From: Lepidodermella squamata
Lineage: Eukaryota > Animalia > Gastrotricha
DNA: 64,000 nt
NCBI GenBank assembly: GCA_047495785.1
Contig: JBLDXI010000017.1
Location: forward strand, 620,001 to 684,000
Direction: 5' to 3'
This document shows, in pieces, positions 1 to 64,000 of the stretch. Under the pieces are notes generated by a model that was not told the origin of the DNA, searched no databases, and saw only the letters and a program-made list of their open reading frames with translations. How positions within the stretch are numbered: the stretch's first letter is position 1; each line of letters opens with the position of its first letter. Both the position numbers and the translations under genes were made by a program.

Positions 1-2
1 TT

Positions 3-425
3 GGCAAGCAAGAAGGCGTTCGCCCTAAGGCTACTTCAACCCCTCGCCGAGCCTCGACCGGTTCAATCACCCTGCCTCAATTCTCCCCGATTTTCGCCGC
101 CGATGACTCGGTAAAACGCCTATCAGCCTCGACCTCAAATCTCAGCCCTGCTGCACCATCATCGCAACAAAACCAGCCTAGCAAGCTGTTTCAGTGCCGA
201 TTTTGCGATCGCACCTACACGGCTACGGCGACGGCTCGGCGCCACGAGCGGCAAAACCATCAGGAACAGCTGGCTAAACTGAACGGGTTTCACTTCAAAT
301 GCGACTCGTGCGGGTGCATTTTCCAGACGCGGCTCAGCCTGCAAACGCATCAAATGCGAGCGCCCGATTGTTATCACAAATTTATGAGCGCCGCAGATCA
401 GCAATCAGCATTAACTAAAAAATAA
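3..425 (+). CDS. C2H2+C2HC zinc-finger protein, 3' part (5' end outside window)
   Basis: Frame is open from base 3 to TAA at 423-425 and is not in the ORF track. Translation includes FQCRFCDRTYTATATARRHERQNH...FKCDSCGCIFQTRLSLQTHQMRAPDC, the same finger pair as the neighbouring genes. Confidence 0.85.
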   Translation, partial: GKQEGVRPKATSTPRRASTGSITLPQFSPIFAADDSVKRLSASTSNLSPAAPSSQQNQPSKLFQCRFCDRTYTATATARRHERQNHQEQLAKLNGFHFKCDSCGCIFQTRLSLQTHQMRAPDCYHKFMSAADQQSALTKK

Positions 426-2060
426 CTGAAAAATAACAATATGACGAACCTTTGAATATATTCTACTTGTGCAATGTGCGGACATTTTCTCATGCCAAAA
501 ATATTTGAAATCGTTCTTGAAAAGAAGACATTTTGGCAGCTAATATATTGCAATTATATGGCATGTTATTATTGTTTATGAAAGTGATTTAGCTTAATAG
601 ATATAGGAGCACTAGTGATGGCGGTGCTTATTAGATTTTTTGTTTCATTTATTGCTAGATTTCTCCAACGATCTATATCTTGTCAATAAAATAAATTTGC
701 ATTATTAATCTTGTTGTTTGCGGTGTTTCCAGTTCCTTGGAAAGCTTGGAAATTGAGTTTTGCGGCAGATTTTCTAGCCGAAAACAGGAGGGCGTAGCCG
801 CTCACTTGTTAATTTTTCATCATTCAATTCTCAATGCTCGGCAATAAAAACGATAAAATGGTGGCGCATGGCATCTTTATTTATTGGTTTGACCTGACCT
901 TTGGTTGCGCGCCAATTTTATTGAATCTCGAAAGCAATAATCTTCTTTTCTGCAAAAAAATGCCGATGACTCATCGGTCGCTCGTGTGCCATTCACAAAT
1001 CTTTAGCGAGCTTCACGCGCCAAAATTTGTCAAGATATAGCTGGCATTTTAAGGTGTCCAAATTTCTTTTGAAATGGGGTGATCTATTTATATTTATATG
1101 GAAACGCTCACGGTCACAACATGACCGAACTTCAAATTTTCATGACCTTCGCACCATGTCCGTTTGTCCGTTGCATTCCGGAAAAATACATATTCCGGTG
1201 TCGAATAATCATTTTTTTAAATTATTGCGTGATCTTAATTTTTTAAAGTCACTATTCGAAGTACCTTTTCAGTATTTTTTCAGCAGCAAGGATCATATAT
1301 ATCAGAGCTTTCATGGCTTCATCTCGGTCTAGGAATTTTGATTTTTTAAATTGAAACTGAAATGCGAACTTTTCGAAAATAGATTACTCATCAAGTTTTT
1401 TGACGGTGGAATCGAATTAAAACAGAGAATAGGGTCTTGGCGGAACTGATCGATTTTCAGTATAGATGGCTTTAAAATCGAAATGTTAAATGGCTCATCA
1501 ATAAAGAAGGATTAGCCTTTTCCAAAAGTGCCGGAATTCAAGTATTTTTATCGTCTCATTTTTGTCTCATTTTTGACAGCAAATCTCGGAATCTCTGAAC
1601 TTGAGATCAATCAGCTGATAAATGCTGGCTATCAAGGTAACTTGTAATAAAGCTTTTCTACAAAATTCAGGCTTCCTCCGAGCGAGATGGCCTATACCTT
1701 CCTCTTTCCTCATCGCCAGGTCAAGCCATAGTGTAAAAACGACTTGTTTACCAAAATACGTGTGGGGATGAGCAATGACGTCATGGATAGCTGATAATCA
1801 ATTTGTAACACAACATAAATAACGTTGAACACTGCGTATTCGTAACTGAATAACGAGATAATTTTATTAAGTAACACTCGCATGACATTGGCGATTGTTT
1901 TCACGCCTGCTGCGATGATGATGATACGGTAGCAAAACCAGTGTGGATATTTTACACAACCTGCATAACCTCATTTTAACGAAATTTTGCGATCGATAAC
2001 CCCTAAACGTGAGTAATTTTCCGATTTCCCATCAGAATCATCTCAGTCAATCAAAATAAC

Positions 2061-3036
2061 ATGGCATCACCTGGCTGCGAGCCCATCGACTTGTCGATTA
2101 TCAAGCGTGCAAGGCTATTTCAACCGCCGCCACTAGGATTCCGCGAAAATGACTCGCAGCAATCGCTGATGGCCGAGAAATTGGCAACATTAGACAATCT
2201 GATTGCGACCTTCGATTTGTCACGGCTAATCGCGAATGGGGGCATCCTACAATCGGAAGTCACGGTTCACTCGCCGCCTCCAATCAAGCGAAGCCATCGC
2301 GAAGTCATTGCATTGCCGCCGCCAGCAGCGAATGAGTCAAATTGCGGGCCTCCGTTGGCGAAAATACCGAAAATTTCCGAAAATTCGGTAAAATTTAAAA
2401 TAATTTATTTAATTTCATTGAAAATTACCGTGGCCAATCTCAGAGAGGCCGTTGCATATGCAAATGAGCGTCCTCATTTACCGCTTATTAGCAAAACGCG
2501 TTCGCAAATTTCGGAAAATCAGGTAAAATTTGTAAAATTACTTCAAATTTGCTGGAAATCTGGAATCGCCTGCGGTTTAAAATTTCACCATTTTTCGAAC
2601 AAATCTTTGAAAATACATGTTTACCATCGTTAAGGTTTTTTTGGAAAAAAATTCATAAAAATATAATATTAAATTTCGTTTAAATTGAAAGACTCAATTT
2701 TCATTCTATTCCATTTTGTTTCAGAAAATTCCGAAATTACCCGAAAACCCGGTAAAATCCGAAGCTTGCCTTGACGATTCTCTCGATGCGTCCGATCCGC
2801 GATTCGTGTGTAATTTCTGCAATCGAAGCTATCGTAAAGACGCATCACGTCGGCGCCATCAGCGTGAAGTTCACCGCGACGAACTGTCCTCAATTTTGTC
2901 CCACAAGTGCCACTCATGCGGCAAGGCCTTTCACTCGGAAGCGGCCGTGACGGCGCACCTCGCGCGCAGTCAAGCGTGTAATAGCGAAGATGGGCTGCGG
3001 CAAACAATCAATCACGACAATGGGCCGATAATATGA
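2061..3036 (+). CDS. C2H2+C2HC zinc-finger protein with N-terminal PIDLS (CtBP-binding-type) motif; spliced
   Basis: Exon 1 runs from ATG 2061 to a phase-0 GTAAAA donor after 2387 (or after 2522). Acceptor TTTCAG|2725. Last exon encodes CNFCNRSY...RRHQREVH...CHSCGKAF...AHLARSQAC. Confidence 0.8.
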
Positions 3037-4643
3037 GTTCTACTGATTTCAATTTTTCATCTGATTTCTTTTTTGTAATATTGTCAGATATACTTGAGGT
3101 AAAAAGCAATAAAATATTTCGTAAAAAAATGTGGGAATATATGTGTTTCTTTATCCCCAGCTTGACCAAGTGTTATTGTAGTCATGATATTATGCACTGC
3201 CATTTTAATTACATTAACCTCTCCATGACGTTAATGACTTATCAAGCTGCGAAAAAGCCGGCTACAGAAAATCGTCAATTAAGTATATTTTTTAGCTTTC
3301 AAGCCAAATTCCGGTCATACTTATTATCCAATCTGATTTTGGAATATTCTGGAAAAATTATTTATCAGTGTTTACTCAATTTTGCCCGGACTTGCCTTGT
3401 TTTTGTCGAAAAGCTGGCGATTCTCAATAAACCAGTTTTTAGCAATGAAACGGACGCGTCTATGTCCCCGACATGCTCCGGTTACCTCCATTTTTGATGG
3501 CGATAATAAGGCGTGCCAGTTGGAGGACAAATAAGTGCTGAATATTTCTCGGGTTCTTTTAATCAAAGCTGATATATATGAAATGGTTGCGGCATTGAAT
3601 AATTGAAATACAAAATAAAATAGGTAATTAAACTGGCAAAATTGCAGTCGCCAAATGTGCATCAATAAAATCTGAGGGTTCGCAGCAATAATACAGGATA
3701 CTCCAGCTCTGAAGTCCCACAAGATAATACGGCTTTTCGAGTTTAACGTTCAACTTCTTCTTTGAATTTTACTCAATCACAGATCTCACTATAATTACGC
3801 GTAATTCGCGCTATCCGCGATCAATTTACGAGCAATACTTCAGACAGCAGAGCCAATATCGATTCCCAGTATCGATTTTACAAATCAGTGATTTTTCCGA
3901 TATCAAAAATCCATGAAGCCAACATTGAAAGATCACCCAAGTTCTTCCATTACCACACTCTTGAATTAAACAAATCTCAGATATTATCTGTTAATATCGA
4001 TCGATCCAGCAAGTAAAACGTTGGAAAATCGAAAAAATCGAACTGGAACCCTTATTTTAGCGTTATACAAATAAATATTATTTTAACCGAAATACACATG
4101 AAAATGAATGTCAAATTTATATCGGGCAAAATTGATTGATAATAAATTTTCGACTCCGCCCATATGTGTCTTCGTGGGCCAATAATTCGAAATGTCTCTT
4201 TTTAAGCAATTAAGGACACATTTGGGGCCAAGGGTTGCTGTATTCTGATCCAAGATTTTTTGAGCTTCTATTTTCGTTTGGACATGAGTTTTTATGAGTT
4301 CAAAGGTCCGGATATTTCTAGAGCAAAACAAGCTGTTTACGAGATATAAGTAATTTAAACTTTAACCTCATTGCCATTATAAAACTTTTTAAGTCCAGAC
4401 TTGTCGGTGACCTTGATCGTAGATTGAAAAACAACTCGGTAAAAGTTCGAAAATAAGTCGAAAACAATATCGAAAGAGCACGCGACAAAAGCCAAGACAA
4501 TACCGGCTTCGTTGTTTTTAATATTCCTAACCAGAAACGTACGGAAAAATAGTTGTTTTTCAAAAACAACGCGCTACTATAAAAGGCGAAATTATCTCTC
4601 AAAACCTCGAAATGCGAACCAATTATTTCAATAATTTAACGCT

Positions 4644-6059
4644 ATGTATCCTGCCAATAATATGTTCAACTATTATTCGCCTTATCTTGCCCCGATGAAT
4701 TATCTCGCGAATTTACCTATCACGGTTCCGCTTGACTCGGCAGCGATTGATTTGAGCCTACCCCGAGCGAAGCGCTTGTCAACGAACCGCGACGCGATTC
4801 CTAATTTGCTGCAAAATGTCTTCCTCGAATTGAGCCAATTGAAATCGATGGCTGAGAATGGGAGCAATCACGTATCGGCATTTCGGCCTGTTCAACCAAG
4901 CGTGACGGCGACTGGCAGGCGGACGACGCAACTCGCCCAACGGCTGGAATGCGCCTTCTGCGACACAACTTGGGCATCGAAGCGAGGACTGAGGCGGCAT
5001 GAGCGCGAATTTCACGCCCATCAACTCGAGTCGATGGAGGATGTGTTTCGATTTCGCTGCGAGCACTGCTCAAGGCCGTTTTCGTCTCGAACAGCCCTGG
5101 CGGCTCACATGCGCTGCTCGAGTGCTTGCTGCAAGGCGAAGCTGAATGGCATGCAAAATGATAGGTGAGTCTACAAGAGATTTTTAACCAATAGTAAAAA
5201 TATTAAAAAGATTTAATAAATAATTTTGCTCATTTCGATTTCACTTATCGATTTTACTAATCAGTGATTTTTTCGATATCGGCAAATTTTTTTAAATTTT
5301 ACCCGCATGAAGTTAAAGAAAGAGAAATTTCGCGAATTTTCGCTTTATACATTAAAAATCCCAGTTTAAAATTATTGCATATATTCACAACTGCTAAGTG
5401 AATCATTATATTCGCATGACCTGATTCATGATTCATGCCTATAATAATAAGAGGTGCGCGCAAAAAAGACACCAGTCCAAATGTTGTCTGAAATTAGAGC
5501 ACGCGCCCGAAATTGCTGACCATCCTAATTCCAGGATACTAGAACAAGGGTAACTGTCTAGGTAGCGACTGGAAATTTTAATTTTTTTTAAATCATTATT
5601 TTTTCTTCTAATTTTTAGTGATCCGATCGACATCATTACCCTGGAAGATTCGCCCTCGCCCCCGGCTTCATCAACCCCGATCTCATCGTCCACACCCTCA
5701 GCGTCACAACTCGACGACCTGAACTCAACGAGCAACTCATCGACAAGCGATAGCGGCATTGACGAGCGAATTCAGCAGCAACGGCCGAAAAAGCACGGCT
5801 GCCCTCATTGCCCGGCCTTTTTCACTGCCATGTCTTCAATGCGCGCGCATGGTAATAAAATGCAACAATAATAAAAACTCCTCCTTAAAATTGCGTTTTT
5901 ATTACAGTGCGCCATTTTCATCCGGATAAAGTCGCTGAAACGTGCCCTCATCTGTGCGTTCACTGCTCTCAACGCTACACGTCGCCGCATGCTCTCAACG
6001 TCCACCTGGCTACGTCATCGGCCTGCCGAGCGTTACGTCTTTCAAGGTTGACAATGTAA
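4644..6059 (+). CDS. Four-finger zinc-finger protein: join(4644..5164,5619..5851,5908..6059); the unspliced two-finger form stops at 5168
   Basis: Perfect phase-2 donor AG|GTGAGT at 5164/5165 is in frame with TTTTTAG|5619. Finger pair A: CAFCDTTWAS..RHEREFH / CEHC..AHMRCSSAC. Finger pair B: CPHCPAFF..AHVRHFH / CVHCSQRY..VHLATSSAC. AIDLSLP motif near the N-terminus. Confidence 0.75.
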
Positions 6060-8071
6060 CACACACAGCACATCAATGTATCGAAAAAATAGAACAAAAT
6101 ACTTCTGCTCATTTATTTGGAATAGCTCTATAATTTTGTCCGAGGTGGGGCTTTAAAATTGTCGCCGACCTCAAACAACAATCTCTGTCCGTATCATCCT
6201 ATCTATTTTTGTTCTGCTTTTTTTGGAATAACAAGATGTGCAATTGTTTTCTTGAAAATAAAATACGCGGCTGTAAACTCACGTGTGTCTGCGCCGCAAT
6301 AGAAAAATGAGGGGAATCTCGTTGATCTGACGTCGCAGTAAAAAATACGTACCACTTTTTGCGTTGCAACTGTGTCGGAATTCATTCAGCAACGACAGGC
6401 GCATTTTTTTCTATGCGCAAAGTAAAAAGTTTACTAAATATAACTGAGGTCGCGCAGTCATTCATTTTTTCCCCCCAAGTTTGTATTGTTACTTCCGGCA
6501 ATAAGTGCTATGACACTAATACAAGTTTTGCGTTGCTGGCTCTAATCAATTTTACACCCGATTCAGGTAATTCTTTCATTCCATCGATATTTATTTTCCA
6601 ATCTTAATCACTGAAACAAGGTCGCAGCCTCATTTCAATGAATATCCGAATAGTTGAGATTTTTTGAACCAGCACTGCGCCCTTGGATTCTTGTATAGAG
6701 CTGGCCAGGAGGGTTAGGATAGGAACAATAGAGCGGTTTCATATTTATATATTTAACTGGAACGAAAATCGGTTATTTTTATGAAGGGTGGGCCCGAATT
6801 GAATGAGCGGTTTAATTTTCGGATCAAGATCGCTCTGTCGCTTTCTCATTTTTGTATTAGGTAATAATTATTTTTCTGGTTCCAAAATGACTGAAATATA
6901 ACATGACATATTTGTGCACCTATTTTCAAATTTCAAATTTTAAATTTTTCAGGCAAAAGGAAGCGAATACTAATTCAGGCCTAAAATACAGTTGAAAAAG
7001 ACAGATTTAAGGCCAATCTTTAAAGCATGCAAAGTATTTTTTGAATTGCACAAAAAATGATATTTTTTTTCTAAATTTTCTACAAATCTATAATAGCGCC
7101 ATTAGACTGGTGGCGTTTCATTCAAATTTGTGTCAAATCTTTCCGCCGTTCAATATGAACATGAACGAATTTCCGTTGTCTAAACTCATTTAAACTTTGA
7201 GCGCAGCTATCCCAGAATCGATCCGATTTTTCGCCTCCTGACAATTTTTCATGGCTTTGGAAAATATTTTCAAAAAAATGAATTTTGCCTTATAATTATT
7301 TCATGGATATGATCGAAGGAATAAATTAAATTTGCAAGTTTTGTTACGCAACAATGAACTAGCCGATAACAGCCAAATTTCAACTGGTGTTAGCCTGTGG
7401 TAGAAAATCTGGCCCGCTAGGATCACCTACTCAAAAGTTTTCAAGACTCAAAATTTACACTTTTCTTTCGATCACATCCTGGGTGTGTTCTAAAAGGTGT
7501 GTTGAGCGGCGCCACTCAATAAATTTTTAGAAAATCAGGTAAATTTCAAAATGTCTTCCTTATTCGAGTGCCCGAAAATTGGCAAGACGCATTGTCCAAG
7601 TTCGTGCGAACATTTTCGAAATTTTTTTTTGAATGGAGTTGAAGCTATTAAGGCTAACGTCAGGTTACACGGTACATTGTCCGGCTGGTGACCTTGGCTC
7701 GCTCAGTGTTTTTTCGTCTGCTCGGTGCGTTGATAAATCTCAACACGTGCAATAAAGTAACGCCATCACAAACTACACAATTATTATGGTACATCGGGTT
7801 GCGTTATTCATTCCCTGCTTTTCCGGGTGCTTTTAGATTTTTTCGCTTAAATGTTAGAAATAATAATCGCATTTTATTGCTTTTATAGCGTTAATTTTAG
7901 CAAGTGTTAATTGCACGCGTACTGCGTCCTAATCTAGAAGAAAAAAAGGATCATTAGGCGGGTGGGAGAGCTCGATCTGAAAATAAGGTTATTTTCCGTG
8001 GACAAAAATCCAAATCAAAATAGCCATTACCCCTCATTATTTTTTATATATAGATTTTTTGAATAGAAACT

Positions 8072-10209
8072 ATGATAGAAAGTGACGAAGGCGTTGAAGC
8101 TGATTTCTCGCAATCACCCGATAACGGGGCCCTAGACCTGACCCTGCCGCGGGAGAGAAAGAGATCAGCGAGTCAAATGGCTAGTTCGACTTCAATCTAC
8201 CTATCTGTCTATGACGAATTGGTGAAATTGAAGGCGCATCAGGACCATTTGGACCTGAACCAGACCGAGCAGAGTAGCAGACCTGTCGATCTAACCGAGT
8301 TTTTCTCGCCCTCCAGCAGTTCGTCCTTCAACAGCTCGTTCGCCTCGACGCAGACGACGGCCTCCAGCAGCAGCAGTGTTTCGAAGCAGTCGGATCGGCT
8401 GAAATGCCACTTTTGCGAGACGACGTGGGCGTCGGGCAACGGGCTGCGGCGCCACGAGCGGGAATACCACTCGCAGGAGTTGGATAAAATGAATGATTTG
8501 TTCAAGTATCGCTGCGATCAGTGTGACAAGGCGTTCTGTTCGAAAACGGCGCTGACAACGCACAAAAGCCGGTCGAATACGTGCCATTTGTATAGACCAC
8601 CGGCGGCGACGACGACGACGAACAGCCTCACTGAATCAGCTCCTTTCGAGTTCAACAGGTTTGATTTCGCATTTTTGAAAAATTAATTTTGCAAATGTTG
8701 TAACAGTGATTTTTATAATTTGAACTTGTTGATTCCATTCAAATTTGTAAAATCAAAATTCGCTTCGAATATTTTCTAATTTTTCACCGGTGAAAAGCAT
8801 TAATATTTAATATTTAATATTAATTTTAATTTTAGCAGATTTAATTGAGAAATACTTTGACCTGCATTGGAAACATCGGTTTCAGGGTTCGGAATTTGAA
8901 CCATTTGGGTATTGGCAGCCGAAGAAGAATTAAATCTAAGGTTACTTCAGGCTATACAATTGGAAGAAATCTCAATTCTAGCGGAGAGAAATTTGGACCG
9001 GAAATTCTGAAAATTTTGAAATTTTGAAAAATTAATTGTCTTAACTTATCTGTTTTGGGAATTTTACCCGCTGGAAGTTAGCGGCCCGCTAACAAGAATT
9101 AATTATAATTCGATTAATTTGTTGATTTATCGAAAAAATAGAAATGGGTCCTCCTTTTACCGGAACCAAATTTTCGGTGAGCGGAACCAAAATTTGTAGC
9201 CACTTTTCGAAACTTTGAAGGCTGCCATGGTTGACCGATATAATTCTAAATAAATACTTATTCATTGCATTCAGAGTAAAATGAATTATATTCTCATTAT
9301 ATTTTAATCGTTTTTCAAAGTATGGTAAAAGGTACTCGAAATTCTCATCAAATATTACTTAATTTACAAGCATTTTTTTTTTAATTATTTTGTAATTATT
9401 AATTTCCCATGATCTAGGCTTTTAGCTGCGAGCTCTATCTGAAGCCATTTTTGAAGAATTTGCTGGAAGAGTGAGCCAAAACTCAGCAATTTTTCAGTTT
9501 CATCAGAATTATCAGGCGACCCCAGAGTCCCGAGCCCACAGAAATAGGGCCGTTTGAGAAGCGCTGCTTTTCTCCAAGTTTTTAAATTTAGTTTTAAGAT
9601 TAAAGGACAAACTTTTTTGAAGCCTTTCTGATGGGATCTATGAGTTTAGTGAAGTTGGAAGATGGAGTACAATGGGCAGTACAATTATGATGGGAAATGT
9701 GTAGAGTTATATTGTTTTAAGTTATCAATTGCTTGTAAAATGAATCGTTTTATAATTCAGCGCTTCCTATCCCGTCGCTGATTACGCAATAGGTAACGTT
9801 AGGTATCAGGAAGCACCCAAGCAAGAGAGATCTTTTTCTGAATAAGTTTGATCGCTTACATTTAATAACATCGGATTAATTTTCTGTTTTATTTCTTCGT
9901 ATTCACGACAGCGTAGACGCGGCTGTTTCGAATGATTCAAATTCTAATATCTCAAGTCACTCATCATCTCAATCAGCATCTCGGCAGCTTTATCAATGCA
10001 GCTACTGCCCAGCTACCTGCTCTGCTATAACGACGCTTCGAATTCACGAACGCCACAACCACGCCGATCGCGTCGCCGCAGCTCGGCCGTACCCGTGCGA
10101 CTTCTGCCCGCAGCGTTTCTCAAGCCAGCAGGGGTTGAACGTTCACCTGGCTAAATCGTCGGCTTGCAAGGCGATTCGTCAGCAGCAAAACGCAACAAAA
10201 ATAAACTGA
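8072..10209 (+). CDS. Four-finger zinc-finger protein: join(8072..8658,9912..10209); the unspliced form stops at 8686
   Basis: Exon 1 has ALDLT and PVDLT motifs plus finger pair A. Phase-2 donor AG|GTTTGA at 8658/8659 is in frame with CAG|9912. That exon is absent from the ORF track and encodes YQCSYCPATCSAITTLRIHERHNH...YPCDFCPQRFSSQQGLNVHLAKSSAC. Confidence 0.7.
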
Positions 10210-10874
10210 CTACCGACCTCATCTTCTGTGACATCTTCTGTGAGCCTCAAATTGTGATACACCTGCTAGAGCACGACTCAAAATTTCAATTTTTCAAATT
10301 CAGTCATTTTTCGAGAATTATTAAGGTGGATTTGTTATTTTCTGCTTCTGACGCCATGATGTGCAATAACTTGTTTCTCGCATTTGTTGGTTATCACTTG
10401 CATATGGATCAATATAACGCTGATATGTAATTTAAAGTCGGCCAATTGCTTATGTTAAAGTAATAATAAAGAGCAGACAGGACGACCCGAGCTATTTCTT
10501 TTTCATTGCGAGGAGCGTTTTATTGAAGGTTGGTTTAGCGAGGACGAAATGATAAATATGTGTCGTGTCCGAGTTGAAACCGGAAACGTACAGCATTATT
10601 ACCCGAAATAAAAACATTTCTAGTTAATGAGGGCAATTATTGTCCACGGGGTCATGTGAAAACGGAAAAACAACCATGTCCCCGGCCTCGATTTTTTGCC
10701 TGACGTCTGTGGTATTTTTCAATCGATTATTCACATGAAAAAAACAAAGAAAAATGCCACGTTTCTATGAACAATTCAAGAGATCGCGTGGATTGCGAAA
10801 ACGCTGAGAAATTCCAGGTTAACAACCGTCACATTTAGTAGAATTCATTTTTTGTGTTTTGCAGTTTAAGCGAG

Positions 10875-13416
10875 ATGTATAGCCTTAACTATGACTACAT
10901 GCTACTGGGTGTTCTTCGCCAATACTTGGACAACCTGAGCTTTCAATACCCTGCCGAAAACGTTTGTGCTGGCACAGATTCTCCACTTGATTTGTCAAAA
11001 AAGACATCGCCATCGAATTCAACGCCGCCAATCTCATCTAACGCCAATTTGAACGGTGTGAAAAACTTGAATGGAACTGAAAATTCCACTGCTGCTGATG
11101 AAGCGATGAGGTTGAAATGCCGATTTTGCGACACAACGTGGGCGTCAGACAACGGATTGCGGCGGCACGAACGCGAGTTTCACATCGGCGAAATGGCCAT
11201 TTTGAACGAGGATTTCAAGCACAGGTGCGATCGCTGTGGCATGGCGTTTTGCTCTCCGACGGCGCTGAAGACGCATGTTAGCCGGTCAATGAACTGCCGC
11301 AAGGTCGAACGAAAGGCCAAATCACCCGGAAGGTCGGTAATTATTTCCAATTTATGAACTCGCGTAGCCCTACCCGTATTTTGAAATTGAGTAGACACAA
11401 AATCAAAAGTCGAATTGAAAATCAGAAAATTGATGTGGCTTATTTTTCACTATTTTTACTTTATTTTTATTTTCGTTTAAAAATTGAAAAAATGTCGGTT
11501 CCAACAGCGCGATTTTTATGATCTTGCTCGTGAATAATGATCAACTGGGTCAGTTCGATTGGTTTAAAGCCGAGATATTTATGGCAAATAATGTCCGCAT
11601 TTCGGACAATATAATCGTGAGCTTCAAATAGCATCAGTTTTTTAATTGTGAAATTGCGTCAACCTAGTTTAAGCCAAAATTAACAAACTATTTCCGCATT
11701 TTCCTCAGCTAAATTTTATTCCGTATCTTGCTTATAGGGTTCAAAGTTACTTAAATCTGTACGGTTTCAGGGTAAATACATATACGATATCGGGTTGGGG
11801 TAATGTGTGACAAAACCTTGGGTTTTTTTAATGATGCTTAATTGCGACCGGCTATCAGAAGTAGGACTGCGATAGCCAGCGGAGCGAATAGAGACCATTG
11901 AGCGAAATCGGCGGCGGCCGTGTTGCAGAAGTCTTTGTTGTTGCAACAGAAGTATTGCGTGCCGCCGAGGCCGAGATCGACGTTGGTGTAGTTGCAAAGC
12001 GGGGTGCATGTCTTGTTAACTTGAACGACAACGCCGAACACTTGCGTCACCACATTCTATTTTTTGAAAAAAAATAGGAGACATAAATCATGAACAATTT
12101 ATGTTCTATTAGACTGCCTTAAAATATTTCTGGCTCGGATTTTTCTTTAGCGAGAAAATGATAATTATGCGACTTCAATGGGAAGATAGAAGCCGGGTAA
12201 TCCTAAGATCTCCTACTGAATTAAGCTTTCTTTAAGCATTTGAAAAATTGTAGATAAAAATTCAAAAAATCTTCCTTAAATTTTTCGATGAAGGAAAATT
12301 TCATTTTCTATGCTAATTGCTAATTACCTATGTGAAATTGTTATCCAGCCATCAGCCATAAAATTAAGCGGTATTTACGGTAGGGAATTGTCGGCCTTTC
12401 ACACTGATTTTCAGGCTTCCATTCCCCCTCATAATGACCCGGCCTAATTTTCAAAAGGTCACCCCCAAGGTTCATGAAATTTGTAATCTTGAATTGGAAC
12501 TAAAATATTGGACTTGAGTCAAGGCCGCTTTCTGTTAACTTGGCTCTTTCTACTTTTTATTGCTTTTGGAAAAAATTAGGTCATTTCCTACCAAGCAAAA
12601 TCCGCCATTTGTTGTAGTACAAAATCCGCTTGTATTGTTGACGGTAATAGTGTCATTACACTTCAAAACTCCGGCGGCATCTATAGACATGGAAAAAGAT
12701 TTCTTATAAATTATTGACATTTTTGTAATTCGAGAATTAATTACCCGCATAGCTACTGCTCATCGCCAAAACATAGGCCGCGGCAATCAAACCGCTGATC
12801 GAAAGAGAAGTTGTGAAAGAAACCATTTTTCGAGGAATTTCGCGATAAAAAAAATGAGTAATTGAATGAATTATATGAAGTTAGACACCGAATAAATGGT
12901 TTTAAGCTTTCGTCGAGGACTCATTTTTTAATAATTGTCTCTTCTCACGAAACACGGGCATAAGCGCAGACACTCAGGGACAAATGATTTTTTTCTTTAG
13001 TCACCACTTTATTTTTTGGTAAAAATTAAACATTTTTATTTCATCTTGATTATTTCTAAAAATTTGGAGTAAAATTCAGAATTTATTTCCGAAACTCATA
13101 TTTCGATTCTCATTCAATTTCATCGATTTTATGCTATCTCAGGTCTGTTGATTCTCCTCAAAATGGCGGCGTGAGGAAATCTCGATTTAGCAAACAATTT
13201 GCCTGCAATTTTTGCCCAGCCCGTTGTTCAGCTTTAACCACCCTGCGCATCCACGAGCGCCACAGCCACCCTGAGACCGTCGCCACTTCTCGGCCCTTCT
13301 CCTGCCACTACTGCAGCCAACGTTTCGATACAGCTCAAGGCGTTACGGTTCACATGGCTCGGTCTTCCGGCTGCAAAGCTCTTCGATATCAAAATTCGAA
13401 AAATAACAGCGATTGA
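10875..13416 (+). CDS. Four-finger zinc-finger protein: join(10875..11332,13143..13416); the unspliced form stops at 11357
   Basis: ATG 10875, PLDLS motif and finger pair A. Phase-2 donor AG|GTCGGT at 11332/11333 is in frame with CTCAG|13143, an ATG-less exon encoding finger pair B (CNFCPARC..RIHERHSH / CHYCSQRF..VHMARSSGC). Confidence 0.65.
11838..12826 (-). CDS. Ly6/uPAR (three-finger) GPI-anchored protein, copy 1; 3 exons
   Basis: Signal exon MVSFTTSLSISGLIAAAYVLAMSSSYA; exon 2 LKCND...GFCTTTNGGFCL; exon 3 ...TCTPLC...FCCNNKDFCN followed by a hydrophobic tail. Confidence 0.85.
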
Positions 13417-13680
13417 AAAAATAATATATTCACGATTTTTCTCTGGGCATTGGAAATAAATTATGAAAAAAAAATATTCGCGTTTTTTCTTATCGATTTG
13501 AGCCATGTGCCAACTTACGTGATGCGTCTCATCACGGCAATAATTTTCCCGGTACACCGATGATGACACAGGTTGGTATTTCGTGACCCGGTCTTAGTCA
13601 TGCTACCTGAATATAAAGAGAATCGCAATAAATTGAATTTTATACCTATTTTATCAGCAGCAAAAAAAACATTAGTCATA

Positions 13681-14323
13681 ATGCACTCTTTCGCAAATTC
13701 TCTCGCGATCACCGCCCTTGTTGCCGCGTTTTACGTGGTGGCTATCATTGTCAACTTTGCAGGTTTTTATTGAGAATTGTTTCCGGATATTTTTTCAATT
13801 TGTTCAATTTAGATGCCGCGGGTGTCTTGAGGTGCGTTGATAACGTCAACCGAACAAACGGATCTTGCACAACTAACGGCGGATTTTGCTTGGTAAATAT
13901 CTTAGGAAGAACCAATAAAATTCTCAAAATGTTCAAAAAAATATGAAACAATTACCACAACATTCTCCAACCAATAGTTTTCGTTTGGTGACAAGTTTTG
14001 ATATTTTACATTTTTTAATTATTTTTTTTAATTATTTTTTACTTTTTAATTTTTATTCTAATTGAATTTTTTCATTTTCATTTTTTTTTATCAAGAATTC
14101 GGTGACAAGTGTCTTTGGCGTGATTGTCCAACAGAACAAAACCTGCACGCCCGTTTGCAATTTCACAAATGTTGACGTCGGCCTTTCAACCGGAACCAAG
14201 TACCTCTGCTGCCAGGACAAGGATCTATGCAATACCGCCGCCGAATTTGCGTCATCAACGTCCCAATTCGTCCTAGCACCCCTCGCTATTGCCGCTTTTT
14301 TGCTGATGGCGGCTCGCAACTGA
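13681..14323 (+). CDS. Ly6/three-finger GPI-anchored protein, copy 2; 3 exons
   Basis: Signal exon MHSFANSLAITALVAAFYVVAIIVNFA; LRCVDNVNRTNGSCTTNGGFCL; TCTPVC...LCCQDKDLCN; hydrophobic C-terminus. Closest to copy 1, in the opposite orientation. Confidence 0.88.
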
Positions 14324-14956
14324 AAAAAAAACGCTATTTATTCGTCCTATTAAGTTACCTTAGCTTGAAATAACGATAACTTTAAAGAATTCGCTATTGA
14401 TTTTCTGAAAAAAATCAATACATAGGAAATCTTTTTCGATGAAAAAGGGCTATTTTTGAATACTTGGGTAACGTGCTGCATTTTCGAAAATAAAAGACCC
14501 ACGATGATGATTTTTTGCCCGGTTTTTTTACTTGGAGAACATTAGAGAAAAATTGTCCATATTAAAAAGCTTGGGCTATTATGAGAGTTTTCCCGCAGCG
14601 GCATTTTTTCCAATATGTCACGCCTCACCTCGTGTCAAGTCAGTCCGAAAATTAAACATCGGTGTATTATATAATACCTATAGTTCAACAACGACAAAAC
14701 GTTGTTTAGATTCGCGGCGCCTATTGTCATTATGCGCTTTAAATAATTTATATTAATTTGGTACAACTAAAATGCGCGTGCGAAGCAACGCACTTGCGGA
14801 CCGCGCAAATATTGGCACGTCGAATTTTCTCGAAGGTACGTTTTTACAGCAAAAACCTGTCGCGAGGTGGTCAAAGTTTTTGCACTCAACTCGAATTTGA
14901 ACTCGAATACTGCTAGAATTTTTTTTAATTTGTTTGAAAAGTAAATCCTGAAAAAG

Positions 14957-15681
14957 ATGATCATCCGGTTTTCGACTTCACTTGGTGTCACGTTTGCCAT
15001 CGCTGTTGTTAGCATCTTGGTTCTAGGCAACTCGACTCCTACAGGTAAACAATTATGGAAAACACGATTGAAAAACAAATAAATAATGGGACAAACTTCA
15101 AAGTCCTAAAAAATTTTGAAAATTTTATTTTTTTTCGAGAATATAAAATTCCGCTAGATTTTACAGTCTCAGATAATTTGGACTCGCTGTGGTTCCTCTG
15201 CGGGAAATTTTTGTTTCGTTGAAAATATTTCTTTAATTCATTGCCATTTTTGCCATTTTTTAAATACATTTTTTTGACATTCAGCTGCCCTGACTTGCAT
15301 CGATAACTCGGACAATAATACTTCTGGTGTCTGTACTACAACCGGATTCTGCCAGGTAATCTAAAATATCTAAAAAGAATTCATAACTCATTACTCATTA
15401 TTAATTTTGATCAAAATTAACATTTCTCACGCTCTTTTTCTATTTTTTTTCTCTGCTCTAACAAACCATAGAAAATTGTGGTTTACGTTTTGGGAGTGAA
15501 ATTGCTTGACGGTAAGAGCTGTAACACAACTTGCGACCAGTCGAGCAAGGACGGCGTATCGGTCTACTGCTGCAAAGACGCCGACAAGTGCAATACGGCC
15601 GTCTCGCCTCGATTTTCAACGGCTTCGCTCATTCTGGCGCCCCTGCTGATTTTGGCGGCTGTTCGACACGCAATAAAATAA
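14957..15681 (+). CDS. Ly6/three-finger GPI-anchored protein, copy 3; 3 exons
   Basis: Signal MIIRFSTSLGVTFAIAVVSILVLG; LTCIDNSDNNTSGVCTTTGFCQ; SCNTTC...YCCKDADKCN; hydrophobic tail. Confidence 0.88.
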
Positions 15682-15971
15682 TGCCGCGATACATTCGAAT
15701 ACATTTCGATGCTAAAGAACCAACTTGACATTCTCATTTGTCTTTAGGTGTAACGGTGAAACTGCCCATTCTTGTAAACTATCACGAATTTATTTCGGAT
15801 CTGCGTTATGATGACTGCGAAGAATGACTCATAGCGCTTATAAAATTGCCATGATAACGTTAGTGCACGGCCTTGTCTCTTTAAAAACTTTTAGCCAAAC
15901 GGCTATCGAGCTCATCGAGCTCCAAAATGATAAAATAAAAAATAAAAATTGAAAATCTGACCATTGCAAAT

Positions 15972-16030
15972 GTGGCAGCCGCAGAGAATCGAACCCGGGG
16001 CGCCTGCTTTCGAAAAACGCCAAGTGCTAT
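15972..16030 (-). repeat. Degenerate tRNA-derived relic (SINE head or tRNA pseudogene fragment)
   Basis: Minus strand reads ...GCCCCGGGTTCGATTCTCTGCGGCTGCCA, a B-box/T-arm-like sequence. No complete cloverleaf could be built. Confidence 0.35.
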
Positions 16031-16988
16031 GTCAATTTTTACCTGTGTGGCGCAAAAAGTACGGATCCTACAAGAAAACGGATTGCGCCTTTCGAAAGCG
16101 CGGAGTCGATTATTACCTCTAATCTAATCTAAACAAAAGTATTATACCTGGCATCAAGGTATAATCTATAAACGCTTCGATGTTTGGATGGCTTCAATTT
16201 CTTGTCACATTTTTTGCAGCACTCTGGTACAATGAGGACAATGGAACAATAATGTACAATGAGTCCTCTAAAAACGTATGCATTAATATAAAAAAAATCC
16301 CAAAGAAGTGTGAAAATGTCACAAAAAGTGCTGGCGCAAGCAGTTCTTCTAGTTTTTTCTAAGGCGCTTACAGCGTTTACCGACACGGTAAATGGTAAAT
16401 ACCGAAAGTAGACGGTGCAAACACTGCAAACACTATAAAAAACACGAAAAGCTGTCTTACCTTTGTCTATTTATCACCCTAGTTTTGGAACTCGCCAATT
16501 CTCCAAGTAGAGGAATTTTCACATTTTTATATTTACTCAAGAAAATCACATTTATTCCGATTTATGGAGTAATAAAGGGCTGGACTCTAATTTGCATTCA
16601 GTTTGGGTCATAAAATTAGTTAACTATGTTTTTAGATCAAGTACAACATCCCAGGTCCGAGGCAAAATATACTTGAGACCCGAACTTTTTGTTGAAGGAG
16701 TGCCTATTTGTACATAACTATGTGGTATATTTTCCCCTATTTGTACATACTTAGTTTTTTATTTACTTTTTTTTACGATAAAGGCCATTGAAATCGCTTC
16801 ACAGGTCCTTGAAGACAGCATTCGAATTCTTCACCATCATCTATATTCCAACCAACGATAAATAACCAATAATTATTATTAAGAAATATCATGTACTGAA
16901 ATTCATTAATTCATATATTATTATCTGTGTCTTGAAGGCAATGTTAGATACTATGAATTATGTAACGTAGACCTCCAATAAATCGGTA

Positions 16989-17579
16989 GAGGAGGGAGCC
17001 CTAATTTCGGCCACTTCCTAAATTCGGCCGCTGCGACCTATAACTTATTGGCCACCGGCCGAAATTTGGACCGTGCAGCAGTTTTATTTGCACGCAATTC
17101 AAGAAATTTGCATTGTTGAGCCCATCTGTTTCATGATTTTTCGAGCACGTGATCGCAAAAAAATAATTCTAAATGCGAGCGTGCGCGCTCATGTCGCTTC
17201 TCGAGTGCTCTGTTATCGCTACTTTGCAGTTATAATTTACGTGAATCTGGCTCTTTAAAATTTACTGCTTTCACCTCAATAATCATTATAGTTTTTATAG
17301 TCAGCTTTTTCAGAAAAATCTAACGATACCAAACTTGTGGTATTAGTGTACCTGGTGGCCGAAATTAGGGCACCCTGCTCCTTAATTTCGGACGGGTGTC
17401 TGGGTGACTAAAAAATTAGACATAAATCAAGGTAAAATCGTCCGGACTTGCGGAAAGCGGCATTCGATACCCTAAGAACGCCTTTTTAATTCTGCTTTTG
17501 CTGAATATTTTCTAAAAATTCACCTGACTGGCAAAGTAGGAAAAACCTGAAAAGCGGCCGAAATTAGGGCGGGGTGCTC
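16989..17579. mobile_element. About 590-bp non-autonomous DNA transposon (MITE) with TA target-site duplication, Tc1/mariner-like
   Basis: Left end TA|GAGGAGGGAGCCCTAATTTCGGCC and right end GGCCGAAATTAGGGCGGGGTGCTC|TA form imperfect TIRs. Internal GGCCGAAATT copies occur near 17057 and 17357. No transposase ORF. Confidence 0.65.
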
Positions 17580-18309
17580 TATCTCTCTTTTGTATGGTTT
17601 TAAAATATTTTTCTAGTTAATTACCAGCGACTTTAAAAAATCTTTCTTTTCTCAAGTGAGAGTCAGCTTCGTGAGGTCTTTATTTCTTACATTCACGAGC
17701 TACAACACGATCCAACAAGATTCAAGGTCGTGCATTTTCCGAAGTTCTAGCCAAAAATCCCGCTCGTAATCATATATAGGTGTTTCTTTGTTCATCGTTC
17801 AAACGTTTCAGCAGATGAATTTTTCAAATGCATTCAGCGTATCACGAACTTGAAGCGTTGAGGCCGCAGCTTATTAGGTGGCATAAAAAAGTGACACAGT
17901 TGACGATACCTGTTCGCGCTATTCAAAATTATGATACCCTCTACGAAAAAAGTAGGCGACTTTTGTGCCGCAACTATTTCGAGAAATAAGATATGCGAAA
18001 CGGCAGTATAAAACACATTACTTTTGGCATATTATATCGCTTTGCTAAGAGTCATTCTGCTGGAATATTTCTTACACATACCGCTTTTTTCCGCTGATGT
18101 CACGAAGATTTTTAATAGTTATGGCGCAATTATCAACGAGCCATAAACGCGCCCCGTTGCCCGCGTATTTATTATAAATATTTTTCCTTCTCCTGGAGGT
18201 TTGTTATATTTTCGTATAAACCGCGTTGCTCAAGCTATAAAGGACTCGCGAATAACAAATTTGAAATACTCTTCAGAGATATCATATAATTTCTTGAAAC
18301 TTGGGCAAA

Positions 18310-19596
18310 ATGGTGATGATCGGATTTCCGGCTACCCTCGGCGTCACCTTCGCCTTCGCTGTTGTTAGCATCTTGGTTTTGGGCTACTCAACACCTACAG
18401 GTAACAATTTACTAAGATGATTTAGCGGGGAATAATACGAACTGAAACAAAAATATGTTCGCTCTTTAAGATAAAAATGGCAGACCGTCATTACAGCAAA
18501 CGCGACAAAACAGCAAATTTTTCAACTTGCGACATAACAGCAGAAACACGATGCTTTTACATAGTAATTATTTGCTGTTGTTTGTCGCAAAATAAAAAAT
18601 TTGCTGTTTTGTCGCCGTACCATAAAAAGGGAAAATCTTACGCCGGTACCAAATTTCATTTAATTCAATACCTAACCATTTTATTCGTTTTTCAACTGGT
18701 TAGGGTTAGGGTTAGGGTTAGGTTAGGGTTAGGTTAGGGTTAGGTTAGGGTTAGGTTAGGGTTAGGTTTGGATTGAAGACTGGGTCTTCAAATTGGGGAT
18801 TTGGAACTATTTGGAATAATTTGGTACGAAATTCAATGATGTTTGGTAATAATTTGGTAATGATTTCACTATATCCCCCATAAAAATACATCTTTTATGG
18901 TGGATGTCCCAATATGCTATTACTTCTAATAATTGGAATTTTACAGAAGGGTCTAAATATTTCTATCGCTTAAAATATGAGGCTACAACACTGAATTGTT
19001 TCAATTTATCGCCATTTCGATGTTTTCCGATCGCAAATATTGAGAAAATCTCTCATTTGTAAAATCGATATCATAATTCTTGCAGTATATATTTCAAATA
19101 TTGCAATCCACGTAAAATTTAGATTTTTCAGTTAAGCATGGGAATAAAAATCTAGTATACTGGAGCCTCAATTTTAGGGTTTAGGGTGTGCTTTTAAACA
19201 TCCGAGAGTTGCTTTTATTTATTCAACTTTTGCTTTTTTCGATTATTTCTAGATGCGTTGACTTGCGTCGACAATTCGCCCAACAATACTGCAGGAGTTT
19301 GCAATATAACCAACGGTTATTGCTCGGTAAACACCCGGAAAATCGCGCTAAAATAACAATTTATTTTCTCCCATTCCCATTTGCAGAATGCTGTCGTCAG
19401 TTTTCTCGGCGTCAAAGCGTCTAGCAAGAACTGCACCGCTAATTGCACGGAGGGAGACTTCTTTGGTATTACTTCGGTCTACTGCTGCAAAGACAAAGAC
19501 AAGTGCAACACGGCCTTCACGCCCCAATTTTCGATGAATTCTCTCATTTTGGCGCCACTGCTGATTCTTGCGGCCATTCGATTAGCTATAAAATAA
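18310..19596 (+). CDS. Ly6/three-finger GPI-anchored protein, copy 4; 3 exons, MITEs in intron 1
   Basis: Signal MVMIGFPATLGVTFAFAVVSILVLG; LTCVDNSPNNTAGVCNITNGYCS; NCTANC...YCCKDKDKCN; hydrophobic tail. Confidence 0.88.
18479..18621. mobile_element. 143-bp palindromic MITE (family A) with GG...CC ends and 8-bp TSD ATAAAAAT
   Basis: Starts GGCAGACCGTCATTACAGC and ends GCTGTTTTGTCGCCGTACC, with internal inverted GCGACAAAACAGCAAATTTT. Same family as 27819-28011. Confidence 0.75.
18629..18878. mobile_element. 250-bp MITE (family B) carrying a telomere-like array, 8-bp TSD CATAAAAA
   Basis: CATAAAAA occurs at 18621-18628 and 18879-18886. Ends GGGAAAAT.../...ATATCCCC with sub-terminal TACCAAAT/ATTTGGTA inverted motifs. 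Confidence 0.7.
18700..18766 (+). repeat. Interstitial telomere-like array (TTAGGG)3(TTAGGTTAGGG)4TTAGG
   Basis: Read directly from the sequence. Confidence 0.95.
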
Positions 19597-20220
19597 AATG
19601 TTAACAACAAACCGATGCCAAAAAAAGGAAATTGTTTAAATGTCTCCAAAAATCCGTTTTGATGAAATGTTGATCAAATTATGTAATTTTCCGAAGTTCC
19701 ACTCAAAACATCTCGCTCGTAATCCTATAGGTGTTTTTTTGTTCATCGTTCAAATGCTTCAGCAGATGCGAATGTTTCATGAACTTGTACAGGCCGCAGC
19801 TCATTAAGTGGCATGAAAAAAGTGACGCTGTTGACGATACCTGTTCGCGCCATTTAAAATTATTACTCTCTACAAAAAAGTAGGCGAGTTTTTTGTCGCA
19901 GCTATATTTCGAGATATAATTTACGAAACGGCAGTATAAAGCACATTACTTGGCATATTATATCGCCCTGTTAGGAGTTATTCTGCTGGAAGGTTTCTTA
20001 CACGCCGCTTTTTACACAGATGTCACGAAGCTTTAATAGCTGTGGCGCAATTATCAACGGGCAATAAACGCGCCCCGTTGCCCGCGTTTTTATTATAAAT
20101 ATTTTCTATTCACCAGGCTTTGTTATTTATGTATAAAACTGTTGCTCGAACTAGGGCTTGCGATTAATAAATTATAATATTCCTTAGAATTATCATCAAA
20201 TTTCTTGAAATTTCGGGAAA

Positions 20221-21281
20221 ATGGTGAGCATCGGATTTCCGGCTACCCTCGGCGTCACCTTTGCCGTCGCTGTTGTTAGCATCTTGGTTTTGGGCAACTC
20301 AACACCCGCAGGTAACAATTCCATTTTAATGTAGCGAACAAAATGAAAACGGAAAAAATAATTCTCTAAACGAAGGATTTCCTAGAAAACCATTCAACCC
20401 AAAAGTAACGCAAGCAAAGAAAATACACGGAAAAGGGTTCAGAAACTATAAAATGACAAGAAAATTTTAGAAAAATTCAAAAAATCACGAGAATAGTAGT
20501 CAAGTATGTCACTTGTTAATGGGATTAAAAAGACCGGAGATATTTGGTCTAACCGTGTAAAACACCGAAAATTACCGAAATACCGGTAAATTTTGCATTT
20601 CTTCAGTTAAATCGCGGATAAAATTTATTCTCGGTAGATTTAATTTAAAAAGATTAGTTGAACCTCCTTAACAAAAAGTTGCCTAATAAAAAATTAGTGA
20701 CGCAATTTCTGGAACGCGCTGTGGAAGGATTTCCCAATATTACAGAACTTCTATTACTTAGACTTTCCAAGTATTTGAACCGCTGATATCGAGGCTAAAG
20801 CCCTGAAGAAAAGACTTTCGATTAGTCAATAAAATATCTAGCGCCGGAGCCTCAAATTTATATATTGTTGGATCCCTTAATTTAGGGTGTGCCTTAAAAA
20901 GAGCCGAGAATTACCTTTACTTCTTTAAAAATTGTTTTATTTTTGCGGTTTTTTACAGCTGCACTGACTTGCATCGACAATACGGCCAACAATACTGGAG
21001 GATATTGCAATATAACCAACGGTTCTTGCCAGGTAAACTAATAAGAAATTCATGAAAACCCCGCTGAAAAATTCAATTGTCAGAATACTGTTGTACTTGG
21101 CGTTGCCGTTAAGAACTGCACTGCTAATTGCACGGAGTTGGACTTCGGCAGTCTCGTATCGGTCTACTGCTGCAAAGACAAGGACAAGTGCAACACGGCC
21201 TTCACGCCCCAATTTTCGATGAATTCTCTCATTCTGGCGCCACTGCTCATTCTTGCGGCCATTCGACTAGCTATAAAATGA
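20221..21281 (+). CDS. Ly6/three-finger GPI-anchored protein, copy 5; recent duplicate of copy 4
   Basis: Signal MVSIGFPATLGVTFAVAVVSILVLG; LTCIDNTANNTGGYCNITNGSCQ; the 3' half of exon 3 is near-identical to copy 4 (YCCKDKDKCNTAFTPQFSMNSLILAPLLILAAIRLAIK). Confidence 0.88.
20403..20648 (+). repeat. Dispersed repeat, copy 1 (second copy at about 32088-32380)
   Basis: Shared colinear blocks AAGTAAC.CAAGCAAAGAAAATACACGG, GGGTTCAGAAACT, AAAATCACGAGAATAG, ACCGAAAATTACCGA and TAAATCG.GGATAAAA. Confidence 0.75.
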
Positions 21282-21854
21282 AAGCTTAACATCAAACCGA
21301 TGCCAAAAAAAGGAATTTTTTAACTCTCTTCAAAAATCCGGTTTAATGGAATGTTGATCAAATTGTGTAATTTTATTAACTAGTTATGGCATGTGAAATT
21401 TGTTCGTAAATATCCGTTAAATTTTGACGTTGGAATAAATGGAGCCATCAGAAGGTGGGCAATGCACAAATTGTTAGCCCAATCCCATACCTATATGTGA
21501 CATGCTAAATAATTCAGAATTCAGGATAGAAAAAAATAGCGGCAATATAACTACTTCCTGTTTTGGCGCATTCCCTGACGGCTAATGAGGAGTTTTTTGC
21601 GATCACCTGTGCGCGCATATATTACCTTTGCGCCATGAAATAATTGGCTTCGAATCAATTTTTATAAAAAAAAATACGCAGTGTGGAACCGAATTATGAT
21701 GTCACGGAATACCTATGCGAGCGGATTAGCCGCGAGAGGAAAAAAACGCTAATTTCCTGCGCTTATTATTGCCGATTGAGTGTGCTGTGGGTATAAAGAG
21801 ATTTTGTCGCATTCTAGTAATATTCGCTGAATTTTCTAGCAAAGCAAAAATAAG

Positions 21855-22411
21855 ATGATCTTATCATTTCCGACGTCTCTTGGCATTGCCTTTGCTATTG
21901 CTGTTACCGCAATTTTAGTTATCGGAAATTCAAAGCAAACAGGTAAATTTTGCAGAAATTCTGTTTCAAAAAATAAAAAATTAATCGAAATTCGTTTATT
22001 ATACCTGGGAAAAATTGCGACACTAAATTTTCACCTGATATGTCTATTTTTTCAGCTGCCCTCACCTGTTTCGATAATACCGACAACAACACAAATGGCA
22101 CGTGTACCATAAAAAGCGGCTATTGTATGGTTAGTAAATAATATTAAAAAAATTCATAATTTTGCCTAAAATTTCCCTTTCAGAACTCGGTCATAATGAT
22201 TTTAGGAATGGAGTTGACCAAAGTGAAAAATTGCTCGTCAACCTGCCTCAACAGCACCCTGGCTTTGGGCAGTGGAGTCTCAGCTTATTGCTGCAATAAT
22301 GTCGACAAGTGCAACACGGCAAATTCCTTAGTCACGCCGCCATTCTCGCCCATTCCACTCGCATTTTCCGCCTTTTTAATGCTGCTAATAGCAGCTGGGG
22401 CGAAATGTTAA
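21855..22411 (+). CDS. Ly6/three-finger GPI-anchored protein, copy 6; 3 exons
   Basis: Signal MILSFPTSLGIAFAIAVTAILVIG; LTCFDNTDNNTNGTCTIKSGYCM; NCSSTC...YCCNNVDKCN; hydrophobic tail. Confidence 0.88.
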
Positions 22412-23078
22412 CAAGTTCAGCGTATGAATAACACGAATTTTCTTAACACGATAGGTGAAGCGAAGCGTGGATGCGTGAGATAATAATATTCACCATTTTT
22501 TTTTACCCATTTCTGTGTTCAATTTTGTGTGTTTGCTTACACCAATGCGACATTCTGAGCTTCAATAAAACTTGAAAAATGTTAATGTCATTTTTTTTTA
22601 ATTTTTAAAAAACTTGGGGCTTAGGTATTCACCATAACAAGGATTGAGCCCATTTCAAATGTGTGAAATTACCCTTAGTTACGAAATGGGAACCCAAACT
22701 GATTCTCAGGAGTTTCCTGATAATACCGCATTTTTTTTACTATTTTTCCGGCCAACTAGCAACTAGCAATTAGTGGTTTTTTATTTGCACGTGCGACGTG
22801 ATCAAAAGTTCCAAGATCGTTCCTGAATTTGGGTCAAACTTCAAAAAGAATTATAATATAAATTTCGTTTTTTTAATTTAAAAATGAAAATCCTCGTTTT
22901 CGCAAATTTACCTTGATAAATTAATTGTCTAGGAAAAACCATGACCTTCTTCGTTTTAAAATGGTCATTTTTATTACTTGGCCCATCAACCACCTGGCAG
23001 ATGAAGCTTCGAAGAATTATATTTTTCGAAATTCTAGCATCAAGTCTATTTTTTTCATATTTTCCGCTTGACTAGCGA

Positions 23079-23832
23079 TTAACGGATGTACTGTAGGCCG
23101 TAGTTGTGGCATTCTTTCTTGCAGATAGGGTAGTCTGCAAAGGCATTGGAACCGCTGCGGCATGTTCCCGAATATCGGAATGGTTTGCAGACTTTCGACT
23201 TGATGTTGTAGTAATAGCCTGAATTTTGACCGACATCGTCTCGCAAGGCCTGGCGACGGCTTATGCGGCAATTATTTTCCACATCCAACGGTTGATTACA
23301 TTCGGGTTTTAAACCTGGAAAATGAATAGAGATAAAATAATAAACAAATTCATATTATCGATTAAAATTCAGGAAATTTACAATAATTTTGCAATTTTCG
23401 TGTAATTTATGTGATTCATGAATCGAAGCAATTATTCATCAAAAATGTTAATTACCTTTTCGCGTGATCATAGTGTCGACCTTTACCCTGTCGCCGCGTT
23501 GGCAGTTTCGCTCACATTCATCAATGCTCGGAAACCCGAAGCCGCCTACTCCGCAGCCCGGGTAGGTCAGCTCAACACATTGCCGAGTATCAGCGTTGAA
23601 GTAAACGTCGGGCCGAGATTGTTCAGCGCACGCTTTTGAAAGGCCATAACCACCCAGGCGGTACGACGATGGCGGGTCGTAGGCGCAACGATAGTCGTAA
23701 CCTGAAAGTTTTGATTATAATTGAACAAAATTAAGCAGGATATTCTTTGATAATTATACCGTTATCAGACTGCGAAAACACGTTTCCGAAAATTGCCGCG
23801 AATCCAATGATAAAAAGGTTTAATTCTGCCAT
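23079..23832 (-). CDS. Secreted double Kunitz/BPTI-like protein, copy 1; 3 exons
   Basis: Signal MAELNLFIIGFAAIFGNVFS. Two 6-Cys domains, with YFN...C..LTYPGCG...F....EC...C and YYYN....C..F.YSGTC....NAF.....C...C. Confidence 0.82.
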
Positions 23833-24849
23833 TTTCAACGGTGTAGCAAGAAAAATGAAGTATAACTGCGATATTTTTTTGCTTTGCGGAATTTCTAGAC
23901 GATTTACCTTACCGTTTTAGGCAAATGAGCTCATCGAGCGAAAATTTGCGCGTTATTGCGAAGCGGAAAAACCTGTCGCGCTAAAAGCTTGTTGCGACGT
24001 GAAAAAATGCGAAAAAATGCCTAGTTTTTCGCATTAGTATTCACATTATTGTCTCACTTGAATTGCTCGAGCGTGACAAAAATAGGAATGATTCATCCGC
24101 CGTAAAAGTCACTTCCAGAAGCATTCTTCGGTACATTCGTGAAATCGGAAAATTCGAATGAAAAAGGTTAGAAAAGCGACAATTTCCATGCTCAAGTCAT
24201 GCAGCTATAAAATTTTTGAGGTTAAGGTTTTCCTATGAACCAATGAACCAAAGTAGGGTTTGGCGAAAATTCCTTATTTTCCAGCAAATTGCAAAAGGTG
24301 TATTTATTTGAAGAGGTACGATCCTTGGAATACTAGATTTTCTTAATCGGTTTATCTTGTGAATTTTGAATTTTCAAAATTCGGACCTCTAAGGGGCTCC
24401 CATCCACCTCAAAAGGTGGGAGACCCCGAAGTGCTCACCCATTTAGGTTGACGTGGAAGCTTTAGCTTGATTCCATCAAAAATTTTGAATATCTAGCTAG
24501 TTTCCCCACCTCAGGTTAACCAAAAAAATCTCCACTGCGCATGAGAAAATAATATTCGCATTTTTTGCGCGTCGATTGATGCAATAAATAAGTTAATTTC
24601 TTTAAGCGCGCATTTTTTAGAAATTATAGCTTACCCGTGAACTTCGAAGCTAATTATCTCAGCAACCCTGCTGATTATCAACCTCATTTTGATATCGCTC
24701 GACTACAATTTCTTGCTCCAATCAAAGTTCCAAAGTTCCAATCAATTTGTTGAAAAATGTTCGAAATTTATTTCAAGAAAAAATCCGCTTTTCTTTTCAC
24801 AGTTTCAAATAGTTGGTGCACTTTGGTGAACCATTTTTTTTGTTCGTCA

Positions 24850-25663
24850 TTAATTGAATTGAACACGTGATAAGTACTGCAATCCGTAGTTGTGGCATTC
24901 TTTCTTGCAGATGGGGTATTTTGCAAAGGCGTTTGTACCATTGCGGCATGATCCGGTGTATCGAAACGGCTTGCAAACTTTCGACTTGATGTTGTAGTAG
25001 TAGCCTTCCTGCAAGCCGGTATTTTCACCGATACCGCAGTTGGCCTCAACATCCAACGGCTGATTGCAAGCAGGCTTAATCCCTTCATAAAATAACAGTC
25101 AAAATTAAAATAAAAAAATCTGTTCGTGACACAAAAATTGAAATTTCGATTTTTTACGCACTATTTCAATTATATTATGAAAAAGCTATATTTTCAGTTG
25201 AATAAAAGCTAAGCTTCATCGAAAATGACTCGAATGTTTTGAATTCTATGACTTAATAGGGGCAATTAAGAGTTAAGAATTTCTTATTACCTTTTCGATT
25301 GATCATTGTCTCCACCTTAATTAAATCTCCTCGCTCGCATTTTTGTTTGCACTCTGCCAAATTTGGGAACCCGAATCCGCCTACTCCGCAGCCTGGGTAA
25401 GTTGTTTGAACGCAAGACCCTGATACGGGGTCGAAGTAGATGTCAGGACGCGGTTGTCCCGTGGTGCAGGTCGTGGCTTGTCGGTAGGACGTTGGCGGAT
25501 CGTAGGCACATCGATAGTCGTAACCTGAACGAGAAGAGGAATTCGGCTTGTTGGTATAGATAATTATTTTCAATACAAGGATTCGGCACTTACCGTTATC
25601 TGATTGCGAGATGGAGTTGCCGATTATTAAAGAAAATAAAAAAACAGCCGGGATGAGTGCCAT
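24850..25663 (-). CDS. Secreted double Kunitz/BPTI-like protein, copy 2; 3 exons
   Basis: Signal MALIPAVFLFSLIIGNSIS. Same two 6-Cys domains and the same intron positions as copy 1. Confidence 0.85.
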
Positions 25664-25920
25664 TTTATTGTTGAAAATGAGAGAAAAATTGAAAATGGTG
25701 GCTTTGCGCTTATTTTACCTGTCGTCTTCGTTTATTACAGCTTTTTATAGGAATTATTCAAGGTGAGTTAACCGGACCTTGGTAATGTGTTAAAATACGG
25801 AATAATGATCAAAGCGGAATAATTCGCACATTTTCTTTGATGAATATATAAAACAATGGTGGAAAAATGAACCTAATGAAGCCAAGAAAACCTCATAAAT
25901 ATTTGCATATATCTGGGGAA

Positions 25921-25985
25921 GCTCGGTGGCTCAGTTGGGTCGCTGAGCTACTGCGTATCTGAGGGGAAATCGAGTTCAGAACCTT
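25921..25985 (+). repeat. Degenerate tRNA-derived relic
   Basis: A-box-like TGGCTCAGTTGG followed by B-box-like GAGTTCAGAACC. Stems do not pair well. Confidence 0.3.
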
Positions 25986-26572
25986 TTAGAAACCACCCAG
26001 AAGTCGATCTCTCGAGGCTTGGAAACCATTTTACGCGTTGGCAAGTTGGTAAGAAGGGCGAAGGAAGTGATGCTAAAATGTCCCCGATTAGGACAAACGC
26101 AATTTCATATCGATTTCTCTCAAAATTGATTTTTTTTCAGCCAGGATCTTTATCCACCAGGCGATTCGATAAGTCTTGGCTAGTAATTTTACTTTTAACC
26201 CTCGTTTACCTGTCCATCTGGTTGAGAAGGTAAGTCGAGGTGACCTCGTTTCAGACAAATCGATTTTTGCCTGAGTTCCGTATCTTTAATTTTCAATTTA
26301 TTGATATTATCGGATAGCCCGTGATCAAGCGAAAGAACAAGCAAATTTTTGTCTCATATCATTGAGATTTTTTATAAGTAAAAAACCACCTTAAAACTGA
26401 CACGTGATAAGAAAAAATATAATTACAAAAGCGAGAGGTTGTGCGAGATAGCGGAAAGTAAAGGAGTTGTAGATGGCATCAGTGCCGGTGCCGGTACGGT
26501 GATTGTGTGATCGTAACGTTGATGAGGGCGAGAAAACTGAGCCGTCGAGGTCTTCGAAGTTGATGTTGAAAC

Positions 26573-28702
26573 TCAGTGGCCGCCGCTTTTTTTCTCGCCT
26601 CGCCGGACCTTCGCCACCGCCGATTCGACGAATGATGTCACACAAAGCAATGTCGAGTCTTCGGCGCAATACGTCATGGTTATACTTGTGAGCGCCTCCA
26701 TCGAGGCGTCACACGTCAGAAGGTGTTGCGCATCTGCCATGCTAAAAACAGACGAAAAAAATTAATTTCATTTTTTTTTAAATATGACCCAAATAATAAT
26801 GTTTTCAATCGCCAAAAATAAGGAAAAATTCGTTAAATCAACAAAATTTGCAATTAGTAAATCGATAATCACCTAACACACTTTCATCTCAAATTTCATC
26901 CATTTCTGAATTTTTACATAATTTTGAAAAAATTATGGGGAAAAAAAGAAAAAAGCAAAAAATCACATACTTGTTGCCGACTAATTTTGCGAGGACTTCG
27001 AACGCGAAGCCGGTTGCTTCTTTCTTCTTATTGTCGGCGATCAGTAACAGTTCGACCCGAGACAAGTGCGCGACACCCAGGGTCACGCTGTCATCGTTGT
27101 TTACCGATAAGCACCGCAGCGTGTCGTCGTCCAGTAGACGAGCGTCGGGCGCGCCGGCCTTGGCCTGTTTGCTAGCGGCGGCTTTAACGCGCAGCATCAA
27201 CAGCTTCTTGAGACGGGCGCGGACGTGCGGTGCGACTTTGTCGAGTTGAAGGCGCTGTATGACGTCCTTCGCCACGGCGACACGCAGACTTTTGAGAGCT
27301 GGCTGTAACAGGACATTTTTTAAAGAGCTGAAAAAAAAAATTAAATTTTTACATTTTTAGAAATTAATCAGGGTAATTCCCATGATTTCAAAACCGCGTT
27401 ATTGAAATTCTAAAAAATGCTTAATTGACGATTATCGGGCCGAAACTTTGCATGCATACTGGGACTATCGAGATGTATCTTCAGTAAAAAAATTCATCCC
27501 GGGAATCTTATAGGTAACGAGAACAAGCCCCTTGACTACCGTTGCTATGATTTGGCGTGCGTTTTTGTTTTGAATTTTGTTGCCGCACCATTGTGTCGCA
27601 TTGAAAAGTCAGAAGAACTAAATTGCCTTAATTTTTGATGCTCTATTTAGGGCGGTTTTTAAAACATTGGTTTAGTCATCGGTCAAATTGACATGCGGAA
27701 TTACCCACTTTGCCCATTTCGATGAAAAATAAAAAAAAAGGAAAAATAAACTCACTCTTCCTTACTGGCAGCCAATCGACGGCATATTTCGAAGAACAGA
27801 TCAGAAGGCGATCGCCGTGGTAGGACGTCAAAACAGCGAATGCGCAGAACAGCGAAACCGACATAACAGCGAAAGCGACGAAACAGCGAAAAATCCTCCC
27901 CAAAATGCTGTGTAATGTCCTATATTAAAATCGCTGTTATGTCGCAAATTAGATTTTTCGCTGTTTTGTCGTGTTCGCTGTTTCGGGTATTCGCTGTTAT
28001 GGCGGTCTGCCATCGCCGTAACCCTTTCGCTAAATCGTCGATGCTCGAAGCTGTGACAGAAAGTAAAAACAATCAATATCTGACAATTAGAAAAATCAGA
28101 AATGTTTCAAAAAAATCAGAAAACAAATAAAAACTTGCTCACCGGAGATGAAATAGCCGTCGAGCTGAATGCTATCTGAGCCATGGCAATGGGCGTGACG
28201 ACCGGGTGCCTTCGTCTCGACTACGTCCAGCCAGTCGCGAGGCTGCGTTTCATTAGAAGAAGACGGTGAAGGGCAGGAAGGCGACGACGAACGGCTAATA
28301 GCCGCATTTGAGGAGGAGGTCGATGGTGACCGCGAGTGAGGCGACTGAGAGCGGCGCGACTTGAAATGGGACGACTGACGCGCAGCATCAGATCGAGCGC
28401 GTTTCCGACCGCGTCCGAGTGCCTGGTCATCAGAGCTACTGTCACTGGGAGCAACCTAGAAAGAATAGGTAAATTCATAATTGAGAGAGAACAAAAAATC
28501 AAATAAACATGTTCACCTGAGAAAATGTTCCGCGGAGCTCCTCAGGGCGGGGCGGCTCGGGCAGATCGAGGTTAAACTCGTTCGCTCCGAACGAACCGCG
28601 TTCGACGAAGCCAAAGCGGTACTTCTCGCCGCGTTCAATTCTCACGTGAAATTGGGCGCCAACAGAGCGCGTTTTCGTAGATGAGTTAAAAGCCTGAGGC
28701 AT
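26573..28702 (-). pseudogene. Five-exon gene of unknown function, disrupted in exon 3 by a MITE
   Basis: Exons join in frame with canonical GT-AG sites from ATG 28702 (MPQAFNSS...) through a Ser/Arg-rich exon to ...EKKSGGH* at 26573, once the 27819-28011 insert and one TSD copy are removed. The insert introduces an in-frame TAG. Confidence 0.65.
27819..28011. mobile_element. 193-bp palindromic minisatellite MITE (family A), 8-bp TSD ATCGCCGT
   Basis: ATCGCCGT occurs at 27811-27818 and 28012-28019. Ends GGTAGGACG.../...GGTCTGCC. Arms are built from AACAGCGAA / TTCGCTGTT units. Confidence 0.85.
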
Positions 28703-29200
28703 TTTGTGACTTGGAAAGCGAATTTAAAGGAAGAATAAATTTCCCTGTGTTTTAAACACCATGACTTCAAAGCGCGGCCGCCTCACACACGCGCGTGGTG
28801 TGTGCAGGTGTCGAGGTATAAGAACCCCAGCGTTGCGCTTGGCAGCCGATTTCAGCATCGCACCTGTTATAGACCTCTTGACGAGTTGCTATTTCCGCAT
28901 CCCTCGCGCTCCCTTTCGCCTCGAAAATTGAGTGACCCATACCTCCAGGTACCTGGTACAAGGTAGCATAAAAATAAAAAATTAAAGCTGATGGGGCTCC
29001 AGTGTTGACCAGCAAGAAAAATGATAAGGCAATTACGCGAAAGTGGAGTAACATTTGGTGATTTATTTTAATTTTAGGCCGAAATATAGCTTATACATCA
29101 AGATCAACTTTTCTTAATCACGGTCAAACTCGTTTCATAATAGAAATTTCCTAATATGAAAAAAGTTAAAAAATTCTGCAATTTGTGAAGTTCAAATATT

Positions 29201-30161
29201 TCAGTTTTCCTCTTCACTATAATTATTATTATAATTATTATTATTATCAACATCTTCATGAGCTCGCCCATCATAGTCTGATTCGACATGTGTCAAGTAC
29301 TGCAATCCGTAGTTGTGGCATCGTCTCCGGCATATCAAATAGCTCGCGAAAGCATTCGAATCGCTACGGCACGTTCCCGAATAGCGAAACGGCTTGCAAA
29401 CTTTCGACTTGATATTGTAGTAGTAGCCTTCTTTCACGCCTGGATTCCGGCCGATTCCGCAATTACCCTCAGCATTCACAGGCTGGTTACATTCAGGCTT
29501 GATACCTTGAGAAAATTGGCAAAACTCCCAATTAAAATACTTGAAAAATTAAATAAATAAATAAATTATTTTGAAATAAATTAAAATTTAATTAATTAAT
29601 TATTAATTAGTTTAAAAGTGAGTGAGATTTCGTTTTCACGTATTTGCCCATGCATAGCAAGTTAAAGAGCTAACTCCAGTGATTAGAATAGCATAACTCT
29701 AGAAATACGTGAATATGATGTCCTAATCTTCATAGGATAAAGAACTTAGACAAAAGCATGCTTTGTGGCGCAATATTACTTTTACCTTTTCGATTGATCA
29801 TTGTCTCCACCTTAATCACATCGCCTCGTTCGCATTTTTGTTGGCATTCGGCCAAATTCGGGAACCCGAATCCGCCAGTTCCGCAGCCCGGGTAGGTTTT
29901 ACGGACGCAAGACCCTGATTCAGGGTCAAAGTAAATGTCAGGCCGCGGCTGTCCAGAGGCGCAGGTCGTGGCTTGTCGATATGACGGTGGCGGATCGTAG
30001 GCACATCGATAGTCGTAACCTAAATGCAGACAAAAATGAAGACATCGAATCGAAAAATCACTGGGCATATTTATGAGCATACCGTTGGTTGACTGCGAGA
30101 AGGAATTGCCAAAGAACGAAGAGAGCGAGAATAAAATTAGGCCTGACACTGGGGTCGACAT
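29201..30161 (-). CDS. Secreted double Kunitz/BPTI-like protein, copy 3, with acidic Asn-rich tail
   Basis: Signal MSTPVSGLILFSLSSFFGNSFS; same two domains; C-terminus ESDYDGRAHEDVDNNNNYNNNYSEEEN. Confidence 0.82.
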
Positions 30162-30836
30162 CTCGTTCGCCAAAAAATAGTTAAAACTACTCACAAATAT
30201 TCACTAAAAATAATTTCAAATGGCGATGTTTTACTTTCAGCATCTGAATTATTATGCCGCTTGAACGAGCATTTTTAAGGTGAATCGGCTATAATTTTTC
30301 GTTTAGAATGGGACATGAAAGGGAAAAATTAAATCCCCAAGCGGAATAATTTGACTACAGAAAGTAGCTTTTTTGATAAGTATAGTCCACAAATAATGAA
30401 GCAAAAATAAGAAAGATTAAATGACCGTTGACCGTTCATTATGCCTCTGATACCCCGTTTCTTGCGGTCAAAGGTGTCTTTTCAGTGTCCTGAAAGGAAA
30501 GCCACATGTTTACCGCAGACAACGACGTAATAATGGTTCGAAAAAGTTAGAAAAATTATAACATCGCATCCTAAATTATCTGTATTTCTTTGATAACCCT
30601 TGATTTTATTAGAATTTATTTCGAACATTTTATGAACTGTCACAGATTATATAGTGGGCCGCAGGAGCGAACGTTTTTTATTCATTTTCCGGTTAAAACG
30701 GGTTTATGAATTTGTTCATTTTTGACATTTGCTGCATTTTTTCGTATTTTCAAGGTTCATAATATTTTAACTTAAATTGATGGAGAATTTATGATAAGAA
30801 ACTTGAAGTATTGCGCATTCAATTTTTTATTAAACT

Positions 30837-31711
30837 TTATTTTTCAACGACTATAATCGACGACCGCGGTACAGGACTCGCTCCGCATGGCGAACTCGCT
30901 AGCATGCGCCAATTTTTATGCTGCCGACCCGGCGTGCCGACACTTTCATTACTGTCCGGGCTACTCTCCTGCTGTTCGATCGTCATCTGAAACCGCTCCC
31001 CATCACCACCATCACCATCACCCATCGATATTTCAATAACAGGCTCGAGTTTTGTTGACTTCACGCTCGACGCCCTATGATGATTCATCAACGCTGCTTC
31101 AAGATCAGCATTAGGTATGGATAAATCGAGCAGAGGTATCGGTGTCTTCCTGCAGACTATCGATGTTAGCAGGCAGCAAGAATTAAGACAGTCCAACTCC
31201 TGCATAACCGGCTCTTCATCCGCGCAAATGCTCGCCGGCGTCTTTTGGTCTAAGGTATGCATGTAATCGCGCCGTTTATGCGTCGAACAGCACAGCATGA
31301 ATCGATACGTGAAAATGAACGGGAATAAAATGACATCCAACGGCATGGTTATTACAGCCAGATACCGGCGGCCTTTTATTTGCTGGCGGACGCATTGAAG
31401 AATTAGGGCAATTATGACGGATAGAAAAATGACGGACGAAATGGCGAGTGTGACCTCTATGTTGACCGGGGCAATTAGTGGCGGCTTGATAGTCGCGCCT
31501 TTATTTGCCATTATTGTTCTAAGGGCTGTCGCGAGTTTTTCACTCGTATTCGCCGATAAATACGCCCCGCTGAAGGCTAAATTTGACGCATTTAGATGGC
31601 CAGAAGCTGAGCGAATACCTGAGAGAAAACGAAAGCTATTAATATATATTAATTAGGGAATAAATTACCGAAAATCACGATTGATGAAATTATTATCAGG
31701 AGTGAGATCAT
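30837..31711 (-). CDS. Uncharacterised signal-peptide membrane protein, paralogue 1; 2 exons
   Basis: Exon 1 MISLLIIISSIVIF(G)|GT; transmembrane segment LAISSVIFLSVIIALIL; second hydrophobic segment AVITMPLDVILFPFIFTYRF. Confidence 0.7.
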
Positions 31712-32087
31712 TGTTTAATAAAGAATTGTAACTATATTGAACAATGAAAAATGTGATAAAAGCGTGCCCTGTTTTTTTGCCGGTATTTTGTATTCCCTTG
31801 AGTAACCAGCAACAAGTAGATGTGACCTCAATTACATTATCAGTAATTTGTTTTCATTATTATTGAATAATGGGACCGTGAATTGTGTTATATTGCCAAT
31901 TGATATAATAATTTGGGCGTTTTTTCTGGATGGAAAGGTCACACCATTATGTAATGCTGAATGTCTGTGGTTCGCTGCTTTTATAAAAGTATAAAAAATC
32001 GGATGAAAAATTGCCATCAGCCATGTTAACAAATATATTATTTTACATAATATCTTTTAGCGGAGCTAAAATTCACGTGTGTCCAAT

Positions 32088-32380
32088 AAGTAACTCAAGC
32101 AAAGAAAATACACGGAGCAGGGTTCAGAAACTCTGAAATGCGAGACGAAGTCTCATCTCATGGCCGGAACATTTTTAGAAAAATTCCAAAAATCACGAGA
32201 ATAGATATCAAGTGTGCAACTTTTGAGCAAGTTCAGAGAAATTCGGTCCAACCGGGTAAAATACCGAAAATTACCGAGCCAGTTACCATCGGGGTTTTCC
32301 GGGTTTTCTCGGGCGAATTTTTTATTTTTCAGGTAAATCGAGGATAAAAGATGGAATGTTCTCGTGGTAGGTTTAATTTA
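32088..32380 (+). repeat. Dispersed repeat, copy 2 (see 20403-20648)
   Basis: Shared colinear sequence blocks with the Ly6 copy 5 intron. Confidence 0.75.
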
Positions 32381-32893
32381 ATAAAAAAATAAAAAAAAAT
32401 ATTGTTATCTTCTGGGACAAGTTGTAACGTTCAACTCCAACTCAAAAATTGCGCTAATTTTCAAACGTTTTTTTCGTATAAATATGGCGAAAAAAACAGT
32501 CCGAGGCAAACTCAATTGTCGGCAAATCGCGAATTTACAAAATATTCATGTGATATTTGTTGTCAAAAATTGAAGACTCTATTATAATCTAAAGCGAATG
32601 ATCAGGACAAGGAAGAATTTTTGAGGACACTAGACATTAGTACAGTCATATCCGTCACTCATTCTGTAATCCTACTTATTATATTGGGACCAGCCGAAAT
32701 TTTGGGTTGTTCAAAATATCAAGGGTGTCTACAATTCATCGATTTCTTGTCTCAGCCACAAGTCTCAGCATAAAAAAAATACAAATTTCATAATTTTATT
32801 TTCCCTCTTATAATTAAAAGCTGGGACAATGCGCTAATAAAATACAAAAAATAATAATAATATCCATTGTAATAAAAATCGATATTATAATAA

Positions 32894-33912
32894 TCATGTG
32901 TGGTGACTTCGGATTGTCCCTGTGGCCGCTCTTTTCGGTGAATTCGCAGCTGATGACGACGTAAATTCATGCAATCGATCGTAATTGCCTTGATATCCAA
33001 TCTGCGATGCCGAAGAATGCCTACGCTCGCCAGCGTTAATCCGCGAATTTCGAACTGTTTCATAGTCGGAAAACGCCATCGACCTAACGTCCAGCAAATA
33101 CCGAGTATCAGCATTTGTGTCCACCTTAACGTTTGAAGGAGCAAATTTGTTCAGGACTAACGAAGTTAATACACAGTAGGCATCAGGCTGAGACCACTGA
33201 TTAGCCTCGTCACACTTCGATGAATCCTCCGATTTTTGCCGCAATTTCGAAGAAATGAAGGTTGATAGTCGATAAATTGCGACGAATGGGAACATGACCA
33301 AGTCAACCGGAACAGTGAGAATTGCGATCAGGCTTTTTCCGGGTAATTTATGCCGGCTACAATAAACGACACTGCCGAAGAGAATCGCGCTGAATAAAAA
33401 TAGGCCAATGATAATAATCGACGTGTAATTAGGCGGTGGAGCTGGCGTGACTGTTTTAACGACATAAACTGCTGATAATTTTTTCGTGCTCGAAACCTGC
33501 TCAGGTGTCGGCGCTACTGTTGCTACTTTGTCGTGAACATCAGTTCGATACGCAATTTTCGTACTGAATTTACTGCGAAGAACAGGCCGGGTGGCTAAAA
33601 TGAGACTGGCTTGTTTAACTGTGGTCACGGTTGACTGCGTGGTTTGAATAGATAGTAAATTCGGCCGTGACCTCGTTCGAAGAGCCAAGTTTAAGGTGGA
33701 TGAGGTCAAGCGTAACGATCGCATTTGTTCTGAAGTTGCGTTTTTCGAGCCTAATAACAAGTTATTCGACGCATTTTGAGCAGGAAAAACATCTAAAACA
33801 TTCGAAATATTTTAAATAAAATTCTGAATTTTTCAAATTTACCTTCGCCATAAATTGCGAGATGAAAATTAAGTAATACGAAAATTGACAATAGCCCAGT
33901 AATTTTAGGCAT
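32894..33912 (-). CDS. Uncharacterised signal-peptide membrane protein with Ser/Thr-rich ectodomain, paralogue 2; 2 exons
   Basis: Exon 1 MPKITGLLSIFVLLNFHLAIYGE|GT; transmembrane segment IIIIGLFLFSAILFGSVVY; AILTVPVDLVMFPFVAIYRL; YCVLTSLV matches CCLLTSIV of paralogue 1. Confidence 0.72.
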
Positions 33913-34322
33913 ATTTTTAAACTGGCAGCCAGAGCTTAGGACTGATAAAATTGCTGTATGACATGAATTCGTTAGTAATTAGGTTATATTTAAGGACGTT
34001 GCTTTGATGAAAAATAACATTGATAATATGATCTGAAGTCTCAGGGGCCCGTTTCGTAAATTTAATCAGTAATGATGCGTGTTAAAAAACACGAGACTAT
34101 AAATTGACCCGTAAATTTGAGGACAAGGCCCAAATAGCGAGGCATCCCAATTTCGTTCAAGCAAAAATGATGCAATTAAAAAACTTCCAGTCCTCAGTAC
34201 TTCAGCTTTTTCTGCTCTAAATAAATAGAACGAGAAATACTATAATGAACGTCTTTTATTTTGTATAATAAGGCGCAAAAATTGTTTATAATTCGGATAA
34301 TAAAAAAAAACGGAATAATTTT

Positions 34323-37300
34323 CTAACGACTCCCTAGTTCGATATTTTGGCTCTCTTGCTGCGGACGGAGATGAGCGGATGCATCGGGTGTTGAATCATT
34401 CGAACCGCCGCCGGGTGAAGCTGTTCGTTTTTTACCGCGGCAAAGTCCCAGCTGAATCATCGGCTGGCCAGGTGCGAATTTCGCGACAACGTCGTCCATA
34501 GAAATGCCGCTGGTTTCGGGTAGGAAGAAGAAGAAGAATATATATTCGCCGAATGACCATATTGCGAAGGGCAGAAAGGCGTAAGCGTCCATGTTATGCA
34601 TCATGTGAGGAAAGGCCAGGCCAACAGCCAAATTTGTCGCCCAATTTACGAGTAAGCAGGCGCTTAGGGCGAGTGGTCTCGAATTTTGTGCGAACATTTC
34701 AGCAGTCATGAACCATGGAATAGGACCTTGAGAAAATTAAAAAAAAATTCAGATTAAGGTGGAATTTTTACAATTTTTTCCTTATTTTTCTGACTTACCG
34801 GCTCCGATGGAAAAGAAGCTGAAGTAAATCGAGAACCCGGCTATACTTGCGTTGTATTGCTGAATAAAATCAATAAAATATCGATGAAAATATTATTATT
34901 GATTCCGTCTGGCTTTTTTTTGAATTTACATTATAAACGAGGACGATGGTGAGAAAAATGTGGGACAGCCCCATTCCAGCCAAACTGATCAGCATCAATA
35001 TCCGCCGGCCGACCCGATCGACGATCGTACAACTGATTAAAGTTGCGATAACTTGAATAATTGAAATTCCGAAATTCGCTATTTTCGCTGTATCAGCATC
35101 AATCCTGAAAAAAATTAGGAATTTTTGAAATTTTTTGAAATTATGAAATTTTTGAAATTTTGAAATTATTCGAATTTCCAAATTTCTTTATTTTTATTTA
35201 TTCAAATTTTTCAATTTTTCAAATTTTTTCAAATTTCAAAAAAATCTGAATTTCAAAATATGTTCCAGAATATTTTCAAGATCAACAATTTGTTCACTCA
35301 CCCTGCTTTTCCCATGACCTCACTTGCGTAATACATGACAGCTCCAATGCCAGTCAACTGCTGGCTGAAATGCAAGTTAATACTCAAAATCAGCGGCCAC
35401 CATAGCTGCTTTGATCGAAAAACATCAGCAATAGAAACGGTTTTAATCGCAGCTTCAATTTCAGAAATTTCCTTCGTTTCATCAAATTCCGCCTTGATGA
35501 CCGCATCAGGCGCGCCTCGCCTCAATTTTTTCAAAATCTCCATCGCCTCATCGCCTCGTTTTTTGTCGATAAGCCACCGCGGGCTTTCAGCCGCGAAAAT
35601 GAGTAGAAATCCGTGAATTATCGTGCATATTGTTGTTATCATGAATAAAACATGCCACAGGTCTTCGGTGCCTAATAACTGGCTCAACCCGACCAGGTTT
35701 GAGAAGACAACCCCGGTTACTAGGGTCAATTCATTGCAACTGCCACAAGCGCCTCGCAGCTTCATCGGGGCGAGTTCGACGAGTAGAGCCGGTACAATGA
35801 CCATGACGATACCGGCGTGAAAGCCGACAACAACGCGGCCGACATAAAGTGGGACATAGCTGTTGGTGTAGGGTGAGATGAAACTGATCAGACCGCCGAT
35901 TGCGCCGATTCCAGATACGTATAGGACTGACCTCTTTCTATAAAGAAAAATAGCGGAACACAGAGTTGACAATGATTTGATTATGCTACAAAATTGGGAA
36001 ATTACGAAACACAAGATCAAACAATTAGGTCACACTGAGGTGAATCTCAATATAAGGCCTGCGAATTCATCCATTAAACATATCGAAAACAACTGCTCCT
36101 ATCTTAAACCATCTAAACAATTTTTCACAATTTTTTAAAAATTATTGAGGTAGGTATCCTAAGTGCTTCCTTCGAATTTGCTTATTTTTTCTAGATTTTT
36201 CTTAATTTTTCCTAATTTTTAGAAATTTAGCGAAAATAACAAATTTGAAAATGCAAGTTGCTCTGGCCTTTTTCGTTCTGGCGGTCTCCCTTGGCCTCGC
36301 CACGTCTTTCAACTTGGGCTCAATGCTTGGCGGCCTCGGCGGTCTAGGAAGCAGTGGCTACGGCAGTGGCTATGGCGGTAACTACGGCGGCGGTTACGGT
36401 AGCGGCCTTGGAAACATGGGCTACGGAGGTTACGGCGATAGCGGCTATGGCGGTTACGGTAGCAACTACGGCGGTGGCTACGGCGGCGGCTACGGAAGCG
36501 GACTCAGTGGCATGAGCGGCCTTGGAGGTCTCGGCAATATGGGCGGTATGAGCGGCCTAGGTGGTCTTGGCAATTTGGGCGGCATGGGTGGCTACGGAGG
36601 TCAAATGTGGCGCCGCGGTCTTTCATTCGAAAATGACGAAGAAATGGTGTAATATTGCCATTATTAATACTCTTAACCTATTATCGATTTTTTAATAATA
36701 AAACAAAAGTGCGCAATTTCTTTTCTACTAATTAATTGAGGAGTTGATAATTATGGTTTTAGCATACTTGTCCTTGTAGTCGTTGGATAGAGAATTTTCG
36801 GAATAGTACCTTGGCCGAAAAACCGACAAGAAATTTGAAACTTGGCCTTTGACAAAGCAACGCGGAGTATTTGCGCCTGTACAGGGTAAAAGGCGCATAT
36901 GCAAATGAGCGTTCAAAATTACGCGCTAATTATACCCCCCAAACGCATTTTAAATTGCTAAAAATCAGGTAAAAATAAAAACATTATAAAAATTCACAGG
37001 AAAATCAGGAACTATTTTTCTCGCCCTAAGTTTAAATTTCAGAATTTTTTCCAACCAAAACTGATTTTTGGCTTTAGAAGACGTGGTTTTGTCCAAAAGT
37101 ACGCTTATCAGGTTATTCAATAAATTTAACCGCAAATTGATCGTTCCCGAACCTTCCAAAGCGGTCAGCCATTGCATCTGGGAACCATATTGAGCCAACA
37201 AAGCCGCCGATAATGAACAGCGAAACAACTAGCGACCATTGCGTGTTCATTTCGTCCTTACTCAGCGGCCAATTGTGCTGTGCAACGAACGATTCATTGA

Positions 37301-37487
37301 CGAAATTTGACATGACATCGTACGGCGCGTTGACCAGGCCTGAGTTGTAGCCGTACATAAATGACGTGCCGAGAACGGTCACGCCGATGGAGTAGACCAG
37401 GAAGAGCGTCCAGCCGGCTTGACGGGCTGGTTCTATGGCTGGTTCTATCGAGGCCGGCGAGTCATTATCCGCAGCTCGATCGACCAT
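34323..37487 (-). CDS. Facilitated sugar transporter, GLUT/SLC2A class I-like (MFS sugar porter); multi-exon
   Basis: Motifs YGYNSGLVNAP, DRFGRK, ELAPMKLRG, AESPRWL, SQQLTGI, DRVGRR, GPIPWFMTAEMFAQNSRP, NW and LPET. Confidence 0.93.
35105..35260. repeat. Degenerate 8-10-bp periodic A/T-tract array (TTTTGAAA / TTTTTCAAA) in an intron
   Basis: Repeated ATTTTTGAA units followed by inverted TTTTTCAAA units. Confidence 0.6.
36251..36652 (+). CDS. Secreted Gly/Tyr-rich (GGY repeat) protein nested antisense in transporter intron 1
   Basis: Signal MQVALAFFVLAVSLGLATS; GYG/GGY and GMSGLGGLGN repeats; WRR dibasic site followed by an acidic tail. AATAAA near 36697 and a TATAAG element near 36051. Confidence 0.88.
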   Translation: MQVALAFFVLAVSLGLATSFNLGSMLGGLGGLGSSGYGSGYGGNYGGGYGSGLGNMGYGGYGDSGYGGYGSNYGGGYGGGYGSGLSGMSGLGGLGNMGGMSGLGGLGNLGGMGGYGGQMWRRGLSFENDEEMV

Positions 37488-39475
37488 TATAAGTCGATGG
37501 CTTGCGACTTTATCTTCTGCTTTTCCGGAACTATTTCGATTGCTATTACCGATCGAATTTTTGTTAATTCTGCTGATGCTCAAGATGCCATTTTCTATAG
37601 TAGACATTAGAAAGTCATAGGATTTAAACAATTTAGATGTGGAGATTTCAAGATAAGAAGCATTTAAACTATATCAGGTTATGAATCCTTGAGAGGGTTT
37701 AGCCGAAACACGCCACCATATAAAGGAATTAAAGCTAAATCCCTCCGTTAAAGATAATTTTGGCTTGGTTGAAAAAATGGAAAGTCAGCTTTATTGTGAA
37801 TTCTAGTCTTATATGAGCTAGAAATAGAGTCATTGAAGGTAAATGCGACACATTTCAGTGAGGTGTGGCGCAACATGTTTCCACCGATGAATTACGGCGA
37901 GGCTTGTTTACGAAAATTAATTCAGTCAACGATGGCCTAAATAGCTATGGGGAAATTGAATGGACACGTTTATTGTGGTTTTTTTAGCAGATTGTCACTA
38001 CATGAGCGTGTTTTTTGTTTATCTTCCAGTCGAATTTTACCATTACCCCTTAGAATTGAAAAACTGTAATCGAGTCCGAGATAATAGATGGTCAATATGA
38101 GAAGGCCATGATGGTGAAAACGATCAGGAAATCCATCAATTATTATACATCCTAATATATATTATAAGCGTGTTTGTGTTTTTGTATTCTTGATGTGCAA
38201 GCTGTTTCTTTCATTCAATCGCCTATCTTGCGATATTCTGCGGCGCACTGTGCTGTTTCCAGAGTCTGTCAGCAAAAAAATGTGCGAGCTGTTTACGCCA
38301 GTTTTGAGGTTTTTTGCAACCTCCTCTTACCCCTTACCCATAACAACCCATGCATTATATTGTTCAAAGCGAAATTCGGGGCTTCAAATGCGGGTTCAAA
38401 AATGTATAAAATTTTAGCTTATTCGTCCAATTCGAGCATTGCTAGAGTTTCTTGGGACTTCGAAATTTCCTCAGGAAGGGGGAGGGAGGGGTTCACAATT
38501 GTGGAAAATCAAATATAATTCGTAGTATTTTGAACTTCATGCTATTCTCTATCCTGTCTTGTTTAATGAGGAGTTTTAAGAACTTGAGGAATTTCAAGCA
38601 TTCTTTTACCAATGGAACTCCTCAATTTCTTGAAACTCCTCATCATTAAACTGATGCGCATCGAATTCGCCTTCTGCGGAATTTTTTGGCCAACCTTTAG
38701 CATAATATAGCTCTCATAAAATGTGATTGTCTGCTCTGGAAATTTTCTCTAATTATGCCACGCCGCTGTCTTGGATACTGCGTGTTATATGCTTGATTAG
38801 ATCTCAGCCATTTTGTTACTCATGCGTCTTATCCTTTTTATATGTATTTTGTAATACGCTTCATATCTATGTTTTTTTGTACTTCTATTCCTAGATCGTG
38901 ATTTTGTTTTTATGATTTTAAATATGGTCAGTTTGCCGCCATTTGATGAGGCAAATAAAAGCGCAGTTGTCAGCTATGAATTCGCCTGTTTTTTTCGAAC
39001 GATGTTATTGCGCCATGAATTTTCCAACCAAAAACCGTTCTCTGCCCGGAAATTCCGGCTTGACAAGCGTTGAGTTGAAGGTGAGATCTACATGTCCCAT
39101 TTTTTTCGAAGGGTGTGTGTTTTGAGATAAATTGAGTAGTAGCCACCCAAAATCACTTGTCATTTGCGTTGCTTTGGCCGTATTTCTTATAGTGAAGTTC
39201 ACAAGTAATTTACAGGTCACACGACCAAGAAAGCAAAATATCGTGATGAATCATTTAGGCACACAGAGCATAGCGCATCAGATCTATCTTTTTTATTTAT
39301 CTATGAGGCGTAGATAAAAGCAGCTGAGAAACTCATCCAAGATATTAATTTAGACGGCGAACAACAATTAAGACCATCAAAGATCAACCAAGATCATCCT
39401 AGACGACCTAAGCTAAGATTTTCTATAAGATTTTGCAAGATAGTGCAGGAACTTAGCCGATCTTGCTGTTGACCA

Positions 39476-41618
39476 TTAGATATGTTTGCTGATCATCTCA
39501 GCAGCAGCGAAGAATGTTGCTAAGACCAATTCTCCTGGTGTCTTCTCTACTTTGCTGAGAATTTCAATCGTTTTACGCTTGTTAACAGGCGCAACAGTAT
39601 CATGGCAGTTATTCGCGAAATAGAGAGCGTCATGTCCATCCTTATCAACGGGTTTGAGTCCTGCACCATATTCATTTATCAGTAAAGCGACAACCTCATA
39701 TTTGCCGTAATATGCGGCGACCATTAACGGTGTAAAGCCATCAATATTTCTAACTGTCTCGATATTGGCATTGTACTCGCCAGCTAGTGTCTTCGCCACC
39801 TTGATGCGGCCATTCTGGGCAGCGATGTGCAACGGCGTAGAGCCGTTGTTATTGGCTGCCTCAACATTGGCGTTGAACTCGCCAGCCAGTGTCTTCACCA
39901 CCTCGACGTGGCCATTCCAGGCAGCGATGTGCAATGGCGTCCAGCCATCTTTCTCGGCTGCCTCGACATTGGCTTTGAACTCGCCAGCCAGTGTCTTCAC
40001 CACCTCGACGTGGCCATTCCAGGCAGCGATGTGCAATGGCGTCCAGCCATCTTTCTGAGCTGCCTCGACATTGGCTTTGAACTCGCCAGCCAGTGTCTTC
40101 ACCAACTCCACGTGGCCTTTCCTGGCAGCTACGTACAATGGCGTAGCGCCATTTTTCTGGGCTGCCTCAACATTGGCCTGGAATTGCTTTACCAGGATCT
40201 CCACAATGTCTTTGTAGCCTTGCTGAGCAGCAAGGAACAATAATGGAAACCCTTCATCGTCTTTGCTGTCAGGGCTAAGATCGAGGTCCTTGTTCGACAG
40301 TAGATTCACTAATTTCAACGCATCTTTCTTCGTCCAAACGCAGTCAAATAAGCCCTGATAATTTAAATGGCCAGTATTAACACATCGGTTTACTGAACGG
40401 CAATCATCCTGATCTGGATAGTAATAATCTCACCTTCGTAGCCTCTTTGGTTGGCGGGTTCAGTAGAAATTTGTTGCTTTCCAGCTGATCAGTTCTCGGT
40501 CGAGCCGCATCGTTCTTTGTTAGCATTGACATTACAAATTTCTGGAAATCTGTTGAATAACCAAGAAACTCGTTGAACGCCCGAGCTTCTTCTCTAAAAA
40601 GAGGACATTCGACATTATTTAGCAATTTAAAACTGAATCTTGCAAGCATAGAAAGGAGTATAGTATGAGAAAGTTAATCTGACTCACGTCATCATAGTAA
40701 TCGAGGAGTCGAACTAAACAAAATGAATAATTGTCAACTGCCAATGTTAAGCCCATGTCATACTGGTCGTTTGTAGTTCGCGACTTCGTAAAGCGTGAAA
40801 CCCAACGCCCAGACGTCACTTGCATGTGACATAGGCGCGCCGTTCCATACTTCAGGAGGCAAATAGCTCCACATTAATTGAAAGATAGTATTCATTTTTG
40901 AATTTCTTAAAATTTACGGTTGAAATTAATGTTTGACTTTGAAGTCTTAACTGAAGGCTTTACGTGTCAAAGGTTTCGATTATCCCTATCTCCGCCAGTT
41001 TCACAGTGCCTTGATATTTCGATAGCAGAATATTGCTCGGCTTTATGTTACGATGGAGTATGTCTTGATTGTGTAGATAATGCAAAGCCGACACAAGCTG
41101 GCTAGACCAACTTCGAAGTTTAATTTCACGAATCGGTTGGCCCTTAGCTTTGATCAAAGTTTCGAAACTTCCGCCCCCACAAAACTCCATCACCAAATGG
41201 CGCATCAAGTGTTCGTCTGGGTATTCTTCTAGAAACATCTTCGAGTTGAGTTTTACGTGAGTGCATTACATGCGAACCTTCAAACATGCCAAATACTCGA
41301 ACAATGTTTACGTGGTTAATTTTTAGCATTTTCAAATCCTGAAAGCAAGATATAAGACGCAGTGGTATCTAATTAATTCCATGCCTGCGAAAAGGATAGA
41401 TTTCTTACTTTTTCGCGAAGAAGTCGGGTAATTGTTTCGAAGTCTCGCTCGAATTCCTTCTGCAGCTTGGTCAGATCAGCTTTTTTAATGACGAAGTCGT
41501 AAGGGTAACAGTCATTGCGTCTGCATGTGTATGCGTTTCTAAGGAGTTTCTCGAAAAGCAACAAAGGCTTAGCGTCCGTGAACTCGGCTATTGATCCAAA
41601 TGAGTAGGGCGATGTCAT
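39476..41618 (-). CDS. Pseudokinase fused to C-terminal ankyrin repeats; multi-exon
   Basis: Kinase subdomains VIKK, HVNIV, LVMEFCGGGS, HRNIKPSN (HRD to HRN), KLAEIG (DFG to EIG), YLPPE, SDVWALG and RP. About 6 ankyrin repeats (GWTPLHIAAWNGHVEVVKTL). Exons join in frame. Confidence 0.85.
39866..40063. repeat. Two near-identical 99-bp ankyrin-coding tandem units
   Basis: The AACTCGCCAGCCAGTGTCTTCACCACCTCGACGTGGCCATTCCAGGCAGCGATGTGCAATGGCGTCCAGCCATCTTTCT block is repeated at 99-bp spacing. Confidence 0.85.
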
Positions 41619-41759
41619 CTCCAAGCAGCTAGACAATTTTCTCAAACAAACACTTGCTTCTATGGAAGTGAAAGTCAGTAGACAATATCAGCATTAAATG
41701 TTTCTTGCCGTTGGTTACAATGCTAAGAAGCGCGCGAAGGCTTCTTGGTATTGCGCTAT

Positions 41760-41792
41760 ATGTATATAACATGTATATAACATGTATATAAC
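41760..41792. repeat. 11-bp tandem repeat (ATGTATATAAC)x3 upstream of the pseudokinase
   Basis: Read directly from the sequence. Confidence 0.8.
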
Positions 41793-42829
41793 AAGTCAAG
41801 CACAGTCCTTCGGCATTTTTTCTAAATCTAACGGTTACAGTATTTTCTTATCAAAATTTTGACAACCGGTATAGGTAAGAAGATAACGATGACTACAGGA
41901 AAGCAGAGGCGTAGCAAGGATTTATTTCTGGGCTGATAATTTATTACCGTCTGATAACGATTTGAAAACGACTTAAGCTGACGCTTTTTTGGGCCGAAGA
42001 CAGGCTCAAATTTCATCTGAAGTTAGAGGATTCTTAGAGAACTTGTATTTGGCAACCACTGATGACCAGGAATGTTGTTGAAGAAAGGAGGGGGCGTGTT
42101 TTATCCACTGATCCCCAACCCGCCTCGTCTTCCTGGCTATACGCCCCTGCAGGAAAGACCTGTTTCTAAATTACGTTAAATAAATGCTGTTAAAGAATGA
42201 TCAGACTTTTGAGAGTGAACTTGAACTTGTCTACTGTTAATTCATTTCAAGTTATTTTACCGGAAATGGGAAATCAAACAATTAACTCGCCGACTGTTAT
42301 CCTGAATAATTGATTAAATTGACATTTTTTGTGTAATGACCGCGGTCGAGAAAAGCTGTTAGTGCCATTTACTCTTGGTAAAACCGTTTACAACCTGTGT
42401 ACAACCTGCGTTTTCTATAATACTTTTTCAGCCGCGGTGATATTTTGCTGGAATCTGAGTAAAAACCTGCCCCCATAAGCTTTGTTTTTAACGACCATAT
42501 GATATTGAGAACGTGAGAGACAAACATACGGCCGCTGTCGTTCAACAATGATTTTTACAACATTATTGTCATTTGAGACAATGTTCACCATCCTTAAAAA
42601 TCATTCTAGAACGCTGAAAACAGGTATGTTTAGTAGATTTTTGAGCCACTTATTTTGGTCAATTTTCCAGTGATTTTTTGAACCCTAATATAAATGAGTT
42701 GATAAATATACTCGATTCCATTCACATTTTTTTATTATTTGCTAATTGCCGGTTACGGTTAGCTAATTGAGAGAACAAACCGTAACCAGAGATGTGATAA
42801 TCTTGATCGATGTTCTCGTTTTCGTTTTT

Positions 42830-42900
42830 TGGCTCATAGTTGGCTATAATGGCCGTCTTATAATCTGGAGGTCATGAGTTCGATCATCACAGGGGGCGGC
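42830..42900 (+). repeat. Degenerate tRNA-derived relic
   Basis: TGGCTCATAGTTGG ... CTTATAA ... GAGGTCATGAGTTCGATCATC has A-box/B-box spacing like a tRNA, but the stems are imperfect. Confidence 0.4.
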
Positions 42901-43324
42901 GTCGTAGCTTAATACACCATTTAATTTTGAAAATATTTTAGCAAAGATTTGAAGAAAATCAACCTTTGGGCTATTTCAGAAAAATTTAATCTTTTTAAAT
43001 CCTTGGGAGATCAATTTTACATGCCCTCACCGCATTAAATATGAATGCGATGAATTCTTGCAGGATCATTTTCATTCTAACAAAACGACGGCTTTCCTCG
43101 CCGTTTTTTCTCACTTTTCAAAGCCTATGGTTACGTCATGTCGTCAATTTGAAGTGCAACGCCCTTTCAATGCGCCATTCACGGTGTCAATGGCTTCTAA
43201 ATGAAACAAAATTGACGTTGTACGAACACGATAGGGGTATCAATGTCAATCTTAAACACGATAAATCACATTTTTTCCTTCTCCAGAAATTTCTCTTGAA
43301 TTTACAGGAATTTAGAAAAAAATC

Positions 43325-45367
43325 ATGAGAAATTTAAAAGATTTCCTGCAATGGTTCCGCATCAAATCTGACGACAGTAGTGAGGACACTGAAGCTGGTA
43401 ATGTGACTACTAGGACCAATTCAACGTCCCCGCCTGGTCGAAATCACCAAGTCCATCCGTTGAAGCAGACGCCGTCTGGTCAAATGAACGGCGGGGTCAC
43501 AGATGGCGATGGCTGGTCTGACCTAAAAAAGCAGACTGTTTTTATTATACCCGACGACGCACTGTCCGACCGCGAAGGGTCAACGACGCCGTCGAAGCGG
43601 CGAGCCTTACGACAGGCGGATAGCTTAGTGGCTGATGTCAAGCACAGCGCTGATTTGCAAAAGGCGAAGATGAAACCGGTTGATACTGATTCGATTGCAG
43701 CGTCGCTGACGAAGGAGGACAGCGAGTGCCTTGGCTGCTTTGTGCCAGCTTTCACGGCGGCTCTGAAACGGCTGCATCAACATGACAACGATAATGATGA
43801 TGAAAATATCGTTGTCGAGCCCGGGGTCGATGAAAGCGATACAGGTATTTACGATAATTTGAAAAAATTCACTTCAGAAAATAATTTCTTTTGCCTTGGG
43901 TTAACTTTGAGCATATCCCATCGTCAAAGGTTTGAAATCGGCCTAAATTCTGAAATTTTATACAATTTGGTCAGATTGATTGAAATTTGATTGGTTTGCG
44001 AATTTAGGCAATTTTAGGAAGTTCCTGATTTTCGGAAAATCAAAACAATTTTTTCATAAATTGAACACTTGGCGTGTTAATATTTTCATAGAAACTTCCC
44101 TTGTCAAGTTCATACAAGAATGAGTTTTCATGTGATAGATATGAAGGGGTTCTAATTCCCAATGCAATTTCGGGGTTCGAAATCCGAAAGTGCATTTCTA
44201 TTGTTAAAAGAGCTATCCATTTTATTAAATCAAAAATTGGTTGTCCTTCAAGTTACTTCAACATTAACGCCAAACCCATTCGAAAAAGTTGGCAAGAACA
44301 AACTCTATGAAACAAGCTTTTCAATTTTACCGTTCTTTTGTCTTATAGTTCTTGTTTTTTTACGCATTTAATTTTCTTTCATGATCATGCAGGACATTAC
44401 TATGTACCCAGAAGAGTCTGGCGATCCCCAGAAAAAGAAGCCTGTAGGCAATCCGCGTCGTTGTCACTTGCCGTTGTGTTCTTGTCTTGTTGCATGAAAA
44501 GTTCAGATCATTTGCTAATCTCTAAATTTTGTAGTTCCAATAGTCTTATGATTCTAATGTTGTGACTTTTGCCTCGGGGAGTCTGATTAAATTCAATAAA
44601 TGTATTCTCAATGTCTGTTTTGTCACGTTGCACTACATCATTAGGTGCCTATATTTCAAGTTCAATCTTTTCCTGTTTTATTCAGCTTTCCGTCAGATGT
44701 TCGAAGCTTTAGACCGGGATGGCAGTGGTAGCATTGACATATTTGTAAGTCCAATATTTTCAATTATAATCGAATCAATCTCATTCACATTTATCCGTAA
44801 CAGGAATTGAAGAAAATGGTCGAAGGCCTTGGTCTGCCTTGCAAGAAGAGCGACCTTAAACGCATGTTTGCCCGCATCGATCGAGACAGTAAGTTCACTG
44901 AATTTCATTACAAATAAGGTCAGGAGTCCATAATTTCACCCTCAAGTGGATGGCAACATTTCATTTGAAGATTTTAAGGAGGATTTGATCAGCCGATGGA
45001 CTGCCCCTGAAGAACGGAGACACTTGCTTGTTCAGCTATTCAAGGTACATCAACAATGATGGCAATTGATTTTTCTTTAATTTCCATCTATTTTCAGATG
45101 TTCGACGTGACCGGTGACAACCAAATGCAGCCGAAAGAGGTGAAAGTCGTTATGATGAGTATCGGCGAGAAGGTTAGTAACCAGGAGATTGACGAAATGT
45201 TCAAGCAGTTTAGCCAAGACTCGGATAAAACAACCATTACCCTGGAAGAATTTGTAACAGCCATGGAAAAGCACATTGACTCGATTCTACCAAAACCGGA
45301 GACTGAAATTCCGACAAAAGTTATCAGCTATCCTAAAGGAAGCCCTTCAACCCAGTTAGTCGCTTGA
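43325..45367 (+). CDS. Calmodulin/troponin C-like EF-hand protein with long low-complexity N-terminal extension; about 5 exons
   Basis: EF loops FEALDRDGSGSIDIF..., FARIDRD(M)DGNISFEDF, FDVTGDNQMQPKEV and FSQDSDKTTITLEEF. Confidence 0.82.
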
Positions 45368-45450
45368 GTTACGAATTTTCCCTGAAAAATCCATTCATGA
45401 CATTCGGAAATGATCTCAAGTCATACCTTTTACCCAAAATAAAATAGCTT

Positions 45451-46647
45451 TTATTGCGCTGCTAGTTTTTTCCGCTGAAAATTACGGTAATACGTGTTAA
45501 TTCTAGATTCAACTTCTCGTCGAGACATATCTTTCTTCTTATCAGAGTCAAATAAGTTGTGAATCAATTGTTCACTTTCTGGTAAAACATGGGTAACATA
45601 CGCTCCAGTCGGATGCAGTCTATAAATGAAGTATTCCAGGGATAGCATGTAACCAGGAGACCCAGATACGTCGAAAGCTATCGCTGATTCAGAGCAGCAG
45701 GTCTCCCAATCCGTAGCCAGCGGATATTTAGCAACCATCCGCTGGGCTGAATCTTCCGGGAACAAACCAGTCTCCATGAAATCCCAGAGATTAGCCAGTA
45801 AGATAAATCTCGCCCTGCCTCGGTTGTCTCGAGTCTCACCAGGTTTGATTCCGGCTTTTTTGAAACAAGTTTCGGTCAGCAAATGCTCGTTCATAGCTAT
45901 AAAGGCACTTTTGTTGTATAAGCAACTTGGGTCGGTCCGTATTGCGTTCTCCACGACGTGAGCCAAGGCTCCCCTCGAAAAGACATAGGCACCATTTGCA
46001 ACGAAATCATCGACTAATTCCTGACCGAATAAGTGAGGCTCGCTTGTGTTGAATTGGGCTAGAAAAATCCTCAAATTCTCCATCACTACATAACTTACAT
46101 CTGTTGTTCGGAGGAACCAGTCGAAATCATCTTTAAAGTTGTCGTAGATCCATGGCAGTAAGGGCGCGTTTTGCAACGAGTAGGAAAGTATGATGTTATT
46201 CGAGTTGGCATCGAAGCCTAGACTGTATTCGGGGCCGGCATCAGTGGATTCGTAGACATTCAGCCATAAATTGCATCGTTTGGACCAGGTCGAGCTGATT
46301 TCGGCGTTGCAAATGATTCCAGGGAACACGGAATTGCATATGCAAAGGACTCGAATTTTGTCGTGTAGGACTTCGTTGATTTTTGATAGATCTATCCTAG
46401 TCTTATTCGCTTGTGACAAGATTAATGGAAGAATTGCCTTTTTAGGGCGTTGACTCGTATTTCGACTGAAGAAGATCACGATCGACAGCAGGCCGATGAA
46501 TAATGAGATTTTTGAACAAATAGTTAATTTAGCAAAACTGCGATAACCGTAGACGATAGGCTTCATTCTTTCCTTGATATCAAAAGAGGTGCCATCCACT
46601 GGGTTTGTCGTGAAAGCACGAATCGTATCAAGAAGAAACTGGGGCAT
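45451..46647 (-). CDS. GT31 C1GALT1-family pseudoenzyme (Cosmc/C1GALT1C1-like), unpaired copy, intronless
   Basis: Type II anchor, TWSKRCN, VMENLR, CCSESAI and EYFIYRL are retained. DDD is replaced (WFLRTTDVSY), ED becomes EH, and HY becomes DV. Confidence 0.8.
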   Translation of the reverse strand: MPQFLLDTIRAFTTNPVDGTSFDIKERMKPIVYGYRSFAKLTICSKISLFIGLLSIVIFFSRNTSQRPKKAILPLILSQANKTRIDLSKINEVLHDKIRVLCICNSVFPGIICNAEISSTWSKRCNLWLNVYESTDAGPEYSLGFDANSNNIILSYSLQNAPLLPWIYDNFKDDFDWFLRTTDVSYVVMENLRIFLAQFNTSEPHLFGQELVDDFVANGAYVFSRGALAHVVENAIRTDPSCLYNKSAFIAMNEHLLTETCFKKAGIKPGETRDNRGRARFILLANLWDFMETGLFPEDSAQRMVAKYPLATDWETCCSESAIAFDVSGSPGYMLSLEYFIYRLHPTGAYVTHVLPESEQLIHNLFDSDKKKDMSRREVESRINTYYRNFQRKKLAAQ

Positions 46648-47392
46648 AACTGAGTGTTTGTAAATGCGTGCGAGAAAACTTTCGTGGTCACTTTAATGTC
46701 ATTCAGACTTTTGTTCGTGTAAAAGGTGTATGCACATGTTTAAGGCACGTTTTACACGCTCACTTGTAAGTAATGTTAGTGATTCCTTATCATAACGAGA
46801 CCTGTGTCAAGTGGAGGCCGCCATACCCGCATGGTCAGCTTTTTAATTCATGTTACAGCTGAACAGATGATTGTTAACTCAAATTATCTAGACTAAAAGC
46901 TATGCAGAGAACATAATTTAGCTGAATGATGATGGCTTTTCGAATGCACTTCGTTACCCACCCCGGAAATAACGTGCTCAAAGATCCTGAGATCAGTTTT
47001 CAATCATCATTTCTTGACGGCTTGTAACGTCGATCAGCTCTAAATGTATACATTTAGCCAGCAGTACGTCTGCGTGTTTTCTAAGTAGGTTCATGATTTT
47101 GGGACCCTTCACTCAAACCTGAGGGACTCCGCTATTTGTTGTGGAAAATTTAAAAGTTACATCCTAAAGTGCAAAATAATATGCAGTGCCTCAGCAAGCC
47201 GCAAGCTTCCTTCCTTATAATGGATTAGCCGAGACAAATATTTCTTTCAGTGGGCGTGCTGTCAATGAGAGCAAGTTTGATCATTTTAAGTCTGAGGATA
47301 GCATTTCAAGATTATCCTGGAAAGTTTTGCTTAGCGCCTATCGCCTATCATTCGCCCTTCGTCCTATCGTTCTAAGTTTGAAAAATATACCT

Positions 47393-49717
47393 ATGTTGCA
47401 ATTTTCTTTTTGGAAAATAAACATGTTGTTATTTCAACTCATCGAGACCTTGCTGTCGCATTGCGTTGTTCTTGGAAGGAAGCCTTACACGATGAAGGTG
47501 TTTGAAATGCTTCCGTTGAGTGGTCAGGCGCCAAGAAACGGCCGTGACTGTCTATTCGGCTCTGAAGTCGCGATATCTGAAGTGAACAAGCGGTCTGATA
47601 TTCTCTCAGATTATCACCTAGAGCTTGTCGCAGGCGATGAGTATTCGGAAGGCTATAAAGCAGTAAGTGGTACTATGGAATTTTACCGTAATTTCGAGGG
47701 AAAACTCCGCGACAATGCGACTGAATTCATGTCCCCAGCTATGATTGCGGGATATCAAACTACTGGATGCCGCGGTATAGGCGGAATGTTGCATCATATC
47801 GGAATGGTTGCTTTCTCCATCTCGGCAGCTGGCACTGTCCTTACAGACAGATCTCGTTATCCGAATATTTATCTCACCCGAGCTCATTCTGTTAATTTGG
47901 TCCATGCCCACGTTCAAATCATGCGGAATATCGGGAAGTGGCGGAAAGCAGCGATTTTGGTCTACTTCCCAAACGCGGCCGATTTCACATCTGCTCAGCT
48001 TCTTCAGCAGGTCGCACAATATCATGATATCAAGATCGCAGCTTTTGATGGCATTATAGACTTCATGGATCCTACACCACTAATCAATATAAAAACAAGA
48101 GATATCCGCGTCATATTTGTTTGGACGTCTCTTCTGGTGCTGGGCAGACAATTTTTCTGCGAAACTTACAAATTGGGAATGACTTGTGATAGATACGTCT
48201 TTCTCTCACCGCTGAACCTTCTAACCGATCCTTACACTATTCCTGAAGTAGTTTACCCAGGCTGTACCAGGGAAATTATCATGCAGCAATTGAAATGCAC
48301 CTATGCTGCCGGGCCTCAACAAATCCCTGTTTCATACAGGGTCAAATCTTACCTTGGATATGACGCCAATGAATTCGAAGCGAAATTCGACAACATCTCA
48401 AGCCGGTCTCGCGATGTCGACTACCCGTTTCGATATCAATGCCACGACGCTGCTTTAGATGTTATCGTCACTTTGGAAGAGGCTGAGAAGGCTATGAAAA
48501 AAGATTCAAATGGCACATTGACCTTGAGAAATTTCACGGAAAAGCCTCAACTTGTCATGAAATACGTCAATCAGTCCGCGATTAAGCTGGATTACTTCGG
48601 TCTGAGGATTGGTCGAATAAAATACAGCGATGTTTCAGGGGAGCTGGCGACAGATTTCTCCAGTATTGTATATTGGGGAACGGGAAATTTATTGAACCTA
48701 GGGATGATCTTACAAAAGGACAACACATCTGGAAGGAGCAACGATGACTATGCCCCAGACCTGTCGATGGATTTCCCATGGCTCACTGCAAATGGAAAGC
48801 CGCCGAAAGATACTATTGAACACTTGTACGTCACAGATGCAGTGCAACCAGAAGTATTCGTAGCTATTACGGCTCTAAACATTATTTGGACTTTGCTCTC
48901 GTCCTGGGGACTCGCTAGAAACCTGAGACAACCCCACTCGCGAGATAAATTGATCAAATTGCTCGCGTTCGGCGGATGTCTATTTTTGAATCTATCATCA
49001 TTTTTATTCGCGATCAACCTAACATCGGTCGATTCTGTTGCAATTTGGAACCTGCGAATCTCGTGTCTTGCCCTTGGTCTATCAGTAATCAATGGAATCA
49101 TTTTCGGTCGGATGTATTCTTTCAAGATCGATCTGGATGAAAGTTTATTTCGGGTGGCTAGCAGCAAGGTTAGCATATATCTGGCCAGAAGCTCATCTCG
49201 AAATTCTTCACGATCTTCTGCCGCGGCAACTCCCAATGTTCGACTGCCCATAGCGTTGAATCGCAAGAGCATTTATTACGTAGCTGCAGCTGTTAGCATA
49301 GCATGTGCTGTAGTCATTCTGTGGCTGGCATTCGACCCTTTAGTTTGCACAACAGTCAGTAAGTCTTATTTCTACGATTTTATCGTCGACGCTTACTTGG
49401 AGAGAATGGCTTTGTATTGCTTCTCGAAATTCCAAGCTGCTTGGCAGTTCTCTCTCGCCGGTTTTCACGCAATTCTCCTCGTTTTCTCTGCATACTATGC
49501 GTATTACTTGCGAAGCAAATCTGCGAACCGTTACATTCCTGAATTTTAATACCCTACACTCCTTGCGTTATTTACTGGAATAGGACTGATACCAGCAGCC
49601 ATTCTCATCCTTTTAACTCTCAGGGACCCTGTTGCCCAAGACCTTGTCATTGCCGTTGTTTCATTTTTATATTCAGTAGTTACAGGGTTTTCAATGTATT
49701 GTTACTCGAAAGCATGA
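47393..49717 (+). pseudogene. Intronless class C (GABA-B-like) GPCR with one in-frame TAA at 49547-49549 between TM5 and TM6
   Basis: Venus-flytrap motifs (AISEVNKRSDILSDYHLEL, LTDRSRYPNIY, WRKAAIL, PPKD) and TM1-5 (WLAFDPL). The same frame after the TAA gives two more hydrophobic helices ending ...YSKA*. Confidence 0.75.
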
Positions 49718-49773
49718 ATATTTGACTGCAATTTGGGAAATACAAAATGTGGAAGCTCAAGAGACTTCAGCAA

Positions 49774-50851
49774 TCAGCTCTTAGTCCTTATCACCTCTGA
49801 GTTTCCAACTCCAAACGGTCTCATTCGATTGATAAGGTAATCAGCAGATAGCTGTGAGTGGAAAGAAGAATTGTTGTCAAAATAAAAGATGTGTTAAGGT
49901 GGATCATACCATATGACCCCCGGGTGCCATGTAATGCATAGATATAGCTTCGCTCGAACAGCATTCTCTGCCTTCGATATAAGTCTCTTCATACTGCCAG
50001 ATCCAACTATCTTTCGTGGATGTTCCCTTCGCTAGGTGGTACCATGCTGGAAAAATCAGAAACCTATGGCGACCGTCTTTATCCCTAGCATCGATTGTAT
50101 TCTCCCCGATGTTATGAAGGCAGTATCCGATTAGAGCATCTTCGTTCCCACCTCTAAACGGACTAGGACATATAGCCTTGTTGGGAAAGGCCTCTTTCAC
50201 AAGCCTCGACATAGTACGGCGTGAAAAGATTTGAGCTGATCCGCTGACGTAGTTCCGATGATAAGTCGAGTTTCGCTTGCTGAAAGGCCTACCGAAGTAA
50301 TGGTCCTTATCGGCATGGAAATGTTTGACGAAATCTCGGAGATTCTCCATAACTAAATAAGTATCATCATCAGCCTTTACGAACCAGTCGTATTCATTGA
50401 TATATCGCTCGTAGACCGATTGCCACGCCGCGAATATTTTAAAGCTCACAAATTCGCGGCCAGTTTGATTGTAGAAAGCTTCGGAGGGCAGACTGCTGTC
50501 CTTCACGTCCGATGCGAACAAGATTTTATCGCACTTCTTGCCCCATGTTTCTCTAACCCAAATTGCCCTTTCATTGTGCCTTGGAGCTGTTGTTGAGCAC
50601 AAGCAGAATACTTTGATCTTGTCTGGCAGGGATTCAGTTGAGCTTTGAGTAGCAATAACTGAACTTATCGCATTTTCCCTACAGCTTGCGCCAAATTTGA
50701 GTTGCCAAACGTGGAGAAACAGTAAGATCGATACGGCAATTTTTGCGAAGTTGTAGGTTTGCCAAATAAGTGCGTAGTAATTTGTTTGTAAAAAGTGACG
50801 TAGTACATTGGAGTAACGACGTTTTGCGTAGTAGAATGGTTTATTCGCCAT
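49774..50851 (-). CDS. C1GALT1: Core-1 beta-1,3-galactosyltransferase (T-synthase)-like, intact motifs: join(49910..50851,49774..49851)
   Basis: TWGKKCD, WFVKADDDTYLVMENLR, YFGR, NED and CCS.EAISMHY. A 58-bp intron after GHM leads to LSADYLINRMRPFG. Confidence 0.85.
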
Positions 50852-50946
50852 TGAATGCAGCGTGATAGGCCATTCATGAATATTCAATGTTTCGCATAAA
50901 TTAAACCTAAAATTGCAAAATGCAGCTCTGTACAACAATTTCTAGT

Positions 50947-52110
50947 TCATTTCGAAAACGATAGAAAATAAAAGATTTTGAAAAATATTGACTCTTCATG
51001 GTTTGGTTGGAATAGTTTTCTCAAGGTTGCTCGAGCCCTGTATCTTTCTGCAGCATCTTCAAGGTCTTCAAGATCGAGCTTTGTAGTTACGCCCTTTTCT
51101 TCCTTCAGCAGATTTTGATATAGAAATCGATTTTCCGGTAGAAAATGAATTACTTTCACGCCAACGGGCCTGAGTCGATACAGCATATATTCGTAGCTTT
51201 GCAAGAATCCGAAGTTTCCAGAACAATCAAAGGCAATCGCACTTTCTGAACAGCAGCTGTGAATGCCGGGTCGAATCGGGTATTTGCTGTCCGAATTCGG
51301 TAGTTCGCTCATTTTTTTCGGTACCGCCATGTCCCATAAGTTCAATAGCACAGGAAATCTAGACCTGCCTAATTGATCTCGGCTATCGTTCGGGAAAATG
51401 CTCGCCATTTTGAAGCACTCCAGGTCAATCACGTAATCATTGAGGTTTTTCGGTGATAACGTTTTCACGGCGAGGTCTTCACAAGTTTCAGTCATGGGTT
51501 TGAAGGCCCTTTCGACTAATTGAGCGAGAGCGCCTGAGGAGAAAACATAAGCCCGTCCAGAGACGAAACCATTTTTCAATTCGTGACCGAAAAGTTGCCG
51601 CTCAGAGGCGTTGTATTGTCCCACGAAAAGTCGAAGATTTTCCATGACAATGTAAGACGTATCTTGAACCCGTAGGATCCAATCGAAATGGCCGGCTAGG
51701 TTGTGGTGGATCCAAGGATAGACTGAGCTTCCAACTGCATAAGATAACCTTAAATCGCCTGTCGCGGGATTCACCGTTAGGTTGTAGTAAGACTTTGACT
51801 GATAGATATTCAGCCATATATTGCATCGTTTGCCCCAAGTTTTGCGGGTTCGATAGTTGCAGAGCTCAGTCTTTGGTTCGGAGCTACAGACACATAACAC
51901 TCGTATATTATCAAACATCACAGAAGAAATCTTCTGCAGGTCCATGTTTTGGGACTCGGCAATCTCGGGGGGACTGTTGTGAGTCTCATTCGGGACGAGA
52001 AAGACGCAAAGAGAGGCGAGACATATCAAAATGGAAACTATGGATGAAGCGTTCAAAGTTCAAGACACATTTAGAATTGAGACAGAGCAGTCTACGTTTT
52101 TAGCGCCCAT
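50947..52110 (-). pseudogene. Cosmc-like GT31 pseudoenzyme with in-frame TGA at 52060-52062, just before the signal anchor
   Basis: ATG 52110 reads MGAKNVDCSVSILNVS*TLNASSIVSILICLAS... The body has WILRVQDTSYIVMENLR and CCSESAIAFDC. Confidence 0.6.
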
Positions 52111-52525
52111 GCGACAAAATCCAATTCTGTGACAGCTTGTGTAGCGGAAATAGATTTATTGTAGCTAGGTCGTTTTTCTGTTCAGTCGATATTTTGCCTA
52201 GCATTTCGTATTCAACGCGACATGGTAGAATCACATGACGGTTGCAATGGCGCGCAACGGACTAGAAATAATTTATTGCTTGGGCGGTATTGCTAGCTAA
52301 GTTTTTTCGATCAGTGCAGGAAGGACAATAGTCCCTCAAACACGTGACACCATTCGCATTTCTGCTGCGACATATCTGCAAAGAATCGATGGTTGCAAAA
52401 GGTAAACAGTGAAGAGAATATTTGGACAAAACGCTAGGTCATTTTTCATGTCAAAAGTGGCAAAAACTCCCGTTAACACATGATTTTATTCACAGATAGA
52501 AAGCCCTTCTTATTGTTTTATAAAT

Positions 52526-53708
52526 TCAATTGCACAGTCTGACCACCTTTGAGTTACTCGCTCCAAAGGGACGCATTCGGTTGATGAGAAAATCTGCTGC
52601 GAGCTGAAAAAGCGAAAAGGAATGTTCAAGTGAACGATGAAATCAGCTTTCATCATACCATTTTCCCGCCAGGCATGTAGTGCAGTGATATCGCCTTGTT
52701 TGAACAGCAATCCTTCCCCTCGACGTAGTTTTTGTCATATTGCCAAATCCAGTTGTCCGCCGTCGCAGAACCGCGGTATAAATGAATCCAAGCCGAGAAG
52801 ATCAGGAAGCGATTTCGCATCTGCTCATCTCTTGCATCAATCGCGTTGATCCCAATGTTATGCAAGCAGTATCCGATGTAGGCATCTTCGTTCGCGTGAA
52901 TACTCGGGCCAGGGCATACGGCCTTGTTCGGGAAAGCCTCTCTAACCAGCCTGGACAGCGTTCGCCGCGAGAAGATTTGAGCAGATCCGCTGACGTAATG
53001 CTTGTGGAAATCGGATTTCTCATTCTTCAACGGCCGGCCGAAGTAATGGTCCTTATCCGCGTGGAAGTTTTTGACAAAATCGCGTAAATTTTCCATGATG
53101 ATATAAGTATCGTCATCGCCCTTCACGAACCAGTCGTAGTCGTTGATGTATCGATCATGAACAGCTTTCCACGCCGCAAAGATCTTGAAACTGACATATT
53201 CGCGGCCCGTTTGATTGTAGAAAGCTTCGGATGGTAAGAAGTCGTCCCTTTCATCTGATGCGAACAGGATTTTGTCGCACTTTTTACCCCACGTCTCCCG
53301 GACCCAAACAGCTCTTTCCTTATGCTTAGGGCCGGTAGTAGAGCACAAGCAAAAAATTCGCACCGGGTTCGAAGCTGAATTACTGGTGGGTTTCACCGCG
53401 GAAAAAGCTTGTTCGTTCACAGTTAATTCAGGTAATTGAGTTAGCAGCTTTTTCTCTTCGAAGGTAAGCTCCGTTTTCGCAGAAAACTGGTCGAGGCTGT
53501 CGTCTTCATACCGTAATTGCCAGACGTACATGAAGAGTGAAACAGAGAGTAAGATTTTGGTGATTTCAAATGCGAGGTGCAAAATCTTATGCAGATGAGA
53601 GCCCAGCTCTGATGACCATAATAGGGGCAGGGATAGTTGCTTTTTCAGTGGAAGCTTCTCTGTCACGCTTCCGAGCTCGCTATAACCAAAATGCAACCGA
53701 TTCGGCAT
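52526..53708 (-). CDS. C1GALT1: T-synthase-like, intact motifs; one intron near the 3' end
   Basis: WFVKGDDDTYIIMENLR, ANED and ISLHY. After GKM|GT...TTTTTCAG|, the last exon 52526-52603 reads LAADFLINRMRPFG. Confidence 0.87.
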
Positions 53709-53798
53709 CTCTCTCGCTTGTCGCCTCGAAATATATCATAAATTATTGATAAAATCTAAAAAAGGAAGACAAATTTAAAAATTAGTTTATTTGCAAAA

Positions 53799-55109
53799 TT
53801 ATCCTGGCTTTTGGTCTTCGAAAGCAAATTGGAGAGGCTCGAATGTGCTTTTCCACGTTGTCGATGCGGTCGGCCAGGTTCTTCGTGAATCGATGATTTT
53901 GTTCAATCTAGCCTCGAATCCGCCTTGAGCTTGGATTGCTTTGATAGTTTCGTTCTGGTACAATTTGGCCCGCTTTTCCAGGCTTGAGAGATTTATTTTA
54001 GGAATTTTTCGGTCCCTAGTCAGATTGTCGAGCAAAATGTCACTTTGAGGTAAGATATGGATGAAATCGACACCAACTGGTCGCAACCTGTATAGCAGAT
54101 ACTCGTATGACTGCAGAAAACCGGGATGGCCCGATGCATCGAACGCGACAGCACTTTCAGAACAACAATGATCGATTCCAACTTGAAACAAATGTTTACT
54201 GCTGGACCAGCTGGGCGAGGGAAGTTCATCTAAATCACCAGGTTTCGCTATAAGCCATAAATTGAACAAGATCGCGAATCGTTCCTTCTTCAAATGATCG
54301 CGACTATCTTCCGGTGAAATGCCAGCCATTTTGAAGCATAAAGCGTTCATTTGATGCTCTTTCACCATTAGTTCTCCTATTCTGCCATATGTGATAAGAG
54401 CTTCATCAACACATGAGGTCCCATCTGAACTATTTGCTCGAAAAGCTGTTTCGACAACTTGTTTTAAAGCGCCATGGGAGAAGGTGTAAGCTTGACTAGC
54501 AACAAAGCCATCTTTTAGCTCAAAGCCGAAAAGATGAGCCTCTGATGAATTATACTGGCCAAGGAAAATTCTTAGATTCTCCATCACAGCATAGGTCGTG
54601 TCTTTAATCCGCAAAATCCAGTCAAACTGGTCGAGTAAATGATCGTAAATCCAAGGATAGACTGGAGTTTCGAGTACGTAGGTTAGGCTCATATCGCCTG
54701 TTGTGTGGTTAATTTTCAAGTTGTAAGGCGGTTTGTTGTTTGAGATGTAAACCTCCAACCAGTGATTGCATCGCTTTCCCCACAATTTTCTCGCCCGAAA
54801 TGTGCATGGTTCGATAGGTTCTCTCCCGCTACTGCAGACGCATAAAATTCGTATATGGTCAAACATTAAGGAGGATATATTTTCGAGATCGATTTTCGGC
54901 GCGAGATCTTGCTCCTGGATTACGTCGATAAGGGCGACATCGATGATATTTGAATTCCGCGAAGATCGATGATTAGGCATAAGGTACACCGATAATGATA
55001 TGATACACATGACAAGAGACACGCCGGAGCAAAAGCTGATTTTCGACAGTGTTGCCATAAGCCAGTGGCATATTCCTCGAGAGAAACCGGCTATAATGCC
55101 GGATCTCAT
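53799..55109 (-). CDS. Cosmc-like GT31 pseudoenzyme, intronless
   Basis: WILRIKDTTYAVMENLR (no DDD), KEH in place of ED, CCSESAVAFDA; type II anchor. Confidence 0.82.
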   Translation of the reverse strand: MRSGIIAGFSRGICHWLMATLSKISFCSGVSLVMCIISLSVYLMPNHRSSRNSNIIDVALIDVIQEQDLAPKIDLENISSLMFDHIRILCVCSSGREPIEPCTFRARKLWGKRCNHWLEVYISNNKPPYNLKINHTTGDMSLTYVLETPVYPWIYDHLLDQFDWILRIKDTTYAVMENLRIFLGQYNSSEAHLFGFELKDGFVASQAYTFSHGALKQVVETAFRANSSDGTSCVDEALITYGRIGELMVKEHQMNALCFKMAGISPEDSRDHLKKERFAILFNLWLIAKPGDLDELPSPSWSSSKHLFQVGIDHCCSESAVAFDASGHPGFLQSYEYLLYRLRPVGVDFIHILPQSDILLDNLTRDRKIPKINLSSLEKRAKLYQNETIKAIQAQGGFEARLNKIIDSRRTWPTASTTWKSTFEPLQFAFEDQKPG

Positions 55110-57007
55110 AACTGAAGAGTGCGTGGAGTCAAATAAATCCTATGAAAAACTGGAAATGAACTTGGAGAATATCTAGGTCACCCATTTATTTCTTTTCAAA
55201 TTAAAATAAAAGCTCATGCGCACTAGCAAATATGAAAGACTGCTGTGCACTTTATAACATATCAACATGCAAACACACAAGTAAGTTGCTCTATTGAACT
55301 AACGAGACGAAAATTACTACGGTTCGAAAATCGAGCTGCAGTCTGTATCCAAAAACGAACAAATAATGGCGTGTATAGGATGAGTCTGGACTATATTTTA
55401 AACAAGCATTATTTATGAATGCTACAGCCTATACGAATTCCTGCCCTAGTTTTTTCTTCGTGCGTCTGCAAGCACGTGTTTGCAACAATAATTTATTATA
55501 TAAAGCGATCGTATTAAACTATGTACGCAGGTTTATTTCACTTAACACTCTACTACGCACGCCTTATTAAGTAATATACATCAATTTCGAGAAAAAATCT
55601 GGACGAGTAAATTCGTGGCTTGAATGAAAATCAAAAAGGGGATCCACTTCGAGGGAATTCCAGGTAGACTCAAGGCCTAACAGTTCAGCTGTGCCAAATT
55701 AGGAAATTGAACTGAATGTCTTACTTATGACAAATCTTTAGTATCTAAAAGGATTAATTATTCATCCATAACAGCTAACTACGCATTAGAAACTTTGAGC
55801 TTCTATCATCAAAGACATCCTCATCGATTGGTGGGATCTTCAATAACTATTGACGCAACGGGCATTAGATCGCCTTGGGTAGAAAAACGGGTTATTTTGA
55901 TCTCTAGAAGCAACATTTGAAGAATTTTTCAGGAAGACTGGCATAGGGATTAGGGATTAGTATTCTGCGCTCTGCGCGAAATTTTGTCCACCTTAATTCA
56001 CGCATTATTTGCATCTTAGCGTGGTCGGATTGTAAGACTGAAAGCGTGGCGAGGCTTAACGTCATCTAGCCAAGTGCAACATCACAAACTAGTAGATAGT
56101 GGTTACAGACATGTAACTCGTGGTTTTGCTTTGACACACTGCTTTTTACAATTAAATTCAGCATGTTTTCACGACGCGACGATATCATCCGACGGTATCA
56201 ATATTTTTGCAGTTTTAAGGTTCTAACGGTACACGCTCGGTGGCTCTATAAAGATGGGAAACAAGAACGCGATATCGCGCATCTGAAAGCAAAGAAAATG
56301 AGCCTGCGAGAAAACCCGCTGTGATGACCATCCATAAATTGGAAGCGAGGAGAAAAACAACAAATCGATAGAACTGGCGCATCTCCAGCTGTTCGTTTGA
56401 TGCATCCTATAAAATGTAATTACCATTTCGACATTCGACTGAATTTGGCAAAAGTTAGATCAAGTCAGGTCGATATCTCCCCGAAAGAACTGCGCACAAG
56501 TGACCGACATTCGGGTGCTGGATGCGAAAAAACGTAGCGGTAAAAAAATGATGAGCTGTGGCAACTGCATTGCTAATTAACGCAAATCGATTCTCCTATC
56601 GCTATTTGGCTAAGAAATTGTTTGCACACAAGTTTTAGACTTCTTGGCGTTATCTATTGTCCGGCATATTAAACGAATGAGTCTAATATTTTTGATGTTT
56701 GACGCCATACATCAAAATTCAGAACGGGATTGCAGAGAAGCGAAGTCGAATGAAGTCTTGAATTGTTTATGATCTACATACCCATCATTATTGATCGACG
56801 CAACACTTTAGGTAAATCGAAGTTTTATTCTTCAATAGCTCTTTTTACCGTGGAAAATAGCATAAAGACGAAAGTCATCAATGTATGTAGCGACATTGAG
56901 TTATATAGTGATGGCAATTTGTTCATACAGCTCAGTAAGTATTTGATCAAACAAAGGAAAGCGCGAAAAATGATGTCACCACTTCGAGATATATAAATCA
57001 GCTGATA

Positions 57008-58184
57008 TCATGAGTCAACAGATCGACCATCACTTTTCAGAGGGCATGGTGGCACAACACGAGAATTTCCGACACCGAATGGCCGCAATTGATAAATTAG
57101 ATAATTCATAGCCAGCTAAATGAGAAAAATTTGTGATTTTTTATAAAATAATTTGAACTGGACTAACCATCTTTCCAGCAGACATGTAATGCAGTGAAAC
57201 CGCCTCATTTGAGCAGCATTCTTCGCCTTCGACATACGTTTTATCGTATCGCCAAATCCAATTTGTAGCCGAGGCGGTTCCTTTGTGTAGATGAGTCCAG
57301 GAAGAAAATACCAAGAATCTATTGCGCTTGAGTTCGTCCCGCGAATCCCGCGCTTCAATGCCGATGTTGTACAAACAGTAGCCTATGTAAGCATCTTCGT
57401 TTGCCTTCAATTTGGGCCCAGGACACTTTGTTTTGTCCGGATACGCTTCTTTAATTAGCCGGCTTAAGGTTTGCCGCGAAAACACCTGCGCAGATCCGCT
57501 GACGTAGTGCATATGGTACTTTGAGTTTACATTTCTCAGCGGTCTGCCGAAGTAATAGTCTTCCTCAGGATTCAGGTCTTTGAGGAAGTGACGAAGATTC
57601 TCAACAATTAGGAAGGTATCGTCGTCAGCTTTCACAAACCAATCATAGTCGTCTAGATAGTTGTCGTGAATTGACTGCCAAGCTGCGAACATTTTAAAGC
57701 TGACAAACTGCCGGCCAGTTTCGTTGTAGAAAGCTTCAGCGGGTAAATAGTCGTCTTGCAAGTCCGAGGCGAATAGTAACTTGTCGCACTTTCGGCCCCA
57801 GGTTTCCCGAACCCATATTGCACGTTCCTTATGCCTGGGACCTGTCGTTGAGCAGACGCAAAATATTTTCGGCCCAGGATTTTCCGGTGGTCTTGTATCC
57901 AACGAGCCCGTTGAAAATACTGAATCCGATGACTCGGTCACAGATTCCCCTAGGTCAGTTTGAATCGTCAGTTTCGCAACAGAGGCAACTTGTCGCCGAG
58001 TATTTTGATGCCGCAATTGCCACAGGGTTAGGAAGAACAGAATAGCGGACAAAAGTTTCACCAATTCGTAAGCACCATACAGCAAGGGATGTAGCCTGCC
58101 AAAGAAGTGTGACCGTTTCAGTTGAACAATTCGTTTCTTGATCGAGCGTTGGTCGCTCGTCGACTGCATTATCGAATTAGGCAT
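57008..58184 (-). CDS. C1GALT1: T-synthase-like, intact motifs; one intron near the 3' end
   Basis: WFVKADDDTFLIVENLR, ANED and VSLHY. Last exon 57008-57115 reads LAMNYLIYQLRPFG. Confidence 0.87.
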
Positions 58185-58420
58185 GGCTCAAAGTTAGAGC
58201 CAGGCTCTTTAACGATAACTGCCTTATTCAGCAATATTTCGTCATTTAACAATGATAGTTCTAAAAAAGTAAAGATAAGCATGGATAAATTCTTTCATTG
58301 TTGAGGAAGCTTCATTAAAAAGCGCCAATAATTCAAAAAAAATCCTTCTTAGTTTATGCCACTTGAGAATTCGCACTTTTGTTTAAGAAAGACGCAACAT
58401 ATCAGTTAATTTTGACATGC

Positions 58421-59572
58421 TCAGCTGATTTCAGACGATTGACTCATAGAATGTTGTTCAAAAGCGGCAAAAGTATCTATTTTAGGTGAGCCGTTGAAGA
58501 GATTCTTTTTAAGAGTCTCACTCGCCGGTAAAACGTGGTTAACAGTGACTCCAACAGGATGAAGTCGATAGAGGATGTATTCGAATGCTAGTGCAAATCC
58601 GTGGTGGCCACCAACGTCGAACGCGATAGCAGATTCTGAGCAGCATTGATCCATGCCGTCTTGAAGAGGCCGTTTACTTTTAGCCCAAACGTGCGTCTTG
58701 TTAGCAACTGCGCCTCGAATAGTTACATCCCACAAGTTAAAGAGTAAGACGAATCGATTCTTGCCTAAATTATCTCGGCTATCCTTTGGCCGGATGCCAG
58801 CTGTTTTGAAGCAATTACCGATAACGTCATGCTCGTTTTCGAAATGGTCAACGATTTTTGGCTCAAGGCAACCGACAAATGGTGGATGAGCGCTGAATCC
58901 ATACCTTACCAGCTTCTTCAGTGCGCCTTTCGAGAAAACGTAAGCTGTATGAAGAACGAAATCATCTTTCAGCTCGTATCCGAATAGCAACGAATCAGAT
59001 GCGTTGTGTTGGGCGAGGAAAATTCGCAGATTTTCCATGACGACGTAGCCATTTTCAGTCACCCTGAGCAGCCAATCGAAATCGTCCCGCATATTGTCGT
59101 AGACCCATTTGTAAACAGGCTTTGTTAACGAGTATGACAGTGTTATGTCGCCGGTTTTCTCGTTGATCGTTGCATTATATTCGTGGTCATCTTCGAAGCT
59201 TTCGTAGGCATTCATCCATCGATTACATCTCTTACCCCATGTTTCTCTAGGGTGTTCGTTGCATAATCTATCGGAATATCCGGCATGGCAGATGCATAGT
59301 ATCCGGATTTTTTCATGCATTAAGGAGGCGATGTTTGATAGGTCCTTTTTACTATCCTGCCGGGGTACGATTCGCTTCTCGCTATTCGCTGGAACCAAAT
59401 CGATAAGGGCTAGGGCGAAATTCGGGCGGTCGTCATAATCGGAGCCGAAATCAGGCGCGAAATAGGTGAGAATTCCTAGTAAGCAAATTGCCAAAGATAG
59501 CTTTGAGCAAGCCGATAATCGGTGGATTCCGCTCAAGGCGTGGCGGGAAATGCTGACAAACTTGTCGGCCAT
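58421..59572 (-). CDS. Cosmc-like GT31 pseudoenzyme, intronless
   Basis: WLLRVTENGYVVMENLR (no DDD), NEHD, CCSESAIAFDV; type II anchor. Confidence 0.82.
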   Translation of the reverse strand: MADKFVSISRHALSGIHRLSACSKLSLAICLLGILTYFAPDFGSDYDDRPNFALALIDLVPANSEKRIVPRQDSKKDLSNIASLMHEKIRILCICHAGYSDRLCNEHPRETWGKRCNRWMNAYESFEDDHEYNATINEKTGDITLSYSLTKPVYKWVYDNMRDDFDWLLRVTENGYVVMENLRIFLAQHNASDSLLFGYELKDDFVLHTAYVFSKGALKKLVRYGFSAHPPFVGCLEPKIVDHFENEHDVIGNCFKTAGIRPKDSRDNLGKNRFVLLFNLWDVTIRGAVANKTHVWAKSKRPLQDGMDQCCSESAIAFDVGGHHGFALAFEYILYRLHPVGVTVNHVLPASETLKKNLFNGSPKIDTFAAFEQHSMSQSSEIS

Positions 59573-62537
59573 TTTCTAAGTACTGTGGCCCAGAGACTTG
59601 CAGCTGAATGCAAACATATTTTAAGGCTAAAAACAAACATGAAAGAATTACAATTTTGTATGCAGCGTGGCCTCAAGGCCTTTTCATCACATATACACTA
59701 CGCACTACACACATGTCGTAGGCTACCGTCCGCATCGCCTAAGCTCACTTACGGAGTGTTTACCAGCCAAATCCGTGCTTGGACAAAAAAGTGTACGTAA
59801 ATGGGTTAGTTTTTTTGGACTTTTAAACCACGTGATGTGAAAGTTTGCTCACACCTTTTCAGTGGGCACAAGGTAAATATTTTTGCGTGACATTAAAGAG
59901 TGGTACAATGACAAAGTTCAAGTCGGACAAAATCTGCCTACTTCTACACCGATTTTAGGCAAAAGAAGAGAGATCCAATCCTTGAGACCACCACAATGTA
60001 ATGCAATGGAATCGGTTTTTTACAATTAGCTAATCACGTGCTTGGAGAAGGGTGTGACGCATTTTGCGAATGAATAAAAATCAATAGCCTAGTACCAGCC
60101 AGTTTTTTCCTCATGCGTGAATGATAAATGATGTGGTAGCCTACTGAAGAATCGGGAATCAATTTTTATTGCATTGTAACCAATCAGATATATTGATTCG
60201 GCGCATAGATAATAATTAAGTACAGTAAAGGTGAAGATTGTAGGACCAAGGGGTGGAAAATGTGACAATTCATTACAGGAAACTCCAGATCGGAAAAATT
60301 GCGATGGGATCGGATGAAAAAAATTAATTACAGCAAGTTGTTGTGTAAATAGCTTCCGAGCGGCGCAGAGCCTAAAATAATATCGGCGCGATGGTGCTTC
60401 AGAAAATGTGATTATCTCGCGTATCATTATTGCGGTCACTTGCGTGTTGGATGTGAGGCGGTCGGTCGGTCACTGCATGCGACGCACATAAATATTTCAG
60501 GCAAAAACAAACGAATTAATTCGGCACAAGGAAATATCGCTTATTTTTTATGCACTGTTATTAGCGTATAGGCGTCGATTCGGCCACTCTCCAGGCCATA
60601 CACATCTAGTGAATGAATATCGTATATTGATATATCGTGGAGATTACTTACTACTATCATGCTTTGGCACTACAGGGGCTCAGTTTTCGCAATAAATTCA
60701 TCGAAAAAATTAATCACATCCTGTGCGCGCATCACGGGAAAAATCCATATAATATTCTCGCCAATCAGGCAAAGTGTGCGTAGTAGTAGGAGTTGTAGTC
60801 AATACGAGATTGATTAAGAAACAAGCGCTTTTGGCTCACCAGGTGCGGACGCGAGAAATTGCCATTATCGTTTCATGGACGCTAGTGTTAACAAGCCAAT
60901 AGTTGCTGATTAAGTAAACACGGATGCACGCTTTCTTAAGGTAGCTTTATTCGCAATAATTGAAACATTATCCGCTATAATTCATGTTGAGTAGGATTTA
61001 TTGTGATGCCCGAAAAATCCCGAATGCTTTTCGCACCTTGCACGGTGCAATCATTCGAGCGTAAATAACAAATCAAGGGTAATTATGGGTGAAATGAAAA
61101 CATTTCAATTTTCATATAGCGGTTTAGTGCATGTTGTTCAATTTTTCTCGTCCCAGAAGAAATTAACGCCCCGCCCCACCTGTGCGCGATTGAGGACGTA
61201 TTTAGCAGCAATTGATTTCCGCAATAATTGAGCAATATCCTAGGCCGCAGAAAGCAAACATATAAGCGAAAAAAACAAGTTGTGCGAAATGCATTGCCAG
61301 GACGCATTGCTTGCGTTGAAGAGTGTGACACGCTGCATGTCTCATCGCCTGCTACCACGATTTAGAAAACGCGTCTTTTGTCAGCTCTTGAAAAGTTAAA
61401 CGCGCGCTCGCTATAAAAGCGATGATCCATCCATATACGGCGTATAACAAGAGGTTGTATATTCTGCTGATGATGATAATTCACCAACGCGCGTAACCAA
61501 CGCACAATACCTGTGTGTGTGTTAAAAATTTTGAAGAAGATGCGCGCGCATTTTCAAGAATTTTTACAAGCGCAAATTACTTGCGTAAACATACGCGCAT
61601 ATACATATATAGTAGACAGAGAGACACAGAGCAGTAGCGCTTCTGCTGCGCTTTAAATGAGCAGCTAGCCGGCGATAAACCCGTGCTTATACGCACTCGA
61701 TTATTTTCATGTACGTTGCAAGCAAGCAGAGGACAAGCAACGACGAGACACGTTAATCCTAACAAATTACCCTCTGTATGATAATCAAAATTTGCGACTG
61801 TGATAACATCGCGGCAACACTCTGTCTGGCATGCTAATGCCAAGCAATATTTCGGTATTTTGGTGCAATGCTTTTTTGTTTTTTTTCCTGCAGCAACGAG
61901 GCTTGTTCGCGGATGAAATATTGTCCATTTTTTTCTGCAATATCCTGTTGGCGTGCATTCACCAATAACTCAGATTGGTTTTGTTTACAGACAAACAGAA
62001 AAAAGTTGGCAAATAAACTCTCCAGCGCGGTGCATCTTCAAACCTTTCAACATGAAACAGCAAAAAATGCCCATCTCAAAGGATTGCTAGAAAACTAGAG
62101 CAAATTCAGGCATTTCACTCTGAAGTTTCCCTAGAAACTTTGTGATTCGCGTTTGATATGTGTGTAGCATTGTTCTGCGACTTTGGGATTCGGTTGCTCT
62201 AGAATACAAGTACAAATGATGGGAAGAAAGAATCCAGGTTCACGATAAAAAAGAAAAATTAGCCTCGGCGATTAGAAAAAGTGCCAGATTAATCGGTGAA
62301 ATGAATTCGATCTTCTAGCCGAGCGCAAAAAAATTCCTCCGTCGTGCAATGACGTGCCTACTAGCTGATATTTTGTATTTAATCTATCGTGGCTACATCT
62401 TAAAAAAAAAACAGGCAGAATACTGACTTGAGAATCCGAAGCCATCATAAAATGACTTCCCGTTCAGAACTTTTTTGTCGATAAATTCTCCTATACACTA
62501 AAGAGCCGACAGCCAGCTACCTCTCAATTAGTTTTCC

Positions 62538-63767
62538 ATGCCTAAGGTGAACGCCGTGATTTTCCTGTTAATAACCTGCTTCGCCAAGTGCGAAAATCAG
62601 CAGAGCAACCCAAGGGACTACCCGAACTCAACCTCAATCGAAAATCAGGCCTATTGCCGATATCAAAGTGACCGCCGTAGTGTCGATGTCGAGTTTTACG
62701 TCTCAGAAATGTTGGGAATAGAAGAGAAAACGGAGACGTTTAGTGTTACAGGATTTCTCAAGTTGCGATGGATGGACTCTTGCTCAGTTTACAAGACTAT
62801 TTCGGGGAACAAATTCCGGTCTACAAACGGTTACCTATCGATCACCCATCCTGAACAGCAACTAATCTGGAAACCAGTCATCTACCTCAAAAATTCAGCT
62901 GATAAAGTAAGACGCGTTTGATTTCAGCGGCTGAATGCTGATTCTATATTTCTTTCTAAGACTCCGAGAAGTTACGAAACAACTTATCTTGCTTTTACTA
63001 ATGGGCTAATGGAAAGCTGGTCCTTTGGTCAATGGTCAAGTCGATGCCCGTTCGATGACTCTAGAATTCCATTTGACACTCAAGAATGCTCGCTAATTTT
63101 TCGGATTGCCGATCCCTCTGATCTGGTTCAAATTGGAAGAATCTCTGTCTCACCTGACCTGCCGGACAGCTTTCAAATCATTGGAACCCAAAAGCGTTGG
63201 CTTTCGCCTCAGTTCGACTCTAATTCTGTAGCGGCCGAATCGTATTTACTTTGCAGGAAATCCGCGCAAAATGGAGCCAATCAGACTATGTGTTGGCATG
63301 AAGCCAAATTTTCTTTCAAGTTGCAGCGTAATTACGAGCCTTACATATTGACCGTTTTCATACCATGCTTCGGTCAAGTCATTATGCAGCTATCCACCCT
63401 AGCCATGCCGCCAAATTCTCCGTCTCGGCCTACTTACACCGTGATAGTCGCATTAATTTTCGCTATCTATGAAATCCATATTTGGCGAGAGGGTGAACTA
63501 GCTTTGGGTAGAATTCGCAACCCATTCGCTGCTTTCATAGCCCTGAGCATGGTTTTCTCGTTTACGATGACTTTTTATGTCCTGATGACTTATGGCTGCT
63601 CGACAAGTCGATTGTGCTCGGAGGAAGAGGCTTCTCTTGAAATGATGCATCACCTCAGACGGCGCCAGTACAACAGATGTCGAGTGGCTGATCTGTGCGC
63701 TTTTTTGATATTTTTCTGCCTCATTCTAGCCGCTTATGTTTATTGCTTCGTTTTGTTGCTGCGCTGA
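62538..63767 (+). CDS. Divergent Cys-loop ligand-gated ion channel subunit: join(62538..62906,62961..63767)
   Basis: Signal peptide, W.D, IWKP.IY..NS, Cys-loop CPFDDSRIPFDTQEC, F.LQR, four hydrophobic segments and a final D...F..F. Confidence 0.88.
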
Positions 63768-64000
63768 AATTAGCTCTGTCTTCGAATTTCGAATTGTAGG
63801 CTGTAAGGTGTACATTATGGGCAAAGCAATAAGGCTGAGACCTGATATTAGAAACAGAGTAATAAAGAAAGCATTTACTAGAGGTAAAAAGTTTGTAATC
63901 ATCAATGATGTAAATTTAATGACCATCTCTTCTAACGAGGGGTCAGATGGAGCATGCATTATCATCATTACATCGAAGCGTATTTGACGACTTAGTTGAT
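63726..64000 (-). CDS. Possible 3' end of a membrane protein extending beyond the window
   Basis: Frame is open from the window end to 63726 and has a long hydrophobic stretch (FLPLVNAFFITLFLISGLSLIALPIMY). No family recognised. Confidence 0.35.
   Translation of the reverse strand, partial: QLSRQIRFDVMMIMHAPSDPSLEEMVIKFTSLMITNFLPLVNAFFITLFLISGLSLIALPIMYTLQPTIRNSKTELISAQQQNEAINISG

What the first reader, a model, noticed from the sequence alone, without database searches (positions are those of the whole stretch)
45451..59572. Triplicated two-gene cassette: dead Cosmc-like GT31 paralogue directly upstream of an active T-synthase
Seen in sequence: the seven C1GALT1-family genes fall into two strictly alternating classes. 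Class E (49774-50851, 52526-53708, 57008-58184) keeps the metal-binding DDD, the ED and the C-terminal HY, and all three have one intron at the same position. Class P (45451-46647, 50947-52110, 53799-55109, 58421-59572) is intronless and keeps the fold landmarks (WxKRCN, VMENLR, CCS, YRL), but has lost all three catalytic motifs in every copy while three of four stay full-length open frames. Each E gene lies only 95, 90 or 236 bp downstream of a P gene on the same strand, while cassettes are separated by 0.4-1.9 kb. Established knowledge: vertebrate T-synthase needs the inactive paralogue Cosmc (C1GALT1C1, single coding exon, no DxD, unlinked to C1GALT1), whereas C. elegans and Drosophila T-synthases work without it. 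Inference: this invertebrate has a physically linked chaperone/enzyme or heterodimer module that duplicates as a unit, possibly giving each T-synthase paralogue its own partner. It could be a true Cosmc orthologue preserving ancestral linkage, or a convergent invention.
Basis: partly seen in the sequence, partly recalled or inferred. Interest (0 to 1): 0.9.

Follow-up and report, generated by a model that had tools for sequence, protein, structure and literature searches.

The report
Paired dead and active glycosyltransferase genes
An invertebrate genome holds three gene pairs (plus one unpaired dead copy) in which a catalytically dead copy of the core-1 O-glycan enzyme sits just upstream of an intact copy; a second species keeps the pairing and a nematode evolved it separately, so the dead copy may be a helper of the live one, as Cosmc is in vertebrates, but this is not shown.

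Summary

- **E genes:** all three keep the DxD, the catalytic Asp, the C-terminal His-Tyr and the GalNAc-binding residues. They share one intron, which RNA contigs show spliced out in E2.
- **P genes:** they keep the fold, three disulfides and the membrane anchor. Every copy has lost 10 of 16 functional residues.
- **Selection and expression:** P is not decaying. Synonymous sites are saturated while pN is 0.33-0.43. P3 is transcribed and polyadenylated 66 nt before the E2 start codon. Only P2 has an early stop.

**New here**
- A metagenome contig from another species has the same P-then-E pair and no other shared synteny.
- P and E trees agree by cassette.
- Caenorhabditis angaria has independently evolved dead-then-active pairs, also under constraint.

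**Verdict:** P most likely acts as a non-catalytic partner of E, analogous to Cosmc. This is inferred, not shown. Cosmc orthology is not supported, though no Cosmc sequence could be fetched for a direct tree.

First-reader notes s1-410336 and s1-395197 report similar pairs elsewhere in this genome (unchecked).

The parts
58421..59572 (-). P4: intronless, DxD-less GT31 paralogue, 383 aa, type II membrane anchor
   Evidence: ORF; 7q4i match E = 7e-24; lost catalytic and ligand residues
58185..58420 (-). P4-to-E3 spacer, 236 bp, with a pyrimidine-rich TTTTAG acceptor-like site ending at 58261
   Evidence: Sequence read
57008..58184 (-). E3: catalytically intact C1GALT1-type gene. Exons 57168-58184 and 57008-57115; intron 57116-57167
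   Evidence: Pfam Fringe
53799..55109 (-). P3: dead paralogue, 436 aa, transcribed
   Evidence: RNA contigs cover 53774-55053; AlphaFold2 model pLDDT 83 with best fold match 7q4i
53709..53798 (-). P3-to-E2 spacer, 90 bp. AATAAA at 53791-53786, poly(A) addition at 53774, acceptor-like CCTTTTTTAG ending at 53756, then the E2 ATG at 53708
   Evidence: Non-templated run of 19 T joined at 53774 in one X1 contig (table 7); sequence
52526..53708 (-). E2: intact C1GALT1-type gene. Exons 52659-53708 and 52526-52603; intron 52604-52658
   Evidence: Spliced joint 52603/52659 in RNA contigs. 31 of 35 listed coding differences in other samples are synonymous; the 4 non-synonymous ones affect 2 codons
50947..52110 (-). 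P2: dead paralogue with an in-frame TGA at 52062-52060 (codon 17) before the membrane anchor. The remaining 369 codons are open
   Evidence: RNA contig coverage is sparse. Listed differences are 3 non-synonymous to 3 synonymous
50852..50946 (-). P2-to-E1 spacer, 95 bp, with the acceptor-like site GCAATTTTAG ending at 50907
49774..50851 (-). E1: intact C1GALT1-type gene. Exons 49910-50851 and 49774-49851; intron 49852-49909
45451..46647 (-). P1: orphan dead paralogue, 398 aa, with no E gene downstream
   Evidence: tblastn finds no further GT31 locus below 45451

Best explanation
Each cassette encodes two type II membrane proteins of the C1GALT1 branch of family GT31.

E has every residue needed to bind UDP-Gal and Mn2+ and a GalNAc-peptide, and to catalyse transfer. 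It is therefore most likely a core-1-type beta1,3-galactosyltransferase.

P has the same GT-A fold, the three disulfides, the membrane anchor and the alpha-9 dimer helix. It cannot bind metal, nucleotide or acceptor, and it lacks the catalytic base.

P and E are produced together. The P3 mRNA ends 66 nt before the E2 start codon, and a lone splice acceptor lies in between. This is the layout of an operon resolved by spliced-leader trans-splicing.

My inference is that P is the non-catalytic partner of E. Either it is a subunit that takes one seat of the normally homodimeric enzyme, or it is a private folding helper. In that sense it is a functional analogue of vertebrate Cosmc or of CHPF. It arose independently by duplication of a C1GALT1-type gene in this lineage, and the pair then multiplied as a unit.

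Shown: anatomy, residue loss, constraint, transcription, separate polyadenylated mRNAs, conserved adjacency, congruent trees.
Inferred: co-transcription, physical partnership, and its direction (help rather than inhibit).
For: - Residue table: E keeps 14 of 16 functional positions. All five P-type proteins, including the one from the other species, lost the same 10. Six Cys are invariant (residues).
- Fold: the AlphaFold2 model of P3 has pLDDT 83. Foldseek's best match is DmC1GalT1 (7q4i). The next matches are the CHSY3-CHPF heterodimer chains.
- Constraint: pS is 0.75-0.93 (saturated) in all pairs, while pN is 0.33-0.43 for P and 0.24-0.35 for E.
- Expression: X1 contigs cover P3 and E2, show the spliced E2 intron and a poly(A) tail at 53774, and leave the intergenic bins empty.
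- Conserved pair: metagenome contig L001 has a P homologue (39% identity) 200 bp upstream of an E homologue (48%), with the same signal-then-acceptor spacer and no other synteny.
- Co-duplication: the P tree is (L001_P,(P4,(P1,(P3,P2)))). The E tree is (L001_E,(E3,(E2,E1))). The sister pairs have support 100/99 and 98/95.
- Independent parallel: C. angaria has two loci with a dead gene 52-61 bp upstream of an active one. The dead copies group with their own neighbour (92/83). Union with P is rejected (AU p = 0.023). Their dN/dS is 0.31.
- Precedent: C1GalT1 is an obligate homodimer, and Cosmc may act on dimer formation.
Against: - No interaction or dependence was tested.
- P and E are paralogues born by tandem duplication, so adjacency and alternation can arise from history and unequal crossing-over alone.
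- Topological congruence of three cassettes has a chance of 1 in 3.
- Tight spacing and lone acceptors are genome-wide here, so they are not specific to this pair.
- Orphan P1 has no E partner.
- E1 sits behind P2, which carries an early stop, so a strict one-to-one need is doubtful.
- Invertebrate T-synthases tested so far fold without any helper.
- The poly(A) end rests on a single contig.
Confidence: 0.5

Rival explanations
1. Linkage by history only. P is a neofunctionalised paralogue, for example a binding or structural protein of the secretory pathway, whose job does not involve E. The pair stays adjacent because it was born in tandem and is locked in one transcription unit.
For: - Tandem origin explains adjacency.
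- Operon-like packing is general in this genome.
- Orphan P1 stays intact without an E partner.
- Three pocket positions are conserved within P: D182, His at 255 and Asp/Asn at 324. This hints at a new site rather than an empty shell.
- P has 4-7 N-glycan sequons against 1-2 in E.
Against: - The pair is the only microsynteny kept between two species whose synonymous sites are saturated.
- The same dead-then-active layout evolved again in C. angaria and is under constraint.
- The acceptor-binding residues are lost too, so a lectin-like role on GalNAc is unlikely.
Confidence: 0.22
2. P is a negative regulator. As a dead subunit it would form inactive or mislocalised heterodimers with E, as the glycosyltransferase-like GnT1IP/MGAT4D inhibits MGAT1.
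For: - Dead glycosyltransferase paralogues that inhibit an active enzyme are known (PMC2935569 and PMC4572887).
- C1GalT1 is an obligate dimer, so a dead partner could poison it.
Against: - Producing an inhibitor together with its target at a fixed ratio from one unit is an odd design.
- In the same GT31 subgroup the known dead partners, Cosmc and CHPF, promote activity.
Confidence: 0.1
3. P is the true orthologue of vertebrate Cosmc (C1GALT1C1), and the adjacency is the ancestral state.
For: - Petit et al. 2020 place the C1GALT/C1GALT1C1 split before Cnidaria and report homologues in Hydra and Branchiostoma.
- P is intronless, lacks the DxD and has a membrane anchor, like Cosmc.
- The language-model search puts Cosmc clusters at ranks 1-2 for P4, but at ranks 4 and 11 for E2.
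- The very long P stem leaves its deep position open.
Against: - No vertebrate Cosmc was recognised among the best 150 hits of the P profile, while many active enzymes score higher.
- The same language-model preference is given to the C. angaria dead copy, which is a local nematode duplicate. It therefore reflects convergent loss, not descent.
- True P-type proteins were found in only one other organism among 1.84 billion representatives.
Confidence: 0.08
4. P still has its own catalytic activity, metal-independent or rewired.
For: - Positions 182, 255 (His) and 324 (Asp) are conserved within P.
- Some GT-A enzymes work without a DxD (my own knowledge).
Against: - Donor-contacting R152 and K158 and the metal ligands are lost.
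- The catalytic base and all acceptor contacts are lost.
- Most of these positions vary freely among P copies.
- No Pfam glycosyltransferase model matches.
Confidence: 0.05
5. P genes are decaying pseudogenes.
For: P2 has an early stop, and its listed differences are 3 non-synonymous to 3 synonymous.
Against: - Four of five P-type genes are open over 334-436 codons despite saturated synonymous divergence.
- About 100 columns are invariant among the four window copies.
- P3 is transcribed and polyadenylated.
Confidence: 0.03

Closest known systems
Cosmc (C1GALT1C1), private chaperone of vertebrate T-synthase
   Same: It is a paralogue of C1GALT1 and a type II membrane protein. It has no DxD and a single coding exon, and it keeps the Cys-Cys motif. 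Cosmc has a disulfide in its transmembrane region. Four of five P-type proteins have a conserved Cys at the anchor boundary.
   Different: Cosmc is unlinked to its client (X chromosome), whereas P lies 90-236 bp upstream of E. In Cosmc the DxD is reported as deleted, whereas in P it is substituted. P has also lost the catalytic Asp, the C-terminal His-Tyr and the acceptor contacts. Orthology is not supported, and P function is untested.
CHPF with CHSY (chondroitin synthase heterodimers, same FRb subgroup of GT31)
   Same: An inactive paralogue forms a stable complex with the active enzyme. These heterodimer structures (9o4g, 9q8z) are the next-best fold matches of the P3 model after C1GalT1.
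   Different: CHPF and CHSY are two-domain proteins and their genes are not adjacent. A P-E complex is only inferred.
Drosophila C1GalT1 (PDB 7q4i)
   Same: It is the closest solved structure for both classes (E2 at 2e-45, P4 at 7e-24). E keeps its catalytic and GalNAc-binding residues.
   Different: It is a homodimer that needs no helper. P lacks its whole active site.
Dead-then-active C1GALT1 pairs of Caenorhabditis angaria (found here; loci L008 and L009)
   Same: A DxD-less gene lies 52-61 bp upstream of an active T-synthase-type gene on the same strand. The unit is duplicated, and the dead copies have dN/dS of 0.31.
   Different: It has an independent, younger origin. The dead copy is 35-40% identical to its own neighbour and groups with it. 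I found no paper on it.
GnT1IP / MGAT4D
   Same: It is a glycosyltransferase-like protein without activity that acts on one specific enzyme.
   Different: It inhibits rather than helps, belongs to a different family, and is not linked to its target.

Membership tests
GT31, C1GALT1 branch (class P) | GT-A fold homologous to C1GalT1, with its three disulfides | tested here: met
   7q4i at E = 7e-24, and 4e-31 with the profile. AlphaFold2 model plus Foldseek gives a target-normalised TM-score of 0.71. Six Cys are invariant
GT31, C1GALT1 branch (class P) | DxD metal-binding motif | tested here: not met
   The motif reads TDV, QDT, KDT and TEN in the window, and NDA in L001
GT31, C1GALT1 branch (class P) | Catalytic base (Asp255 of the xED motif) and metal-binding C-terminal His324 | tested here: not met
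   Asp255 is H, Y, H, H, H. His324 is D, D, D, D, N
T-synthase (core 1 beta1,3-galactosyltransferase), class E | DxD, xED catalytic Asp, C-terminal His-Tyr and UDP contacts | tested here: met
   The pattern R-DDD-ED-HY is present in E1-E3 and L001_E. Only E150T and L155V differ
T-synthase (core 1 beta1,3-galactosyltransferase), class E | GalNAc and peptide contacts Y218, S220, W300, Y304 | tested here: met
   All four residues are kept in all four E-type proteins (residues)
T-synthase (core 1 beta1,3-galactosyltransferase), class E | Orthology to canonical C1GALT1 | tested here: inconclusive
   E forms its own clade on a 0.7-0.9 stem. The other animals' enzymes, including stand-alone P0026 from the L001 organism, group apart at 92/90 and 95/90
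T-synthase (core 1 beta1,3-galactosyltransferase), class E | [quoted passage not shown] | not testable with these tools
   This needs an enzyme assay
Cosmc / C1GALT1C1 (class P) | Descent from the C1GALT1C1 lineage | tested here: inconclusive
   No Cosmc sequence could be fetched. Indirect evidence is negative: no Cosmc was recognised among the best 150 profile hits, and the language-model preference is shared by an independent nematode dead copy
Cosmc / C1GALT1C1 (class P) | Inactive C1GALT1-like type II membrane protein without a DxD | tested here: met
   Helix 26-43 of the P3 model is the anchor
Cosmc / C1GALT1C1 (class P) | ER residence, binding of unfolded T-synthase, and being required for its activity | not testable with these tools
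   This needs localisation, co-expression and refolding assays
Operon resolved by spliced-leader trans-splicing (P-E unit) | The upstream mRNA is polyadenylated just before an unpaired 3' splice site of the downstream gene | tested here: met
   Poly(A) is added at 53774 and the acceptor-like site ends at 53756. Acceptor-like sites are present in all three spacers. By my own estimate about 0.2 would be expected by chance in 421 bp
Operon resolved by spliced-leader trans-splicing (P-E unit) | A leader on the E mRNA and a polycistronic precursor | not tested
   The X1 contig of E2 stops at 53696, inside the coding region. A leader was reported elsewhere in this genome only by note s1-374160

The most novel reading that the evidence does not exclude
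C1GALT1-type enzymes, which work as obligate dimers, repeatedly recruit a dead copy of themselves as a dedicated partner. This would have happened at least three times: Cosmc in vertebrates, P in this lineage, and the dead copies of C. angaria. In compact genomes the two would be fixed in one operon, so that each enzyme paralogue travels and duplicates with its own partner. On this reading the dependence of vertebrate T-synthase on Cosmc would be one case of a general evolutionary tendency, not a vertebrate oddity.
Probability: 0.35. Interest if true: 0.8.

Novelty: new variant of a known kind. Interest (0 to 1): 0.66.

Why it matters
The glycobiology literature states that Cosmc exists only in vertebrates, and that no such helper has been identified in invertebrates. 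One phylogenetic study disagrees. Why T-synthase alone among Golgi enzymes needs a private helper remains an open question.

A dead paralogue that is physically tied to an active one, kept across species and evolved twice independently gives simple, testable material. Express E with and without its own P, and compare with vertebrate Cosmc. A positive result would show that the enzyme-plus-dead-copy arrangement is a recurrent solution. It would also point to dimer formation as the step that needs help.

The finding also gives a clean example of a paralogous enzyme/pseudoenzyme pair inside an animal operon-like unit.

Tried and rejected
- **Fetching a vertebrate Cosmc sequence for a tree.** It is not in the PDB. 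It was not recognised among the 150 listed profile hits. The word-based searches did not reach it. A scan of held proteins for short Cosmc-like words recalled from memory gave no usable query.
- **Language-model similarity to Cosmc.** It looked like support for orthology. I rejected it after two controls. E2 ranks C1GALT1 first. The independent C. angaria dead copy also ranks Cosmc first.
- **Placement of P with C. angaria P0132 in the 113-row quick tree.** This was a long-branch effect. Adding the nematode's own active neighbour moved P0132 to it, and the AU test rejected the union.
- **'P plus E are one clade'.** I rejected this as evidence for a lineage-specific origin. With three monophyletic groups in an unrooted tree it only restates the monophyly of the others.
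- **A lost dimer-interface Tyr in E1 and E2 (the mouse Y321N position).** Counting on the 7q4i chain shows that Tyr336 is the Tyr of the D-Y-L motif. It is kept (F in E2), so I dropped the idea.
- **dN/dS among window paralogues.** It cannot be estimated because synonymous sites are saturated.
- **Upstream regions of a second E-type gene in metagenomes (L006, L007).** They are too short to show whether a P gene is there.
- **Rfam.** No match in the window.
- **N-glycan sequon counts.** E is not unusual for the family.
- **Organism.** It could not be identified.
Full report
**1. What is there**

The region holds exactly seven loci of the C1GALT1 branch of glycosyltransferase family 31. All are on the minus strand (tblastn of all seven proteins against the window). 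Read along the minus strand the order is P4, E3, P3, E2, P2, E1, then an unrelated plus-strand ORF, then P1.

The P-to-E spacers are 236, 90 and 95 bp. The gaps between cassettes are 1898 and 415 bp. A perfect alternation of four P and three E has a chance of 1 in 35.

Each E gene has one phase-0 GT..AG intron of 52-58 nt at the same codon, just before the last helix. P genes have none.

**2. Active and dead**

I took the functional residues from the Drosophila C1GalT1 crystal structure paper (PMC9065035):
- UDP contacts: E150, G151, R152, L155, K158
- Metal ligands: D181 and D183, with D182 on the ribose
- Catalytic base: D255
- Metal and pyrophosphate contacts: H324 and Y325
- GalNAc and peptide contacts: Y218, S220, W300, Y304

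In an HMM-guided alignment, E1-E3 and the E homologue of a second species keep 14 of the 16. The two differences are E150T and L155V.

All four window P proteins and the P homologue of the second species have lost the same ten: R152, K158, D181, D183, Y218 (F), D255 (H or Y), W300, Y304, H324 (D or N) and Y325.

Six cysteines, which form the three disulfides of C1GalT1, are invariant in all nine sequences.

Pfam finds Fringe-like in E and nothing in P. P nevertheless matches the C1GalT1 chain 7q4i at E = 7e-24, and at 4e-31 with a profile. An AlphaFold2 model of P3 has pLDDT 83. Its best fold match is 7q4i, followed by the chains of the CHSY3-CHPF heterodimer.

P is therefore a folded, membrane-anchored pseudo-glycosyltransferase. 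Most lost positions vary freely among P copies. Three are conserved within P: D182, His at 255 and Asp/Asn at 324. This is unexplained.

**3. Not decaying, and expressed**

Synonymous sites are saturated in every paralogue pair (pS 0.75-0.93). Non-synonymous differences are 0.33-0.43 per site for P and 0.24-0.35 for E. The duplications are therefore old. P has been under purifying selection and evolves only about 1.2-1.4 times faster than E.

P2 is the exception. It has an in-frame TGA at codon 17, before the anchor. Its listed differences in other samples are three non-synonymous and three synonymous. E2 has 31 synonymous differences and 4 non-synonymous ones, the latter in two codons.

Run X1 had been labelled RNA only by guess. 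It proves to be RNA for three reasons:
- Its contigs skip exactly the predicted E2 intron (joint 52603/52659, CT..AC on the plus strand).
- They leave the intergenic bins empty.
- One contig carries 19 non-templated T joined at 53774, which is a poly(A) tail on the minus-strand P3 message.

X1 contigs cover P3 and E2 throughout. E1 and P2 are covered only in part.

**4. The spacer**

The P3 stop codon is at 53801-53799, AATAAA at 53791-53786 and the poly(A) site at 53774. A pyrimidine tract ending in TTTTAG follows at 53756. The E2 start codon is at 53708.

The other two spacers also hold one such acceptor-like site each. I estimate about 0.2 by chance in 421 bp. So does the spacer of the second species.

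This is the layout of an operon resolved by spliced-leader trans-splicing. Other notes of this scan report such a leader and the same layout across this genome, and P genes have acceptor-like sites upstream too.

Three points follow:
- The mature P3 and E2 mRNAs are separate.
- Co-transcription is likely but not shown.
- The tight spacing is not in itself special to this pair.

**5. Relatives**

A profile of the four P proteins was scored against 1.84 billion representatives. It gave 2077 hits but only one other true P-type protein, P0001.

P0001 lies on metagenome contig L001, 200 bp upstream of an intronless E-type gene on the same strand. Identity to the window is 39% for P and 48% for E. 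Nothing else on that contig matches the window. The pair is therefore the only microsynteny kept.

The same organism also has a stand-alone canonical-type gene with no P beside it (P0026). It has a second E-type gene whose upstream region is not available.

In a careful tree the P clade (100/100) has the order (L001_P,(P4,(P1,(P3,P2)))). The E clade (100/98) has the order (L001_E,(E3,(E2,E1))). The cassettes P2/E1 and P3/E2 are sisters in both trees (100/99 and 98/95), and P4/E3 lies outside. This is congruent with duplication as a unit, though three cassettes would agree by chance one time in three.

The deep position of P cannot be read from these unrooted trees.

**6. Cosmc or not**

I could not obtain a Cosmc sequence through any tool, so the direct test is missing. 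The indirect evidence is negative.
- No vertebrate Cosmc was recognised among the best 150 profile hits. I checked 30 of them by name and the rest by their active-site pattern. Many active enzymes from arthropods, molluscs and nematodes score higher.
- A protein-language-model search ranks the chordate Cosmc clusters first for P4, and C1GALT1 first for E2.
- The same search also ranks Cosmc first for the dead paralogue of Caenorhabditis angaria, which is a local nematode duplicate (see section 7). This signal therefore reflects convergent loss, not descent.

One paper does place the C1GALT/C1GALT1C1 split before Cnidaria (PMC8022947). Others state that no Cosmc homologue exists in invertebrates.

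**7. An independent parallel**

The C. angaria proteins P0132 and P0163 have EAE in place of DDD, TT in place of ED, and SG in place of HY. Each lies 52-61 bp upstream of a canonical T-synthase-type gene on the same strand. The two loci are about 90 kb apart, and one has a further active copy upstream.

The evidence that this origin is separate:
- The dead copies are 35-40% identical to their own neighbours, against 28% to P4.
- They group with their neighbour (92/83).
- A clade with P is rejected (AU p = 0.023).

The two dead copies differ by dN/dS = 0.31 over 337 codons, so they too are constrained.

Gene models with a degenerate and an active domain in tandem also exist in a mayfly, a limpet and an acorn worm. 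I did not verify these models. About a third of the family's representatives listed have some degenerate motif. Dead copies as such are therefore common. What stands out is long retention next to an active copy.

**8. Reading**

The best-supported mechanism is that P is the non-catalytic partner of E, made together with it. C1GalT1 is an obligate homodimer with a very large interface, and Cosmc has been proposed to act on dimer formation. In the sister branch, CHSY pairs with the inactive CHPF.

A dead copy could take one seat of the dimer or assist folding. P keeps the alpha-1/beta-1 region, the alpha-9 helix with the interface Tyr, and a P-specific conserved C-terminal tail. It also has a conserved Cys at the membrane-anchor boundary, which recalls the transmembrane disulfide of Cosmc.

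None of this is a test. These points count against the reading:
- The tandem origin of the pair is enough to explain adjacency.
- Tight packing is general in this genome.
- P1 is an orphan, and P2 carries a stop in front of an intact E1.
- Invertebrate T-synthases tested so far need no helper.

I put the partner reading at about 0.5. Unrelated function with inherited linkage is at about 0.2, an inhibitory role at 0.1, and true Cosmc orthology below 0.1.

**9. Limits**

- The organism was not identified.
- RNA evidence comes from assembled contigs of one run, and the poly(A) end from a single contig.
- Depth cannot rank the genes.

Noticed in passing
window 47186-49549 (+): A single 787-aa open frame with an ANF_receptor ligand-binding domain (Pfam E = 2.8e-18) and a hydrophobic C-terminal half. 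It looks like a class C GPCR-type receptor. It lies on the opposite strand between E1 and P1 and interrupts the array.
   Followed up: partly
window 52060-52062 (-): P2 has a single in-frame TGA at codon 17, while the remaining 369 codons are open. This could be a very recent null allele, a strain difference or an assembly error. Other samples could not be checked at this site.
   Followed up: partly
L008 10001-12747 and L009 8135-12731 (Caenorhabditis angaria, GCA_947459285.1): Two loci hold a DxD-less C1GALT1 paralogue 52-61 bp upstream of a canonical T-synthase-type gene. The dead copies have dN/dS of 0.31 and arose independently of class P. I found no paper on this.
   Followed up: yes
P0009 (Neocloeon), P0083 (Patella), P0011 (Glandiceps), P0010 (Tubulanus), P0014/P0061 (Rhabditophanes): Public gene models carry two or three tandem C1GALT1-type domains, several with one degenerate and one intact domain. 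They may be real two-domain proteins or fused neighbouring genes.
   Followed up: partly
window class P, alignment positions of Dm D182, D255 and H324: Most active-site positions vary freely in P. Three are conserved across both species: Asp/Glu at 182, His at 255 (Tyr in P2) and Asp/Asn at 324. A rewired site cannot be excluded.
   Followed up: no
L001 2712-3185, 9984-10343, 11224-11622 (+): Three paralogous small ORFs (119-157 aa) each have an N-terminal hydrophobic segment and a shared C-terminal motif ending in IMAGES(I/F). They flank the P-E pair on the metagenome contig. This family is unknown.
   Followed up: no
window 55110-55160, 59573-59630, 46648-46660 (-): Acceptor-like sites (pyrimidine tract plus AG) also lie just upstream of the start codons of P3, P4 and P1. 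This fits genome-wide trans-splicing and is not a feature of the E genes alone.
   Followed up: partly
window 45056-45367 (+) and 35298-36020 (-), 39476-40318 (-): The neighbouring ORFs are an EF-hand pair protein, a sugar-transporter (MFS) exon and an ankyrin-repeat protein. There is no obvious link to glycosylation, except perhaps the transporter.
   Followed up: no
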